A stretch of DNA of 64,000 nucleotides from Candidatus Thiodiazotropha sp. (GCA_050291245.1 JBNKJP010000067.1:31636-95635); one strand, 5' to 3'. Counted from the first letter of the stretch, positions 1-64,000 are shown. The notes: a model not told the origin generated them from the letters alone. Made by a program: numbers and translations.

Positions 1-2
1 TT

Positions 3-1685
3 GTATCAAGGTTTAGCAAACATCTCAGAATACTCAAACTGCTGATACTCACACTGCTGTTATCGAATTCAGGAAGCGCCTTCGCACGACTCACCTTTTC
101 ACCTGCCGACATCGACTTCGCCGAGGTCGATGTCGGCACCCCCAGCGATCCCCAGACAGTGATCCTGATCAACCTGGATGAGGTCACGATCACACTTCAC
201 GATATCACTACCGAGGGGGATTTCTCCCAGACCAACGATTGCGGCGCTCTACTACTCCCAGGCGCTCGATGTAGCGTTTCGGTGAGTTTCATTCCACAAT
301 CAGCCGGATCCCTCAGTGGTCAACTGGTCATCTCGACGGAAACTGACACCAGCCAGGTAACCTTGTCCGGTACCGCGCTGCCGACGGTAACCTATGTGAC
401 CAATCTGTTACTGCCCTATGTGGGTGAGGATCCCAATGCGATCTCCACCAGCCAGAGCATCGCCGCCGCCTGCCTCAGCGGTGAGATCAGCTCACAGATG
501 CAGGAAGACTGTAATGCGGTGGTCACGGCGGCCGCCCAGGGTGTTTCCGGGACAGGATCCGCACTCCTCCAGATCACTCCGGAATCCGCCACTAAGGCCA
601 ACCGAACCGCGCGCCAGGGCGGCGAGACCCAGTCGCGCAATCTCAGCACCCGGATCAATGCCTTGCGCGCCGGGGTGCGCGGGCTCTCCTTTCAAGGGCT
701 TGATCTGAAAATCCACGACCAGAATCTGCCCATTGGAAAGCTCGCCACGGCCTATCAGAAACAGCTACGTCGCGGCGTCGGCGCGAGTGGTGACAGTGCA
801 TTGCAGGAAAACCGCTTCGGCATCTTCTTTACCGGCGATATCTCCACCGGAAGCAAGAATAAGACCGATATCGAATCGGGACTCGATTTCGATACCTACG
901 GCATCACCCTGGGTGCGGACTACCGCTTCACTAATCAGTTCATCTTCGGTGCTGCGGTGGGATATATCGATACCAATACCACTTTGAGCAATGCCACAGG
1001 CAGTCTCGATACGACCGGCTACAGTGTCAGCCTGTATGGTACTTCCTACTGGAAAAAGCGTTACTTCTTCGATTTTTCCCTCAGTTACGGATCGAACCGT
1101 TTCGAACAGCGTCGCTTGGTTCAATACGAACTTGAAGGCTTGACGAGTGTGGACCAGGAAATGAAGTCGGACTATGACGGCTCGATGTTCAGCCTGTTTC
1201 TCGGTTCGGGTTACGATTTTCAATATGGTCCCTGGACCTTCGGCCCCCGTACGGACCTGGAGTATATCAGGTCGGACGTGGATAGCTTCAGCGAGCATGC
1301 ATCCGACCCGAACACCTCAGGAGGAGGCTGGGCCAACGGAATCGACACAACCGACCAGAAGTGGCTCACGGTCAACTTTGGCGGCAAGCTCTCCTATACC
1401 CATAGCACTTCATGGGGCGTGCTGGTGCCCTACACACGGCTCGATTGGCTGCATGAGTTCAAGGATGACGCCCAGGTGATCAATGCCTACTTCACCGACG
1501 ATCCCAGCGGCAATTCGATACGTATCGAAACCGACAATCCGGATCGGGACTACCTGCGCTTGCGTCTGGGAGCTTCAGCCCAGTTTCGCCAGGGCGTGAC
1601 ACTGTTCTTTGACTACGGCACTCTGATGGCGCACAGCAACTGGAGTTCCAACACTTACAACCTCGGCCTACGAATAAAATTCTGA
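3..1685 (+). CDS. Autotransporter outer-membrane beta-barrel protein with N-terminal choice-of-anchor D / ASH-like Ig passenger (5' end probably just outside the window)
   Basis: The frame is open from position 3 and reads SRFSKHLRILKLLILTLLLSNSGSAFA (signal peptide) then RLTFSPADIDFAEVDVG, so the track start at 159 is truncated. The Ig motif is TNDCGALLLPGARCSVSVSFIP. The C-terminal barrel has alternating aromatic strands and ends in LGLRIKF (terminal Phe). Confidence 0.85.
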   Translation, partial: VSRFSKHLRILKLLILTLLLSNSGSAFARLTFSPADIDFAEVDVGTPSDPQTVILINLDEVTITLHDITTEGDFSQTNDCGALLLPGARCSVSVSFIPQSAGSLSGQLVISTETDTSQVTLSGTALPTVTYVTNLLLPYVGEDPNAISTSQSIAAACLSGEISSQMQEDCNAVVTAAAQGVSGTGSALLQITPESATKANRTARQGGETQSRNLSTRINALRAGVRGLSFQGLDLKIHDQNLPIGKLATAYQKQLRRGVGASGDSALQENRFGIFFTGDISTGSKNKTDIESGLDFDTYGITLGADYRFTNQFIFGAAVGYIDTNTTLSNATGSLDTTGYSVSLYGTSYWKKRYFFDFSLSYGSNRFEQRRLVQYELEGLTSVDQEMKSDYDGSMFSLFLGSGYDFQYGPWTFGPRTDLEYIRSDVDSFSEHASDPNTSGGGWANGIDTTDQKWLTVNFGGKLSYTHSTSWGVLVPYTRLDWLHEFKDDAQVINAYFTDDPSGNSIRIETDNPDRDYLRLRLGASAQFRQGVTLFFDYGTLMAHSNWSSNTYNLGLRIKF

Positions 1686-1781
1686 TTCGGAGAATCCCGC
1701 AAATTACACCTGAATCCGTAAGACAGGGTTTAACCTGGAATTTTGAGCAGCCAATATTGGTAACCACATCGCGGAAAGATT

Positions 1782-1797
1782 TGTGACATAAGTCTCA
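1782..1797. promoter_or_regulatory. CRP/FNR-family-like binding site
   Basis: TGTGA-CATAAG-TCTCA is one mismatch from TGTGA-N6-TCACA and lies about 70 nt upstream of the lipoprotein ATG at 1870. Confidence 0.3.
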
Positions 1798-1869
1798 ACC
1801 CTCCCATCCAACAGATTCTAATAGCCGATGAACATGCCAGGATATGGGCATTGTTTGTATGGATTCGTC

Positions 1870-4551
1870 ATGAAAAGAATAAGTGGAATATTGGTAGGAA
1901 GCATCACCCTTCTCCTGATGGGATGTGGAGAAAGTTCCACGACCACGGAGAGTAACCATCCACCCACTATCGAAGGATCACCAGACACAAGCATCGTCGT
2001 CAACGAAAACTACCGTTTTATCCCTACGGCCCAGGACGAGGATGGGGACAATCTTAGTTTCAGTATTTTCAACAAACCCACTTGGTGCAGTTTCGATACA
2101 ACGACCGGGCAGCTATCCGGAAATCCTGGTTCCAGTGATATAGGAAACTATCCGGGTATTGTCATATCCGTCAGTGACGGAATCGCGGATACTTCCCTGC
2201 CCGCTTTCAACCTGAACGTATCAGAACAGCCCGACAGTGGTGCAAACCATCCACCAATCATTAGTGGCTCACCCGTCACGCAGATCGTTGTGCACGAAAG
2301 TTATCTTTTTACGCCCATTGCCTCGGTCGCGGATGGGGATACACTCTATTTTTAAATCGAAAACAGACCATCCTGGATCCAATTTGATGAAACAACCGGG
2401 CGGCTCTCCGGAGTTCCGGATAGCAGCGACCTGGGTCGCTACCCGAATATTTTAATCTCCGTCAACGACGGCAGCTCAAGCAGTGCACTACCGGCTTTCA
2501 GTCTTACAGTTGCCGAGAATAACGTAAATTCCCCGCCGGCCATCAGCGGTACACCTGCTACCAGCGTCACAGTTGACGACAGCTATACCTTCACACCTGT
2601 CGCAAATGATGCGAATAACGACACCCTGACCTTCAGTATTGCAAATACCCCTCCCTGGTGCCGTTTTAATACCACAACCGGTACGCTTGCAGGAGTTCCA
2701 GGGTTCGATGATATCGGCGAGTACTCAAATATCACAATTTCCGTCAGTGACGGCATAGACAGTGTCGCGTTACCTGCCTTCTCGATTACTGTACAATCAG
2801 AACCCACCGCCAGTTCAGACAGCCCTCCTCTGCTCAATTTCAGTGATTTGATCAGCGGACCGGACACAGGTATTGGTGACGCCTCGGGCAGTGGCGTGAT
2901 TGTGACCGTATGGGGTCAATTCCTCGGGGCATCCCAGGGAACATCGAGCATCGAGTATTGCGATAGCACAGCCACCTGTCGTGCCGGTCATGTCTATTAC
3001 TGGAAGCACGCCGATGGCGTCCTGCCGGGCGGTCCCGCCAACCTGTATGCATCCCACCGTATGCAAGAGATCGCATTTTCGATACCCGATTCAGCCAGTG
3101 GCGCAGGCATGATCAAGGTAACGGTTGGAAGCGACAGCACAACGCTGCCGTTTACCGTACGCCCAGGCAATATCTATCATGTCAAATCAAGCGGTAATGA
3201 CACGACAGGGGATGGATCCTTCGGCAATCCGTGGGCCAGCGTCGGTAACGCTCTGAATCAAATAGAGAGCCCAGGCAGTACACTGTATGTTCACGACAGC
3301 CTGGTCTCCGACAGTAACCCACATCGGGCTGTTTACTGGAACAAAACAGCGGCTTCCAGCGGATTGAGTAACCAATTCAGCATCGTTGCCTATCCGGGCT
3401 CACATCCAAAGGCAGTGGGATATTCCGGATTTCGTAACTACACCACGGAAGGTCAGGTTGTCTCGAAGTATGAAGTCTATGCCTCCGAGTGCGACGAGGA
3501 TAGCCAGGGTCAACCGACCAACTGCGCGGCAACCCCATCACTGAATTTGACTTATGGCATCCAGACGTCAGCCTATGGCCGTGCCGTGGGAAATGCCATT
3601 ACTGACAGGCCCGGGGGTTGCGCCGACGGACAACAAGGCGCCATCAGTGGCAATGCACTCAACGGCAGAGACCGGGTCTCCGGTTATCAGATCCTGGGCA
3701 ATGAGGTGTATGAGTATGGTTGCACCGGATCCACCAAATTTCACCACACAACCTATCTCTCCATACGCAGTGGAAACGACAACTTACAAATCGATCCCTG
3801 GCGATTCGGTTGGAACTATCTGCATGACAACCACACCAAAAACGGCATTCATCAATATGACGAGAACAACAGCGGGACACTGTGCGGCAGTCCTAAGGGT
3901 ACGGTTATCATCAATGACAATGTCATCATCAATCAAAGTGGCGCCGGCATCAATATCGGCGCAAACTGTCCCTGGTCCAATGACTTTCAGGTCTACAACA
4001 ATGTCCTTGTGAATTTCGGCCTGGCGTTTGACTGGGACGGTATCGATCCCAATACGACCAATGGTCCAAACACCTCGGGCATCTCGGTCCAGGACGGTGG
4101 GCTCATGGGCACAGTTGAGATCTATAACAATACCATCCATACCTGGAATGATGACGATTTGGCAAACGATACTCAGGCCTGCCTGGGAGTTCAGGGTAAA
4201 GGTGACAATGTCAGTATCGTTTGGAATAACAATGTTTGTTACACCAACAAAGACAAACCGTTTTTTGCCGCGGGATGTTGTGGCGCCGATGTGCAGCTCG
4301 ATAATGCCAGCGGTGGGAATAATCTGTGGTACTACAGCGGGAGCTCACCTGCGAATGCCATACCTCCCGGCTGGGATACAAACGGCAGCACCGAGAACCC
4401 CCTGCTTTCAGTCGTCGCTTCCATCCTGACAATCGACGAGGGATCTCCGCTTATTGGAGGGGATACCTCCCAACGTTTGTCGAATGATATTTATGGCGTA
4501 TCGAGATCCACGGATTCCGCGATCGGCGCAGTACAATACAGACCCGAATAG
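1870..4551 (+). pseudogene. Large lipoprotein (3 putative-Ig/cadherin-like repeats, IPT-like domain, right-handed beta-helix) interrupted by an in-frame TAA at 2353-2355
   Basis: Lipobox MKRISGILVGSITLLLMG-C. Track ORFs 1828..2355 and 2848..4551 share one frame, which continues cleanly after the TAA (IENRPSWIQFDETTGRLSG) and completes repeats 2 and 3. About 893 aa if intact. Could be a sequencing error. Confidence 0.8.
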
Positions 4552-4570
4552 TCATTTACCCTGCGACGGT

Positions 4571-4658
4571 GTCGCCTGGATGGAGCGTAATGAAATCCAG
4601 GGAAAGACTCAAGCAAGTCCATCCCATCCTGGATTCCGCTGCGCGCCATCCAGGCTAC
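4571..4658. repeat. REP-like inverted pair (GTCGCCTGGATGGAGCG...AATCCAGG family)
   Basis: gtcgcctggatggagcgtaatgaaatccagg (4571-4601) and its imperfect inverted copy tcctggattccgctgcgcgccatccaggctac (4627-4658). Confidence 0.7.
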
Positions 4659-4673
4659 TGAAGAACTTCCAAT

Positions 4674-4704
4674 AAAAAACCCGGCAGATGATCTGCCGGG
4701 TTTT
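4674..4704. terminator. Bidirectional rho-independent terminator
   Basis: AAAAAACCCGGCAGAT-G-ATCTGCCGGGTTTT, a perfect stem with A and T tails between convergent genes. Confidence 0.85.
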
Positions 4705-4731
4705 GATTGGTTAAGCTGGTGATCGGCGCGA

Positions 4732-5709
4732 TCAGTTCAGCTTGGCCGGGTTCTCGGTTTCACCACCCAGCAGGCTGTACTCAACCAGAGAACCGTCATA
4801 GAGCTTGGTGTTCTTGTTGCCGACGATCTCGGAGCTGACGAACCATACACCGGAGGCCAGATGTCCGGTGTTACAATAGGCGATCGTTGCCGCTTCCGGG
4901 TTCAGACCCTTTGCCTTCATCATGGATTTATAACTCTCGGCAGGCAGAAAGCGCGCCGAGGCGCCATCGGCGGTCGTCAGCAGATCAGGTGACATGTCCT
5001 TTGCGCCTTTGAGGTGACCGGAGAGTTCACCCTTTTTGGTAAAGACACCCATGTACTGGTTTTGCGGGCGGGCATCGGCCAGTTGTGCCTTCTTGTCCTT
5101 GAGGGCCTGTTTCACCTCGGCATAGGTCGCCATCACGCTCGCATCCTCTTTGGTAGCCGTCCAATCACCGGGCTGACCGGCCGGTGCATCGGTGGCTGCG
5201 GGATTACCCTCCGCCAACCACTCCGCCATGCCGCCGTTCAGAACCGCCATGTTGGCGTGGCCGTAGTATTTGAACTGCCAGTAGAGTCGGGCCGCCTGGT
5301 CCACGTCAGCCGTGTCGAGACCGGCCGGGACGAATACAATCGCGGAATCCTTGTTGACGCCCCAGGACTGAGCCAGTTTTTCGAAATCGGCCTTCAGGGG
5401 GATCAGTTTCTTGACCTTTTTACCCTGGACATCGCGAGATACCCGAACCTTCTTGAAATCGACAAAATGGGCGCCCGGAATATGACCGGACACGCTTTTC
5501 ACCACAATCTTGCCTTCTTTTTTGGCAACTTCCGGGGCTTTCGTGAAGGCCTCAAGGGGGCCACTGACCTGAAGGATGGTGACCTCACTCTGATGTGCCT
5601 TGAGCCATGCGGCATCGACCACCGGAGATTTGATCTCGATAGCCTGGGCGCCCTGAAAGACGCTGGCACCAAGCACCACCAGGCTGGCCATAATGCTGTT
5701 TATCTTCAT
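4732..5709 (-). CDS. Secreted (periplasmic) two-domain rhodanese/sulfurtransferase, SseA-like
   Basis: Sec signal MKINSIMASLVVLGASVFQGAQA; GHIPGA; LNGGMAEW; DARP; catalytic loop YCNTGHLAS; LYDGS; RBS AAGGAG. Confidence 0.9.
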   Translation of the reverse strand: MKINSIMASLVVLGASVFQGAQAIEIKSPVVDAAWLKAHQSEVTILQVSGPLEAFTKAPEVAKKEGKIVVKSVSGHIPGAHFVDFKKVRVSRDVQGKKVKKLIPLKADFEKLAQSWGVNKDSAIVFVPAGLDTADVDQAARLYWQFKYYGHANMAVLNGGMAEWLAEGNPAATDAPAGQPGDWTATKEDASVMATYAEVKQALKDKKAQLADARPQNQYMGVFTKKGELSGHLKGAKDMSPDLLTTADGASARFLPAESYKSMMKAKGLNPEAATIAYCNTGHLASGVWFVSSEIVGNKNTKLYDGSLVEYSLLGGETENPAKLN

Positions 5710-5790
5710 ACTTAACTACTCCTTAAGACAAGTTACGTGTTGTAAAAAAACCGGCAAAAACTTCATTTGCAGGGATAGACCTGAATGTAC

Positions 5791-6492
5791 TCAGGACAAA
5801 AATCTTCGTTTTGCCTCGTTCTGAACCGACAAAAGCAGCGGTGGCAAATCCAGGGGCAGTTCACTCAGCACATGGATGTCCCGATTCGCCAGTATGGGAT
5901 TGGAATCGGCCTGCATCGCCCCGGCGGAGGCAATCTTCCCGTCACGTTGCCGTAACAGGGTTTCGGCGTGGGGGCGTAGCAGTGTCACCATGGCATTCAA
6001 CCATTGCGCAACCAGCCAAGAGGGGCGCGCGCGATTGATCTCCCATTGTTCGTCAAGACGCTGCAGTATCTGATGGGCCGGTTGTATCTTCTCGTCGGTT
6101 ACCCAGCCATTGGTGGCAAACACACCGATCGGAAACCCTTGGGTATTCATGGAGAGTGCCATAATGTGAGTAAACTCACCCTCAGCCTGGGGGCGGAAAA
6201 AGAGGTGGAAATGGCCATGCTCATTTCGCTCCCAGTCTTCCGGGTCGTGGGTATGGTAATAGTACATGGCGCCCGTGTGAGCATCGCGGCAATCGTCTTG
6301 CGGGTAGTGAACCCAGGCCCGGGTGGGTCCTTCACCCTGGTCACGCAGCAATTCCCCTAGCAACGAGAGATGCTCACTGGAGAGCGCCTGTTGGATAGTC
6401 AACAACGTCTCAGCGGCCTCGGCCACCCGATCGAATTGAGGTTCGTTCAGGGTGTTGAGCCAGTCGGCGTAGTCGATTATCTCAGTCGGCAT
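5791..6492 (-). CDS. Uncharacterised His-motif protein (DUF6969-like), 233 aa
   Basis: Likely start MPTEIIDY at 6492, 13 nt after the repeat-peptide stop; the track extension to 6747 is a shadow frame of the repeat gene. Motifs YYYHTH and EHGHFHLF. The DUF name is recalled, not searched. Confidence 0.75.
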   Translation of the reverse strand: MPTEIIDYADWLNTLNEPQFDRVAEAAETLLTIQQALSSEHLSLLGELLRDQGEGPTRAWVHYPQDDCRDAHTGAMYYYHTHDPEDWERNEHGHFHLFFRPQAEGEFTHIMALSMNTQGFPIGVFATNGWVTDEKIQPAHQILQRLDEQWEINRARPSWLVAQWLNAMVTLLRPHAETLLRQRDGKIASAGAMQADSNPILANRDIHVLSELPLDLPPLLLSVQNEAKRRFLS

Positions 6493-6505
6493 GCAATACG
6501 CACGA

Positions 6506-6859
6506 TCAGTTTCGGGCGGGTGCGCAGGGGTTCTCTCCCCGGCTTGCCGGTGCGCAGGGATTTTCACCCCGAGATACCGGTGCGCAGGGATTCTCCCCGC
6601 GAGCCGGTGCACAGGGATTTCCTCCACGAGCGGCCGGTGCACAGGGATTTTCTCCCCGAGCGGCCGGTGCGCAGGGATTTTCACCGCGGGTAGGCGCACA
6701 AGGATTTTCGCCCCGGGCCAAGGCACTGGGAACAACCACTGAGGCAATGGGTTCCGGCAAGGGCGCGACGCCCAGCATACTGGCCGTCAGGGCGGTGACG
6801 GAGAGCGTCATAAGACGGCGATGTCTGCGAATGCGATGTGAGTCTGTAGGATGCTTCAT
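6506..6859 (-). CDS. Secreted Cys-containing tandem-repeat peptide (7 x RG[E/G]NPCAP)
   Basis: A 48-aa leader (Arg-rich N-region, hydrophobic stretch, ALA cleavage-like site) is followed by 7 repeats. The DNA repeats differ mainly at third codon positions in this frame, which indicates selection on this peptide. Confidence 0.85.
   Translation of the reverse strand: MKHPTDSHRIRRHRRLMTLSVTALTASMLGVAPLPEPIASVVVPSALARGENPCAPTRGENPCAPAARGENPCAPAARGGNPCAPARGENPCAPVSRGENPCAPASRGENPCAPARN
6509..6715 (-). repeat. Coding tandem repeat, 7 units of 27-30 nt
   Basis: Seven tgc[g/a]ca[g/a]gg[a/g]tt-type units on the + strand encode GENPCAP on the - strand. Confidence 0.9.
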
Positions 6860-6918
6860 GGTTTCACGTTTATTTCATTCTGTCTGTTGCGAGTCAAATT
6901 CGGGCGTCGGGACGAGCG

Positions 6919-7482
6919 TCATTCCACATCTTCATGCATTGACCTGTGCCTGGGGCTCAGAAGGAAAATCACGGCGGCCAACAGTCCCATGGCAGCAACG
7001 ATAATCCAGGGTGAGACGCCAAACAGTACCGGCAGTGTCTTCTCGTTCATCTCACCGGAGTGCAGAAGCCTCTGCATCCACGCACTATCATATTCGTAGG
7101 AAAAACCCCAGATTCCCAGCACCATGCCCAGAGCAAAGACAATGCCGTCGATGCGCCCCGACATGGCGCCTACCACTGAAGTCCCCGGGCAGTAACCGCC
7201 GATTGCCATACCGAGACCGATGAGCACCCCCCCGGCTACCGCAGCACCCAGAACGGTACGGGGTATATAGAATCCCTGAGAGTCAAAGGTGTTGTCGAGC
7301 TGGAGCCAAAGAATACCCGCCGCTGCCACCACGATGGCGGTAAACATCACCTTGAGAACGGACCAGTCCGTGAGATGAAACTGTGCCGTGAGTTTCTTGG
7401 GTGAGGCAAAACCGGCCTGTTCCAAGACATATCCGAAGAGCATACCCGAAGCGAGTGCTGTACCGGCCGAACCATAGTCCAT
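6919..7482 (-). CDS. YeeE/YedE thiosulfate/sulfur-compound transporter family protein (second half of a split pair)
   Basis: Multi-TM protein with GMAIGGYCPGT motif. Its ATG overlaps the upstream stop (TAATG at 7484-7480). Confidence 0.85.
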   Translation of the reverse strand: MDYGSAGTALASGMLFGYVLEQAGFASPKKLTAQFHLTDWSVLKVMFTAIVVAAAGILWLQLDNTFDSQGFYIPRTVLGAAVAGGVLIGLGMAIGGYCPGTSVVGAMSGRIDGIVFALGMVLGIWGFSYEYDSAWMQRLLHSGEMNEKTLPVLFGVSPWIIVAAMGLLAAVIFLLSPRHRSMHEDVE

Positions 7483-7997
7483 TACCAAACCCTCCGCAGC
7501 ATCAGGCTCATCAGCAGACCGCTGATAAAGAATGCGAGCAGGAAGGAGAAGCCGCCGATGCTCAACATAGCGCCTCCCGACAGTCCCAGCCCACTGGTGC
7601 AGCCGGCGGCGATTCGGGAACCAAAACCCGCAAGTACGCCGCCGATCAGTGCAAGAAAAACCCTTGAGGGGGCACGGATCTTACCCGTGCCATCCATTTG
7701 CAGACGAAACCGACCGGCATTGAGGGCAGCCAGCAGAGCACCGATGGCGATACCGATGACCTCAACTACAATCCAGGATGCCAGGGGATTGGCCCCCTTT
7801 GCCACCATTCCGCCAAGATAGGCATTGTGAGCGGTTGCCTCCGGCGCGAGACTCATGCCCAGGTAGGCGGCGATGCGTGCAAACACCCCCGATGCGCCGA
7901 CACCGTTACCGACCAGCACAAAGGTGAGGATGACAACCAGGCCCAACACGATGCCTGCGATATAGGGGGGCCAATAGGGACGGATAGGACCTGCCAC
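7482..7997 (-). CDS. YeeE/YedE family protein (first half of a split pair)
   Basis: GFGSRIAAGCTSGLG motif and TM helices. GTG start at 7997 has an AGGAG RBS. Confidence 0.85.
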   Translation of the reverse strand: MAGPIRPYWPPYIAGIVLGLVVILTFVLVGNGVGASGVFARIAAYLGMSLAPEATAHNAYLGGMVAKGANPLASWIVVEVIGIAIGALLAALNAGRFRLQMDGTGKIRAPSRVFLALIGGVLAGFGSRIAAGCTSGLGLSGGAMLSIGGFSFLLAFFISGLLMSLMLRRVW

Positions 7998-8139
7998 AGT
8001 ATTGCTCCTGACTGTATGGACAGACACAACGAACCGCCATAACAAGATTTGAGTTTCGACTTGTTTGAGAATGGTACTAAGGGATTTCCCTAGACAGAAG
8101 CGCTGGCCTTACTGGGAACCGCATCTTCTGTTGTTATTG

Positions 8140-8186
8140 GGAATTGTGTCACAAATTCCATTCTCAACAATGTGGATTCTATCACA
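8140..8186. promoter_or_regulatory. Operator-like palindrome plus CRP-like site upstream of the yeeE operon
   Basis: GGAATTGTGTCACAAATTCC (8140-8159; core TTGTG-T-CACAA) and TGTGG-ATTCTA-TCACA (8171-8186). Confidence 0.35.
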
Positions 8187-8215
8187 TCCACCTTGCCTGT
8201 AACTCCGTTAGCGAT

Positions 8216-8992
8216 TCAGTCATCCGTTTTCTGCGCGGCCAGGATCAGGCGCCCCAGGAATTCGCTCACCAGTTCCGATGCCGGCACACCCTGCTTCCCT
8301 TGTCTAAGATCGGCTTTCTGATCAAACAGCAGGTTCATCGGGAGAATCCCCCTTACCCGACCTTGATGTTGATAGCACATGTCGTAGACGACCTTCGAGA
8401 CCTGGACCGGCAAAGCCACGTGCCGTGTTGTCTTGGGACTGGGCACGCTACAGTGGCGAGGATCCGAAACCACTAGAAATTCCCGACAGCTGATGGGCCG
8501 CTCCGGATGAATACTGCAGGACTGCTCGTCCAGAAAGGGACAGGGCAGATTCAGTTTGAAATAGCCCAGACCGGCCCTACGCAGCTCAGTACGGTCATTT
8601 TCCGTCAAGGCATATTCCAGAACCTCGCTCAGCCCACTGTCGCGAAATTGCTTTAGGTTATGCTCGAAACGCGCCCGGACGATCCGTTGACGCACTTCGG
8701 GCATACGATCGACCAGCGCCAACAGGGCAAAGCCTTCGGCGCGGCTGATCGGCACCAGCTGCGAACAGCAGGCGTCACAGCCGTTGCGACAGGATATCCG
8801 CTCCCCTGCCGCCTCGGTGATCCGTGCCGTCACCGAAATCACCTTGTTGGTGATATCCTGAAAGAGCGGTAACAGATCGTGTATCTGCACCGGTTCCTCG
8901 GAAATATCGGCGGAAAACCGCATGATTTCATCACCCAGTGGCACCTGGGCCTCTACCCGCTTGGTGCCGGGAAGGTTGTTTTGTTCACTCAA
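8216..8992 (-). CDS. YkgJ family cysteine-cluster protein (putative Fe-S/Zn binding)
   Basis: CRNGCDACC ... CPFLDEQSCSIHPERPISCR pattern. Confidence 0.85.
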   Translation of the reverse strand: MSEQNNLPGTKRVEAQVPLGDEIMRFSADISEEPVQIHDLLPLFQDITNKVISVTARITEAAGERISCRNGCDACCSQLVPISRAEGFALLALVDRMPEVRQRIVRARFEHNLKQFRDSGLSEVLEYALTENDRTELRRAGLGYFKLNLPCPFLDEQSCSIHPERPISCREFLVVSDPRHCSVPSPKTTRHVALPVQVSKVVYDMCYQHQGRVRGILPMNLLFDQKADLRQGKQGVPASELVSEFLGRLILAAQKTDD

Positions 8993-9059
8993 TGTTCAGT
9001 ACCCGGTGCTATGATCCACCAATGGATCGGGATGACGGCTGACATAATACTCAAATACC

Positions 9060-9581
9060 ATGGTAAACAACGACCTGTTGATCAAATTACACGATTCGCT
9101 TCGGCTCAACCCGGCAATGTCACCGCTTGACGATGCCGGCATCGCACTGCGTAAACCGATCGGCCCGGACCGTTCACTGCTGATTGCCTGGGCGGAGTCC
9201 CACTTTCCCAGCCTGTGGGTGGATGAAATTCAACGCGCCATAAGCAACCAGCCGGTCTCCTGCTGGCTGGCGCAACAAGCCGGCAATTTGTTGGGCTTTG
9301 CCTGTTATGACGCCACGGCCCTGGGATTCTTCGGCCCCCTGGGAGTGATCGAATCCGCCAGAGGCACGGGCATCGGCAGCGCCTTGAGCCGCGCCTGTTT
9401 TCACGAGATGTATCTCAAGGGATACCGATACGCCATCATTGGGCGAACCCATGCCGAGGGGTTCTACCGCCGCATTGCCCCCGTCGTGGTAATACCCGAT
9501 TCGGATCCGGGCTGCTATGCCGAGACCCTGATGCTCAAGGCGGGATCGTCAAGGCCGCCCCGGACTGACGGCACTGACTGA
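9060..9581 (+). CDS. GNAT family N-acetyltransferase
   Basis: Acetyl-CoA motif FGPLGVIESARGTGIGSAL, plus AIIG and GFY. Confidence 0.85.
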   Translation: MVNNDLLIKLHDSLRLNPAMSPLDDAGIALRKPIGPDRSLLIAWAESHFPSLWVDEIQRAISNQPVSCWLAQQAGNLLGFACYDATALGFFGPLGVIESARGTGIGSALSRACFHEMYLKGYRYAIIGRTHAEGFYRRIAPVVVIPDSDPGCYAETLMLKAGSSRPPRTDGTD

Positions 9582-10167
9582 TCTGCTGTTCCCAGGCCTG
9601 CTGCCGGGCCCTGTTGCGACCGTGGTCGGTCTGTTCCGCTGAATCGTAACTGGCGGACAGGGTATCGGCACGCTGATCGTGTTCATCCATGACCCGGCGA
9701 ACATCCAGGATCAATTGGCGTCGCCGGGTATTTCTCAAGCCCCGGATCTCCGCGACCATGTCTCGATAGCACAGCCCCCCAATATCGTAGTGTCCCTGCT
9801 CATGCGCCAGGAGTTCATCGGTACGCGCCGAACCCACCACCCAGGTGGCGTTCCCGTTGATCACCGTATTGAAGTCCATTTCACCCAAACGGTACTCGCC
9901 ATCCTCCTGGATATAGGCCAGCCGCCCGGGTCGCATTTCTACGGCGATCTGGGCATCCTCCGATTCGCCCGCAGGCCGGGAGGATATCTCAGGAAAATCG
10001 TCCCAGGTCAGGGCCCTCGGCCAACCCGTCAGACGGGGACCAGGTGATGCCGCCGGTGCTCCGACACCTTCCGGTTGTGCGGAACGGAAACCGGCATGGG
10101 GGTTATCCGGTTGCGGCCCGGGTGCGGTGGGTATGTTCCTCCGAGCGGGTGAACTGCTCTCACACAT
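9535..10167 (-). CDS. DUF922-like putative Zn-dependent protease
   Basis: LTWDDF and LLAHEQGHYDI (HExxH) motifs; AGAGGA RBS; Pro-rich N-terminus; no signal peptide. Confidence 0.7.
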   Translation of the reverse strand: MCESSSPARRNIPTAPGPQPDNPHAGFRSAQPEGVGAPAASPGPRLTGWPRALTWDDFPEISSRPAGESEDAQIAVEMRPGRLAYIQEDGEYRLGEMDFNTVINGNATWVVGSARTDELLAHEQGHYDIGGLCYRDMVAEIRGLRNTRRRQLILDVRRVMDEHDQRADTLSASYDSAEQTDHGRNRARQQAWEQQISQCRQSGAALTIPP

Positions 10168-10206
10168 TTTGATGTCCTCTCAGGCGGTACCGACAGACTA
10201 GTCTGC

Positions 10207-10383
10207 TCATAACCCGAAAAAAAGTAATAATGTCACAAGCAACAGAACCCCAGCGACTCGAATACGCGCCTTCACTGCCGGATGATTCCAGGATTCGAGC
10301 CTGCGAAATTGCTGCATACCCAGGCCAAAATAGAGCAATGCCAGAGCCGCGAACAACCCGAGTATCCAAACCTTGACTGTCAT
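10207..10383 (-). CDS. Small two-helix membrane protein, 58 aa (not in the ORF track)
   Basis: MTVKVWILGLFAALALLYFGLGMQQFRRLESWNHPAVKARIRVAGVLLLVTLLLFFGL*, preceded by the strong RBS GGAGGA. Confidence 0.65.
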   Translation of the reverse strand: MTVKVWILGLFAALALLYFGLGMQQFRRLESWNHPAVKARIRVAGVLLLVTLLLFFGL

Positions 10384-10447
10384 TAGGAATCCTCCTGCAT
10401 CACATACTCAGTCGTCGATGAAATCGGTATCCTCCCACGCCACTGAT

Positions 10448-10560
10448 CCGCATTCCCACGCTCCGCGTGGGAATGCGGACCTCGGGTTCGGCGTACTACC
10501 CAATTGCAAATGTTAGGACATAGCTGAGATAGGCATTCCCACGCAGAGCGTGGGAGCGAG
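10448..10560. repeat. REP/BOX-like doublet (CATTCCCACG-N-GCGTGGGAAT family)
   Basis: Palindromes at 10448-10478 and 10532-10560; the same family occurs at 50239-50263 and 63833-63938. Confidence 0.8.
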
Positions 10561-10564
10561 GTGA

Positions 10565-11809
10565 TCAGGCCGGGTTGGCCAGCTGTGCTCGCTGGCGTTC
10601 ACCCCGGTCCGCGGTGTTGAACAGCGCCCGCTCTGTTTCTAACATGGCCCACTCCAAGGCAGCCGCGCGTCGTTGCCGCTGAAAGCCTGTCCGCAGCACT
10701 TGTCGGCATTGGCCCGTGTCGATGGGTTGACCACAGAGATATCGCCGACCCGATAGGTACTCCGACTGATGGGCTTGCCACCAGGCGATCAGCTTGTCCC
10801 GCTCAGGCCAGGGCAGATCCTCGTCATCATCCAGCGCCACCCGTTCATCCTCGGGGTCTTCCGTGGGGCCGGCCTCGAAGCCCTCCGGCATCTCACCATC
10901 CAGATCGAGATAGGCCAGATCGAGCCCGGTGATCAGGCTGACCGCCTCACCCGCTACCCGGGCCAGCGGGGGCAGCTTCAACTGTTCAAGCAGCCAGGGG
11001 ATTGAGGCCGGATCGCCGAACCAGCCGCTCGCCTCGACCACTTCCCGACTTTCGGGCTGTTGCTGACTCAAATCGCGCAGACAGGAGACCGATACCGCGT
11101 GATCCGGATTGCGCATCAGCAGTTCGAGTGCCCTTCTCTGGTAGACAGAGGGTTTCCCGGCAAATTGCAGCAGCTCATCGACGCCTTCGGGACTGCCCAG
11201 CAGGCAGGCCGACCAGGCCGCCCAGAAACGGCAACCCTCATCCCTGTCCCTAAGCTGTGACAACAGTTGTGCCTGCAGGTCATGACGGCGAATCTCCCCC
11301 ACCGAGCGCAAAGCCCGGGCACGTACTTGCGGATCCTCGTCCTCCAGTCCGTCCTTGAGATACGGGCCGCAATCCACTCGACGGATCGCACAGGCGCTGA
11401 GTCCGATCCGGCGCAGCAGAGGCTCAGGGGATTGCAGCCAGGCGCGAACATGACCCTGTAGCCGGTCCCGCTCGACCCAGCCCAGAGCGGAAATCAGTCC
11501 CCGAGCGGTTTCGGGGGCTGCGCGGATCACTTCCAGCACCGGGGCCAGACCCGCTTCCACGGCACTGTCCAGGGCCATGAAGGCAGCGCTGAACACCTCC
11601 CCCTTTTCCTGCAATCCCAGTTGATCGAGACACTGTTTCCAACCCGCCGCACCCGCCACCCTCAGGCCATCCAGATGGGCATCGATGCGGGACTCCAGGT
11701 GAATCAGGTCATCCAGGTTATAGTGCGGCGCGACGACCGCCTCGTCTCGCAGAAGCCAGAGAAAGGCGGACTCTTCAGCGTGCTGCGAAACGATATTCTC
11801 AAGGATCAC
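10565..11809 (-). CDS. TIGR02270 family HEAT-repeat T6SS-associated protein (PA0101-like)
   Basis: N-terminus IVSQHAEESAFLWLLRDEAVVAPHY...RIDAHLDGL; HEAT repeats; GEAVSLITG; C-terminal RQRRAAALE. Confidence 0.85.
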   Translation of the reverse strand: MILENIVSQHAEESAFLWLLRDEAVVAPHYNLDDLIHLESRIDAHLDGLRVAGAAGWKQCLDQLGLQEKGEVFSAAFMALDSAVEAGLAPVLEVIRAAPETARGLISALGWVERDRLQGHVRAWLQSPEPLLRRIGLSACAIRRVDCGPYLKDGLEDEDPQVRARALRSVGEIRRHDLQAQLLSQLRDRDEGCRFWAAWSACLLGSPEGVDELLQFAGKPSVYQRRALELLMRNPDHAVSVSCLRDLSQQQPESREVVEASGWFGDPASIPWLLEQLKLPPLARVAGEAVSLITGLDLAYLDLDGEMPEGFEAGPTEDPEDERVALDDDEDLPWPERDKLIAWWQAHQSEYLSGRRYLCGQPIDTGQCRQVLRTGFQRQRRAAALEWAMLETERALFNTADRGERQRAQLANPA

Positions 11810-11828
11810 GTGGCCGGTGCGTCCCGCG

Positions 11829-12317
11829 TCAGTTGATCTGTACCGAACCGCCTTTGATGCGATTCAGCCCCGAGGAGCGGCTGAAAATGGAGGCGCCGCG
11901 TAAAATGATCTTCCCGGCCCGGGTCAGGGTAATGCTCGATTTGCCGCACTTGAGTACGATTTCCCGTTGCGCGGAGAGTACCAGACGCTCACCGTCGAGC
12001 TCAGCTTCCGCTCGTTCGGGCACCGGCTCAAGCGGCCGGGGATGCTGTAGGCGACCGATGATGAGAGGACGCTGTGGGTCGCCGTTTTCGAACAGCAACG
12101 CAACCTCCTTGCCGAGATCCTCCGGTTGAAAATCGAGGGTGCTTTTGGCACACATCGCCTCCTCCTGGGGATTGCCGGGAAACACCACCCGGGGTCGACC
12201 CTGGGGGTCCATACCCACCAAAATCCCGATCACCACACCCTCCAGTCTGCGGGACTGAGCCGTATCCTTCTGATCTGACGTGTTAGATGTTTTACTCACG
12301 ACGCTACCTCTCGACAC
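11829..12317 (-). CDS. DUF6484 (PA0096-like) VgrG-associated protein
   Basis: VALLFENGDPQRPLIIG and LVLSAQREIVLKCGKSSITLTRAGKIILRG...RIKGGSVQIN; directly downstream of vgrG. Confidence 0.8.
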   Translation of the reverse strand: MSRGSVVSKTSNTSDQKDTAQSRRLEGVVIGILVGMDPQGRPRVVFPGNPQEEAMCAKSTLDFQPEDLGKEVALLFENGDPQRPLIIGRLQHPRPLEPVPERAEAELDGERLVLSAQREIVLKCGKSSITLTRAGKIILRGASIFSRSSGLNRIKGGSVQIN

Positions 12318-12325
12318 TAGGGCCC

Positions 12326-14512
12326 TTAGTTCTGTAGTATCTTCTTGCCTTTGATGATGACATCCTTGCTCGCCTTCATATTGACCTTACCCGAACCCTT
12401 CACTGTGATGTTCTTGCCTTCGAGGATGATGGTACCGTCCTTTTTCATAGTGATCGAGGCCTTGCCAGTCTTGATCACGACCGCGTCACCGGCTTCGATG
12501 GAGAGGGTCTTGCCCACCGTGACGTTAAGGTCATCGCCCACCGCCAGATTATCGCTTTTACCCACCGATACGGAGCGGGCGTCTCCCACGGTGCAAGCAC
12601 TGCTCTTGCCGATGGTCACCGACTCGCTGCCGCCAACCTGAGCGGCGCGGGAGGCACCCACGGTTTCATTCATACCGGCACCGACACTGACCTGGTAGCC
12701 GGCGCCAATGCTCAGGGCCTTGGCCGCGCCGATGGTTTCCGTCTTGTTGATCCCCACGGTTTCGCTTTTGTTACTGCCGATATTGACGCTACGGTTGCTG
12801 CCGATCGAGACACTCTCATTGACACCGACGGTCTCGGTGCGATCGACGCCGATGGTGATGGTCTCGTTATTGCCCACCTCTTCGGTTCGATCGTGACCGA
12901 TGGTGATGGTCTCGTCATTACCCACGCTTTCCGTGCGGTTGACCCCGACCTGGGTGGTTTCATTGTTCTCCACCAAATTATCCTGATTCTTCTCCGCGTG
13001 GATATAGACTTGCTCCTCGCCTTTTTTGTCCTCAAAGCGGATCTCATTGAAGTTCTCCCCGGATCCGCCCTTGCTGCTGCGGCTCTTGATGCCGCTCTGG
13101 GTCATGTTCGCGGGCAATCCGTAGGGCGGCATCTGATCCGCGTTATAGACCCGGCCGGTGATGATCGGACGATCCGGATCCCCTTCCAGGAACTCCACGA
13201 TCACCTCCTGGCCGATACGTGGAATATGCATCGCCCCCCAGTTCTTGCCGGCCCAGACCTGCGCCACCCGGACCCAGCAGGAACTGTTCTCGTCACGAGT
13301 GCCGTAGCGATCCCAGTGAAACTGCAGCTTCACCCGGCCATATTCATCGGTATAAATCTCCTCCCCTGACTTGCCGACCACCACCGCGGTCTGGGGACCC
13401 TGCACCATGGGTTTTGGAGTCGTCCGGGCACTGCGGTATTTTTCCTTGCTGTCGGTACAGCGAAATTCGCAGGTGAATACCGGCGCTTCTGCAATCTCGG
13501 GCACCGATTCGAAGGCGTCGGAATGCAGAAAACAGGTGGTGGCGGTAATCAGATATTCCCGATTCTGATCGCCACGGGGGTGCTCGATGAGGTTGAACAG
13601 CCCCCCGGCGCAGAGTCCCCGGGCATTTGCTTCGCCCTCGAGCACCTCATAGCCGCCCTGAATCTCTTCGATGCGCTGGCGTGCATAGGAATCCCCGTCT
13701 CCGGTCGCTTCATACTCACCGGGATAGTCATAGATCTCATAGTCGGAATGACTGTAGGGACGGGGCTGAAGCGCGTTCACCAAGAGATCTGATTTCGGTT
13801 TCTTGAAATCGTAATCCGTATGCGCGTAACGGCCGGGTTGCACGCTCTTGGTGAATGACCAGCTGTGGATGTAATCCCGCCAACGAGAACTGCCCGTCTC
13901 AGTCGGCGGAACGTAGGGTACGTCACTATAAGCCTCGAGCGGTGCGTGGGAACTGTAGTCGTCACAGAGTATCAGGGTGTGTTTTCCCGGGACATGGGTA
14001 AAAAAATAGTAGATCCCTTCTTGCTCCATCAGGCGACTGACGAAGTTGAAATCCGTTTCGCGGTATTGCACACAGTATTCCCACTCACGGTAGGAACCAC
14101 TGAGTTTATCCTCGAAGTCAGTGAAGCCGTTGTCCCGAAATACCTCTTTGATGATGTCAGGGACCTTCTTGTTCTGAAAGATACGGCAGTCCGAGGTACG
14201 GGTCAGGAACCACAACCAGGGACTCAGGATGGCGCGATAATGGGCAAAGTAGGCGATATGACCGATCTGTGTAAATCGACTGACAAAACCGTTGAAATAC
14301 CGTTTGCTCCCCTCGACCATATCCACCTCTACGGTCATGGGTTTTCCCAGCAGGTCATCATGACTGATCGATTCATTGTCACTCAACAGATCCACCGTGA
14401 ACTCAAACAAACGCCCCTGTTCCTCACGTGCCTCCATACGCAGGATCAAGAGTTCATCCGCTCCCAAGGGGGTTTTGATCTGTAACTGTCGATTACTTTG
14501 TGTAAACGCCAT
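12326..14512 (-). CDS. vgrG: Type VI secretion spike protein VgrG (TssI) with gp5 C-terminal beta-repeats and no effector extension
   Basis: CVQYRETDFNFVSRLMEQEGIYYFF; PRIGQEVIVEFLEGDPDRP; HAEKN. Start MAFTQSNR at 14512 has an AGGAG RBS; 728 aa. Confidence 0.97.
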   Translation of the reverse strand: MAFTQSNRQLQIKTPLGADELLILRMEAREEQGRLFEFTVDLLSDNESISHDDLLGKPMTVEVDMVEGSKRYFNGFVSRFTQIGHIAYFAHYRAILSPWLWFLTRTSDCRIFQNKKVPDIIKEVFRDNGFTDFEDKLSGSYREWEYCVQYRETDFNFVSRLMEQEGIYYFFTHVPGKHTLILCDDYSSHAPLEAYSDVPYVPPTETGSSRWRDYIHSWSFTKSVQPGRYAHTDYDFKKPKSDLLVNALQPRPYSHSDYEIYDYPGEYEATGDGDSYARQRIEEIQGGYEVLEGEANARGLCAGGLFNLIEHPRGDQNREYLITATTCFLHSDAFESVPEIAEAPVFTCEFRCTDSKEKYRSARTTPKPMVQGPQTAVVVGKSGEEIYTDEYGRVKLQFHWDRYGTRDENSSCWVRVAQVWAGKNWGAMHIPRIGQEVIVEFLEGDPDRPIITGRVYNADQMPPYGLPANMTQSGIKSRSSKGGSGENFNEIRFEDKKGEEQVYIHAEKNQDNLVENNETTQVGVNRTESVGNDETITIGHDRTEEVGNNETITIGVDRTETVGVNESVSIGSNRSVNIGSNKSETVGINKTETIGAAKALSIGAGYQVSVGAGMNETVGASRAAQVGGSESVTIGKSSACTVGDARSVSVGKSDNLAVGDDLNVTVGKTLSIEAGDAVVIKTGKASITMKKDGTIILEGKNITVKGSGKVNMKASKDVIIKGKKILQN

Positions 14513-14752
14513 GCAATGCTCCTGCCCGATTTTGCTAAGCATAGCAAACAAATAAAGCCATGACAGTGCGCTATGGGATCGATCATTTCCGCTTGAATCC
14601 GCCATCCGAGGAGCCACATGCCGACTAATGTGCGGTTTACACCTTGTAAGTCCCGCGAAATCGTCAAACAATAGGACAAACCCTGGCATGCCTATGCATT
14701 CGGGTTTGAAGGGATGGGGTTCAGACGAACAACCTTATAGGAGTCTATTGAC

Positions 14753-16147
14753 GTGGCGGAACGCATGACCATGACGTTCGACCTGGGAAAGCCGGGCCAG
14801 AGCGTCTCAGCCTCAGGACAGAAACCCCACGTCATCGTGATCATAGGTGATTTTCAGGGTAACGGTTTTCCTGAAAAGCCCCGCAATGTGGGTAAGCCAA
14901 GGCAAGTGGAGATTGAAACCCTGGATGCTCTGATGGCGAAACTGAAACCCTCGATACCCTGTCCCTGGTCAACGGATACCGCCTCTCCCGTACTGAGTTT
15001 CGAGCGGCTCGAACAGTTCCATCCGGACCATCTCATTAACGAACTGCCATCCCCGGACAGTTGGCCGGTACATACTGGGACGACGCCTGAAACGCCGCCG
15101 CAAACGGCGTCTCAATCCAATCCCGCAATTACAGAGGAATCTGATCAGCAGACCCTTTCAAGACTGCTGGGAAATCAACCCCTGGGAGTGTCATCACCCT
15201 CTGGAGGCACATCGGGAAAGACCCGTAGGCAACAAACCCTGATTGACTCAGTGGTGCAAAAACTGACCGAGCGGGCATCAACCGACAGCGTATCAGAGCG
15301 GCACAATACCCCGACCGAATCCACTCCCCAGATTGCGGGTTCCGCTTTGCGTGGCTTGCTGCATGAGCCTGCGTTTCAACAACTCGAGTCACGCTGGCGC
15401 AGTCTCGATTGGTTGCTGCGCAACAACCCCTTCGAAACGGACTGCCCGGTCTATCTGCTCGATTTTCCGCCACTCACGACTGACAACACCTTATTAAACG
15501 ATGATCAATGCAGCAAAGCGCTTGATGCATTGCAGCAACAGCTTGTCCACCTTAATTCATCAGAAAACCAATTGATTCTGATTTTCGACGAATGGTTTAA
15601 ACCGGTGCCACAAGACATCCTCCTTCTCGAACAGTTGGCGCGGATCGCGCAACACCTGAGTGCACTTATGATCACAGCCGCGGATGTCTCGTTTACAAAC
15701 ATTGAGGCAGATACGCAAACCGGACACTCCTGGGCTGCATTTCGGCAACAGGACAAGGCGGGATATATCATGCTGAGTCTTCCAGGGTTGCTATTACGCC
15801 TGCCCTATGGACGTCGCTATGACCCGATCGAGCACGCTGAATTTGAAGAGTGGACCGGACCTGAGAGTCGAGCAAATCTGTTATGGGGCAGCCCCGCCTA
15901 TGCGTTGTCCCTGATTCTGCTGTGCGAACGAATGGAAGACCGGACTTTTCAAGAACGACGCATCGACGATTGGCCCTCCTTCGCCTATCAACAAGACGAC
16001 GAGACGTTGTTACAACCCGCAACGGAGTCACTCTACTCGGAACAGGACCTGCAGCAACTGCTTTCAATAGGACTGGTGCCCGGACTGGGCAGTCGTCGTC
16101 AGAACAGTGTGCAGTTCCCCTGGTTGCAAACGCTCAAGGGCAATTGA
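14753..16147 (+). CDS. Non-canonical TssB/TssC chimeric sheath-like protein
   Basis: The N-terminus aligns by eye to this window's TssB (VIVIIGDFQG; LSFERLEQFHPD). The remainder aligns to TssC (LLHEPAFQQLESRWRSL; LRLPYGRRYDPIE; LLWGSPAYAL) but lacks the TssC C-terminal domain. Confidence 0.75.
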   Translation: MAERMTMTFDLGKPGQSVSASGQKPHVIVIIGDFQGNGFPEKPRNVGKPRQVEIETLDALMAKLKPSIPCPWSTDTASPVLSFERLEQFHPDHLINELPSPDSWPVHTGTTPETPPQTASQSNPAITEESDQQTLSRLLGNQPLGVSSPSGGTSGKTRRQQTLIDSVVQKLTERASTDSVSERHNTPTESTPQIAGSALRGLLHEPAFQQLESRWRSLDWLLRNNPFETDCPVYLLDFPPLTTDNTLLNDDQCSKALDALQQQLVHLNSSENQLILIFDEWFKPVPQDILLLEQLARIAQHLSALMITAADVSFTNIEADTQTGHSWAAFRQQDKAGYIMLSLPGLLLRLPYGRRYDPIEHAEFEEWTGPESRANLLWGSPAYALSLILLCERMEDRTFQERRIDDWPSFAYQQDDETLLQPATESLYSEQDLQQLLSIGLVPGLGSRRQNSVQFPWLQTLKGN

Positions 16148-16329
16148 TCGGAGCGCTCAAAGTATCTGTTTATAAACAAATCTGTCGGTATTTTTTCACT
16201 TTAACTATCAGGCTTTTGATGTAGTATCAGCTATAAGGGTTTGGCGTTTTATGCTAAACCTATTCCAGGATAACGGAGCGGATCAGCATCACCGATCAGG
16301 CTCAGACAATCCGAGGATTTGGAAACGTA

Positions 16330-17433
16330 TTGGACAACAGGGTGCGCAGATTGAATCCGGCATCGGATTCCAGGCAACACCCAAGCGAATCGGGGGATAC
16401 GGGTTTGACAGGCATCATCGACATCGATCAACTGCTGAGCAGCGTTTCCGATGAAGCGCCTTCCGGTCCCGACATGGAGTACGATCCCCTGTTTGGAGAA
16501 ATGGAACGGGCGGCAGCCTCGAAAGAGGAACAGCAGTATGGTGATACCATCATCCCGGCCGAGGAGCCTGACTGGAAGGCGCTGAAAAACAAGTCTCTCG
16601 AGATACTCGCCCAAAGCAAGGATCTGCGAGCCGCGATCTATCTCACCCGAGCGCTGATCCATACCGATGGCTTTGCCGGACTCTGCGATGGCTTGAGCCT
16701 GCTCAAGGAGCTGTTGGTCGCCTACTGGGACAGCATCCATCCGCAACTCGATCCGGACGATAACAACGATCCCACCCTGCGTATCAATACCTTGATCAAC
16801 CTGTGCGACCCTACGGACTTTCTCGCCGCTGTCAATCGGGTGCCGGTGGTTGCCTCGAATGTAATAGGACAGTTCAGTTTCCGGGATCTGCAGATCGCTG
16901 ACGGCATGATCGAACGCTCGGACAGCGACACCAAAGAGCTCAGTAGTGATTTGATCGACGCCGCGTTCCGCGAAGTCGGCGATGCGCAGAATCAGGAAAC
17001 CCTGAAGCAGATTAACGCCGCATCCCAATGTGTCACCGACATAGAAACGCACCTCAACCAGCAGGTGGGTATCGATCAATCCCCGGACCTGAGCGCCCTG
17101 TCCAACCTGTTGAATCAGATCGCCCAGGAGACATCCCGGCGCAGCGGTGTCGGCACCGTTGCCGCAGACACCCCGGAGGGAACCCCGATGGGGGTGGACA
17201 CCACGGCATCAGTGGAAGCCGTCTCCGGTGCGATCAACAGCCGAGAGGATGTGGTGCGAATGCTCGAGCGTATCAACGAGTACTACACTAAGAACGAACC
17301 TTCCAGTCCGGTTCCGCTTCTGCTGGATCGAGCCAAACGGCTGGTGAAGATGGATTTTCATGAAATCGTCCAGGATCTGGCACCGAGCGGCATGTCCTAC
17401 TTTGATTTCCTGTGGAAGCCGGAAGATCGTTAA
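16330..17433 (+). CDS. tssA: Type VI secretion protein TssA (ImpA_N domain)
   Basis: GPDMEYDPLF; EEPDW; SKDLRAAIYL; C-terminal SREDVVRMLERINEYYTKNEPSSPVPLLL. An alternative TTG start lies at 16405. Confidence 0.92.
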   Translation: MDNRVRRLNPASDSRQHPSESGDTGLTGIIDIDQLLSSVSDEAPSGPDMEYDPLFGEMERAAASKEEQQYGDTIIPAEEPDWKALKNKSLEILAQSKDLRAAIYLTRALIHTDGFAGLCDGLSLLKELLVAYWDSIHPQLDPDDNNDPTLRINTLINLCDPTDFLAAVNRVPVVASNVIGQFSFRDLQIADGMIERSDSDTKELSSDLIDAAFREVGDAQNQETLKQINAASQCVTDIETHLNQQVGIDQSPDLSALSNLLNQIAQETSRRSGVGTVAADTPEGTPMGVDTTASVEAVSGAINSREDVVRMLERINEYYTKNEPSSPVPLLLDRAKRLVKMDFHEIVQDLAPSGMSYFDFLWKPEDR

Positions 17434-17502
17434 GCATCGTGTCGAATATAACAAACAACCATACCTAGAATAGTGGTATCGAGAAACCAAGAGAGGTAGA
17501 CC

Positions 17503-18033
17503 GTGGCAAAAGAGAGCAGCCAAAAATTCGTAGCCCGAAATCGGGCGCCCCGCGTCCAGATCGAATATGACGTAGAACTCTACGGGGCCGAAAAGATGAT
17601 CCAGCTACCCTTTATCATGGGGGTGATGGCGGATCTCTCCGGCAAGCCGGAAGACCCCCTGGCACCGGTAGCGGACCGCAAGATGCTGGAAATCGATGTG
17701 GACAATTTCGATGAACGCCTCAAGGCCACGAAACCCCGGGTGGCGTTTCGGGTGCCGAACACCCTGACCGGTGAAGGCAACATCAATGTGGACATCAGTT
17801 TCGAAAACATGGATGACTTCTCCCCCGCCGCGATCGCCAAGAAGGTCGGTGCCCTGCGCCAACTGCTCGACGCCCGCACCCAACTCGCCAACCTGTTGAC
17901 CTATATGGACGGCAAGTCCGGCGCGGAAGAGCTGATCGCCAAGGCCATCAACGATCCGACCTTGCTGCAATCCCTGGCCTCCGCGGCCAAACCCGATGAC
18001 GCATCGTCCGAAGAGTCCAGTTCCGAGGAGTAA
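17503..18033 (+). CDS. tssB: T6SS contractile sheath small subunit TssB (VipA)
   Basis: RNRAPRVQIEYDVE; LPFIMGVMADLSG; DDFSPAAIA. Confidence 0.97.
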   Translation: MAKESSQKFVARNRAPRVQIEYDVELYGAEKMIQLPFIMGVMADLSGKPEDPLAPVADRKMLEIDVDNFDERLKATKPRVAFRVPNTLTGEGNINVDISFENMDDFSPAAIAKKVGALRQLLDARTQLANLLTYMDGKSGAEELIAKAINDPTLLQSLASAAKPDDASSEESSSEE

Positions 18034-18036
18034 CCC

Positions 18037-19536
18037 ATGGCTGAAACTGAAAACCAACAAGCTGCCGCCGGCGAGTCCGTCACCCATGTGGCGCCCGATG
18101 AATTTTCGGCGCTGCTTCAGCAGGAATTCAAACCCAAGACCGAGCGGACCAAGGAAGCCGTTTCCAGTGCCGTGCAGACCCTGGCGGAACTGGTCCTGAA
18201 GGAGTCCAGCACGATCACCGACGATGCGGTGGAAACCATCGAGGGGATCATTGCCGAGATCGACCGCAAGCTCACCGAACAGATCAATCTGATCCTGCAT
18301 CACGAGGATTTCCAACGCCTTGAAGGCACCTGGCGGGGCCTGCACTATCTGGTGAACAACACCGAGACCGACGAGACGCTGAAGATCCGGGTGATGAACA
18401 TCACCAAAAAGGAACTGGGCAAGACCCTGAAGAAATTCAAGGGTACCGCCTGGGATCAAAGCCCCATCTTCAAGAAGGTCTATGAAGAGGAGTACGGCCA
18501 GTTCGGCGGCGAACCCTACGGCTGCCTGGTCGGTGACTACCATTTCGATAATTCACCGATGGATGTGGAGCTGCTCACCGGTATGTCGCAGGTCGCCGCT
18601 GCCGCCCACGCCCCGTTCATCGCTGGCGCCGCCCCTACGGTCATGCAGATGGACAGTTGGCAGGAACTGGCCAACCCCCGTGACCTGACCAAGATCTTCC
18701 AGACCCCGGAATACGCGGCCTGGCGCTCCCTGCGTGAATCCGAGGATTCCCGTTACATCGGTCTGGCCATGCCCCGCTTCCTCTCACGCCTGCCCTACGG
18801 GGCCAAGACCGACCCGGTGGAGGAGTTCGATTTCGAAGAGGACACCGAAGGCGCCCAGCACGACAAGTACACCTGGTCCAACTCCGCCTTCGCGATGGCG
18901 GTAAACATCAACCGGGCCTTTAAACTGTATGGCTGGACCACCCGGATTCGCGGTGTCGAGTCGGGGGGTGCGGTGGAGAGCCTGCCGACCCACACCTTTC
19001 CAACCGACGACGGTGGCGTGGACATGAAGTGTCCCACCGAAATCGCCATCTCCGATCGGCGTGAGGCCGAGTTGGCGAAGAACGGGTTCATGCCGCTGCT
19101 GCATCGCAAGAACTCCGATTTCGCTGCTTTTATCGGGGCCCAGTCGCTGCAAAAACCGTCGGAGTACGACGACCCAGATGCTACGGCCAACGCCAATCTG
19201 GCCGCCCGTCTGCCCTATCTGTTTGCCAGTTGCCGTTTCGCTCACTACCTGAAGTGCATCGTTCGCGACAAGATCGGTTCCTTCAAGGAACGTGACGATA
19301 TGGAGAAGTGGCTGAACAAGTGGATTCAGAAGTACGTCGAGCCTAGTCCGGGTACGGCTTCTGAAGAAGATAAGGCACGTAAACCCCTGGCCGCGGCCGA
19401 GGTGGTGGTGTCTGAAGTGGAAGGAAACCCGGGCTACTACACGTCAAAATTTTTCCTTCGCCCACATTATCAGTTGGAAGGATTGACGGTATCCCTGCGT
19501 CTGGTATCCAAGTTGCCGTCGGAAAAAACGGCCTGA
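18037..19536 (+). CDS. tssC: T6SS contractile sheath large subunit TssC (VipB)
   Basis: FQRLEGTWRGLHYLV; EYGQFGGEPYG; PRFLSRLPYG; RPHYQLEGLTVSLRLV. Confidence 0.97.
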   Translation: MAETENQQAAAGESVTHVAPDEFSALLQQEFKPKTERTKEAVSSAVQTLAELVLKESSTITDDAVETIEGIIAEIDRKLTEQINLILHHEDFQRLEGTWRGLHYLVNNTETDETLKIRVMNITKKELGKTLKKFKGTAWDQSPIFKKVYEEEYGQFGGEPYGCLVGDYHFDNSPMDVELLTGMSQVAAAAHAPFIAGAAPTVMQMDSWQELANPRDLTKIFQTPEYAAWRSLRESEDSRYIGLAMPRFLSRLPYGAKTDPVEEFDFEEDTEGAQHDKYTWSNSAFAMAVNINRAFKLYGWTTRIRGVESGGAVESLPTHTFPTDDGGVDMKCPTEIAISDRREAELAKNGFMPLLHRKNSDFAAFIGAQSLQKPSEYDDPDATANANLAARLPYLFASCRFAHYLKCIVRDKIGSFKERDDMEKWLNKWIQKYVEPSPGTASEEDKARKPLAAAEVVVSEVEGNPGYYTSKFFLRPHYQLEGLTVSLRLVSKLPSEKTA

Positions 19537-19577
19537 TGCCCGACATCTCATCTCATCTTTATTTGGAGGATTGAACA

Positions 19578-20066
19578 ATGGCAGTTGACATTTTTATGAA
19601 AATCGAAGGCGCCGACGGTGAGAGTACCGACGACAAACACCAAAAATGGTGTGAACTCGTCAGTTTCAGTCACGGTGTCTCCCAACCCGTATCCGGCGCC
19701 AGTGGCACTGGCGGCCGAACCGGCGGACGAGCCAATTTCGAACCCTTTGTTGGGATTAAGGAGATCGACAACGCTACACCGGACCTGAACATCAAGTGCG
19801 CCAAGGGTGAACACATCCCGAAGGTCGAGGTAGAACTCTGCCTGGCTACCGGGGACAAGCACACCTTCATGAAGTACACCCTGGAAGACGTCATCGTCTC
19901 CTCGGTGACACCTGGAGGCAGCACGAGTGACGAATCCAAGCCGTATGAAACCGTGGCCTTCGCCTACGGCAAGATCAAATGGGAATACACCCCCATCGAT
20001 CACACCGGCAAACCGGGTTCGACCACCGATCGCACCTGGAGTCTGGAAAAGAACAAACAGGAATAG
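19578..20066 (+). CDS. hcp: T6SS tube protein Hcp (TssD)
   Basis: DIFMKIEGADGESTDDKH; KEIDNATPDL; ETVAFAYGKIKWEY; position after tssC. Confidence 0.96.
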   Translation: MAVDIFMKIEGADGESTDDKHQKWCELVSFSHGVSQPVSGASGTGGRTGGRANFEPFVGIKEIDNATPDLNIKCAKGEHIPKVEVELCLATGDKHTFMKYTLEDVIVSSVTPGGSTSDESKPYETVAFAYGKIKWEYTPIDHTGKPGSTTDRTWSLEKNKQE

Positions 20067-20088
20067 TTGCATCGCTTCTCTGTAGAGA

Positions 20089-20134
20089 CCGGCCTGCCCT
20101 CCGCCAGTTTGGCGACAGGGCAGGCCGGGTTTTG
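20089..20134 (+). terminator. Rho-independent terminator after hcp
   Basis: CCGGCCTGCCCT...AGGGCAGGCCGG stem followed by GTTTTG. Confidence 0.7.
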
Positions 20135-20365
20135 TGCGTTCTCCCGGTCGATGGGCGTCGACAGGCTGGGGCCGCGCAAGCCGGACGCTTGCCGACTCCG
20201 CCAGACACAGGATGATGAGATCCGTCGACGAAACGGCAGGGGTACGTGAAGTACCGGGAGACCCGCAGAACCGTTAAACTGTTCAATCCTCGAATCGGAT
20301 CCGGACGCCTGTCGGGCCATTGAGACCCGACAGGCATTCCGGCCCCGACAACCCGGCAGAGACGA

Positions 20366-21175
20366 ATGCAAGCGGAAAAACTATTACAACAAGGTGAACT
20401 GGAAGCGGCTCTGGATGCCTTGCAACAAACTATCCGTAAAGAACCCGCGAATGCCAAATGGCGGGTGTTCCTGTTTCAATTGCTGTGTATCACCGGTGAC
20501 TGGGAACGGGCGCTGAAACAACTCCAGGTATCCGCGGACCTGGACTCCCTCGGCATCCCGATGGCCCAAACCTACCGTGAGGCAATCCGTTGCGAACTGT
20601 TCCGCAGGGAGGTGTTCGACGGACTGCGCTCCCCGCTGATTTTCGGCGATCCGCCCCAGTGGGTGGCGTTACTTCTCGAAGCGTTGAAACTCACCGCCCA
20701 AGGGGAAGTCGCCCAGGCGGATCAGTTACGCCAGCAGGCCTTCGATCAGGCGCCCACCACCCCGGGACAGATCGACGGTCAGGCGTTTGAATGGATTGCC
20801 GATGCCGATTCCCGGATCGGTCCGGTACTGGAGGCCATCGTCAATGGCCGCTACTACTGGATTCCGGTGCAGCGTCTCAAGCAGATGACCATCGATGCCC
20901 CGGAGGATCTGCGGGATCTGGTCTGGGTGCCCGCCCACCTGACGTTTGCAAACGAAGGTGAAGTGGTGGCCCTGTTGCCCGCCCGCTATCCCGGTACCGA
21001 AGCGACCCAGGACAATACCCTGAAACTCTCGAGAAAGACCGAGTGGCAGCATCACCACGAAGACCTGTACACCGGACTCGGACAACGTATGCTGACAACC
21101 GATCAAGACGAGTACCCGCTGCTGGGAGTCCGCCAGATCCAGTTCCAGAGCGAGGCGGACGCAGAGGCGAAATGA
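20366..21175 (+). CDS. tagJ: T6SS accessory protein TagJ (ImpE/SciE)
   Basis: RVFLFQLLCITGDWERA; WIADADSRIGPVLE; DLRDLVW; GLGQRML. Confidence 0.92.
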   Translation: MQAEKLLQQGELEAALDALQQTIRKEPANAKWRVFLFQLLCITGDWERALKQLQVSADLDSLGIPMAQTYREAIRCELFRREVFDGLRSPLIFGDPPQWVALLLEALKLTAQGEVAQADQLRQQAFDQAPTTPGQIDGQAFEWIADADSRIGPVLEAIVNGRYYWIPVQRLKQMTIDAPEDLRDLVWVPAHLTFANEGEVVALLPARYPGTEATQDNTLKLSRKTEWQHHHEDLYTGLGQRMLTTDQDEYPLLGVRQIQFQSEADAEAK

Positions 21176-21209
21176 GATCATCGAAACCGCCCTACCCAAT
21201 GGAGAGCCT

Positions 21210-21728
21210 GTGCCCTTGAAGGCTACGAAAAATCAGCATTTGCAACCCTCCCTGCTCGACCGTCTGACCGATGAAGAGCCGGAGAAAAGCAAGGAGTCCC
21301 AGGACAAACGCGTGATGTCCATGCGCCGCTTACGCCAGTCGGTGCTGCGGGATCTGGCCTGGCTGCTCAATACCACCAACCTGGCCACCACCGAGGATCT
21401 GGAACCCTACCCCGAGGTCGCCCGTTCGGTGCTCAATTTCGGCATCCGCGAGCTTTCGGGACACCTGGTCTCGGGTATGGACCTGAATCAGCTGGAACGC
21501 ATGGTGCGCCAGGCGGTGCAGGAGTTCGAGCCACGCATCCTGCCTAACTCGGTGCGGGTCCGCTCCGTACGGGACAGCGCCAAGGAGAGCCATAACCGGC
21601 TCATGTTCGAGATTGAAGGCCAGCTCTGGGCCGTACCTACACCGACCCACATGCTGATCAAGACCCAAATCGATTTCGAAGAGGGGGGCGTGAGCATCTC
21701 CGACGCCTTCGGCGCGGGTCGGGAGTAG
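21210..21728 (+). CDS. tssE: T6SS baseplate subunit TssE
   Basis: PSLLDRL; DLAWLLNT; SVLNFG; FEPRI. Confidence 0.93.
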   Translation: MPLKATKNQHLQPSLLDRLTDEEPEKSKESQDKRVMSMRRLRQSVLRDLAWLLNTTNLATTEDLEPYPEVARSVLNFGIRELSGHLVSGMDLNQLERMVRQAVQEFEPRILPNSVRVRSVRDSAKESHNRLMFEIEGQLWAVPTPTHMLIKTQIDFEEGGVSISDAFGAGRE

Positions 21729-21732
21729 CCCG

Positions 21733-23604
21733 ATGGACCCGAGACTGCTCAAGTATTACAACCAGGAACTGCAATATCTGCGGGAGATGGGCGCGGAATT
21801 CGCCCATGCCTATCCGAAGATCGCTAGCCGCCTGACCCTGGACGAGTTTGAATGCGCCGACCCCTATGTGGAGCGCCTGCTGGAGGGCTTCAGTTTCCTC
21901 ACCGCGCGTATCCAACTCAAACTCGACGAGGAGTTTCCCCGCTTCACCCAGCACCTGATGGAGCGGGTCTACCCCCACTACCTGGCTCCGACACCGTCCA
22001 TGATGGTGGTACAGATGCAGACCGATCTGCTCGATCCCTCCCTGGGAGATGGGTTTCTGCTGCCCCGGGAATCGACTTTGCGCAGTCGCCTCGGCAAGGG
22101 TAATCAGACCCCCTGCATCTACCGCACGGCCCAGGACGTACGACTCTGGCCAATCTCCATTGAAAGTGTCGACTATCTGCCAAGTCCGGCGGCGATCGCC
22201 CTGGCGGGTATCGGTAAGCAGCCCGGCGCCAAGGCCGCCCTGCGGTTTCGCCTCAATACCGCCGGAGACATCCCCTTCAACCGGCTGGAACTGGACCGCC
22301 TGCCCCTGTTTCTCAGCGGCGGCGACCCGGGTAAACACGCCTTCGAGGTGCTCGCCGGACATACCCTGCGACTGATCGGTCGGGCCACGGATTCGGAAAC
22401 TCATCACAGCACCCGGCAGCCCTGTCCGGTGCGCATCATGGGCTTCGAGGAAGAGGAGGCGCTGCTGCCCTACGGTCCCCGTTCGTTCCAGGGATACCGC
22501 TTCCTGGCGGAGTACTTCGCCCTCTCCAATCGCTTCATGTTCCTGGAGCTGAGGGATCTGCAGTCCGTGATCCCCAATTGCGACAGCCAACAACTGGAGC
22601 TGTTTGCCCTGTTGGACACCACCGAACCGCGACTCGAAGGGGCCTTGAGTGAGAAGAACTTCCTGCTCTACTGCACCCCTGCGATCAACCTGTTTCCCAA
22701 ACGCGCGGACCGAATCCACCTCAATGACAGCTTCGCAGAACATCATGTCCTGCCGGACCGCACCCGGCCGATGGACTACGAAGTCTACGAGGTCACCGGG
22801 GTGAAGGGTGTGGGCAGCAACACCGGCGAGAACCAGGTCTTTCATCCGTTCTACGCCAGCAATGACCTGATTGCCTCGGACCAGCCACGGGCCTATTACG
22901 TAACCCACCGGCTCCCCAGACTGCTGTCGTCGAAACAGCAGCGCGAGGGGGCGCGTACCGGTTATGTGGGCAGTGAAGTGTTTCTCTCGATCGTGGATGC
23001 GGACGAGGCGCCCTATCAGAGCGACATGCGTCAGTTGGCCGTGACGACTCTGTGCACCAACCGGGACCTCCCCATGCATATTCCCCTGGGTCAGAGCGAC
23101 ACCAGCTTTACCCTGGACAGCAGCACTCCGGTGAACCAGATTCGCTGTATCGGCTCCCCCACCCGACCCCGACCCTCCACGGCCCAGGGTCAGATCAGCT
23201 GGCGTCTGATCAATCACCTGTCACTGAACTACCTGTCCCTGGCGGGAGAGGATCAGGAACAGAGTACCGCGGCGTTGAAGGACTTCTTGCAATTGTATGC
23301 CGATACCAGCGATCCGGCCCTGCGCAAGCAGGTCGACGGGGTGCTTTTGATCCAGGCCAAACCGGTCAACCGGCGCCTGCCCAGTCCCGGGCCCATTTCG
23401 TTCGGCCACGGCCTCGAAATCACCCTGACCCTGGATGAGTCCGCCTTCGAGGGCAGCAGCGCCTTTCTGTTCGGCGCCATGATGGAGCAGTTCTTTCGCC
23501 GTTACACGGCGATCAACTCCTTTACGGAAACCGTAATCGTCACCCAACAACGTGGAGAGATCATGCGATGGCCGGTCAGGCTGGGTCTGAGACACACGCT
23601 CTAG
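21733..23604 (+). CDS. tssF: T6SS baseplate subunit TssF
   Basis: YYNQELQYLREMGAEFA..YPKIA; DPYVERLLEGF; LYCTPAINLF; WRLINHLSLNYLSL; INSFT. Confidence 0.97.
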   Translation: MDPRLLKYYNQELQYLREMGAEFAHAYPKIASRLTLDEFECADPYVERLLEGFSFLTARIQLKLDEEFPRFTQHLMERVYPHYLAPTPSMMVVQMQTDLLDPSLGDGFLLPRESTLRSRLGKGNQTPCIYRTAQDVRLWPISIESVDYLPSPAAIALAGIGKQPGAKAALRFRLNTAGDIPFNRLELDRLPLFLSGGDPGKHAFEVLAGHTLRLIGRATDSETHHSTRQPCPVRIMGFEEEEALLPYGPRSFQGYRFLAEYFALSNRFMFLELRDLQSVIPNCDSQQLELFALLDTTEPRLEGALSEKNFLLYCTPAINLFPKRADRIHLNDSFAEHHVLPDRTRPMDYEVYEVTGVKGVGSNTGENQVFHPFYASNDLIASDQPRAYYVTHRLPRLLSSKQQREGARTGYVGSEVFLSIVDADEAPYQSDMRQLAVTTLCTNRDLPMHIPLGQSDTSFTLDSSTPVNQIRCIGSPTRPRPSTAQGQISWRLINHLSLNYLSLAGEDQEQSTAALKDFLQLYADTSDPALRKQVDGVLLIQAKPVNRRLPSPGPISFGHGLEITLTLDESAFEGSSAFLFGAMMEQFFRRYTAINSFTETVIVTQQRGEIMRWPVRLGLRHTL

Positions 23605-24608
23605 GTCTGTTCGACCAACTGCGCCAGGGTCCCTATCGCTTCGACTTCTATCAGGCGATGAGACGGCTCGAATGCGCCTACCCGGACAACCCCCGTCTGG
23701 GCAGGTCGCGCCATCCCCGGAATGACCCTATTCGCCTGGGACAGGACCCGACCATGGCATTCCAACCCTCCACCCTCTCCTCGTTTCAAGAGGGGAAGGA
23801 TGGCGTGCCGCCACGCCTGGGGAGTTACTTCCTCGGTCTGTTCGGACCCAACGGCCCCCTGCCCCTGCACCTCACGGAATATGTCTATGAGCGCAAGAAG
23901 AACCATCGGGACCCGACCCTGGTCCAGTTTCTCGATCTGTTCCACCACCGGCTGCTGAGCCTTTTCTACCGGGTCTGGGCGGACAGCCAACCGACGGTGA
24001 GCTACGACCGTCCGGACCAGGACCGTTTCGGCGATTACCTGGGATCCCTGTTCGGTATCGGTACGGAGTATCTGCAGCGACGCGATGCCATGCCCGACCT
24101 GGCGAAACGCCACTACGCGGGCCGTCTGGCATGCCAGACCCGCAACGCCGAGGGACTCGAGGCGATCCTGCGGGACTTCTTCCGTCTGCCGGTACGCATC
24201 GATGAATTTGTCGGCTGCTGGATCGATCTGCCGGACAACAGCCGCTGCCGGCTGGGGCTCTCCGAGGAGATCAGCGCTCTGGGTGCCACCATCATCCTGG
24301 GGGACCGGGTGTGGTTGGGGCAACAAAAATTTCGTATCGTCCTGGGGGCCCTGAATTTTGCCGACTACCAGCGCATGCTGCCCGGGGGCGATAGTATGAA
24401 ACGACTGATCGCGGTGGTGAAAAACTACATCGGCGACGAATTGGACTGGGAACTGCAATTGATCCTGGCCGAAGCGGAAATCCCGGCACCACAACTCAAC
24501 GGCACGAGCCGGCTGGGCTGGACCAGTTGGCTGGCACAACAACCCCTGGGACGGGACGGTGACGATCTCACCCTTCATCCCCTTGAACTGAGAGGCCTGA
24601 CATCATGA
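23568..24608 (+). CDS. tssG: T6SS baseplate subunit TssG
   Basis: FDFYQAMRRLE; FLGLFGPNGPLPLHLTE; FLDLFHHRL; RLGWTSWL. Confidence 0.96.
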   Translation: MAGQAGSETHALGLFDQLRQGPYRFDFYQAMRRLECAYPDNPRLGRSRHPRNDPIRLGQDPTMAFQPSTLSSFQEGKDGVPPRLGSYFLGLFGPNGPLPLHLTEYVYERKKNHRDPTLVQFLDLFHHRLLSLFYRVWADSQPTVSYDRPDQDRFGDYLGSLFGIGTEYLQRRDAMPDLAKRHYAGRLACQTRNAEGLEAILRDFFRLPVRIDEFVGCWIDLPDNSRCRLGLSEEISALGATIILGDRVWLGQQKFRIVLGALNFADYQRMLPGGDSMKRLIAVVKNYIGDELDWELQLILAEAEIPAPQLNGTSRLGWTSWLAQQPLGRDGDDLTLHPLELRGLTS

Positions 24609-27346
24609 GCGAGATCAACCGCGTTGCCCTGTTCGGAAAATTGAACAGCCTCGGCTACCGGGCCATAGAGAGTGCCACCGTATTCTGCAAGATGCGCGGC
24701 AACCCCTATGTCGAACTGGTCCACTGGTTCCATCAGATCCTGCAGTTGCAGGATTCGGACCTGCACCGCATCATCAAGCAGTTCAATCTGGAGCCTTCCC
24801 GTCTGGCCAAGGACATCACCGAACACCTGGACGCCCTGCCCCGGGGCTCAACCTCGATCTCGGACCTCTCCTCCCACGTGGAGGAGGCCACGGAACGGGG
24901 CTGGGTCTATGGCACCCTGATGTTCGGTGATGCCCAGGTACGCACCGGCTATCTGATCGTGGGCATTCTCAAGACCAACAGCCTGCGTAACGCCCTGGTG
25001 CGCATCTCCGACGAGTTCAAGAAGATCAGCGCCGACACCCTCACCGAGCGTTTCGCCGAAGTGGTGGCAGGCTCCCCCGAAGAGGCCATGCGGGCCAATG
25101 ACGGCTTCCAGATCGGTGGCGGGGCCGCCCCGGGAGAAGCCAGTGGCGCCATGGCGCCGGCCCAGATGGGCAAGCAACAGGCCCTGCATCAGTTCTCCGT
25201 GGACCTGACCGAACGGGCGCGAAAGGGCGAGATCGACCCCATCGTCGGGCGTGACGACGAAATTCGCCAGATCGTCGATATCCTGATGCGACGGCGGCAG
25301 AACAACCCTATCCTCACCGGCGAGGCCGGGGTGGGCAAGACCGCTGTGGTAGAGGGTTTCGCCTTGCAGATCGCCCGGGGCGAGGTACCGCCACCGCTGC
25401 AGGATGTCACCCTGCGGGTACTCGATGTGGGGCTGTTGCAGGCGGGCGCCAGCATGAAGGGCGAATTCGAAAACCGCCTCAAGCAGTTCATCGAGGAGGT
25501 GCAGTCCTCCGAAAAGCCGATCATCCTGTTCATCGACGAAGCACACACCCTGATCGGCGCCGGGGGCAGTGCCGGGACCGGCGATGCGGCCAACCTGCTC
25601 AAACCCGCCCTGGCGCGGGGGACCCTGCGCACCATCGCAGCCACTACCTGGGCGGAGTACAAAAAGTACATCGAGAAGGATCCGGCCCTGACCCGGCGTT
25701 TCCAGGTGGTGCAGGTGGACGAACCGGACGAGGCGCGGGCCATCCGCATGATGCGGGGGGTTGCCGGGACCCTGGAACAACATCATCGGGTGCAGATCCT
25801 CGACGAGGCCCTGGAGGCTTCGGTGCGGCTCTCTCATCGCTACATTCCCGCCCGACAGCTGCCGGATAAGTCAGTGAGTCTGCTCGACACCACCTGCGCC
25901 CGGGTCGCTATCAGCCAGGCCGCGGTGCCCGCCGAGGTGGACGACAGTCGGCGGCGCATCGAAGCCCTGGAGACGGAGCTGGAGATCATCGGCCGGGAAA
26001 AGGCCATCGGCCTGGACACGGCGGAGCGGGAAGGTTCCACCGAAGAAAAACTGGAACAGGAACGGGCCCGTCTGGAACAACTGACCGAACGCTGGGAAGC
26101 GGAGAAATCCCTGGTCGAACAGGTGCTGAAAATCCAGCGCAGGCTCAAGGGAGAGCCGGAAGCGTCTGACACACCTGTGGTCAGTGCCGATTCAACCGAT
26201 GACAAACCCGCGGAACCGACTGACACTGCGTCTGCCGATACCCCCGAGAACGTTTCACCCGAGGCCCTGCTCAGTGAATTGGGTGGGTTGAAAGAGCAGT
26301 TGCAGACTTTGCAGGGGGAATCCCCCCTGATCCTGCCCAGTGTCGATGCCCAGGCGGTGGCCTCGGTGGTGGGGGACTGGACCGGTATCCCGGTGGGCCG
26401 GATGGTGAAAAACGAAATCGAGACGGTTCTGAATCTCAGCGACACTCTGGCCAGGCGGGTCATCGGTCAGGACCACGCCCTGGAGATGATCGCCCGGCGC
26501 ATTCAGACCTCCCGGGCCAATCTGGACAATCCCAACAAACCCATTGGTGTGTTCATGCTCTGCGGACCCTCCGGCGTGGGCAAGACCGAGACGGGGCTGA
26601 CCCTGGCGGAATCCCTCTACGGCGGGGAGCAGAACGTCATCACCATCAATATGAGTGAATTCCAGGAGGCGCATACCGTCTCCACCCTGAAAGGGGCGCC
26701 TCCGGGCTATGTCGGCTACGGTGAGGGTGGCATTCTCACCGAAGCGGTGCGCCGCAAACCCTACAGCGTGGTGCTGCTCGATGAAGTTGAGAAGGCCCAT
26801 CCGGACGTGCATGAGATCTTCTTCCAGGTCTTTGACAAGGGTTGGATGGAGGATGGGGAGGGCCGCCATATCGACTTCAAGAACACCCTGATTCTACTTA
26901 CCTCCAACGTGGGCACGGAGATGATCGACAACCTCTGCAAGGATCCGGAGCTGATACCGGAACCCGCGACCATCGCCCAGTCACTGCGTGATCCCTTGCA
27001 GAAGGTCTTCCCCGCCGCCTTACTCGGTCGTCTGGTGGTAATACCCTACTATCCGCTCAGTGACGAGGTGTTGGCGAAGGTGGTGCGCCTGCAACTCGGC
27101 CGGATTCAGGCCCGTATCCTGGAGAACCACGGCATTCCCCTGGAGGTCGACGACGAGGTGATCAAATTGATCATCAGCCGCTGTACAGAAGTCGAGAGTG
27201 GCGCAAGAATGGTGGATGCGATACTTACCAATACACTACTGCCCGAAATCAGCCGTCACATACTGATCGAACAGATGGAGGGACGGCCTATCGCGCGCAT
27301 CGGCATCAACGTGGAGGAGAACGAGTTCAACTACCATTTCAGCTAG
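24605..27346 (+). CDS. clpV: T6SS AAA+ ATPase ClpV (TssH)
   Basis: Two Walker A motifs (GEAGVGKT, GPSGVGKT); LVHWFHQIL N-terminus; GAPPGYVGYGEGG. Confidence 0.97.
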   Translation: MSEINRVALFGKLNSLGYRAIESATVFCKMRGNPYVELVHWFHQILQLQDSDLHRIIKQFNLEPSRLAKDITEHLDALPRGSTSISDLSSHVEEATERGWVYGTLMFGDAQVRTGYLIVGILKTNSLRNALVRISDEFKKISADTLTERFAEVVAGSPEEAMRANDGFQIGGGAAPGEASGAMAPAQMGKQQALHQFSVDLTERARKGEIDPIVGRDDEIRQIVDILMRRRQNNPILTGEAGVGKTAVVEGFALQIARGEVPPPLQDVTLRVLDVGLLQAGASMKGEFENRLKQFIEEVQSSEKPIILFIDEAHTLIGAGGSAGTGDAANLLKPALARGTLRTIAATTWAEYKKYIEKDPALTRRFQVVQVDEPDEARAIRMMRGVAGTLEQHHRVQILDEALEASVRLSHRYIPARQLPDKSVSLLDTTCARVAISQAAVPAEVDDSRRRIEALETELEIIGREKAIGLDTAEREGSTEEKLEQERARLEQLTERWEAEKSLVEQVLKIQRRLKGEPEASDTPVVSADSTDDKPAEPTDTASADTPENVSPEALLSELGGLKEQLQTLQGESPLILPSVDAQAVASVVGDWTGIPVGRMVKNEIETVLNLSDTLARRVIGQDHALEMIARRIQTSRANLDNPNKPIGVFMLCGPSGVGKTETGLTLAESLYGGEQNVITINMSEFQEAHTVSTLKGAPPGYVGYGEGGILTEAVRRKPYSVVLLDEVEKAHPDVHEIFFQVFDKGWMEDGEGRHIDFKNTLILLTSNVGTEMIDNLCKDPELIPEPATIAQSLRDPLQKVFPAALLGRLVVIPYYPLSDEVLAKVVRLQLGRIQARILENHGIPLEVDDEVIKLIISRCTEVESGARMVDAILTNTLLPEISRHILIEQMEGRPIARIGINVEENEFNYHFS

Positions 27347-27389
27347 TGGATGGTCGTAGAACGAAGTCTGTTTCGAAACCTTTGAACCT

Positions 27390-28868
27390 ATGAAGATCAC
27401 TCTGACAGTCACCCAAACCGCCGGCATGCCACCGGCCCAACCCATGTCGGTCAGCTTCGACGAGGACGGCGGCCGGATCGGCCGGCGCGCGGACAACGAT
27501 TGGGTGTTGCCCGACCCGGAGCGGTTCATCTCCGGTCAGCATGCCCAGATCGGTTTTGCCGACGGTTGCTTCTACCTGCTCGACACCAGTTCCAACGGGG
27601 TGTTCATCAATAACGCCTCGTCCCCCCTGGGCAAGAACAACCAGGTCAATCTCACGGACGGTGACCGCATCACCATAGGCGACTACGAGATTCAGGTCTC
27701 CCTGCCCACCCCGCCCCAGGCCGCGGCCATCAGCCAGTCCTTCGAGGGGCTCGATGACCCGTTCGCGTCACTCTCGGAACAACATGCCGGCGGCTCCCTG
27801 GAACAGGCCTTTCCCCTCGCGGATGCACCACCCTCGGAAGCGCCTTCGGTGGAGGAATCCTATCAACTGGAGGAATCCGAACCCCGGGAGTTCAGCCTGA
27901 AGGAACCCGAGGAAGCGTCTCCTGGGATACCTCCGGCATCGGACCACACCTCGGACCTCAACGCCTATTTCAACCAACCCAGCCCGATCCCGGAAGACTG
28001 GGACCTGGATGAGTCTTCGTCCCAGGGGATCGATGCGCGGGAGTCAACACCCCTGCCGGAAATCCTGCCGCCACTGGAGACACCACCGGCCCGGGAGAAA
28101 ACCCCGCCTCCGCTGTGGGAGGAGGCGTCCGTGCAACCCTCCGAACCGGTTTCGATTCCGCGACCGGGACAAGGGGCCAAACCGGCGCCCCCCCCTGCTC
28201 CAGCGCCACCGGAACCCCAGGAGACTCCATCGGCACCGGAGTACCGTGGCGATGAAACCGGTTTACGCCAGGCCTTGGCAGACGGTCTGGGGATTCCCCC
28301 GAGCCATCTGGAATCCCTGCCCCTGGCAACACTGCTGAAGACCCTGGGACAGATCCTGCGCATCAGCACCGAGGGTAATATGTCCCTGTTGCGGGCCCGG
28401 GCCCAGATTAAGGGCGAATTCCGCATGAACCAGACCATGATCAAGCCGATGGAGAACAATCCCCTGAAATTCTCCATCAACACCGAGGAGGCCCTGCGAC
28501 AGCTCCTGAATCCGAATTCAGGCAGCGGTTATCTGACAGCCCTGGCCGCTTTTCAGGAAGCCCATGAGGATATCGAAGCCCATATGATGGCGGTCATGGT
28601 GGGGATGCAGGCGGCCCTCAAGGTGGTGCTGCAGCGTTTCAAACCGGAGATTCTGGAACAGCGTCTCGGCCAGTCGGCCCTGTTGGAAAAACTTCCGCTT
28701 TACCGCCATGCCAAGACCTGGGACCTGTTCACCGAACTCTACCAGGAGATCGCCACCGAGGCGGAGGATGACTTTCACCATCTGTTCGGCCGCACCTTCA
28801 CTCAGGCCTATGAAGACCAAATCCGTCGCCTGGAAGCACTGAAACGCTCGGATCCCAGTGGCTTATAA
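27390..28868 (+). CDS. tagH: T6SS FHA-domain protein TagH (Fha)
   Basis: FHA motif IGRRADNDWVLPDPERFISGQHA; Pro-rich linker; MNQTMIKPMENNPLKFS; FTQAYE. Confidence 0.93.
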   Translation: MKITLTVTQTAGMPPAQPMSVSFDEDGGRIGRRADNDWVLPDPERFISGQHAQIGFADGCFYLLDTSSNGVFINNASSPLGKNNQVNLTDGDRITIGDYEIQVSLPTPPQAAAISQSFEGLDDPFASLSEQHAGGSLEQAFPLADAPPSEAPSVEESYQLEESEPREFSLKEPEEASPGIPPASDHTSDLNAYFNQPSPIPEDWDLDESSSQGIDARESTPLPEILPPLETPPAREKTPPPLWEEASVQPSEPVSIPRPGQGAKPAPPPAPAPPEPQETPSAPEYRGDETGLRQALADGLGIPPSHLESLPLATLLKTLGQILRISTEGNMSLLRARAQIKGEFRMNQTMIKPMENNPLKFSINTEEALRQLLNPNSGSGYLTALAAFQEAHEDIEAHMMAVMVGMQAALKVVLQRFKPEILEQRLGQSALLEKLPLYRHAKTWDLFTELYQEIATEAEDDFHHLFGRTFTQAYEDQIRRLEALKRSDPSGL

Positions 28869-28893
28869 TTATTTACTCAAGGAATCTGTAAAG

Positions 28894-29358
28894 ATGAAAA
28901 AAAACCTGACCACCTACCTGAGTCTCCTCCTCCTGCTCAGCCTGACCCTGCTGGCCGGCTGTTCGAGCGTTTCCAGCGTAAAGGCCACCCTGCATGCGAA
29001 CAAACAGGTCAACCCCGATCTCAACGGCAGACCTTCCCCCATCGCGGTTCGGGTCTACGAACTGAAATCCCTGAGCGTGTTCAATAGCTCCGACTTCTTC
29101 AACCTGTTCGAACAGGACGTAGCATTGCTGGGTGACGAGATGCTGATGCGGGATGAGTTGCATTTTCAGCCCGGGGAAACCAAGGAACTGAACCGGGACC
29201 TGCAGCCGGATACCCGGTACATCGGCGTGATTGGTGCCTACCGCGATATCGAGGACGCCACCTGGCGCCGCTCCATAGAAGTCGAACCGGAGGAGGAAAA
29301 CAGCCTCTCCATCTTTTTCGGCGAGTTGGGTATCACCATCCTGAGAAACCAAAAGTAA
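28894..29358 (+). CDS. tssJ: T6SS outer-membrane lipoprotein TssJ
   Basis: Lipobox LLAG-C; NPDLNGRPSPIAVRVYEL; YIGVIGAYRDI. Confidence 0.93.
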   Translation: MKKNLTTYLSLLLLLSLTLLAGCSSVSSVKATLHANKQVNPDLNGRPSPIAVRVYELKSLSVFNSSDFFNLFEQDVALLGDEMLMRDELHFQPGETKELNRDLQPDTRYIGVIGAYRDIEDATWRRSIEVEPEEENSLSIFFGELGITILRNQK

Positions 29359-29367
29359 GAGAAGCCC

Positions 29368-30702
29368 ATGTCTTGGATGTCTCGTATCGTCTGGTCGGAG
29401 GGCATGTTCCTCAGACCCCAACATTTCCAGCAGCAGGAGCGATTCCTGGAGCGCCATATCCAGGCGCGCTGTGCCGATCTGCAGCCCTTCAGTTGGGGAT
29501 TCACCCATCTCAAGCTCGATCGGCAGGCCCTGGCCCTGGGACGTCTGGCGGTCACCGCCTGCCGGGGTGTGCTGCCGGATGGCACCACATTCGACATCCC
29601 GGCCCATGATGATCCCCCGCCCCCCCTGGAGATCCCGGCGGATCGCAAGGGTGCGGTGATCTACCTGGCCCTGCCCCTGTCCCGTCCCGGTGCGGCGCAA
29701 TTCCGCTATGCCGGCCAAGAGCCCGGACTGGAGCGCTTCCTGGTGGACGAGATCGAAACCAAGGACGACATCGCCGGTTCCTCGAACGCCTCGATGCTGC
29801 AGGTCGCCAAACCCACCCTGCGCCTGTTGCTCGGTGATGCGGAACTCGAGGAGTTTGCCCATCTCGCCATCACCCGGGTGGTTGAACGGCGCTCCGACGA
29901 CATGCTGGTGCTGGACGAGGAGTTCATCCCCCCCTGTCTCGACTGCGAGGTATCCACCCGCCTGTCGGGCTATGTGAAAGAGATCGAGGGTCTGCTGCAT
30001 CATCGCGCGGACGCCATCGCGGCACGCCTGGTCGATGGGGGCAAGGGGATCGCCGAGGTGGCCGATTTCCTGATGCTTCAGGTGGTCAACCGCTATGAGC
30101 CCCTGTACACCCACTATACCCAGAGGGTGCCGTTGCATCCGGTCGCGTTTTACGAAACCTGTCTGGAACTGGCCGGGGAACTGGCCACCTTCACCAGCAC
30201 CAACAAGCGCCCGCCGCCTTTTCCGGTCTACCAGCACCAAGCCCTGCAGGAGACCTTTACTCCGCTGATCCGCGAACTGCGCCGATCCCTCAGCATGGTG
30301 CTGGAACAGAAAGCGGTGCCGATCCCGCTGGAAGAGCGCAAATACGGCATCCGGGTCGCCAGCATCGCCGACCGCAAACTTCTGACCGATGCCAGCTTCG
30401 TGCTCGCGGTCAACGCCAACATGGCCGCGGATGCGTTGCAACGACGCTTCCCGAGCCAAAGCAAGATCGGTCCGGTGGAGAAGATCCGCGACCTGGTCAA
30501 TCTGCAACTGCCCGGTATTGGTCTGCGTACCCTGTCTGTAGCCCCCAGACAGATCCCCTATAACGCAGGCTTCAGTTATTTCGAGCTGGATAAAAGTAAC
30601 GACTATTGGAACCTGCTTGAAACCTCAGGAGGATGTGCCATACATATAGGAGGCGAATTCCCGGGCCTGGAACTCGAACTGTGGGCCATAAAAGGTAGCT
30701 GA
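29368..30702 (+). CDS. tssK: T6SS baseplate subunit TssK
   Basis: IVWSEGMFLRPQHFQQQ; DFLMLQVVNRY; LPGI; YFEL. Confidence 0.97.
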   Translation: MSWMSRIVWSEGMFLRPQHFQQQERFLERHIQARCADLQPFSWGFTHLKLDRQALALGRLAVTACRGVLPDGTTFDIPAHDDPPPPLEIPADRKGAVIYLALPLSRPGAAQFRYAGQEPGLERFLVDEIETKDDIAGSSNASMLQVAKPTLRLLLGDAELEEFAHLAITRVVERRSDDMLVLDEEFIPPCLDCEVSTRLSGYVKEIEGLLHHRADAIAARLVDGGKGIAEVADFLMLQVVNRYEPLYTHYTQRVPLHPVAFYETCLELAGELATFTSTNKRPPPFPVYQHQALQETFTPLIRELRRSLSMVLEQKAVPIPLEERKYGIRVASIADRKLLTDASFVLAVNANMAADALQRRFPSQSKIGPVEKIRDLVNLQLPGIGLRTLSVAPRQIPYNAGFSYFELDKSNDYWNLLETSGGCAIHIGGEFPGLELELWAIKGS

Positions 30703-30704
30703 CA

Positions 30705-32027
30705 ATGGATCACGACGACCCATTTGGCATGAAGCCCAACGACACAGGTGACCGCACAGTATTGCGTCCCAGACCGGGTGGCAAGGGTCCCGCGACCCCA
30801 TCCCGCCCCGCTGCGCCGCCACCCCCTTCCGCGCCCGCCCCACGGGGTCCGGTCCCCAGCCTGCCCACCCGCCATGGTGCGAACAAGCTGGAGATCGCCG
30901 CCTCCGCCCTGCTCTCCATGCTGGGTCGGTTGCGGGATACTCCGTCCCATCCCGACCCCGCCTCATTGAAGAACTCGATCATCGAAAAGATCCGCCAGTT
31001 CGAACAGAAGGGCCAGGAACTGGGCGTGGAGCGGGAAACCCTGTTCTGGGCCCGTTATGTACTCTGTACGGCGATCGACGAGATGGTGCTCTCCACCCCC
31101 TGGGGCAATCAGGGCGTGTGGCGGGACCAGAGCCTGCTGGTCACCCTGCATAACGAAGCCTGGGGCGGAGAGAAATTTTTCCAGTTGCTGCAGAAACTGT
31201 TGCAGAGTCCCGCCAAGAACCTGGAGTTGCTGGAGTTGATGTATATCTGTCTCAGTTTCGGTTTCGAGGGACGCTACCGCCCCCTGCCGGACGGTTATGC
31301 CCAGTTACAGACCCTGCGGGACAACCTCTACCGCACCATCCGCAATCTCCACGAGGAGTACGAACGGGATCTGTCGGGTCATTGGCAGGGTCTGGCGCTG
31401 AAGCAGAACGCACTGGTTCAATACGTCCCCCTGTGGGTGGTGGTGGCGGTCTCCAGTGTGATTCTATTGCTGATGTACTCCGGCTTCAGCCTCAGCCTCA
31501 ACGTCAAATCCGACCCGGTACACGCGCAACTGCACAACATCGCGCGCAATGTTAAGACCGTGGTGGATCGCAAACCGCCCCCGCCCCCGGTGATCCCCCA
31601 ACTGACCCTCAAGACCCTGCTGGCCGATGAGATCGCCCGCAACCAGGTCAGTGTCGAGGAGGATTACACCCATGGCAGCGTGCGCATCGCCGGTGACGGT
31701 CTGTTCGCCTCGGGCAGCGTGGCGGTGAATTCCCAATATGTACCGCTGTTGGAGCAGATCGCCGGGGCCATGGATCAACTCGATGGAGAGATCGAGGTCG
31801 TGGGGCATACCGATAATGTGCCGATCCGCAGTCTGCGTTATCCCTCGAACTGGCACCTCTCCCGGGCCCGGGCCGAGTCGGTGGCGAAGCTCCTCGCATC
31901 CGACATCGCGCAACCCGCCCGGATTCACAGTGACGGTCGGGGTTCCGCGGAACCCCTGGCCTCCAATGACACCTCAGAGGGTCGGGCACGCAACCGGCGT
32001 GTCGAGATCACTCTGATCAAACAATAG
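30705..32027 (+). CDS. tssL: T6SS inner-membrane protein TssL/DotU with C-terminal OmpA/MotB peptidoglycan-binding domain
   Basis: HNEAWGGEKFF; LSFGFEGRY; one TM; GHTDNVPI; LSRARAESV; RARNRRVEI. Confidence 0.95.
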   Translation: MDHDDPFGMKPNDTGDRTVLRPRPGGKGPATPSRPAAPPPPSAPAPRGPVPSLPTRHGANKLEIAASALLSMLGRLRDTPSHPDPASLKNSIIEKIRQFEQKGQELGVERETLFWARYVLCTAIDEMVLSTPWGNQGVWRDQSLLVTLHNEAWGGEKFFQLLQKLLQSPAKNLELLELMYICLSFGFEGRYRPLPDGYAQLQTLRDNLYRTIRNLHEEYERDLSGHWQGLALKQNALVQYVPLWVVVAVSSVILLLMYSGFSLSLNVKSDPVHAQLHNIARNVKTVVDRKPPPPPVIPQLTLKTLLADEIARNQVSVEEDYTHGSVRIAGDGLFASGSVAVNSQYVPLLEQIAGAMDQLDGEIEVVGHTDNVPIRSLRYPSNWHLSRARAESVAKLLASDIAQPARIHSDGRGSAEPLASNDTSEGRARNRRVEITLIKQ

Positions 32028-32042
32028 GCTTTCACGAAAACC

Positions 32043-35000
32043 ATGCGAGCGCTACTGAGAATCATAAAAAACCGCTGGTTCGTCGCCATTCTGGGATTGA
32101 TCGCCCTGTCGGTGATCATTTGGCTGGTTGGCCCCCTGTTCGCCATCGCCGGATACGAACCCCTGGGTTCGGTCATCGCCCGTCTGGTGGCGATCGGCAT
32201 CATTATCCTGCTGTGGGGCGCGAACCAGTTCCGCCGCTACTGGCAGGCCCGCAAAAAGAACCAGCAGATGCTGGAAAGCGTGGTCGGCCAGAAGGACCAA
32301 CCCTCCCGGGGTGCCCAGGAATCCTCGGAAGAGATTCAGATCCTCGGGCAACGTCTCGATGAGGCGATCCGCATCCTCAAGGAATCGAAGGTGGGCGGCA
32401 AGCAGAACCGTCAGTACCTCTACCAGCTGCCCTGGTATATGTTCATCGGACCACCGGGCAGCGGCAAGACCACCGCCCTGCTCAACTCCGGACTGCACTT
32501 TCCCCTGGCGGACAAGCTGGGCAACGACGCGGTACAGGGCATCGGCGGCACCCGCAACTGCGACTGGTGGTTCACCGATGACGCGGTACTGCTCGATACC
32601 GCGGGTCGCTATACCACCCAGGACAGCTACGAAGAGGTGGACCGGGCCGCCTGGATGGGCTTTCTCGACCTGTTGAAGAAACACCGCAAACGCCGTCCCA
32701 TCAACGGCGCCCTGGTGGCGATCAGCGTGGAAGACATTCTGCAGCAGACCGATCTCGAACGGATCAATCACGCCAAGGCGATCCGCATGCGGGTCAAGGA
32801 GCTGATCGACCATTTCGGTATCCGCTTCCCGATCTACGTGCTGTTCACCAAGTGCGACCTGCTGGCCGGATTCAACGAGTTCTTTGAAAACCTCCCCCGG
32901 GAGGAACGCAACCAGGTGTGGGGCATGACCTTTCCCCTCACCGACAAGAGCGCCCAGGAGAGTGGCATCGGCCATTTCCGCGAGGAGTTCCGCGCCCTGG
33001 AACAGCGCATCGACGCCCGACTGATGGACCGCCTGGAGCAGGAACGGGACGTCAAACGCCGGGTCCTGATCTACTCCTTCCCGCAACAGTTCAGCGCCCT
33101 GCGGGATGCCGCCGAGGCGTTTCTCCACGAGGCGTTCAACGCCAACCGGTTCCAGGAGACCCCCATGCTTCGGGGTGTCTACTTCACCAGCGGCACCCAG
33201 GAGGGCACCCCGATCGACCGGCTGCTCGGTTCCATGGCCCAGGAGTTCGGTCTCAACCGGCAGATCGCCCCCGCCTTCTCCGGCAGCGGCCGCAGCTATT
33301 TCATCAACCGGTTGTTCAAGGATCTGATCTTCGCTGAATCCCATCTCGCGGGGATCAACACCCGGGTTGAGAGACAGCGTGCCTGGCTGCAACGCATCGC
33401 CTATGCCGGCTCCCTGGGTATCGCGGTACTCGCCGGTATCGCCTGGTTCACCAGTTATAGCCGCAATCAGAGTTATATCGACCAGGTGGCGGTCCAGGCC
33501 AATGCCGCAAACACTCAGGTCAACGCCGTGGCGCCGGACGATCTGACCCTCACCGATGTGGTGCCGGCCCTTGATCAGGTACGGCAGATTCCCGGCGGTT
33601 ATGCGGATCGCGACAGCGACATTCCCTGGCTGATGGGGCTGGGACTCTACCAGGGTGACAAACTGGGCAGCGAAGCGATCAACGCCTATCACAACACCCT
33701 GAAAAACCTGTTTCTGCCGCGCATCATTCTCAGCCTGGAGGATCAGCTCAACCAGCAGGGCAACAACGCCGACTTCCGCTACGAGGCGCTGAAGGTCTAC
33801 CTGATGTTCGCCGACAGCGAGCATTTCGACCCGGAGACGGTCAAGACCTGGATGCTGCTACAGTGGCAACTGGATCTCCCCGGGGCGGAGAACGCCCAGG
33901 CTCGTCAGACCCTGGCGGAACACCTGGACGCGCTGCTCACCCAGATGCCGATGCCACCGACCCTGCCCCTGGACGACGCCCTGATCAGCCGGGTACGCAA
34001 TGACCTGCTCCGGGTACCCCTGGCGGACCGGGTCTACAACCGCATGAAACGGGTCACCCAGGAAGGCTCCTTGCGCCCATTGCGACTCACTCAGGAGATC
34101 GGCGCGGATGCGGAGCGAGTATTCAGCCGCCGCTCCGGCAAGTCCCTGGACGAACCCATCCCCGTCCTGTTCACCTATGAGGGGTATCACAAACTCTTCC
34201 TCAAGGACCACCTGGCCATCGCCAACCGGTTGCTGGATGAGAAGTGGATCCTCGGCCCGGAGCTGGAGAAGATCGTCGGCGAGACGGATCTCAACCTGCT
34301 CAGCCGCCAGGTCAAGGATCTCTACTACACCGAGTACGTCCGGATCTGGGATCAGTTGCTGGCGGACATCCGGGTCAAACCCTTCAGCGACATGCGCCAG
34401 GCGGTGGAGATCCTCAATATCATCTCCGGCCCGACCTCGCCCCTGCGCCGTTATCTGACCCTGATCAAGGAGCAGACCACCCTGGCCCGGCTGCCCGGTG
34501 GCGCGCAGAAGGCCGCCGAACTGGCGGCCAAAAACAGCTCAGGCATCACCCGGCGGCTCGCCTCGATCCTCCAGGTCTCCCCGGAGGAGGGCGACAGCCA
34601 GGGCCAGCAGGACTCCATGATGACCACCCCCGTGGATCAGCATTTCGCCAGTCTGAACCGGATGATCGAGGCCGGGGAAGGCGAGCAGCCCCCGGTGGAG
34701 CGTACGATTGAAATGCTCAATGAGTTGTATGCACATATGAGCCGAATCGCCGGCTCCGGCAACCAATCGAGCCAGGCCTTCGATGTGGCCCGGGACCAGG
34801 GTGCCGGCGGTGGCGTGATCAGCCGTCTGAAACTCGAGGCCAAACGCCAACCCGGTCCCATCGCGGACATGCTGACCACCCTGGCGGACGGCAGCTCCAA
34901 TCTCACCGTCTCCGGTGTTCGAAGCCACCTCAATTCGGTCTGGAACAGCCAGATCCTGCCCTTCTGTCAACGCAGCCTGAGAGGACGCTATCCGCTTAAT

Positions 35001-35627
35001 CCGGAGGGTACCCGGGAGGTGACGATCAGTGACTTCGGGCGCTTCTTCGGCCCCGGTGGAATGATGGACGATTTCTTCAATAATTACCTGCGACAGTTCG
35101 TCGATACCAGTCGCCGCACCTGGCGCTGGAATGCCGCCGGTAACCGCTCCCTAGGGATTCCTAGCAGTACCCTGAAACAGTTCCAGCGCGCGGCGGTGAT
35201 CCGGGACGCGTTCTTCAGCGGCAGTGGTCTGGAACCCAAAATCGACTTCGAGATCAAGCCCCTGGGCATGGACACTACCATCACCCAGATCACCCTGCTG
35301 CTGAACCAGCAGCGGGTACGCTACAACCACGGACCGACCCGTTGGAACCGTCTCACCTGGCCTGACGACTCCGGTATCAGCGATGCCAAGATCCTGTTGG
35401 CGCCACCTGCGGGTAGCAAACCCTCGGGCATCACCGAAGATGGTCCCTGGGGCTTGTTCCGCCTGCTCGACCAGGCCAAGGTCAGCCCCACCGATGCCCC
35501 GGAAACCCTCCAGGTGGCCTTTAATGTGGGGGGTCGAAAATCCCGTTTCGCCGTGCGTGCCAGCGGTGCGCTCAATCCCTTCAAGCTCAAAGAATTGACG
35601 GATTTCCAGTGCCCGAACCGACTCTGA
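32043..35627 (+). CDS. tssM: T6SS membrane complex protein TssM (IcmF)
   Basis: LPWYMFIGPPGSGKTT; TRNCDWWF; LDTAGRY; RGVYFTSGTQEG. Confidence 0.97.
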   Translation: MRALLRIIKNRWFVAILGLIALSVIIWLVGPLFAIAGYEPLGSVIARLVAIGIIILLWGANQFRRYWQARKKNQQMLESVVGQKDQPSRGAQESSEEIQILGQRLDEAIRILKESKVGGKQNRQYLYQLPWYMFIGPPGSGKTTALLNSGLHFPLADKLGNDAVQGIGGTRNCDWWFTDDAVLLDTAGRYTTQDSYEEVDRAAWMGFLDLLKKHRKRRPINGALVAISVEDILQQTDLERINHAKAIRMRVKELIDHFGIRFPIYVLFTKCDLLAGFNEFFENLPREERNQVWGMTFPLTDKSAQESGIGHFREEFRALEQRIDARLMDRLEQERDVKRRVLIYSFPQQFSALRDAAEAFLHEAFNANRFQETPMLRGVYFTSGTQEGTPIDRLLGSMAQEFGLNRQIAPAFSGSGRSYFINRLFKDLIFAESHLAGINTRVERQRAWLQRIAYAGSLGIAVLAGIAWFTSYSRNQSYIDQVAVQANAANTQVNAVAPDDLTLTDVVPALDQVRQIPGGYADRDSDIPWLMGLGLYQGDKLGSEAINAYHNTLKNLFLPRIILSLEDQLNQQGNNADFRYEALKVYLMFADSEHFDPETVKTWMLLQWQLDLPGAENAQARQTLAEHLDALLTQMPMPPTLPLDDALISRVRNDLLRVPLADRVYNRMKRVTQEGSLRPLRLTQEIGADAERVFSRRSGKSLDEPIPVLFTYEGYHKLFLKDHLAIANRLLDEKWILGPELEKIVGETDLNLLSRQVKDLYYTEYVRIWDQLLADIRVKPFSDMRQAVEILNIISGPTSPLRRYLTLIKEQTTLARLPGGAQKAAELAAKNSSGITRRLASILQVSPEEGDSQGQQDSMMTTPVDQHFASLNRMIEAGEGEQPPVERTIEMLNELYAHMSRIAGSGNQSSQAFDVARDQGAGGGVISRLKLEAKRQPGPIADMLTTLADGSSNLTVSGVRSHLNSVWNSQILPFCQRSLRGRYPLNPEGTREVTISDFGRFFGPGGMMDDFFNNYLRQFVDTSRRTWRWNAAGNRSLGIPSSTLKQFQRAAVIRDAFFSGSGLEPKIDFEIKPLGMDTTITQITLLLNQQRVRYNHGPTRWNRLTWPDDSGISDAKILLAPPAGSKPSGITEDGPWGLFRLLDQAKVSPTDAPETLQVAFNVGGRKSRFAVRASGALNPFKLKELTDFQCPNRL

Positions 35628-36394
35628 ATTCAACAACTAATGACGACTATCCTGGTCTCTACGGCAAGATTCCCACCCTCGGGGATTTCGTTACCCGACG
35701 CCTGCCCAGGGGCTTCATCGGACCCTGGGAGACCTGGATGCAGGAGGCGATCGCCAACAGTCGCGAACAGCTGGGCGATTTCTGGCTCGACAACTATCTG
35801 ACCAGCCCCCTGTGGCGATTCACCCTGTCACCCGGCATTTGCGGCGAACAGGGCTGGGCCGGCATTCTCATGCCGAGCGTGGACCGGGTCGGTCGTTACT
35901 ACCCTTTCACTCTGGCCGCACGGCTCGATCCCCAGTGCAATCTGTTCCTCTTCATGGAGGAGTCAGAGGGTTGGTTCTCCCGTATGGAGGATCTGGCCCT
36001 TTCCTGTCTCGATGATGGATTCGACATGGCCGCCCTGGACCAGCAACTGCAAGCCTTGGGAGCACCCACCTGCCAGGCCAATGAACTGGAACTGGGCGGG
36101 TCCGCCTTAAGCAATGCCTGGCATGCTCATCTGAGCGAGCAAGGGGCCCTGCGCGGCCTCTATCCCAGATTTCTCCCCCATCTGATGAAGAAACTGCTGT
36201 TTGCCTACAGCCTGTGGTGGACTCAGGGTTCCGAGCGCATCTCCCCCTCCCTGTTGATCTGTCAGGGACTGCCCCAGATCAAAGGCGCCAGCGCCCTGAT
36301 CGACGGCGCCTGGGCGCAACACGGCTGGGAGGAGATTGAAAGCGGAACCTTCCAGATGGGATTCACCCCGGATGAAACCCCAGAGTCCCCATGA
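35609..36394 (+). CDS. tagF: T6SS post-translational repressor TagF
   Basis: GLYGKIPTLGDFV; PSVDRVGRYYP; SLWWTQG. Confidence 0.92.
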   Translation: MPEPTLNSTTNDDYPGLYGKIPTLGDFVTRRLPRGFIGPWETWMQEAIANSREQLGDFWLDNYLTSPLWRFTLSPGICGEQGWAGILMPSVDRVGRYYPFTLAARLDPQCNLFLFMEESEGWFSRMEDLALSCLDDGFDMAALDQQLQALGAPTCQANELELGGSALSNAWHAHLSEQGALRGLYPRFLPHLMKKLLFAYSLWWTQGSERISPSLLICQGLPQIKGASALIDGAWAQHGWEEIESGTFQMGFTPDETPESP

Positions 36395-37146
36395 GTCAGA
36401 ACAGCTTCTATTGGGTCTCCGCGCACCTGTCAGACAAAGGGATGGTTCGTTCCATCAACGAGGACTCCTGTCTGGACCGGGCCGATCTGGGACTCTGGGT
36501 GGTCGCCGATGGCATGGGGGGCCATGCCGCGGGGGATCTCGCTTCGCAGATGATCGTGCATGAGCTCAAATCCACCCAACCCGGGGATTCGATCAGCCAT
36601 CTGGCCAATGAGGTCGCACTGCGCCTGCAGACGGTCAACCAGAGACTCCTGGAGGAATCGGAACGCAGGGGCGGGGAGATTATCGGCTCCACGGTTGTGA
36701 CCCTGCTGGCCCATGACGGTTACTGTATCTACCAGTGGGCCGGTGACAGCCGCATCTACCTGTTCCGCCGGGGCGTTCTCAAACAGCTCAGCCGGGATCA
36801 CAGCCAGATTGAAGAACTGATCGAGCTGGGAATGATGAGTGCCGACCAGGCCGAGCAGTCCTCCATCGCCAACTACATCACCCGTGCCGTGGGCGCCAGT
36901 GAAAACCTTGAACTCGAAGCCGAGATCATCGAACCCCGGGACGGGGATCTGTTCCTGCTGTGCAGCGACGGGCTGAACAAGGAGGTCAGCGACGAGGAGA
37001 TCGCCCAGGTTCTGGAGCGCTACCCGTTCCAGGAGGCCATCCAGCAGCTCATCGATCTGGCCATGGCCCGTGGCGCCCGAGACAACATCACCCTGATCCT
37101 GGTTGAGGCCCGCTCGACTCATATTGCGGGAGACAGTGAAATATGA
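36391..37146 (+). CDS. pppA: PP2C-family Ser/Thr phosphatase PppA (TagG)
   Basis: VADGMGGH; WAGDSRIY; SRDHS; LLCSDGL; DNIT; translationally coupled to tagF. Confidence 0.9.
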   Translation: MSQNSFYWVSAHLSDKGMVRSINEDSCLDRADLGLWVVADGMGGHAAGDLASQMIVHELKSTQPGDSISHLANEVALRLQTVNQRLLEESERRGGEIIGSTVVTLLAHDGYCIYQWAGDSRIYLFRRGVLKQLSRDHSQIEELIELGMMSADQAEQSSIANYITRAVGASENLELEAEIIEPRDGDLFLLCSDGLNKEVSDEEIAQVLERYPFQEAIQQLIDLAMARGARDNITLILVEARSTHIAGDSEI

Positions 37147-37207
37147 TCTTCTATGTTGGTGTCAGTAAACCCGGCAGACACACCCCTGATAATCAAGGAC
37201 GCATGTT

Positions 37208-38554
37208 GTGAAAGTGGTCAATACCCGTATCGGGCAAGTTTGCAAGATCTCTCTGATTGCCCTAGTCACCCTGTCCCTCGCCGCCTGCGAGATGTTTGGC
37301 CCGACCCAAACCGAGGAGCCCGCCGAGACAATCGCGGAACCGGTCCAGGAGCCAACCCCCCCGCCCCCACCGGACAACCTCTCCCCCACCAAGCGGGTCC
37401 GCAAGGCCCTGCAACTGCTGCAAAACGGCGAATACGAGCAGGCCCGCAACCAGCTCAACTGGGCCCTTCAAGAGAAACCCAACCTACAAATCGCCAGTCA
37501 ATTACTGGAACAGCTGGATGCCGATCCCATTGACTACCTTGGCTTGAAGAATTTCTTCTATGATGTGCAGCCCGGTGACTCGCTCTCGCTGATTGCCAAA
37601 AAATTCCTCAATGATCCGATGAAATTCGTGATCCTTGCACGCTACAACAAGCTCGACAACCCGAGCCGCCTGGCCCCCGGACAACGCATACGGGTACCCG
37701 GTGAAATGCCCCCCCCGCCGCCGAAGCGCAAACCCAAACGCAAGAAACCACCCGTTCCGGTGCAGGTGACTCCGGTACCTGACGAAGTGCCGGTAACGGC
37801 CGAGCAGACCGAACCGTCCGTGGCAGAAGAGCCCGCGATGACGGAATCCCCCGCCGCCGAACCCAGCAATGAACCCGTCGTCGAGGTGGAACCCCATGAA
37901 GACGTCGCATCGCCTGAAACCACCCCAGAGCAGGCGCAGATCATCACGGACGACACACCGAACACCGCCGACACCCTGGAGACCGCCGGTCGACTGCACG
38001 GCACGGGGGATCTGGCAGGCGCCATTGCCCTGCTCGAGAGCGAGGCCTTGCGCAACCCTCAGGCTGACGAGATCAACACCCAGCTGGCCAAATATTACCG
38101 GGAGTACGCCAATCAGTTGATTGCCCGGGAGCAACTGGAACCGGCCCGTTCGGTTCTCGAAAAGCTGATCATTCTCGATGCCTCCGATGAACAAGCCATT
38201 AATACCCTGATCCTGGTCGAGGACCGCATCGAAGCCCGCAAGCTGTTCGTCAAAGCCGACGGACTGCAACAGGCCGGAAACCTTGAAGCCTCCTACCAAA
38301 CCTATTCCCAGGGATTGACCTACGATCCGGACAATGAAGCGGCCAAGACAGCGCAAAAAGCAGTCCTGGATCAGCTCACTGACAGCTATCACCGTCAAGC
38401 CATGCAACATTTCCGCAAACAGGAACTGGATCAGGCTCTGGAGTACTGGAACAAGATTCTGGAACTCGATCCGAACCATTCCCTGGCTCCCGGATATAAA
38501 GCCCGCGCCCTGGAGATGAAACAACAGTTGCAGAAGATCGCACCGGCCCAGTAA
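37208..38554 (+). CDS. LysM- and TPR-containing lipoprotein
   Basis: Lipobox LSLAA-C; LysM motif YDVQPGDSLSLIAKKFLND...LAPGQRIRVP; C-terminal TPRs (ALEYWNKILELDPNH). Confidence 0.8.
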   Translation: MKVVNTRIGQVCKISLIALVTLSLAACEMFGPTQTEEPAETIAEPVQEPTPPPPPDNLSPTKRVRKALQLLQNGEYEQARNQLNWALQEKPNLQIASQLLEQLDADPIDYLGLKNFFYDVQPGDSLSLIAKKFLNDPMKFVILARYNKLDNPSRLAPGQRIRVPGEMPPPPPKRKPKRKKPPVPVQVTPVPDEVPVTAEQTEPSVAEEPAMTESPAAEPSNEPVVEVEPHEDVASPETTPEQAQIITDDTPNTADTLETAGRLHGTGDLAGAIALLESEALRNPQADEINTQLAKYYREYANQLIAREQLEPARSVLEKLIILDASDEQAINTLILVEDRIEARKLFVKADGLQQAGNLEASYQTYSQGLTYDPDNEAAKTAQKAVLDQLTDSYHRQAMQHFRKQELDQALEYWNKILELDPNHSLAPGYKARALEMKQQLQKIAPAQ

Positions 38555-38652
38555 AGGTTATTGCTATTATTAACCCGGCACCTGAACAGGCATATTCAAG
38601 GTATCGGGTTAATAGGTTGCCGGTTTAATAGTGTTCCGTGCTTGGGGCCTGC

Positions 38653-39852
38653 TCATTCTTCCGGCATGGGCTGATTCATCACAGACTGCTCCAATCCTTC
38701 ATAGGTCAGGTTCAATTCCGGAATCGGATTGGGAATGTACGGCAGTTTCCTTTCCACCATTTCCTCGATCACCAAATCCGGTTTTTCAATCCCCAGCTGT
38801 TGTTTGAGGATCTGGAAATCCAATGTCCCCCAAACGTAGGTAATCCGACTGACTTGGCGGGAGAAATAGGGCCTCAGAAAATTGAAAAATGAGTCACGGA
38901 AAATCAGGGTCTTGAGCTGGGCGGTATCGCAGGTCTCTGAGTAGATGTCCGTTTCATCCGCATCCCCGGGACGCTTGACCGGCTTACAGCTCTTCTTGAA
39001 GACTGGACCAGGAGTTAATTCCTTGAAGTTTCGAATGCCAATCATCTCCGCGAGGTCACCGCCGGTATGCCCGGTTCCCGGGGTCATTTGATAGTAGTGA
39101 GGTTTGACCGCATGGGGAAAATAGGACGCGATAGCCTGAAAGATCTCATATTGCGCGATGTTCGCTGCGTAATGGTTCCAGTGGGAGTCCTTCATACCGT
39201 AGAGAAGGTGCTCCTTTTTACTCCCCAGGAGACGCTGTCTGAGATCCACCAGGGTTACATCGGTGTGCCCCCGGATATAATCCACCAATTGATCTGAACT
39301 GGACTGCGGGTTGACCTTCTGAATGTAGTCGGGGAGAAACTCCGGATAGACAGTGTGTTTATTGGGTACCAGTACGAACAGATACTCGATTCCCTGAGCA
39401 TTCAGCCACTGCTTCATCGTGGACATGTAACTTGCGACCTTTTGCAGATCCCCCTCAGAGTAACGACCGACGTTACGGGCATCACCCATGGGATTGCCGT
39501 AGTTGTTGTAACCGGTTCTGATCGAACCAAGAAACAACCAACCCGCTTTTCCAAAGGTTACATCCCGGGAAGGAGAGTCCCCCAGAACGAGCTTGATACG
39601 CCGATAGGTAGAAGAGAGCCAATCCCGACCACCGAAATGGTCTGCATAGTAGTCATCGAACAATCCCGGAAAACGTTTTATCGAACCGCCACGCAGTTTA
39701 AACGGAGGGAAACGGGCCAAGGTGCGCTTTTCCGCTTTCGATACCCGGGCATCTTCCTCGAGAATACTCCCGATCAAGGACGCGAAGATCGTGACCAGAA
39801 ACACCAGACTTATGAGAATGCTGTTGAATTTATAGCGTGTACGGATGTTCAT
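38653..39852 (-). CDS. AlgJ/AlgX-like SGNH polysaccharide O-acetyltransferase (DHHW family)
   Basis: N-terminal TM; EKRTLA; GKAGWLF; PNKHTVYPE; DSHWN; IFRDSF; adjacent to an MBOAT gene. Confidence 0.8.
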   Translation of the reverse strand: MNIRTRYKFNSILISLVFLVTIFASLIGSILEEDARVSKAEKRTLARFPPFKLRGGSIKRFPGLFDDYYADHFGGRDWLSSTYRRIKLVLGDSPSRDVTFGKAGWLFLGSIRTGYNNYGNPMGDARNVGRYSEGDLQKVASYMSTMKQWLNAQGIEYLFVLVPNKHTVYPEFLPDYIQKVNPQSSSDQLVDYIRGHTDVTLVDLRQRLLGSKKEHLLYGMKDSHWNHYAANIAQYEIFQAIASYFPHAVKPHYYQMTPGTGHTGGDLAEMIGIRNFKELTPGPVFKKSCKPVKRPGDADETDIYSETCDTAQLKTLIFRDSFFNFLRPYFSRQVSRITYVWGTLDFQILKQQLGIEKPDLVIEEMVERKLPYIPNPIPELNLTYEGLEQSVMNQPMPEE

Positions 39853-41294
39853 CAGAAGCGAAAATAGATAAACGGGTTATAGGTTGAGGAAGCCACCTTA
39901 ACCAGGCTCAGTAAAAACAGTGAACAGAGCAAAACCAATCTGGGCAGATCGATAAACAGGGCGGTTCCAACAACCGCATGCCGTGTTCTCTTTTCGAGCC
40001 AATTTTTCAACCCCGGATAGACCGGCATTGCCAACAGAATGGCAATCGGCAACACCAGCAGGGATTCATGTGTCACTACCTGCAAAAACTGGAACTCGCT
40101 TGTGGCAAAATTCCGCAGGTTGAACATAGCGTATAAATAATCGAGCGCCTGGGTAAGATTGTCGGCACGAAAGAAAACCCAGCTGAGCATCACAACACTC
40201 AATAGATAGAGATGTTGAAGCGGCTTCCACATCCTTTGCAACTGATTTGAAAACCCCGCATGTTCACTGGCGAGAAACACCCCATGGAAGAGTCCCCAGA
40301 CCAGAAAATTCCAACTGGCACCATGCCAGAATCCGGTCAGCATGAAGACCAGAAAAAGATTGGCATAGACCCTGAGCGTTGAAACCCGGCTCCCACCCAG
40401 GGGGATATAGACATAATCCCGAAACCAGCTGGACAGGGAGATATGCCAACGTTTCCAGAACATTCGCAGGGAGGTCGCAATATAGGGATAGTTGAAGTTT
40501 TCGTGAAACCGGAAACCGAACATGCGGCCCAGCCCGATGGCCATATCGGAATAACCTGAAAAGTCGAAGTAGATCTGCAGGGTGTAGGCCAGGATTCCCA
40601 ACCAGGCCAGGGGCAGGGTCAGATCATCCCCGGTTGTGATAAACACCAAATCAGCGATCTCCGCGAGTGGATTGGCAATCAACACCTTTTTCGCCAGTCC
40701 GTAAATAAAGCGCATGGTGCCGCTGGCGAAAAGCTCAATCGAGTGCTGCCGGTCGGTGATCTGTGCAGAAACGTCATGATAGCGCACGATTGGCCCGGCG
40801 ATCAGTTGCGGAAACAATGCAATATACAACCCCAGATCAAGCCACCGCTTCTGTGCGGGAACCTCCCCCCGATACACATCGACCAGGTATGAAATGGCCT
40901 GAAATGTAAAAAACGAGATACCCAACGGCAGGTGAATCGATGGAATGCGGATGGACGGAAGGTGAATGAAATGCATCGCGATATTGAGGTTATCTACGAT
41001 AAAGTTGGCATATTTGAAAGAGATCATCAGCAACAGATTGAGTGCAACACCCAATGCCAGATAACCGTCACGTTTTCTCTTTAGGCCGTGATGCCGGTCG
41101 ATTTTCCGGCCGACCAGAAAGTTGACGCTGATCGACAACAGCATCACGAATACATAGAAGACCTCTCCCCAGGCATAAAAGACCAGACTGGCGATCAGCA
41201 ACCAGCGATTCTTATACCGGCCGGGCGATAGATAGTAGAGGAACAGAACAACGGGTAGGAATCCAAACAGGAAAACAGGCGTACTAAAAACCAT
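39852..41294 (-). CDS. MBOAT family O-acyltransferase (AlgI/PatA-like)
   Basis: LPLGISFFTFQAISY; FPQLIAGPIVR; DFSGYSDMAIG; FWKRWHISLS; GFWHGA; FIYFRF. Confidence 0.93.
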   Translation of the reverse strand: MVFSTPVFLFGFLPVVLFLYYLSPGRYKNRWLLIASLVFYAWGEVFYVFVMLLSISVNFLVGRKIDRHHGLKRKRDGYLALGVALNLLLMISFKYANFIVDNLNIAMHFIHLPSIRIPSIHLPLGISFFTFQAISYLVDVYRGEVPAQKRWLDLGLYIALFPQLIAGPIVRYHDVSAQITDRQHSIELFASGTMRFIYGLAKKVLIANPLAEIADLVFITTGDDLTLPLAWLGILAYTLQIYFDFSGYSDMAIGLGRMFGFRFHENFNYPYIATSLRMFWKRWHISLSSWFRDYVYIPLGGSRVSTLRVYANLFLVFMLTGFWHGASWNFLVWGLFHGVFLASEHAGFSNQLQRMWKPLQHLYLLSVVMLSWVFFRADNLTQALDYLYAMFNLRNFATSEFQFLQVVTHESLLVLPIAILLAMPVYPGLKNWLEKRTRHAVVGTALFIDLPRLVLLCSLFLLSLVKVASSTYNPFIYFRF

Positions 41295-41706
41295 GAAAAG
41301 CCCTGATGCCCGGGGTGCATTTACCCAATTCCTTGATCACGAATAGGCCCTCTACTTTAATGCCCCGACTATGCCTGAAATGGCATTTAATTGAGTACCA
41401 AGGCGTATGAGCTGTCGGCTTGCGCTGCCGGACAGAGTGCAATGTGGACGGATTTTCGATCAGTCGAGCTGCAACTTCAAGCATTACCCCAGGGAAAAAA
41501 CCGGCCATACCGGTATACCCCTGCCGAAGGCAAGAAGAATACGAATCCGGTTCCTAAAATTATCGAAATTACCGCCAATTCTCGCAAAAGAAACAAGACT
41601 TTATTTCATATTCATAATGATTGTGTAGAATGATCGTGCACTGCAGATCCAGTGCATTTCCGCGTAACGGATTGCGCAACGCATATGGCTCATCGAATCA
41701 TCGGAT

Positions 41707-42450
41707 TTGTGCCCAATGCTTGAGACGCTTTCAACAAATGCTCTGATTATGGCAGGCGGAATCATTGGATCCGCATACATCATCAGGGGTATCGCCGGTT
41801 TCGGTTCAGGTCTGATCGCGATACCCCTGCTCGCCCTGATCATGCCCTTGAGCACCGCGGTGCCGCTGATCGTGCTGCTGGATTATATTGCCTCGGCCAG
41901 TCAGGGCCTGTCTAATCGAAAGGCCATCCAATGGAAGGATCTTCTGCCCCTTCTCCCCTTCTCCCTGCTGGGAGTGTGTCTGGCACTGTTCCTGTTTCAA
42001 TCGTTGGAGATGCAGCTGCTGATACACGGACTTGGCATTTTTCTGTTGCTGTTCGCGATCTACTCTCTGCTCGCGTTTACCCCAAAATTCCGACCCTCTG
42101 TCCTGTGGGCCATCCCCGGCGGTATACTGGGCGGGATGATCGGCACCCTGTTCGGCACTGGCGGTCCCTTTTATGTGATCTACCTGAAACTGCTTGGGCT
42201 GCAGAAAAACTCATTTCGGGCAACTTTCGCAACGATCTTCCTGATCGATGGATTCGGGCGCATTTCAGGATACCTGATAACGGGTTATATCGATCTCAAT
42301 CAGACGCTGTTAACGGCCTTAGCCCTTCCTGTGATGGCGATCGGTATGTATCTCGGAGGACAGATCCACACCACTCTCTCACAACAGGTGTTTCAGCGTG
42401 GAATCAGCATTCTGTTGATCTTCAGCAGTCTGTCACTGTTATGTAAATAA
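41707..42450 (+). CDS. Sulfite exporter TauE/SafE family membrane protein
   Basis: GIAGFGSGLIA and GTLFGTGGP motifs; about 8 TM helices. Confidence 0.85.
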   Translation: MCPMLETLSTNALIMAGGIIGSAYIIRGIAGFGSGLIAIPLLALIMPLSTAVPLIVLLDYIASASQGLSNRKAIQWKDLLPLLPFSLLGVCLALFLFQSLEMQLLIHGLGIFLLLFAIYSLLAFTPKFRPSVLWAIPGGILGGMIGTLFGTGGPFYVIYLKLLGLQKNSFRATFATIFLIDGFGRISGYLITGYIDLNQTLLTALALPVMAIGMYLGGQIHTTLSQQVFQRGISILLIFSSLSLLCK

Positions 42451-42467
42451 TCCCCATCTAAGACCGA

Positions 42468-43235
42468 TCATTGGAACGTATTAACCAATGAGCCAATCCC
42501 ACCAATGTATACCTCAACGGTGCACCCGGGATTCATGGGTCCCGCGCCCAGGGAGGTTCCGCAGGCAATCACATCCCCGGTATACAGGGTCATATCATGA
42601 GACAGGCGGCTGACGATCTGATGGGGGAGAAAAAACATGTCATCTACAGGATAGTTCTGCATTTCCACCCCGTCGACCAGGGTCTGTACCACCAGTGACG
42701 AGGCATTCAAGCCGGTGGCGACGACCGGTCCTATCGCGCCAAAGGTGTCAAAACTCTTGGCTCGGGTCCATTGCACAAAGGCCGGATCCTCACGCATCAG
42801 CCCTCGTGCCGTGACATCATTGACGCAAGTGTAGCCAAAGATATGGCGTTCGGCCTGATCCTCCGACACCTGACAACACTCCCTGCCGATGACGATCCCG
42901 AGTTCGCCTTCAAAGACTACCGGGCCGGAATAGGAACTCGGCTGCTGTATCTGGCCGCCGCTGGGTAAAAACGAACCATTGGCCTTCATGAAATAGAGTG
43001 GATGAGTCGGCTTTGTCCAACCTTCGAGCTCCGCCCGGCTGTGAAAGTTGTTCCACAGACCGATCAATTTTCCCGGTTTTGTGGGTATCAGGATCCTCAC
43101 ATCTGTCAGCGGTAGTAAGTCACCGGTCGGTATCGGGTCCTCAAACATATCACCCTCATAGATCGCGACATGATCGTTTCTCACCACCCCGAACTTTTCG
43201 CATCCTAAATATTCGAACCGGACCCAATGTGACAT
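42468..43235 (-). CDS. Fumarylacetoacetate hydrolase family protein
   Basis: FEGELGIVIG; GYTCVNDVTAR; RAKSFDTF; GDVIACGT. Confidence 0.9.
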   Translation of the reverse strand: MSHWVRFEYLGCEKFGVVRNDHVAIYEGDMFEDPIPTGDLLPLTDVRILIPTKPGKLIGLWNNFHSRAELEGWTKPTHPLYFMKANGSFLPSGGQIQQPSSYSGPVVFEGELGIVIGRECCQVSEDQAERHIFGYTCVNDVTARGLMREDPAFVQWTRAKSFDTFGAIGPVVATGLNASSLVVQTLVDGVEMQNYPVDDMFFLPHQIVSRLSHDMTLYTGDVIACGTSLGAGPMNPGCTVEVYIGGIGSLVNTFQ

Positions 43236-43246
43236 TGAGCTTCTCC

Positions 43247-44263
43247 CTAGGGATTCACAGAATTCTGGATGCGCAGTTGAATTTTTTTATCCAGAGGATT
43301 GAACTTCAACGCCGCCTGCCATAAGGCCACTGCGTCGTCGCGATTCTCACGCGCACGCTGAACCCCCTCAAGATAGAGGGTTTTCGCATAGGTTTTGCGT
43401 TGTTTGCTGAGCTTGGACAGTGCTTTCTTATCCCCCTTTACACTGTTTTCAGCCTGTTGCAACTCGTTCAGCGTCTGGACATAGTCCTGTCGACCAAAGG
43501 CCTGTTGCGCCTTTGACAGACGCAGATTAAACAGCATAGTCCGCAACTCGTTATCCTGCGGGTACTTTGTGACATGGGCTTCCAACTCTTTGATGAAGTC
43601 AGAGGCCTTGCGAGCACGATCATCGGCCTGAAGTATCGACTGGCGCGAATAGGCATAACCCTCATCACGTAATTCCTGTTCCTCATGGGCTTTGCGGCTT
43701 TTACGTGGGCGATCGGGGTATTTCACTTGCAACCGCTGTCGTGCCTGGCGCTCATCCATGCCCCTCAAGGCTTCGAGCGCCTGATGGTTCGCCGGATCCA
43801 GGCCGAGAAGATCGAGATAAAGATTTTGTGCTTTTTGGAGATGCCCTTTTTGCATCGCCTTTTTCGCTGACGCCGCCAATCGGTGGGTTTTTTTCCGGAT
43901 CGCCCGGTCGAGCCGCTCGATATGCCGGGTAATTTCACGATCATTTTCCGATAAGGTGTGAGCGACACGGTACCCATATCGTGCCCGCTGTAAATCCCCG
44001 GCCTGCTCATTGTGTTCCGCCAAAGCGATCCAGTAGCCGGTAGTGGCCGTATCTCCGGAGACAGCACGATGCGACATATCGGAGGCACATCCCGCAATCA
44101 TGACAAGACTGATCAAATAGCTGCCCTTCAGCAGCCTGCGAGCGAACCCCCTTTGAACCTGACGTAAAGTGGTTGCGATTGAGCAGCCGGATACGTAACT
44201 GTCGGAGATGGTAAACAGTCGTATCGATACGTCGAAGCGGGTAAGGTTCGTAATTACTTTCAC
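43247..44263 (-). CDS. TPR-containing lipoprotein (true start probably downstream of the track start)
   Basis: Lipobox LVMIAG-C preceded by a basic/hydrophobic signal; TPR motifs LLGLDPANHQA and ALKFNPLD. Confidence 0.65.
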   Translation of the reverse strand: MKVITNLTRFDVSIRLFTISDSYVSGCSIATTLRQVQRGFARRLLKGSYLISLVMIAGCASDMSHRAVSGDTATTGYWIALAEHNEQAGDLQRARYGYRVAHTLSENDREITRHIERLDRAIRKKTHRLAASAKKAMQKGHLQKAQNLYLDLLGLDPANHQALEALRGMDERQARQRLQVKYPDRPRKSRKAHEEQELRDEGYAYSRQSILQADDRARKASDFIKELEAHVTKYPQDNELRTMLFNLRLSKAQQAFGRQDYVQTLNELQQAENSVKGDKKALSKLSKQRKTYAKTLYLEGVQRARENRDDAVALWQAALKFNPLDKKIQLRIQNSVNP

Positions 44264-44313
44264 GGCCTGACTATGATTCTTTTCCGTTCTGGGTGGCGGC
44301 AGACAAACCCGGT

Positions 44314-45309
44314 TTATTTGTCCCGACGCGCCTGATAGGTTTCAAGTCGGCGAACAAAGGCATCCAGGTCCCTATCTCCATAGATCATGCTGCGATGCAG
44401 CGTGTAGGGATAGGTAAAGGCGGCATTGGATTCCGATTCGACGGTCAGTCCCATTACGACACCACGTTGCTTGAGAATATCAATAACCTTGTCATTGGTG
44501 GCGCCAAAAGGATAGGCATAGTAATGAGGGGTGGCTCCGAGTTTCTGACTGATCGTCTCAATCGGCGCCTCGACCTCATGGTCAACTCTGTGAAGATATT
44601 GCCGCCTGGATTCGTCCGAGTTTCGCCGGGTCAGGTTCGCATGGCTCTTCGAATGGGGCTGTACGCTGATCAAACCGCTTCGTTTCATGGTGCGGAGTTC
44701 CCGGGTCGTCAGTCCACCTCGATTCATGTAGTCCGTATAGAGGAAAATGGTCGCGGGAAACTGGAACTCCTTGAGGATGGGGAATGCCACCTTATAGATA
44801 GAACGGTGACCGTCATCGATGGTCAACACGAGCGACCGTTTGGGGATGGCCTTTTCCCCTCTGAGAAAGCCCAACAGATCATCCAATGGAATCACCCGAT
44901 AGCCGTTGGATACAAGATACTGCATCTGTTCTCGAAACTGGCTGGCGGAGACCTCGAGCTTGCCACCGCGACCGCCAAATCGATGGTAGCAGAGTATTGG
45001 TACAGTTTGATATCCGGCGGGATCGATTCCGGTAGGATTGAAGTCTTTCAGAGGTATTACCACATGCCCGCCAGGCACCAGGTCCTGCTCACGGTTCGCA
45101 TCCTCGATCACCCAGTATTTCGCCTCACTGCCGAGATAGCGTTGCGCCAGTTTTTTGGTGGATTCCCGACCCATTTGCACGATTACAAAGGTGTCATCAC
45201 GGGCGATGACACGGCTTTGCCGGTCGAAGGGGCCAGTTGCACATCCCGCCAGCATCAAGACCCATGACAGGAGCAGCAGAGTGATCGATGGTTTCATCAT
45301 GGCAGGCAT
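44314..45309 (-). CDS. Polysaccharide deacetylase (NodB/CE4) lipoprotein with degenerate LysM-like N-domain
   Basis: Lipobox LMLAG-C; KKLAQRYLG...LVPGGHVVIP; PILCYHRF; LTIDDG; HSKSH; YAYPFG. Confidence 0.85.
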   Translation of the reverse strand: MPAMMKPSITLLLLSWVLMLAGCATGPFDRQSRVIARDDTFVIVQMGRESTKKLAQRYLGSEAKYWVIEDANREQDLVPGGHVVIPLKDFNPTGIDPAGYQTVPILCYHRFGGRGGKLEVSASQFREQMQYLVSNGYRVIPLDDLLGFLRGEKAIPKRSLVLTIDDGHRSIYKVAFPILKEFQFPATIFLYTDYMNRGGLTTRELRTMKRSGLISVQPHSKSHANLTRRNSDESRRQYLHRVDHEVEAPIETISQKLGATPHYYAYPFGATNDKVIDILKQRGVVMGLTVESESNAAFTYPYTLHRSMIYGDRDLDAFVRRLETYQARRDK

Positions 45310-45348
45310 ATCATGGGGGCGGTGTGGATTTAACGACTCGCGGCGTCA

Positions 45349-47181
45349 TCAACGCTTGATGATGCGGGTCGCATCGTCGATATTCTCCTCCTCATCCTGA
45401 AAACCGCTCCTGAAGGACTCCCTGTCAGGCTGAGATTGTTCAGACACCGGTGCGACCCGGGTCTCGTCGCCATCCTCCCGCGACGGCTCTGGAATCGGGG
45501 GCAGGGAAGCATCGGGTATGGGGCGCGGCGTGATCGATAATGACTGTTCCACCTTCTGCAGGCCATCCGCCATTCGGTTGTATTCGGTGAACAGGAGACC
45601 CAACTCATCGTTGCGCTCCTCACGTATTCGATAGCCATAGTTCCCATGATGCACATGGATGATCGCCTTGCGCAGGATTCTCATCGGTAGTGTAATGCCG
45701 GTTGCCAGCAGATAGGCAACGATGACGACTGTCATCACCACCGCCAGCAGCAAGGCCAGCATGGTATAGAAGGTCAGGTCCGCAGCCGCGATCAACGGTG
45801 TCTGGGACATACCCAGTTGGACACCACCGATTATCTTGTTCTGGAAGAGTATGGGAGCCTGAAAGTCGAAAACCCGTTCCCCATTCCATTCTCCTTCGGA
45901 AATCTGCACACCCTCACCACCTCTGAGTATCTGCATCGAGTCCTGCGGCTGGCGAACCTTCGAAACCTCGTTTTCCAGGGTGCTGGCCCGGACAATCTGC
46001 TTGAAATCGAAGATCCTCAGGTAGCTGATCTGCTGGCGTTCCTTGATCTCCTGAACAAAGGTTTCGACCGCAACCCAGTCCTGAATCAGGATCGCCTCAG
46101 CGCTTTCGATTGCCATGAACTCGGCCAGCGAGCCACCGGAATCGAGGGTCAATTCCGTCATGGTGTCGACCTGCTTCTGATACACGAGATAGGAACCAAG
46201 GATCATCGCCAGTGAAACCACGGAAGCCATAATGGCTGTCCATTTGATACGCAACGGAAGGATCTTCGTCTCGTTGCTGTGTTGTCGTTTTTCATCGATC
46301 TCCCGTACCACTCGTCGCAGGGCGATGGCCAGTTCCTTACCGGTTTGAAAGCGCTGATCGGGTTTTTTGCTGAGCAACTTCTCGACAATATGCTTCAGGC
46401 TCTGAGGAACATCCTTGTTTTTCGCATCGATGGGGGGCGGATCTTCCTGCACGATCTTCATCAGCAGGGAGGTGAAGGTCTCCGATACGAACGGCCGCTC
46501 ACCGGTGATCAGTTGATAGAGAATCACGCCGAGGGAAAACAGATCGGAACGTCCATCCGCAGGCAATCCTTCCACCTGCTCTGGCGACATATATTGGGGG
46601 GTCCCCAGTACAGCGCCCAACATGGTGTGATGTTCTTTGTTGGGTGCTTCCATCCGAGCGATGCCGAAATCGGTGATGCGTATCGTGTGTTCGTCTCCGG
46701 GGGAGATGATGTTGCCGGGTTTGACATCACGGTGAACGATGCCATGGGCATGGGAATAGTCCAGCGCTTCCGCCAATTGAATACCATAGATCACCACCTC
46801 TCGGAGCGAGACCTCGGTTTTATCCACCATCATCTGCTCAAGGGTGCGCCCCTCAAGAAACTCCATGGCGATATAGGGCCCTTGTTCAACCTCACCGACG
46901 TCGAAAATGGTGACGATGTTGGGGTGTGTGAGTTTACCCGCGGCCTTGGCCTCTTGCAGAAACCGGTAGCGGTACTCCGAATCCGCGGCAAGCTCTCCCC
47001 TGAGTATTTTGATGGCCAGGATACGGTTTATCTCGGGATCGAAAGCCTTATAGACAATCGACATGGCACCTTCACCTACCTCCTCAAGGAGTTGGAACCT
47101 GCCAATCGACTCCGGCATCGGTTTCTGACTGTTCAAATTAACCTCTCCCGCCACTGCGCAAAACAACGTGGGCACTTCCAC
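45349..47181 (-). CDS. Hanks-type Ser/Thr protein kinase with TM, periplasmic domain, TM and HAMP (candidate PpkA substitute)
   Basis: GEGAMSIVY; HRDVKPGN; TDFGIAR; GTPQYMSPE; two TMs; HAMP motif PMRILRKAI...RNDELGLLFTEYNRMA. The start could be at 47136 or 47118. Confidence 0.9.
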   Translation of the reverse strand: MEVPTLFCAVAGEVNLNSQKPMPESIGRFQLLEEVGEGAMSIVYKAFDPEINRILAIKILRGELAADSEYRYRFLQEAKAAGKLTHPNIVTIFDVGEVEQGPYIAMEFLEGRTLEQMMVDKTEVSLREVVIYGIQLAEALDYSHAHGIVHRDVKPGNIISPGDEHTIRITDFGIARMEAPNKEHHTMLGAVLGTPQYMSPEQVEGLPADGRSDLFSLGVILYQLITGERPFVSETFTSLLMKIVQEDPPPIDAKNKDVPQSLKHIVEKLLSKKPDQRFQTGKELAIALRRVVREIDEKRQHSNETKILPLRIKWTAIMASVVSLAMILGSYLVYQKQVDTMTELTLDSGGSLAEFMAIESAEAILIQDWVAVETFVQEIKERQQISYLRIFDFKQIVRASTLENEVSKVRQPQDSMQILRGGEGVQISEGEWNGERVFDFQAPILFQNKIIGGVQLGMSQTPLIAAADLTFYTMLALLLAVVMTVVIVAYLLATGITLPMRILRKAIIHVHHGNYGYRIREERNDELGLLFTEYNRMADGLQKVEQSLSITPRPIPDASLPPIPEPSREDGDETRVAPVSEQSQPDRESFRSGFQDEEENIDDATRIIKR

Positions 47182-47432
47182 AGGTCATTGTTGTGATCCT
47201 TGGGTCTGATCAGAAAGATCGTATCACGCCAACCGTGCAGCATCAGACTACTCCATACACTGCATGCCGTTCGCATCCCATGACAGGACCCCGTCGTAAT
47301 CACCCTGCGTCCCTACACCACACTATTGTAGCAAACCCGAAGATAAAAACTTATTGACGTCAACCCATTATATCGATTAGTTTTTATTGTACTCCGGGTT
47401 TCTTTTGGCGAGTTCACACAAGCGATACGGAC

Positions 47433-48224
47433 ATGACACAGACATTCGACATCCCGCGCCTCATCGAGCTACGTAAACTCACCCGGTCGATTTCTGACAG
47501 TCTTCAATCCCAGCTCAAGACCTATCTTTCGACACTGGCCCCCCTGTTCTCTCCCATACCCCAGTTGGGGGAACATGTGCGCGGAGGACCGAAATCATTA
47601 GTCAAAGGCGCGGAAAAAAACTTCCAGGAGCTCAGGAACCACTATCACGCGATTGTTCGCCAGGCGCCATTTTCCCTGGACACGGAACTGAGCTCTCCAC
47701 TCGATGTGTTCGCCGCAACCCCGGCACTGACTCCGGTCGAATATACCTACACGGCGGATCAAGATGGGCGAACAACACAGCTGCGGGTGACCTCACCCCT
47801 GAAATGGGTACTCTCCTATCCGGAAACACAACCGAAGAAACTGTTGGAACTACTCAAAGGCAACAGAAGCCAAGTGAGAGAAGAGTTGTCCCATGCGCTT
47901 TTGCAATGCATGACACTGAACCTGGTGCTTGAAAAACAACCCGGTCTCTCGGCACTCCTCAGCGATTTGCGATTCAGCATCGAAACCACTCAGGTCGACG
48001 GGTTGGGCTCACTTCCGGTCATCCTGGTATCCTGCCCCATCGCAACATTGCTACCTCCGGATGACATTATCGTCCAGAGTACCGAGATCTCCGGCATTCC
48101 CTCCTTCGAGGAGGTCATCGATATCGAGGACATTCGTAATCTGTCCGATCCCCTCAGAGAGCGAATCCTGGACATCACCCGGGAGACCTCACCAGCTATC
48201 CAACAGGAGATCGCTGCAGGTTGA
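47433..48224 (+). CDS. Conserved hypothetical protein, 263 aa
   Basis: Long clean ORF with a GGA RBS and globular composition; no motif recognised. Confidence 0.7.
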   Translation: MTQTFDIPRLIELRKLTRSISDSLQSQLKTYLSTLAPLFSPIPQLGEHVRGGPKSLVKGAEKNFQELRNHYHAIVRQAPFSLDTELSSPLDVFAATPALTPVEYTYTADQDGRTTQLRVTSPLKWVLSYPETQPKKLLELLKGNRSQVREELSHALLQCMTLNLVLEKQPGLSALLSDLRFSIETTQVDGLGSLPVILVSCPIATLLPPDDIIVQSTEISGIPSFEEVIDIEDIRNLSDPLRERILDITRETSPAIQQEIAAG

Positions 48225-48475
48225 GTGGCTTCAATCCAATAGCGACTATTAAGAAAAACAAGGTTTTACTCACACCCGCTTGCCCTTAAACTCTTACCGC
48301 ACGAGTCCCGTTCCATGCCGTCAGTCCATGCTGGCAAATGATTGTAATCTGTCTCTATCGACTATCAGTCTCACCAGTAGGACGATAACCGCACATACTA
48401 GGGTACCGATTTTCTGAAAACCAAAACGGCGTTTACATCAAAAAACCAAGATTCAACCACAATGAGGAGAGATTC

Positions 48476-48976
48476 ATGGCCACTATCACACTCGAAGGTC
48501 AACCCATCCACACCAACGGCGAACTGCCCGCTATCGGCTCCACCGCACCGGGTTTTACCCTCACCGCGGGGGACCTGTCCGACGCCACTCTGGACAGTTA
48601 TAGCGGGAAAAAGAAGCTATTGAACATTGTTCCAAGTCTCGATACCGGAGTCTGCGCAACCTCGACCGTCACCTTCAACAAGGCCATGGGGGATAAAGCC
48701 AATTCCGTGGCATTGGTGATTTCCGCGGATCTGCCCTTTGCCCAGGGTCGTTTCTGCAGTGCGGAAGGTATCGACAATGTGATTTCCCTGTCAATGATGC
48801 GAAATCGCAACTTTGCAAAAGACTATGGAGTCCTCATCGATGACGGCCCATTAGCGGGTATCTGCGCCCGTGCCGTGGTCGTGCTGGATGAGAACAACCA
48901 GGTTGTTTACACCCAGCTGGTACCGGAAATCGTTCAGGAACCGGACTATGAAGCGGCTCTGGCTCATCTGAGCTGA
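48476..48976 (+). CDS. tpx: Thiol peroxidase Tpx
   Basis: LNIVPSLDTGVCA; SADLPFAQGRFC; EPDY. Confidence 0.95.
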   Translation: MATITLEGQPIHTNGELPAIGSTAPGFTLTAGDLSDATLDSYSGKKKLLNIVPSLDTGVCATSTVTFNKAMGDKANSVALVISADLPFAQGRFCSAEGIDNVISLSMMRNRNFAKDYGVLIDDGPLAGICARAVVVLDENNQVVYTQLVPEIVQEPDYEAALAHLS

Positions 48977-49197
48977 GACCGATAAACACAGACCTGTGGT
49001 ATCCTGGCTCCAGCGGGGTCAGGATGCCAGGAATTTCACTAAGAATCGTCTTTGGATAAGATATTCACAGCAGGCCGCTGTGAGTGTGTCCCCATCTGAA
49101 CCCAGCAAACCCGTCAGTCATACTGACTTCCTCGCGAAGCCAACCCTCAGGGTGGGTGTACGACCGCGTATAACGGACAAACAAGAATAGCATCCCG

Positions 49198-50151
49198 ATG
49201 TTGAGATTATTCAAAATAGAAGGTGGACTTATCCTGGACATGGGGATACCACCGGAAGAACAGGCCGCCCGTATCGGCGAAGCGGATTGGATCGATGCCC
49301 ACGAACCCGATGATGAGGAACGTCTGCTTCTCCAGCGTCTGTTACGCACTGACATACCCGAATCCGATGATGTGGAGGAAATCGAGGCCTCCGCCCGCTG
49401 CTTTGTCGATCAGGCCGGCATCCATGTCCACTCCCTGTTTCTGGCGCAAACCGAGGGTCGGCACAACTCGGTCTCAGTTGCCTGTATCCTGCAACGGGAT
49501 CGTCTGATCACGATTCGCGAGGATGATCTTGCGGATTTCCGGTTGCTGCGCATGCGTATCCGACGCCGTCAGATCGAAGCACGTTCTCCGGCGGAATTGC
49601 TCGTGACCCTGTTCGAACAGAAGGTCGAGAATCACGCGGATACCCTTGAGGATCTGCACCGTCAGCTGGAGTTAGTGAGTTATCTGGTTCTAGAGGACGA
49701 AGACTCGGACCTGGAGGATGCCATCAGCAAACTGGCCCGATTGGAAGACAGTAACGGAAAGATCCGACTCTGCCTGATGGATACCCAACGGGACATCTCC
49801 TTTTTGCTCAGGCACCTTCGCTCAGAACCGGAACAGTCTGAAACCCTGAGGGAAATCATGCGGGATACGGAAACCCTGATGTCCCACACCACCTTTCTGT
49901 TCGACAAGATCAACTTCCTGATGGACTCCACCCAGGGTTTTATCAACATCGAGCAGAACCAGATCATCAAGATCTTCTCGATCGCCGCCGTGGTATTTCT
50001 GCCACCCACCCTGGTAGCCAGCATTTATGGCATGAATTTCACTCACATGCCGGAACTCGAGTGGCTGTTGGGCTATCCCTGGGCGATTGGCCTGATGATC
50101 ATGTCCGGCATTGCACCCTACTGGTACTTCAAACGAAAGGGCTGGTTGTGA
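49198..50151 (+). CDS. corA: Magnesium/cobalt transporter CorA
   Basis: EIEASAR; INIEQNQIIKIFS; YGMNF signature; GYPWA. Confidence 0.95.
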   Translation: MLRLFKIEGGLILDMGIPPEEQAARIGEADWIDAHEPDDEERLLLQRLLRTDIPESDDVEEIEASARCFVDQAGIHVHSLFLAQTEGRHNSVSVACILQRDRLITIREDDLADFRLLRMRIRRRQIEARSPAELLVTLFEQKVENHADTLEDLHRQLELVSYLVLEDEDSDLEDAISKLARLEDSNGKIRLCLMDTQRDISFLLRHLRSEPEQSETLREIMRDTETLMSHTTFLFDKINFLMDSTQGFINIEQNQIIKIFSIAAVVFLPPTLVASIYGMNFTHMPELEWLLGYPWAIGLMIMSGIAPYWYFKRKGWL

Positions 50152-50200
50152 GGCCGGTGAATCCCGCGATACAGATCGCAATCGCGCCGTCAGGCAGGCC

Positions 50201-50263
50201 GGATCCCGGCATACGCCGGGATGACGGTAGTTTTTATCTCGTTCCCACGCAGAGCGTGGGAAC
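50201..50263. repeat. Composite REP-like element (GGATCCCGGC..GCCGGGATGAC plus TCGTTCCCACG..CGTGGGAAC)
   Basis: Two palindromes from different families; the same combination occurs inverted at 63911-63980. Confidence 0.75.
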
Positions 50264-50432
50264 AAGTCAACTCGATGAATAGTACAGAATCTGTGACGGG
50301 ATGCGCTAGTGTAGTGTCCTATACTGCTTTAGGAAATCAGCGTGCCGAGAAGCCGTCCTATGCAAGGCGTCCTGCGCAGGAAATGGCGCGCCCTTTTCAA
50401 GCAGGACAACGCAGCAGGCTGTCTACGGAAAA

Positions 50433-51629
50433 CTATCGGTAGTAACCGCCTGGATAACCTTGCTGATAAGCAGGCGGCGCATAGGGTGCATAGCCCGGAC
50501 CCGGACGTCCGTACCAGACCGGCGGTGGTGGGGGCGCCATGGCATCCTGCAGATCACGTTCCGCCTGAACCCGGTTCTTGGTGGCTTCCATCTCGACCTG
50601 AGCCGCCTCGCGAAGATCATCGAACTCCTTGAGTATTTTGGTTACCGACTCCTCATGCGCTTCCCGAGCCGCCTGGTGCTGAGCCGCGGCACTCTCAGCG
50701 GGTGAGACGGGTGGTGCAACTGGCTCGACCGGCGCCTTGGCCAGTTCTTCTCCCGCCGCTGCAGCGGGTTCCGGAGAGGTCGCGGATGCGCTGACGGGGG
50801 GAGTGGCTTCGGACGCGGTCTGTGAAGCCGGTGGCTGCTGAGTGAGGACCGTGATAGGGGTTGATTGCATGGCACTAAAGCCCGATGCCGGTTGATTCAC
50901 CTGCCGGGGGGGCTCCTGGAACGACTCACCCCCGGCAGTAGAGGCCGCGGATTCATTCGTGTGCGCCGATTCGGCGGATGAGGGCGCAACCTCGGTTTCC
51001 ACGATCTCGGTAATCGTGACCGTTTCGACCGGCGCCGAATCCGAGGTCCCGGTGACCGGTTCCACGGCGTCGTTCTTGGCCAGGGAACGAATATAAAGGA
51101 AGCCGAGCACGATAATGATCAACCAGAAGATGACCTTTATCCAGAAACCGCTCGAGCTCTTGGTGTCGGTTGACATGGGAGATTCCTCCGAGGTTTTGTT
51201 TTGATCTTCTATTTTTGCTTGTACTACAACGTTTGTAGAGGCCGCCTTGGATTCGAATGATACGACCTTCGATTCCACAGCCGGAGTCTTGGAGGCGGCA
51301 ACCGCCACGGTCGTGGGGGTTGCGGCCTTTGGCGCGGTCGATGCGCTTTCGGCCTTGCTTTCTGCTGCTGTCTTTTCGGATGTTTGCGCCGTCGGTGTAA
51401 CCGGGTGCGATGTTTCCGGCGCTGAAGCCGTCGGTTTGGCCTTTTTCTTGGGTGCGGCCTTTTTGACGCTAGCGGCCTTCTTCGTGACTACCTTCTTTTT
51501 GGCGACTTTCTTCTTCGCGGCTTTCTTGCTGGCGGTTTTCTTTTGCGTGACTTTTTTTGTTACTGTTTGCGAGCCCTCGGCTGCATTGGACTCGGTGCTG
51601 TTGTCGGTCTGATGGGTTTCGTCAGCCAT
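50433..51629 (-). CDS. Hypothetical single-pass membrane protein with a Lys/Ala-rich (histone H1-like) N-terminus and a Pro/Tyr/Gly-rich tail
   Basis: KKAAKKKVAKKK repeats; TM FWIKVIFWLIIIVLGFLYI; tail WYGRPGPGYAPYAPPAYQQGYPGGYYR. Confidence 0.75.
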   Translation of the reverse strand: MADETHQTDNSTESNAAEGSQTVTKKVTQKKTASKKAAKKKVAKKKVVTKKAASVKKAAPKKKAKPTASAPETSHPVTPTAQTSEKTAAESKAESASTAPKAATPTTVAVAASKTPAVESKVVSFESKAASTNVVVQAKIEDQNKTSEESPMSTDTKSSSGFWIKVIFWLIIIVLGFLYIRSLAKNDAVEPVTGTSDSAPVETVTITEIVETEVAPSSAESAHTNESAASTAGGESFQEPPRQVNQPASGFSAMQSTPITVLTQQPPASQTASEATPPVSASATSPEPAAAAGEELAKAPVEPVAPPVSPAESAAAQHQAAREAHEESVTKILKEFDDLREAAQVEMEATKNRVQAERDLQDAMAPPPPPVWYGRPGPGYAPYAPPAYQQGYPGGYYR

Positions 51630-51713
51630 CTTTTCCCCCTTGTGGCATTCGGAATATCACCCGACCATAGTACCCAAAAACCGGACAAGTCAAGAATATT
51701 CCCTGAAGATTAA

Positions 51714-52451
51714 TCAGTTAGCAAGCAGTGCGATGATCAACTGCTTCGCCTGTTCCATCCCGAGAATGAGATGTTTCTCAATTTCCGTCATGGTAATGGG
51801 CGACGCCTGCTTACCGGCTGCCCAATTAGACACCACGGCGCAGGAGGCGTAGCAGAGCTTGAACTCTCTGGCCAGGGCCGCTTCGGGCATGCCGGTCATT
51901 CCCACAATATCACAGCCATCTCGTTCCATGCGAACGATCTCAGCGGCGGTTTCCAGGCGTGGCCCCTGAGTCGCGCCGTAGGTTCCCTGTCCGACACAGG
52001 TCACCCCACTCCCTTGTGCTGCCTCGATCAAGCGCTGCCGCAGATCCTCACAATAAGGATAGGTGAAGTCGATATGGGTGACCTGCTGAAGATCGCTTTC
52101 GTAAATCGTGTGGTCCCTGTCGAAGGTATAGTCGATGATCTGATCCGGCACCACGATACACCCCGGTTTCATCTCCGGGGTAATCCCCCCTACCGCCGCG
52201 ACACCGATCACCAGATCTATTCCCAGGTGGTGCAGCGCCCACATGTTCGCCCGATAATTGACGCGATGCGGCGGAATCGAGTGTGAGGCCCCGTGCCGGG
52301 GTAGAAAAACCACTTCAGTGCCGGCAATCCTGCCGTGGGTAAAGGCCGCGGAGGGATCACCGTACGGTGTATGGGAAACTTCACGATGGGTTATCTCCAG
52401 ATCCGGGATCTTGTCCAGGCCGGTACCACCGATGATGGCTATCTTAGTCAT
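51714..52451 (-). CDS. mtnP: S-methyl-5'-thioinosine/thioadenosine phosphorylase
   Basis: IIGGTG; TPYGDPS; PRHG; VNYRAN; GPRLETAAE; VGMTGMPEA. Confidence 0.9.
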   Translation of the reverse strand: MTKIAIIGGTGLDKIPDLEITHREVSHTPYGDPSAAFTHGRIAGTEVVFLPRHGASHSIPPHRVNYRANMWALHHLGIDLVIGVAAVGGITPEMKPGCIVVPDQIIDYTFDRDHTIYESDLQQVTHIDFTYPYCEDLRQRLIEAAQGSGVTCVGQGTYGATQGPRLETAAEIVRMERDGCDIVGMTGMPEAALAREFKLCYASCAVVSNWAAGKQASPITMTEIEKHLILGMEQAKQLIIALLAN

Positions 52452-52550
52452 GCGTTGTCTTCCCGTACCCTGTATCTGAAACGCGATGCGCTATCCCTGT
52501 AATCCCGCATCACGTAATTAGGATGGATTGCCGCCCATACCCCGGTTGGG

Positions 52551-53156
52551 TCAAAGCAGATCGGCATGACTGGCCAGATATTCAGCCACCCCTTGCGGGT
52601 TGCCCTGCATACCGTCGTCACCCTGTTTCCAGCCCGCAGGACAAACTTCACCATGTTCTTCGGTGAATTGCAGAGCATCGATCATACGCAGCATCTCGTC
52701 GATATTCCGCCCCAGCGGCAGATCGTTGACGATCTGGTGGCGTACGGTGCCCGATTTGTCGATCAGAAACGATCCCCGGAAAGCCACCTTGCCATCGGGA
52801 GTTTCCACGTCGTAGGCCTTGCAGATCCCATGATTGAGGTCAGCCACCAGAGGATATCCGACCGGACCGATACCCCCTTCATTAACCGGCGTATTGCGCC
52901 AGGCGTTATGGGTGAAGTGTGAATCCACGGAACAACCCACCACGACCACCTGACGTTGCTTGAACGCATCGAGCCGATGATGAAATGCAATCAGTTCCGA
53001 AGGACAGACAAAAGTAAAATCCAGCGGGTAGAAAAACAACACCGCATATTGATCTTTGATCGCCTCACTGAAAGTGAAATCATCCACGATAGTTCCGTCA
53101 CCCAGCACCGCCGATGCGGTGAAATCCGGAGCCTCGCGACCGACCAAAACACCCAT
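52551..53156 (-). CDS. 2-Cys peroxiredoxin (AhpC/TsaA family)
   Basis: FYPLDFTFVCPSE and GEVCPAGW. Confidence 0.95.
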   Translation of the reverse strand: MGVLVGREAPDFTASAVLGDGTIVDDFTFSEAIKDQYAVLFFYPLDFTFVCPSELIAFHHRLDAFKQRQVVVVGCSVDSHFTHNAWRNTPVNEGGIGPVGYPLVADLNHGICKAYDVETPDGKVAFRGSFLIDKSGTVRHQIVNDLPLGRNIDEMLRMIDALQFTEEHGEVCPAGWKQGDDGMQGNPQGVAEYLASHADLL

Positions 53157-53273
53157 TGTATACCTCCTATTGCTTTAAATACTTTGAACCCACGGATTCC
53201 GGTTTGAAATTAACCCGAGTCTGATGAAATGAATCCGATACGTATCTTAGAGGGTCTCGTCTGAGGATGCCAC

Positions 53274-53300
53274 GAAAAAAAGGGGGCTAGTAGCCCCCTT
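53274..53300 (-). terminator. Rho-independent terminator after the hemerythrin gene
   Basis: AAGGGGGCTA-C-TAGCCCCCT followed by a T-run on the minus strand. Confidence 0.8.
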
Positions 53301-53323
53301 GCATCTCCTCCACCATTCTGTCA

Positions 53324-53770
53324 CTACACGGCCCGTGCAAAGACCCCGGACTTTTCCAATGTAGGCAACAGGATTGTCTCTTCGCGCTGAATGCGATCTT
53401 CGATCATATCGAAGATTTCGAAGGTATCCGCGATGAAATCATCGCTGAACTTGAAATCACAGTTCTTGAGCCATTTGTTGTGGTATTGCTCGAACTGTTT
53501 GCGCATCGGTTTCTGACCGTTCAGAAACCCCCAGGCCATGGATTTGAGCTTGGGATCCTGATGGGTCAACAGGTCGGGGTAGATACCACGATCCTGTTCA
53601 ACCATGTGGTCCTTCATCTTATCCGCCAGTTCACAAATGAGTTTGTGCGCTGTCATTGCAGTAGGGCGAATGCTCAACTGCTCCTTGGTCATCATGGCTC
53701 TCAAGTCACCGATGATCTCCTGCATCTCGGAATGGCTACCGCGCAGACTTTCCAATGTACTCACTCTCAA
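53324..53770 (-). CDS. Hemerythrin-like domain protein
   Basis: All-helical; H13, DHMVEQDRGIYP and RIQREETILLP resemble the hemerythrin-like HHE pattern; TTG start with AAGGAGG RBS. Confidence 0.7.
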   Translation of the reverse strand: MRVSTLESLRGSHSEMQEIIGDLRAMMTKEQLSIRPTAMTAHKLICELADKMKDHMVEQDRGIYPDLLTHQDPKLKSMAWGFLNGQKPMRKQFEQYHNKWLKNCDFKFSDDFIADTFEIFDMIEDRIQREETILLPTLEKSGVFARAV

Positions 53771-53992
53771 CCCTCCTTAAAGATGGTCCCCCTTCCGCGT
53801 TATTGTTTTTCGGAAGCTCAGGACATGAAGTAATACGCAATGTCGCCCGATCTTCGCCGGGTCGTCTCATGCTCAACATTAGCTTGGCCCATTTGCTTTC
53901 AAATGGCAATAGAGGCTTAATATATAAGTGTTTTCTTAGGAAATTAAGGAGGGATATCCCTACTTGGAAGTCTGCCCTTATTAGGGTTTTCA

Positions 53993-54565
53993 CTAATGAT
54001 CGGGGGACTCGGATGACTCAGAACCCACGGCATAGATCCCGGGCAGATTGCGATAATACTCCATGTAGTCCATGCCAAAACCGAATACATAGCGATCTTC
54101 CACATGCAAACCGATAAAATCTGCATGAAACCCAGTACCTCGGTCGTGTATTTTTTCCACCATGACGGCTGAGTAGACCTCCCGGGCACCCGCATCTCGA
54201 CAGGCCATGACGATGGCCTCAAGTGTTACTCCCTGATCGAGTATGTCGTCGATTACCAGAATGGTCTCTCCATCCAGTGAACTGCTCGGCCGACCAATCC
54301 ATTCCAGTTCCGCACCGGTGATATCGCCACGATAACGGGTGGCATGGACATAGTCCTGTCGCAACGGAAAATGGAGACGGGTTAGCAGATGACCTGCCGG
54401 AATCAAAGCCCCGTTCAACACGCACAGCACCAGGGGGTTTTTGCCTGAGAGTTTTCCGGTGATTTCCAATGCCATGCGGTCAAAGGCTCGCTCCACATCA
54501 GACTGGGAATAGAGCAAGTCGGCAGTTGCCAGTACTTCAGAGGCTTGTTGTGGTGTTATTGCCAT
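53993..54565 (-). CDS. hpt: Hypoxanthine-guanine phosphoribosyltransferase
   Basis: PRPP-binding motif ILVIDDILDQGVT; RYVFGFGMDY; RNLPGIYA. Confidence 0.93.
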   Translation of the reverse strand: MAITPQQASEVLATADLLYSQSDVERAFDRMALEITGKLSGKNPLVLCVLNGALIPAGHLLTRLHFPLRQDYVHATRYRGDITGAELEWIGRPSSSLDGETILVIDDILDQGVTLEAIVMACRDAGAREVYSAVMVEKIHDRGTGFHADFIGLHVEDRYVFGFGMDYMEYYRNLPGIYAVGSESSESPDH

Positions 54566-54607
54566 AAGATCAGTCCCGTATCCTGTTCGGTGTTCGGATT
54601 CAGAGGT

Positions 54608-55657
54608 TCAATCCAAGGGCAGGTCCAGGCTAACGACGCCCTCATCCGGAGTCAGCTGATCGACCGCCTGTTTCCAGCGCGGATCGAGATGGACCTGCTG
54701 CCAGGTGACGGGCTTTCTCCCATGCATACGCACCAGCCGTACATGGGCCGCAGGATCATCATGCTCAGCAAGCCGCTCCAACACCTGATACGCGGCGGGG
54801 CGGTTGTTACAGATCAATACCATATCACAACCCGCCATCAGTGCGGCCTTTGCCCGATCACCGTAGTCGCCTGCCTCCTGGGCAGCGGCCATGTTGAGAT
54901 CATCACTGAAGATCACCCCCTGGAAAGCCAACTGTTTACGGAGTACGGTTTTCAACCAGAACCGGGAGAACCCCGCCAGATCGGGATCGATCCCCTGATA
55001 GATCACATGGGCGGGCATGATCGCCTCCATTCCGGATTGGATCATGTTCTCAAAGGGCCTGAGATCATCCATCTGCAGATCCTCGAAGCGTCGTTGATCC
55101 ACCGGCAGCGCCAGGTGGGAATCCGCCTCCACGCCACCATGACCCGGAAAATGTTTCCCGACCACCGCCATGCCCGCTGAATGACTGCCGTGCATCCAGG
55201 CTTGGGCCAGACGCGAGACGATTTCAGGACGTCTGGAAAAGGCTCGATCACCAATCACCTCGCTGATACCGTGCCCAAGATCCAGAACCGGTGCGAAGCT
55301 GAAATCGATCCCGCAACTGCGCAATTCCATGGCCATCAACCACCCCCCCTGCTCGGCCAGTCGGAGCCCCTTTTCCGGGTGCTTTTCGTACTGTTCACCA
55401 TACCAGGCCGCGGCAGGCAATTGGGTGAATTCCGTGCGAAAACGCTGTACTCGTCCGCCTTCGTGATCCACCGCGATCAGAAGATGCGGGGTTCTCGCCT
55501 CGTGAATCTCCTGGCAGAGCCGGCGCAGCTGCGCCATGGACTCGTAGTTGCGGGTAAACAGAATCACCCCACCCACGGCGGGATGTTTGAGCAGATTGCG
55601 TTCTTCATCCGAGAGCCGGGTTCCTTCCAGATCCAGCATGACCGGACCAAGGCTCAT
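54608..55657 (-). CDS. nagZ: Beta-N-acetylhexosaminidase NagZ (GH3)
   Basis: GGVILFTRN; AVDHEGGRVQR; KHFPGHG; IFSDDL. Confidence 0.96.
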   Translation of the reverse strand: MSLGPVMLDLEGTRLSDEERNLLKHPAVGGVILFTRNYESMAQLRRLCQEIHEARTPHLLIAVDHEGGRVQRFRTEFTQLPAAAWYGEQYEKHPEKGLRLAEQGGWLMAMELRSCGIDFSFAPVLDLGHGISEVIGDRAFSRRPEIVSRLAQAWMHGSHSAGMAVVGKHFPGHGGVEADSHLALPVDQRRFEDLQMDDLRPFENMIQSGMEAIMPAHVIYQGIDPDLAGFSRFWLKTVLRKQLAFQGVIFSDDLNMAAAQEAGDYGDRAKAALMAGCDMVLICNNRPAAYQVLERLAEHDDPAAHVRLVRMHGRKPVTWQQVHLDPRWKQAVDQLTPDEGVVSLDLPLD

Positions 55658-55965
55658 CGACCTGCCCTCTCAAACCGGTGACTCCTGTCAAGTAGGAAGC
55701 CGCCACGAAGTGGATCGGGCAATAGATCGGACATGGTGATTATTCCTGTTCGCTGTTGGATGAACGGTCTTTTGTAATTCAATTGCATAGTGACTGCAAG
55801 AATCGCTTTGCCTACGGCCCTCCGGGCCAGCTTCCAGTCCTTGTGGCCCGCTCATCACAGCGGAAAGGCTATGCATTGAAAATCAAGGTCAAGTGATGGG
55901 GCAAAATGCCGTAAACCTGATAGATCCGGAATTCCTTTTTTTTTGACAGACTGAACGACCCTACC

Positions 55966-56385
55966 ATGCCGATCACAACATTGACCCGATACCTTCTGGC
56001 CTGCCTGCTCTTGATCTCATCCACCCCTCTGTGGTCCGCGGATGAGGAAGAGAAAGAGCCGGAACAACCCAAGGTCATCAGCTACTACCAGATAAAACCG
56101 TCGTTGGTGGCCAATCTGGCCAGTGGCGGTCGCTATATCCGTTGCGATATTCAACTGATGACTTATGATGCAACCTTTCTGGGGACCCTGAACCAGCATG
56201 GTCCGGCCATTCGTCACGCGCTACTGATGCTGTTATCCGAACAGGACGGGGCCAAATTGAAAACCACCGAGGGGAAAGAGGCCTTGCGCAAACAAGCCCT
56301 CTCGGAAATCGGCAAACTGATGCAGTCGCTGGAGAAAAAGAGTGCGGTCGAGGAGCTGTTCTTCACCACCTTTTTTGTTCAATAG
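55966..56385 (+). CDS. fliL: Flagellar basal body-associated FliL family protein (orphan)
   Basis: N-terminal hydrophobic segment; LVANLASG; EGKEALR; ELFFTTFFVQ. Confidence 0.8.
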   Translation: MPITTLTRYLLACLLLISSTPLWSADEEEKEPEQPKVISYYQIKPSLVANLASGGRYIRCDIQLMTYDATFLGTLNQHGPAIRHALLMLLSEQDGAKLKTTEGKEALRKQALSEIGKLMQSLEKKSAVEELFFTTFFVQ

Positions 56386-57221
56386 TGACTTCTCATCCGA
56401 TGATCCAACCGGTCGCGCAGCCGATCACCGATCAGGTTAATTGATAGTACCACCAGCATGATCGCCACGCCCGGGGCGAGTACCATGTGGGGCGCCATCA
56501 GCATGTAACCGGCCCCATCACGGATCATGCTGCCCCAGGAGGCTTGCGGCGGCTGAACGCCCAAACCCAGATAGGAGAGCCCCGCCTCCGCAATCACCGT
56601 TCCCGCCAACCCGAAAGTGGCCTCGACGATCAGGGGCGCCCCCAGCAGGGGCAGGATATGCCGCCCCAGAATCCGCCAGCCCGGTGTGCCCAGGGCGCGA
56701 GCGGCAGTCACATGTTCGCGCTGCTTGAGTGACAATACCTGGCCCCGTGCCAGACGGGCATAACCCACCCACCCCACCACGGACAGGGCGATGATCAGGT
56801 TGTCGATACCCGGTCCCATGACGCCCGCCAGGGCTATGGCCAACAAGATACCGGGAAAGGCGAGAAACACATCGACAATGCGCATCAATACCAGATCCAG
56901 CCAACCGCCCCGATAACCCGCGAGCAATCCCACCAGAGTGCCCACCAGCAGGGAAAGCGATACCACACCCAGGGCCACCACAAAGGAGATCCGGGCTCCG
57001 GACCAGAGCCGGGACAGGATCGAGCGGCCCAGATCGTCGCAACCCAGGAGCGACATCCCTCCGGGGGGAGCAAGAATTTGCTGAAGCTGGATCCGGGCGG
57101 CGTCATCCGCGGCAAGGTTCGCGCTCAGCGCCGCCAGGGCCCACAGCAGAATCGGCAATAGAGGCAGCCAGCGCCGCATCGGTTCACCCATCCAGTCGAA
57201 TCCGCGGATCAACCCAGGCAT
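56379..57221 (-). CDS. Peptide/nickel ABC transporter permease (DppC/OppC-like)
   Basis: LGCDDLGRSI; AARALG..GWRILGRHILP (EAA motif); LSYLGLG; SWGSMI. Confidence 0.93.
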   Translation of the reverse strand: MPGLIRGFDWMGEPMRRWLPLLPILLWALAALSANLAADDAARIQLQQILAPPGGMSLLGCDDLGRSILSRLWSGARISFVVALGVVSLSLLVGTLVGLLAGYRGGWLDLVLMRIVDVFLAFPGILLAIALAGVMGPGIDNLIIALSVVGWVGYARLARGQVLSLKQREHVTAARALGTPGWRILGRHILPLLGAPLIVEATFGLAGTVIAEAGLSYLGLGVQPPQASWGSMIRDGAGYMLMAPHMVLAPGVAIMLVVLSINLIGDRLRDRLDHRMRSHY

Positions 57222-58146
57222 AGACCAGGTCGGTCAAGGTATTCACGCTCACATACGTCAGGCTGATCAGCAACACACATCCCTGCACGACCGGGTAGTC
57301 CCGTTGTTGTATGGCATCGATCAGCAGGGAGCCGATCCCCGGCCAGTCGAACACCACCTCGGTGACCACCGCACCGCCCAGTAGCGCCCCCAGCTGCAAC
57401 CCGATCAGGGTCAGCACCGGCAGCCAGGCATTGCGCAGGGCGTGATGCCAGACCACTCGCCACTCACTGAGCCCCTTGGCCCGGGCGGTGCGTACGAAAT
57501 CCTCCCCGAGCACCTCCAGGAGACTGCTGCGTACCATACGGGCCAGGATCGCGGCCAAGGAGGTTCCCAGAGTCAAGGCAGGCAGGATCAAACTCGATAT
57601 CCCATCACGGCCGCTTACCGGGGTCCAGCCCAGCCACAGGGAAAACAGTAGAATCAGCAAGGGCCCCAGCCAGAAATTGGGGATTGCCGCGCCCAGCATG
57701 GAGAAACCCATCGCGCCCCAGTCCCAACCCTGCCCCCGTTTCAGTGCCGCGAGAATCCCCAGTGGCAGCGCCAGCAGCAGGGCCGTGAGCAGCGCAGCCG
57801 ATGCCAGTTCCAGGGTCGCGGGGATTCTTTCAGCCAGCAGTTGGCTGACCGGGCGCCGTTTGTACAGTGACAGCCCCAGGTCCAACCGGAGCAGACCCGA
57901 AAAGTATCCGCCCAGTTGTTGCGGCAGGGGTTGATCCAGCCCCAGACTGACGCGCAGGGCAGTGCGATCGGCGGGTCGGGCGGATTCGCCCAGCATCACA
58001 TCCACCGGATCCCCGGGTACCAGATGGATCAGGAAAAACACCAGCAACACCACCCCCAGTGAGGCGAGCAAGGCACTGCTCAGGCGTGAGAGCAGGAAAA
58101 GGCCCATCAGCCGACAATTTCCACGGGGGTCCCAGGCTCGACCCAA
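57184..58146 (-). CDS. Peptide/nickel ABC transporter permease (DppB/OppB-like)
   Basis: LVPGDP; LGLDQPL; FVRTARAKGL; TEVVFDWPGIG; QRDYPVVQG. Confidence 0.94.
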   Translation of the reverse strand: MGRAWDPRGNCRLMGLFLLSRLSSALLASLGVVLLVFFLIHLVPGDPVDVMLGESARPADRTALRVSLGLDQPLPQQLGGYFSGLLRLDLGLSLYKRRPVSQLLAERIPATLELASAALLTALLLALPLGILAALKRGQGWDWGAMGFSMLGAAIPNFWLGPLLILLFSLWLGWTPVSGRDGISSLILPALTLGTSLAAILARMVRSSLLEVLGEDFVRTARAKGLSEWRVVWHHALRNAWLPVLTLIGLQLGALLGGAVVTEVVFDWPGIGSLLIDAIQQRDYPVVQGCVLLISLTYVSVNTLTDLVYAWVDPRIRLDG

Positions 58147-58622
58147 TCAAACAACTGCATCAGCTCTCGGTTGCGCATGCGAATACAGCCGTGGGAAGCG
58201 GCCACACCCATGGGTTCGCTGTCCGGAGTACCGTGGATGTAGATGTAGCGGCGTAAGGTATCCACCGCCCCACCCCGGTTGTATCCCGATTGGGTTCCGG
58301 TGAGCCAGAGGATGCGAGTCAGAATCCAGTCCCGCTCAGGAGCTTGTCGGGCAAGCGCGGGGCTGTAGATTTCACCGCTGGGCCGGCGCCCGACGAATAC
58401 CGCATTCTCCGGGCAGCCTGCACCGATCTTCAGGCGTATCCGGTGAGGACCCCGGGGGGTGCAGCCGCTGCCGTTGGCCTCACCGGGGCCGTGTTTGGCC
58501 GTGGATACCGCAAAGCGCAGGACCTCCACCCCATCCTGCAGACCGACAAGGGTCTGGGTTATCAGATCGATGCGCAGTCGCCGGTGTCCCGGTTCGGGTA
58601 GCTTGGAAGGGCCTTCATTCAA
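58107..58622 (-). CDS. L,D-transpeptidase (YkuD family)
   Basis: Catalytic motif YIYIHGTPD...SHGCIRM. Confidence 0.9.
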   Translation of the reverse strand: MNEGPSKLPEPGHRRLRIDLITQTLVGLQDGVEVLRFAVSTAKHGPGEANGSGCTPRGPHRIRLKIGAGCPENAVFVGRRPSGEIYSPALARQAPERDWILTRILWLTGTQSGYNRGGAVDTLRRYIYIHGTPDSEPMGVAASHGCIRMRNRELMQLFDWVEPGTPVEIVG

Positions 58623-60168
58623 CGGAGCGGCTCCCTGGAACTGGCAGTGAAAGTGATCCCGAGATGTGGGTCGCTACGGGGTCCGAGGATTCACCCAGGT
58701 GAACCTGTTCGAGTCCGTCGTAGTTGCCGTCACCGCTCAGATCATACCCGGTTATACGGCGGCTGTGGGCCAGAATCTGATCTTCATACCAGAGGGGTAT
58801 GTAGGGCAGATCCTCATGCACCGCCTCGGCAATGCGCCGATAGCGTTCGGCCTGAGCGGTCAGGTCCAGGCCGTTTCGGGTTTCATCCAGCCAGGTATCG
58901 ACCTTGGGGTTGCTGTAGCGACCTCGGTTGGCACCATTCGGTGGGGTCGCATCCGAGGCAAAGATCTCGCGATAGATGTCCGGTGTTCGCAGTCCCACCC
59001 AGGTGAGGCTGTAGAGTTGGAAGTTACCCTGTTTGATGTCGCCGAAAAAGGTACCCCAGTCATAGCTGCGCACCTGGACATCGATGCCCACATCCCGCAA
59101 CTGGCTCTGGATGATGGTGGCGAGACGCACCCGAAACGGATCACTGGAGGTCTTGTAGGTGAGCCTTAACGGATTGTCCGGGGTATAGCCCTGTGACGCC
59201 AGCAATGCCCGCGCCTTGTCCGGATCGTAGGTGTATCCGGCAAGCGCAACACCGGCCCAGTGTTCGGCCGGAAACAGGGCTTCGGCCGGACGAGCAGAAC
59301 CGCGCATCACCCCCTGGATGATCCCCACCCGATCGATGGCGTGGGCGATGGCGCGGCGTACCTGGAGATTCCCGGTGGCCGGATCTGTGTAGTTGACGCC
59401 CAGGTAGGTGTAGTTACTACCGGATCGCTGCGAAACGACAACCTCCTCCCGACCGCGCAGATAGGCCGCCAACTCCGGCGACAGGTCACTTTGCAGCAGA
59501 TCGACCTCACCGCGTAACAGCTTGAGTACCCGAACGGTGGGGTTTTTCACCGCCACCATTTCGAACATCCGGCCATCCCGGCGGCGTTGCAGCTGAATCC
59601 TGCCCGGTTCCGGCCAGGCCGTGAGCCGGAAGCCGCCGCTGCCGACCGGTTGCTTGGAAAAATCGTGCTGTTGCCGGATCAGGTCCGCGGGCAGAATGTC
59701 GAGGGTCAGGTAGGCGGGAAACAGGGGGTCTTCCCGGGATAGGGTGAACACCACGGTCTCTGTATCCAGGGCCTCAAGGGACAGGATGAGGCTGAGGGCC
59801 GCCCGTTTCGGCGATCCGCTTTTCGGGTCCAGCACCTGGCGATAGGTTTCCACCACATCCCTTGCTTCAAGCGGGTGTCCGTTGACGAAGGTTGCGCGAT
59901 TCGAAGTGAGATGAAAAAGATAGCGGGTCGGGGCAACCTGCTCCCAGGTTGCGATGCCCGGAACCGGCATACTCCGATCATCGAACTCCACCAGACGCTG
60001 GTAGAGCAGCCGGTTGATGCGTTCGGATGTGGCGTCAGTGGCGAAGCGGGGATCCAGGTTGAGCGGAACGGTGGAGAGGGCCATGCGGATCGGTGGATCC
60101 TGGGGTTCCTGACAGGCACACAGGAGGGTCAGGACCATCAAGGGCAGTAGCTGTTGCCAGCCGCTCAT
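58615..60168 (-). CDS. Peptide ABC transporter substrate-binding lipoprotein (family 5)
   Basis: Lipobox LLCA-C; NLDPRFATD; PVGSGGF; VRRAIAHAIDR; SLTWVG; PYIPLW. Confidence 0.92.
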   Translation of the reverse strand: MSGWQQLLPLMVLTLLCACQEPQDPPIRMALSTVPLNLDPRFATDATSERINRLLYQRLVEFDDRSMPVPGIATWEQVAPTRYLFHLTSNRATFVNGHPLEARDVVETYRQVLDPKSGSPKRAALSLILSLEALDTETVVFTLSREDPLFPAYLTLDILPADLIRQQHDFSKQPVGSGGFRLTAWPEPGRIQLQRRRDGRMFEMVAVKNPTVRVLKLLRGEVDLLQSDLSPELAAYLRGREEVVVSQRSGSNYTYLGVNYTDPATGNLQVRRAIAHAIDRVGIIQGVMRGSARPAEALFPAEHWAGVALAGYTYDPDKARALLASQGYTPDNPLRLTYKTSSDPFRVRLATIIQSQLRDVGIDVQVRSYDWGTFFGDIKQGNFQLYSLTWVGLRTPDIYREIFASDATPPNGANRGRYSNPKVDTWLDETRNGLDLTAQAERYRRIAEAVHEDLPYIPLWYEDQILAHSRRITGYDLSGDGNYDGLEQVHLGESSDPVATHISGSLSLPVPGSRSVE

Positions 60169-60172
60169 GGCG

Positions 60173-60640
60173 CTACCAGTCGCAAAAGGGATGCGTCACC
60201 AGGCTTGCATTGTAATAGCGGATATCTCCCGAGACTTCCTCCCCCACCCAGTCGGGTATCTCGAACCCCTCACCCTCGTGAAGCAACTCCACTTCCGCCA
60301 CGATCAGTCCCTCGTTGGCTCCCAGAAAACGGTCCAGGTCCCAGATGTGTTCCCCATGCCGGACCTTGTAACGGACCTTGTCGATCACTGCCCCGCTGAC
60401 CAGGTGATCGAGCATCTCTTCGGCCTGTTCCAACGGAATCGGATATTCATATTCCCGCCGGCTGATCCCCGGGCCAGTGCTCTTGATATTCAGATTGGCC
60501 TGTTCTCCATCCACCCGGACCCGTACGCTGGCCTGTTCGGTGGTGGCCAGATAACCCTGTTTTATGACCGCTTGACTGACTACGCTTTCTTTCCAGTTGT
60601 CATTTATAACCAAGTACTTACGCTCTATTTCTATAGCCAT
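60173..60640 (-). CDS. CYTH domain protein
   Basis: EIERKYLV; RREYEY; GLIVAEVE; RYYNASL. Confidence 0.92.
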   Translation of the reverse strand: MAIEIERKYLVINDNWKESVVSQAVIKQGYLATTEQASVRVRVDGEQANLNIKSTGPGISRREYEYPIPLEQAEEMLDHLVSGAVIDKVRYKVRHGEHIWDLDRFLGANEGLIVAEVELLHEGEGFEIPDWVGEEVSGDIRYYNASLVTHPFCDW

Positions 60641-61984
60641 TTATGATCTCTTCTCGAACAACGCGATGGACTCCACATGGGCCGTGTGGGGGAACATGTC
60701 CATAACCCCGGCGCTCACCAGCCGGTAGCCATGCTCTTCGACCAGTACCCCGGCATCCCGGGCCAGGGTACCCGGATAACAGGAGACATAGACAATCCGC
60801 CGGGCGCCCAGGCGAGGCAGGTGATGCAGAATCTCAAAGGCACCACTGCGTGGCGGATCGAGGAGAACCTTGTTGTAGCGGCCCTGCAGCCAGGGTTCCT
60901 GCTCGAGTTCCCCATAGAGGTTGGCGGTGAAGAAATCGGTATTTTCGATGCCGTTGCGTCGGGCATTCTCCCGGGCCCGGGCCACCAATCCGGCATCCCC
61001 TTCGACACCGACCACCTGCCCCGCCCGGCGGGCCAAAGGCAGGGTGAAATTGCCCAACCCACAGAACAGATCCAGTACCCGGTCATCATCGGTCAGTTCC
61101 AGCATCTCTACGGCCCGCTGGATCATCTGCCGATTGGTATCGGAATTGACCTGGGTGAAATCACTGGGTTCGAAGGCCAGAGTCACATCAAAGGCCGGCA
61201 GATCGTAGCTAAGTTCGACACCCTGACCATCAAGGGGTACCACCGTCTCGGGGCCACCCTCCTGCAGGTACACGACCACCTGATGTTCCGGGCCGAACGC
61301 GGCAAGCTGTTCCAGATCCTCGGCGCTGGGTGCCGAAAGTAGACGGAAGATCAGGACGCAGACCTGGTCACCCATGGCCATTTCGATCTGCGGGACCTGA
61401 TCGCGGATCGAGAGTCCACCAATCAGTACCCTGAGGGCCGGCAGCAGTTCCCCCACCCGGGGATGCAGGATCGGGCACTCCTCGATCTCCGCGACGAACG
61501 AGGAGCTTCGTTCACGGAAGCCCACCAGTACCCCACCCTTTTTCGCCACATGCTTGACGCCCAGCCGGGCCTTGCGCCGATAACCCCAGGCGCTGTCACC
61601 CCGTAACGGATCAAGCACCGATGCCGGTTCGACCCGACCGATGTGTTTCAGGCTGTCGAGCAGGGATTGCTGTTTGGAGCGGATCTGAACCCGCTCATCC
61701 AGATGCTGAAGACTGCACCCGCCGCAGATGCCAAAGGCGCTGCACTGAGGCGCTACCCGGTCAGGGGAGGCCTGCAGGACCTCCACGACCCGGCCCTCGT
61801 CATATTTGCGCCAACGACCCGTATATTGAAAACGTACCCGCTCTCCCGGCAGCGAACCGTGTACGAAGGTGGCCTTGCCGTCCACATGGGCCACGCCTTT
61901 TGCATCGTGGGTCAGGGACTCGATCTCGACCTCGACCGGCTCCGCCGGCAGCGGCTTGCGTTTGCGTCTGCGCGACATACTCAA
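60641..61984 (-). CDS. rlmD: 23S rRNA (uracil-1939-C5)-methyltransferase RlmD
   Basis: TRAM domain; CGGCSLQH; LDLFCGLGNF; DPPRSG; YVSCYPGTLARD; DMFPHTAHVE. Confidence 0.96.
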   Translation of the reverse strand: MSMSRRRKRKPLPAEPVEVEIESLTHDAKGVAHVDGKATFVHGSLPGERVRFQYTGRWRKYDEGRVVEVLQASPDRVAPQCSAFGICGGCSLQHLDERVQIRSKQQSLLDSLKHIGRVEPASVLDPLRGDSAWGYRRKARLGVKHVAKKGGVLVGFRERSSSFVAEIEECPILHPRVGELLPALRVLIGGLSIRDQVPQIEMAMGDQVCVLIFRLLSAPSAEDLEQLAAFGPEHQVVVYLQEGGPETVVPLDGQGVELSYDLPAFDVTLAFEPSDFTQVNSDTNRQMIQRAVEMLELTDDDRVLDLFCGLGNFTLPLARRAGQVVGVEGDAGLVARARENARRNGIENTDFFTANLYGELEQEPWLQGRYNKVLLDPPRSGAFEILHHLPRLGARRIVYVSCYPGTLARDAGVLVEEHGYRLVSAGVMDMFPHTAHVESIALFEKRS

Positions 61985-62874
61985 TCAGCCGGAAAGACAT
62001 CGGTGGAGAGGTAACGGTCACCCCGGTCGCAGATGATGGCCACGATTACCGCATTCTCGACCTCGGCGGAGAGCTTCAGGGCCACGGCCACGGCACCGCC
62101 GGAGGAGATCCCGGCAAAGATCCCTTCCCGGGCCGCCAACAGGCGGGTGGTTTCCTCGGCCTCCTGTTGGGAGACATCGATGATCCGGTCAACCCGGCTG
62201 GCCTCGTAGATTTTCGGCAGATAGGCCTCGGGCCAGCGGCGTATGCCGGGGATGCTGGAGCCCTCCATGGGCTGCACGCCGACAATCGTGATATCGGGAT
62301 TGCGCGATTTGAGATAACGGGAGGTACCCATGATGGTGCCGGTGGTTCCCATGGCGCTGACGAAATGGGTGATCCGCCCATCGGTGTCCCGCCAGATCTC
62401 CGGACCAGTGCCTTCCACATGCGCTTGGGGATTGTCCTGGTTGGAGAACTGATCCAGGATCACGCCTTCACCGGCGGCCTCCAGTTCACGAGCTTTGTCG
62501 ATGGCGGCTTCCATACTGCCTTCCCTGGGGGTGAGGATCAGTTCCGCGCCATAGGCCTTCATCACCGCACGCCGTTCCACGCTCATATTTTCCGGCATGA
62601 TCAGGATCATCCGGTAACCCTTGATGGCTGCGGCCATGGCCAGGGCGATACCGGTATTGCCGCTGGTGGCCTCGATCAGGGTATCGCCGGGCTTGATGGT
62701 GCCCCGGGATTCGGCCAGGCGGATCATGCTCAGGGCAGGACGATCCTTGACCGAACCCGCCGGGTTGTTGCCTTCCAGCTTCACCAGCACGGTGTTGCTC
62801 GATTCGGGGACCAGGCGTTGTAACCGGACCAGGGGGGTATTGCCGATATAGTCTTCGATGGTTCTGTATTGCAT
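61981..62874 (-). CDS. cysM: Cysteine synthase B
   Basis: KLEGNNPAGSVKDRPA; EATSGNTG; MGTTGT; CDRGDRYLST. Confidence 0.96.
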   Translation of the reverse strand: MQYRTIEDYIGNTPLVRLQRLVPESSNTVLVKLEGNNPAGSVKDRPALSMIRLAESRGTIKPGDTLIEATSGNTGIALAMAAAIKGYRMILIMPENMSVERRAVMKAYGAELILTPREGSMEAAIDKARELEAAGEGVILDQFSNQDNPQAHVEGTGPEIWRDTDGRITHFVSAMGTTGTIMGTSRYLKSRNPDITIVGVQPMEGSSIPGIRRWPEAYLPKIYEASRVDRIIDVSQQEAEETTRLLAAREGIFAGISSGGAVAVALKLSAEVENAVIVAIICDRGDRYLSTDVFPAD

Positions 62875-63006
62875 GGCGGAGATTCTAACCCGATTGGGTG
62901 GCCGGTTTCATCCACTCGACAGATGCCGCCATACATCAGCCCGGGAGTTCGGAAAACCCCGGGGATGGCTTATGATGAATCGCATCATATTGACCGGTTT
63001 CAATCC

Positions 63007-63810
63007 ATGAGCGAATCCAACCCATTACCCGGAATAGACCAGGCCTGGTTAACACAGGCTCAGGAAAAGGCGAGTCCCTGCCGGATATCGGGCATCACTT
63101 CCCATAAGGTCTACGATTATCAGGGTCTGCGCTGGCTGCGTCACGAGGACGGCAGCATCCAGTCGATCATGTGGCGGGAACAACCGGATTACCCCGTATT
63201 TGAGTATGTCAGAGGCATGCTTTGCGGGTTGCTGTTTCATCCCGCCCCCCAGCGACTGCTCAACCTGGGATTGGGGGGTGGGACCCTGGAACGCTACCTA
63301 ATTCGGAATCTGCCCGGTGTCTCCCTTACGAGTGTGGAGCCAGATCCGGATATCCTGCGACTGGCGCGGGACTGTTTTGGCCTGCCGAATGGACACCCTG
63401 TGGTGATGCAATCCGCCCAGGACTACCTGATCAAGACACAAGCCACCTATGACGTCATCTTTTGTGATATTCATGCAAGCCCCGGGGATGAAAGCCCCTT
63501 GAATCAGGATGCCTTCATCGCCGAACTGGCCCGTGCACTGTCCCCCCATGGGGTGGTTGCCATCAACCTCTTGCCGGAAGACGAAAAGGACATCGTGCGA
63601 CGGCTGTTGTGGATACGCCGCCACCTGCCCTACATCGCGCTCTTCGACGTTCCACGGCAGCAGAATCTGGTTGTCTACGGGGGAACCGCCACACTCCCGG
63701 ACCGGGATACTCTGGAGGCCCGCATAGGCGCGTCAACCCGGTATGAAGCGCTTGCCGGGCAGCGACTACTGGCGGACTTCGTGTGGCTTCCCGAGGTCCG
63801 GTCCTCCTGA
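63007..63810 (+). CDS. Spermidine-synthase-like SAM-dependent methyltransferase domain protein
   Basis: LNLGLGGGT; VEPDPDI; YDVIFCD; LSPHGVVAIN. The start is uncertain (62965 or 63007). Confidence 0.75.
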   Translation: MSESNPLPGIDQAWLTQAQEKASPCRISGITSHKVYDYQGLRWLRHEDGSIQSIMWREQPDYPVFEYVRGMLCGLLFHPAPQRLLNLGLGGGTLERYLIRNLPGVSLTSVEPDPDILRLARDCFGLPNGHPVVMQSAQDYLIKTQATYDVIFCDIHASPGDESPLNQDAFIAELARALSPHGVVAINLLPEDEKDIVRRLLWIRRHLPYIALFDVPRQQNLVVYGGTATLPDRDTLEARIGASTRYEALAGQRLLADFVWLPEVRSS

Positions 63811-63832
63811 AATCTTACCGCACATATCGAGT

Positions 63833-63980
63833 GTTTCCCACGCTCCGCGTGAGAATGCAAACCGGGGTATGGACCACTTAGCAAGGCAGATCGTCACAAC
63901 AGGCTTAGTAGGCATTCCCACGCAGAGCGTGGGAATGAGTTGAAATGTTCATCGTCATCCCGGCGTAGGCCGGGATCCAG
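63833..63980. repeat. REP/BOX-like doublet plus GTCATCCCGGC..GCCGGGATCC palindrome
   Basis: Palindromes at 63833-63858, 63911-63938 and 63953-63980 match the copies at 10448-10560 and 50201-50263. Confidence 0.8.
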
Positions 63981-64000
63981 AAGACTAGACGGTGCGATCC

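Follow-up and report, generated by a model that had tools for sequence, protein, structure and literature searches.

A kinase-lipoprotein cassette beside the T6SS switch genes, a probable sensor for T6SS assembly in Proteobacteria

A cassette of four genes was identified beside the T6SS switch genes in a Candidatus Thiodiazotropha symbiont and in many other Proteobacteria. The genes encode a membrane Hanks Ser/Thr kinase, a lipoprotein CE4 de-N-acetylase, a TPR lipoprotein and a LysM-TPR lipoprotein. Since the cassette is conserved beside the switch genes in so many Proteobacteria, its probable role is that of an undescribed sensor informing the T6SS when to assemble. The kinase is proposed, with moderate confidence, to be the PpkA/TagE-equivalent of this T6SS, and the three lipoproteins to be its periplasmic input module, in a role like that of TagQ/TagR. 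A literature search that included a 2026 review of T6SS accessory factors returned no description of the cassette.

Gene content of the window

The window is the whole stretch of DNA analysed, 64 kb long, and carries a full T6SS ending in tagH…tagF-pppA. All genes described here are intact open reading frames at the coordinates given. The genes tagH (27390-28868, + strand), tagF (35609-36394, +) and pppA (36391-37146, +) encode the FHA-domain protein TagH/Fha (TIGR03354, E 4e-106), TagF (TagF_N and TIGR03373) and the PP2C phosphatase PppA/TagG (PP2C_2 and Stp1_PP2C_phos), respectively. These Pfam and NCBIfam matches bear out the first-pass annotation, which had placed all three genes in the T6SS. 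The start of pppA overlaps the stop of tagF by 4 nt. TagF is a post-translational repressor of the T6SS, and PppA counteracts the kinase in the T6SS threonine phosphorylation pathway. TagH is presumed to be both the substrate and the reader of the cassette kinase. TagR (FGE-sulfatase type), the TagS/TagT ABC-type pair and TagQ were not found among the open reading frames scanned across the window, nor were any FGE-sulfatase or FtsX/ABC proteins, in agreement with the earlier claim that tagQRST is missing from the operon. The TssL of the window has its own OmpA-type peptidoglycan anchor.

The pppA gene is followed, after a gap of 61 nt, by the LysM-TPR lipoprotein gene (37208-38554, +), the final gene of the T6SS operon. 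The genes for the kinase (45349-47181, -), the deacetylase (44314-45309, -) and the TPR lipoprotein (43247-44263, -) all lie on the other strand about 8 kb off and form the converging operon that the first-pass annotation had described. The distance from pppA to the kinase gene is 8.2 kb, with four unrelated genes between, which were assigned by Pfam and lie outside the cassette: an AlgX-like SGNH protein (38653-39852, -), MBOAT (39852-41294, -), TauE (41707-42450, +) and a FAH-family hydrolase (42468-43235, -). The FAH and TauE genes are missing from all loci outside the Sedimenticolaceae, whereas the MBOAT and AlgX-like genes are confined to the three closest relatives (L010, L011 and L023).

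A gene divergent from the kinase gene (47433-48224, +) encodes a 263-aa protein with no Pfam or NCBIfam match. It adjoins the kinase in 35 loci, those of the Sedimenticolaceae plus the Chromatiaceae locus L041, and is missing elsewhere; it is a clade-specific neighbour whose membership of the cassette is uncertain. A promoter and terminator scan of the locus gave a signal no better than that of shuffles, and a search for RNA-seq runs containing this DNA found none. GC3 in the window is 0.58-0.67 for the kinase operon, below the 0.70-0.81 of the T6SS core. As a sign of separate origins this offset is weak, because the same offset is present in L041, in which the genes are contiguous and the LysM-TPR gene groups with the kinase operon.

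The cassette kinase

The kinase consists of an N-terminal kinase domain (Pfam Pkinase 30-279, E 1.5e-51), TM1, a periplasmic single-Cache domain (sCache_3_2 at 351-463, E 2e-5, below the Pfam cut-off), TM2, HAMP (492-542) and an acidic/Pro-rich tail. The kinase and HAMP domains had been named before and were both found; the single-Cache domain between the two TM helices had not been named. The catalytic motifs LAIK, HRDVKPGN and DFG (DFGIA) are present, and the true start is probably the ATG at 47118. In an AF2 model of residues 305-552 (pLDDT 86.5), the best fold matches of the sensor were the sensor domains of WalK, CitA and DctB, the closest structure being the S. aureus WalK ectodomain (9a5d_A, TMq 0.73). 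The NCBIfam model HK_WalK matched residues 371-546 (1e-12). On this model the kinase possesses the TM - Cache/PDC - TM - HAMP input region of WalK-type sensors; WalK senses cell-wall metabolism in Firmicutes. No HisKA or HATPase_c transmitter domain was detected in the kinase, which stops about 65 residues past HAMP.

A Hanks kinase with a histidine-kinase-style input (Cache-HAMP) represents an unusual topology. In PpkA a single TM helix is combined with a periplasmic domain of the von Willebrand A type; a search of the cassette kinase for this architecture gave no vWA match, and two TM helices flank its Cache domain. The cassette kinase is the sole Hanks kinase in the window and the only kinase seen in most T6SS-linked loci. 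Two T6SS clusters with the cassette (L051 and L085) contain a second kinase bearing DUF4384, and the cassette kinase therefore need not be the sole TPP kinase.

The three lipoproteins

The deacetylase is of the PgaB/IcaB/PplD type (Polysacc_deac_1, TIGR03938/TIGR03933). Its lipobox is LAGC with Cys23, and this Cys is invariant in 50/50 homologues. The CE4 fold is accompanied by the Asp-Asp pair, the His-x-x-x-His motif and the N-terminal catalytic His, and the residues H109, D165, D166, H219 and H223 are invariant in 69/69 homologues; the enzyme is predicted to be catalytically active. Its AF2 model (pLDDT 92.6) gave PplD, PgaB-N, BC0361, IcaB and BpsB as the best Foldseek matches, with E 1e-18 for PplD and PgaB-N. 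Although a Pfam scan of the N-terminus found no domain, the label 'LysM-like' given to it in the first-pass annotation proved correct, because hhalign links the region of about residues 30-95 to the LysM profile of the partner lipoprotein (probability 97.5%, E 6e-12). The AF2 model of this N-domain has the order strand-strand-helix-helix-strand. A PNAG (pga/ica) system was considered and rejected, because no synthase genes (pgaCD/icaAD) are present in the window or in the examined locus neighbourhoods.

The TPR lipoprotein, encoded third in the kinase operon, shows weak TPR matches and the lipobox MIAGC with Cys59. Its start codon is uncertain, because neither ATG nor GTG nor TTG occurs between codons 1 and 50. 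Its homologues from other lineages are likewise TPR proteins and bear lipoboxes.

The LysM-TPR lipoprotein has the lipobox LSLAAC with Cys27, a Pfam LysM domain at 118-164 (E 1.5e-9) and a C-terminal TPR at 392-424, which confirms its earlier description as a LysM-TPR lipoprotein behind pppA. A lipobox was found in 48/57 homologues with a crude pattern. Across the lineages examined, each of the three cassette proteins is a lipoprotein. LysM domains bind glycan, and glycan binding is predicted for this protein. With its LysM domains, lipoboxes, intact deacetylase and modelled WalK-like sensor, the cassette fits an input that faces the cell wall.

Conservation of the cassette and linkage to T6SS

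Loci were collected solely by the Cache-HAMP region of the kinase (an 8-sequence alignment), which gave 77 loci from other species, and the families of their open reading frames were defined by single-pass phmmer plus clustering. Linkage was counted in 32 distant loci, each with a flank of at least 7 kb, and T6SS genes were sought within 10 kb.

The fixed order kinase>CE4>TPR> <LysM-TPR recurs across the collected loci. The carriers include Sedimenticolaceae, Chromatiales, many Burkholderiales, Rhodocyclaceae, a Beijerinckiaceae MAG and a 'Deltaproteobacteria' MAG. A full cassette of all four genes is present in 22/32 distant loci; a TPR gene takes the third position in 22/32, and a homologue of the LysM-TPR gene lies downstream of the kinase in 30/32, of which 29 have it on the opposite strand. 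In Burkholderiales there is a 4-nt overlap between the cassette genes (L056). The grouping is not a matter of chance, because dozens of species have these four genes together.

The proximity to tagH and pppA that had been expected in other genomes was also observed. Within a distance of 10 kb, 21/32 distant loci have T6SS core genes or a long tagH (24/32 when pppA is counted), as compared with about 1-2% expected for a random gene by our own estimate. At least six different types of junction join the cassette to the T6SS: LysM-TPR<pppA<tagF<tssM; LysM-TPR<pppA<tagH; LysM-TPR< tagH>pppA> tagF<tssM<; LysM-TPR< tssA>tssB>tssC>; tssA< kinase>; and pppA>kinase> (L007). In the kinase tree, T6SS linkage is present on both main branches and the exceptions are scattered.

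The first-pass annotation had further expected contiguity where the MBOAT, TauE and FAH genes are absent, and this was seen in L041 and L042, both of which also lack the AlgX-like gene. The cassette directly abuts pppA-tagF-tssM-tssL in L041, whose kinase groups with those of the Sedimenticolaceae, and is contiguous with tagF-tssM-tssL in L042, where pppA lies inside a merged open reading frame. The cassette is also contiguous with pppA/tagH/tagF in L045-L047, L007 and many Burkholderiales.

Copies apart from T6SS and alternative explanations

Some copies have no T6SS in their neighbourhood. Two loci (L008 and L009) contain the full cassette beside FHA-cyclase genes with no T6SS nearby, and loci of six Sedimenticolaceae species (L010, L011, L014, L025, L027 and L035) contain an intact kinase-CE4-TPR operon but neither LysM-TPR nor any T6SS gene at a distance of up to 10 kb. 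In a small clade (L049, L061 and L086) just FHA, kinase, LysM-TPR and PP2C genes are present. Loci L001 and L002 were considered as cases of an identical kinase with no T6SS and were rejected; a 433-aa LysM-TPR gene begins at the locus end, behind about 4.3 kb of extra cargo. Occurrence of the module independently of T6SS had been named in the first-pass annotation as a point against its reading. An absence of nearby T6SS genes was observed for a minority (L008, L009 and the six Sedimenticolaceae loci), whereas the 21/32 distant loci mentioned above are T6SS-linked. The T6SS-free copies widen the cell-wall-sensor reading and do not refute it.

The same copies speak for an unlikely alternative, namely that the operon is a general envelope-homeostasis pathway, a Gram-negative Hanks-kinase counterpart of WalK that would control modification of the cell wall or exopolysaccharide via FHA proteins. 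The T6SS neighbourhood would then be owed to the FHA and PP2C genes, and the Thiodiazotropha operon would be independent of T6SS. In support of this explanation, the kinase-CE4-TPR operon is intact in species without T6SS genes within 10 kb, T6SS-free copies adjoin FHA-cyclases, and L039, L043 and L086 have FHA genes immediately upstream of the kinase gene. In Sedimenticolaceae the operon shares synteny with housekeeping genes (tpx, a NagZ-like GH3, YkuD and an oligopeptide transporter), and in the window its GC3 is similar to that of the flanks. However, T6SS-specific genes beyond FHA and PP2C (tagF, tssM, tssA/B/C and vgrG) are linked in 18/32 distant loci by many junctions, and VgrG-DUF2169-PAAR-Rhs genes often stand by the operon even without the main cluster, as in the Sedimenticolaceae loci L031, L033 and L036. 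Envelope homeostasis and T6SS sensing are compatible and do not exclude each other.

A structural or biogenesis role of the lipoproteins is distinctly improbable. By binding peptidoglycan and deacetylating it locally, they would anchor the T6SS membrane complex or open a passage for it, in a role like that of TagL/TagN/TagX or MltE, or shield the wall of the cell from its own or incoming muramidase effectors, and the kinase would merely time the process. The strong constraint on the deacetylase as an enzyme, the established glycan binding of LysM domains and the apparent co-transcription of the LysM-TPR gene with T6SS genes in the window, judged from the short gap after pppA, are all consistent with such a role. 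A precedent is reported from Legionella, in which peptidoglycan deacetylation controls a secretion machine (PMC10266036). Against this role, the lipoprotein genes share an operon and translational coupling with the kinase, not with tssJLM, and they stay with the kinase where no T6SS is nearby (L008 and L009); the TssL of the window already has a peptidoglycan anchor of its own. Finally, a coincidental proximity in the window of an unrelated kinase operon, which the 8 kb distance, the unrelated genes between and the composition unlike that of the T6SS core might suggest, is very improbable and strongly disfavoured by the recurrence of the four genes, in rearranged form, beside T6SS genes across orders and classes.

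Proposed mechanism

In the preferred reading, that of a sensor for T6SS assembly, the lipoproteins would be anchored in the envelope, and two of them would grip peptidoglycan or another GlcNAc-containing glycan by their LysM domains, while the TPR parts would scaffold a complex. A change in the cell wall, such as damage, turnover products or the acetylation set by the deacetylase, would shift the contact of this complex with the Cache domain of the kinase. The signal would pass via TM1/TM2 and HAMP and alter how the cytoplasmic kinase domain dimerises and autophosphorylates. The kinase would then phosphorylate TagH (or TssL) and thereby promote T6SS assembly; PppA would undo this phosphorylation, and TagF would act as a parallel brake. 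Both the peptidoglycan or GlcNAc-polymer stimulus and the phosphorylation of TagH are steps that we infer, as are the physical interactions among the lipoproteins, the kinase and TagH. In Sedimenticolaceae, the FAH/TauE genes and variable cargo are proposed to have been inserted later between the halves of the cassette.

More tentatively, the cassette could be a portable sensor of cell-wall state for Gram-negative Hanks kinases, in which a peptidoglycan-bound lipoprotein complex with an active deacetylase gates a WalK-like Cache-HAMP input fused to the Ser/Thr kinase; this is possible, on balance doubtful. The deacetylase would make or destroy its own ligand. This could be, for instance, a deacetylated muropeptide or a GlcNAc oligomer set free by incoming effectors that degrade the cell wall or upon contact with the host. 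The kinase output would be the adjacent FHA protein, TagH in most Proteobacteria and FHA-adenylate/guanylate cyclases elsewhere, so that one sensory cassette would be common to different FHA outputs. If true, the portable sensor would be a switch for retaliation or firing upon wall damage, with a mechanism apart from that of the membrane-damage switch TagQRST.

The cassette provides a concrete and widespread candidate input beside TagQRST of Pseudomonas and RtkS of Serratia, and is also found in some Alphaproteobacteria. Its parts are recognisable (two LysM domains, a deacetylase and a WalK-like sensor) and its carriers include the cultivable and harmless Roseateles, Azohydromonas and Albitalea; therefore, the question of the input is directly testable. 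Lucinid symbionts that colonise a host or compete there may fire their T6SS in connection with cell-wall or GlcNAc-polymer cues.

Comparison with known systems

The closest parallel is the H1-T6SS pathway of P. aeruginosa, which likewise comprises a T6SS-encoded membrane Hanks kinase (PpkA/TagE), PP2C phosphatase (PppA/TagG) and FHA protein (Fha1/TagH), with TagF as a parallel brake. [quoted passage not shown] Unlike PpkA, the cassette kinase is organized as kinase-TM-Cache-TM-HAMP, and in place of TagQ/R/S/T the cassette encodes a LysM-CE4 enzyme together with the TPR and LysM-TPR lipoproteins. For the cassette the proposed cue is cell-wall state, whereas that of TagQRST is outer-membrane damage.

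In Serratia marcescens, RtkS is the periplasmic input to PpkA in place of TagQRST (PMC13584744). As in the cassette, a lineage-specific periplasmic protein stands in for TagQRST as the kinase input, but RtkS is a single protein unrelated to the lipoproteins, with no enzyme and no LysM. Like the cassette lipoproteins, TagL, TagN, TagP, TagX and the long form of TssL are envelope proteins with a link to T6SS, and they bind peptidoglycan or modify it. They carry OmpA-type or endopeptidase domains for anchoring or passage, and none has a LysM, a deacetylase or a tie to a kinase (PMC13584744).

The CE4 enzymes PgaB, IcaB, BpsB and PplD share the fold and the metal-binding and catalytic residues with the deacetylase, and PgaB also shares the lipoprotein anchor. 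In contrast to this group, the deacetylase is without the PgaB C-terminal domain, has an extra LysM-like N-domain, and is encoded in the examined loci always behind a Ser/Thr kinase gene.

WalK (YycG) with YycH/YycI resembles the cassette in its TM-single Cache/PDC-TM-HAMP sensor and in the extracytoplasmic accessory proteins encoded in the operon. In Firmicute WalK the output domain is a C-terminal histidine kinase, whereas HAMP ends the cassette kinase because its output domain is the N-terminal Hanks kinase; the accessory proteins of the two systems are unrelated, and the host of the cassette is Gram-negative.

Organization of the T6SS cluster and the kinase cassette

Candidatus Thiodiazotropha are sulfur-oxidising gill symbionts of lucinid clams. 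The plus strand of the window carries a complete T6SS, which runs from tssA (16330, +), followed by tssB, tssC and hcp, through tagJ/impE (20366-21175, +), followed by tssE, tssF, tssG and clpV, and tagH (27390-28868, +), followed by tssJ, tssK, tssL and tssM, to tagF (35609-36394, +) and pppA (36391-37146, +). The tssL gene is the long form with an OmpA domain, and tagH and pppA encode an FHA protein and a PP2C phosphatase, respectively. Upstream of the cluster lie vgrG and a fused VipA-VipB (TssB-TssC) sheath paralogue (14753-16147, +), the latter upstream of tssA.

The first-pass annotation had proposed that a LysM-TPR lipoprotein gene after pppA and a converging kinase, deacetylase and TPR lipoprotein operon form a cell-wall-sensing module replacing TagQRST; the four genes (the cassette) are present at 37208-38554 and 43247-47181. 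The LysM-TPR lipoprotein (448 aa; 37208-38554, +) is separated from pppA by a 61-nt gap and has a LysM domain (Pfam) between its lipobox (LSLAAC) and its C-terminal TPRs. Past it are four unrelated genes, assigned by Pfam as AlgX-like, MBOAT, TauE and FAH. The converging operon encodes a Hanks kinase (45349-47181, -), a CE4 deacetylase lipoprotein (44314-45309, -) and a TPR lipoprotein (43247-44263, -; start codon uncertain).

Several other features of the region were recorded, with L numbers denoting kinase-bearing loci of other genomes. GC3 is 0.70-0.81 in the T6SS core (16000-38500) versus 0.58-0.67 in neighbouring genes, and this offset of about 0.1, which Burkholderiales loci lack, is also found in L041, L019 and L017. 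A family-less 263-aa protein (unk263; 47433-48224, +), by eye without an N-terminal signal peptide, is encoded divergently from the kinase; its gene is confined to the Sedimenticolaceae and L041, in all of which it adjoins the kinase. Throughout Thiodiazotropha, the kinase operon is syntenic with a murein-recycling-like gene set (54608-60168, -) that comprises a NagZ-like GH3, a YkuD L,D-transpeptidase, an SBP_bac_5 binding protein and two permeases. Downstream of vgrG (10565-12317, -) are genes for a TIGR02270 HEAT-repeat protein and a DUF6484 protein; HEAT_2 proteins occur elsewhere between LysM-TPR and tagH (L070) and near L008. The window start truncates an autotransporter, leaving its C-terminal part with Ig-like passenger domains (3-1685, +).

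Domain structure of the kinase and the lipoproteins

The kinase contains the LAIK, HRD and DFG motifs. The annotated kinase-HAMP architecture was refined by a periplasmic Cache domain, since residues 305-552 form a TM helix, a PDC/Cache sheet, a second TM helix and HAMP, in that order (AF2 model, pLDDT 86.5). WalK is the closest structural match of this sensor region (TMq 0.73), followed by the S. aureus WalK ectodomain, CitA, DctB and KinD, and the NCBIfam model HK_WalK matches over it. WalK is a cell-wall-metabolism sensor of Firmicutes. An alternative reading of the cassette as a general WalK-like envelope pathway that often just happens to lie near T6SS is unlikely in view of the lineage-dependent T6SS junctions described below.

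The CE4 deacetylase (AF2 model, pLDDT 92.6) structurally matches PplD, the PgaB N-domain, BC0361, IcaB and BpsB. Its catalytic and metal-binding residues H109, D165, D166, H219 and H223 are unchanged in 69/69 homologues, and its lipobox Cys in 50/50. Pfam assigns no domain to the N-terminal 70 residues; the LysM profile derived from the LysM-TPR family matches this stretch with a probability of 97.5%, so that the label "LysM-like" is correct. Lipoboxes are present in the TPR and LysM-TPR proteins of essentially every lineage. That the lipoproteins are structural or peptidoglycan-remodelling, as an intact deacetylase would allow, is rather improbable alongside their recurrence with the kinase.

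Conservation of the cassette and its linkage to T6SS

Seventy-seven loci were gathered through the kinase Cache-HAMP region alone, a selection blind to T6SS, from contigs of one genome per species with flanks of up to 10 kb on either side, and 9 further loci came from exact-protein look-ups. Window proteins were mapped onto them by tblastn and phmmer, and representatives were checked with Pfam. The arrangement kinase>CE4>TPR>, with LysM-TPR next in line on the other strand, is found again in Sedimenticolaceae, Chromatiaceae, Chromatiales, Casimicrobiaceae, many Sphaerotilaceae and Comamonadaceae (Ideonella, Roseateles, Azohydromonas, Rhizobacter, Albitalea), Rhodocyclaceae, one Beijerinckiaceae MAG and one "Deltaproteobacteria" MAG.

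Co-occurrence of the four genes beside tagH/pppA in other genomes was borne out among 32 distant loci whose downstream flank reaches 7 kb or more. CE4 is present in 27/32, LysM-TPR in 30/32 (29 of these on the opposite strand) and the full cassette in 22/32. A T6SS core gene or tagF lies within 10 kb in 18/32, a number that rises to 21 when long TagH is counted and to 24 when pppA is counted as well. The proportion expected for a random gene so near a T6SS cluster is roughly 1-2%, by our own estimate from cluster and genome sizes; a coincidental proximity of cassette and T6SS is highly improbable.

Linkage is present on both main branches of the kinase tree, with scattered exceptions. At least six lineage-dependent junction forms were found: LysM-TPR<pppA<tagF<tssM; LysM-TPR<pppA<tagH; LysM-TPR< then tagH>pppA>; LysM-TPR< then tssA>B>C>; tssA< kinase>; and pppA>kinase>. 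Because junctions differ between lineages, they argue for selection on the linkage rather than one inherited arrangement. L041 (Chromatiaceae), whose kinase clusters with Sedimenticolaceae kinases, contains the contiguous order unk263< kinase> CE4> TPR> <LysM-TPR <pppA <tagF <tssM <tssL. With nothing between cassette and pppA, this is the arrangement predicted without intervening MBOAT/TauE/FAH genes, and it implies that FAH/TauE and variable cargo (MBOAT/AlgX in the window, Peptidase_C39-TPR/DUF6627 in others) were inserted later. The MBOAT and AlgX-like SGNH pair (38653-41294, -), a glycan O-acetylation couple between T6SS and kinase operon, is regarded as variable cargo since its only other occurrences are in L010, L011 and L023, the three closest relatives; its acetylation theme echoes the deacetylase. 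Small GNAT acetyltransferase genes (Pfam) lie within or adjoining the cassette in five distant loci (L009, 13746-14225; L066, 8387-8941; L054; L069; L079).

Cassettes with other partners

Among Sedimenticolaceae-like species representatives with enough flank, kinase-CE4-TPR is kept in 21/22, whereas LysM-TPR and a T6SS cluster lie within 10 kb in only 13/22. PAAR-Rhs, DUF2169 and VgrG adjoin the kinase operon instead of the main T6SS cluster in L031, L033 and L036; a large kinase-TPR gene is found in L010 and L011, and unrelated genes in L014, L025, L027 and L035. The large kinase-TPR protein (~1026 aa; L011 18202-20730, -; L010 18497-20740, -; L037 650-3730, -) is encoded where the window has T6SS or LysM-TPR genes, and in L037 directly after the Cache-HAMP kinase without CE4 between.

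The full cassette adjoins FHA-adenylate/guanylate cyclase genes without T6SS in L008 and L009. A small clade (L049, L061, L065, L086) and L039 have just a small FHA gene, kinase, LysM-TPR and sometimes PP2C. In L038 and L043 the cassette has two LysM-TPR paralogues and is accompanied by PP2C, a double-FHA protein and a VipA-VipB fusion, with no other T6SS gene within 10 kb. This fusion (594 aa; L043 17099-18883; L038 ~11184 onwards) adjoins the cassette and resembles the window protein at 14753-16147 (24% identity, E 5e-12). In L051 (18002-20713, -) and L085 (2816-4954, +), an additional T6SS-linked Hanks kinase, which has a DUF4384 domain in the periplasm, is encoded next to tagF, and both clusters also contain the Cache-HAMP kinase cassette. 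The L007 neighbourhood includes a separate DUF4384-TPR protein, along with a Peptidase_C14-SH3-FGE-sulfatase protein. Because exceptional loci pair it with other genes, the cassette is most readily viewed as a module that feeds into Hanks-kinase/FHA signalling, with the T6SS switch as its main partner.

Proposed mechanism and comparison with known systems

The linkage of the genes, the domains they encode, the integrity of the enzyme and the folds were observed, whereas the interactions, substrate and stimulus of the kinase module are inferred. In the favoured reading, which is probable, the kinase would act as the PpkA/TagE-equivalent of the window T6SS. The three lipoproteins would modulate the kinase via its Cache domain, acting together as a periplasmic complex associated with peptidoglycan. 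TagH would be the phosphorylated target, PppA would remove the phosphate and TagF would be a parallel brake.

No description of the cassette was found in full-text literature searches, and none of its four proteins has a dedicated NCBIfam model. A LysM protein, a deacetylase and a HAMP-bearing kinase are all missing from the table of T6SS accessory factors in a 2026 review (PMC13584744). The cassette would add a new sensor module to the known T6SS threonine-phosphorylation switch. The outer-membrane lipoprotein TagQ and TagR act on PpkA (PMC13713981), and RtkS of Serratia is an input to the T6SS kinase (PMC13584744). Both systems parallel the logic of the lipoprotein-kinase module but have no homology to any part of the cassette, and the kinase topology of PpkA is unlike that of the cassette kinase.
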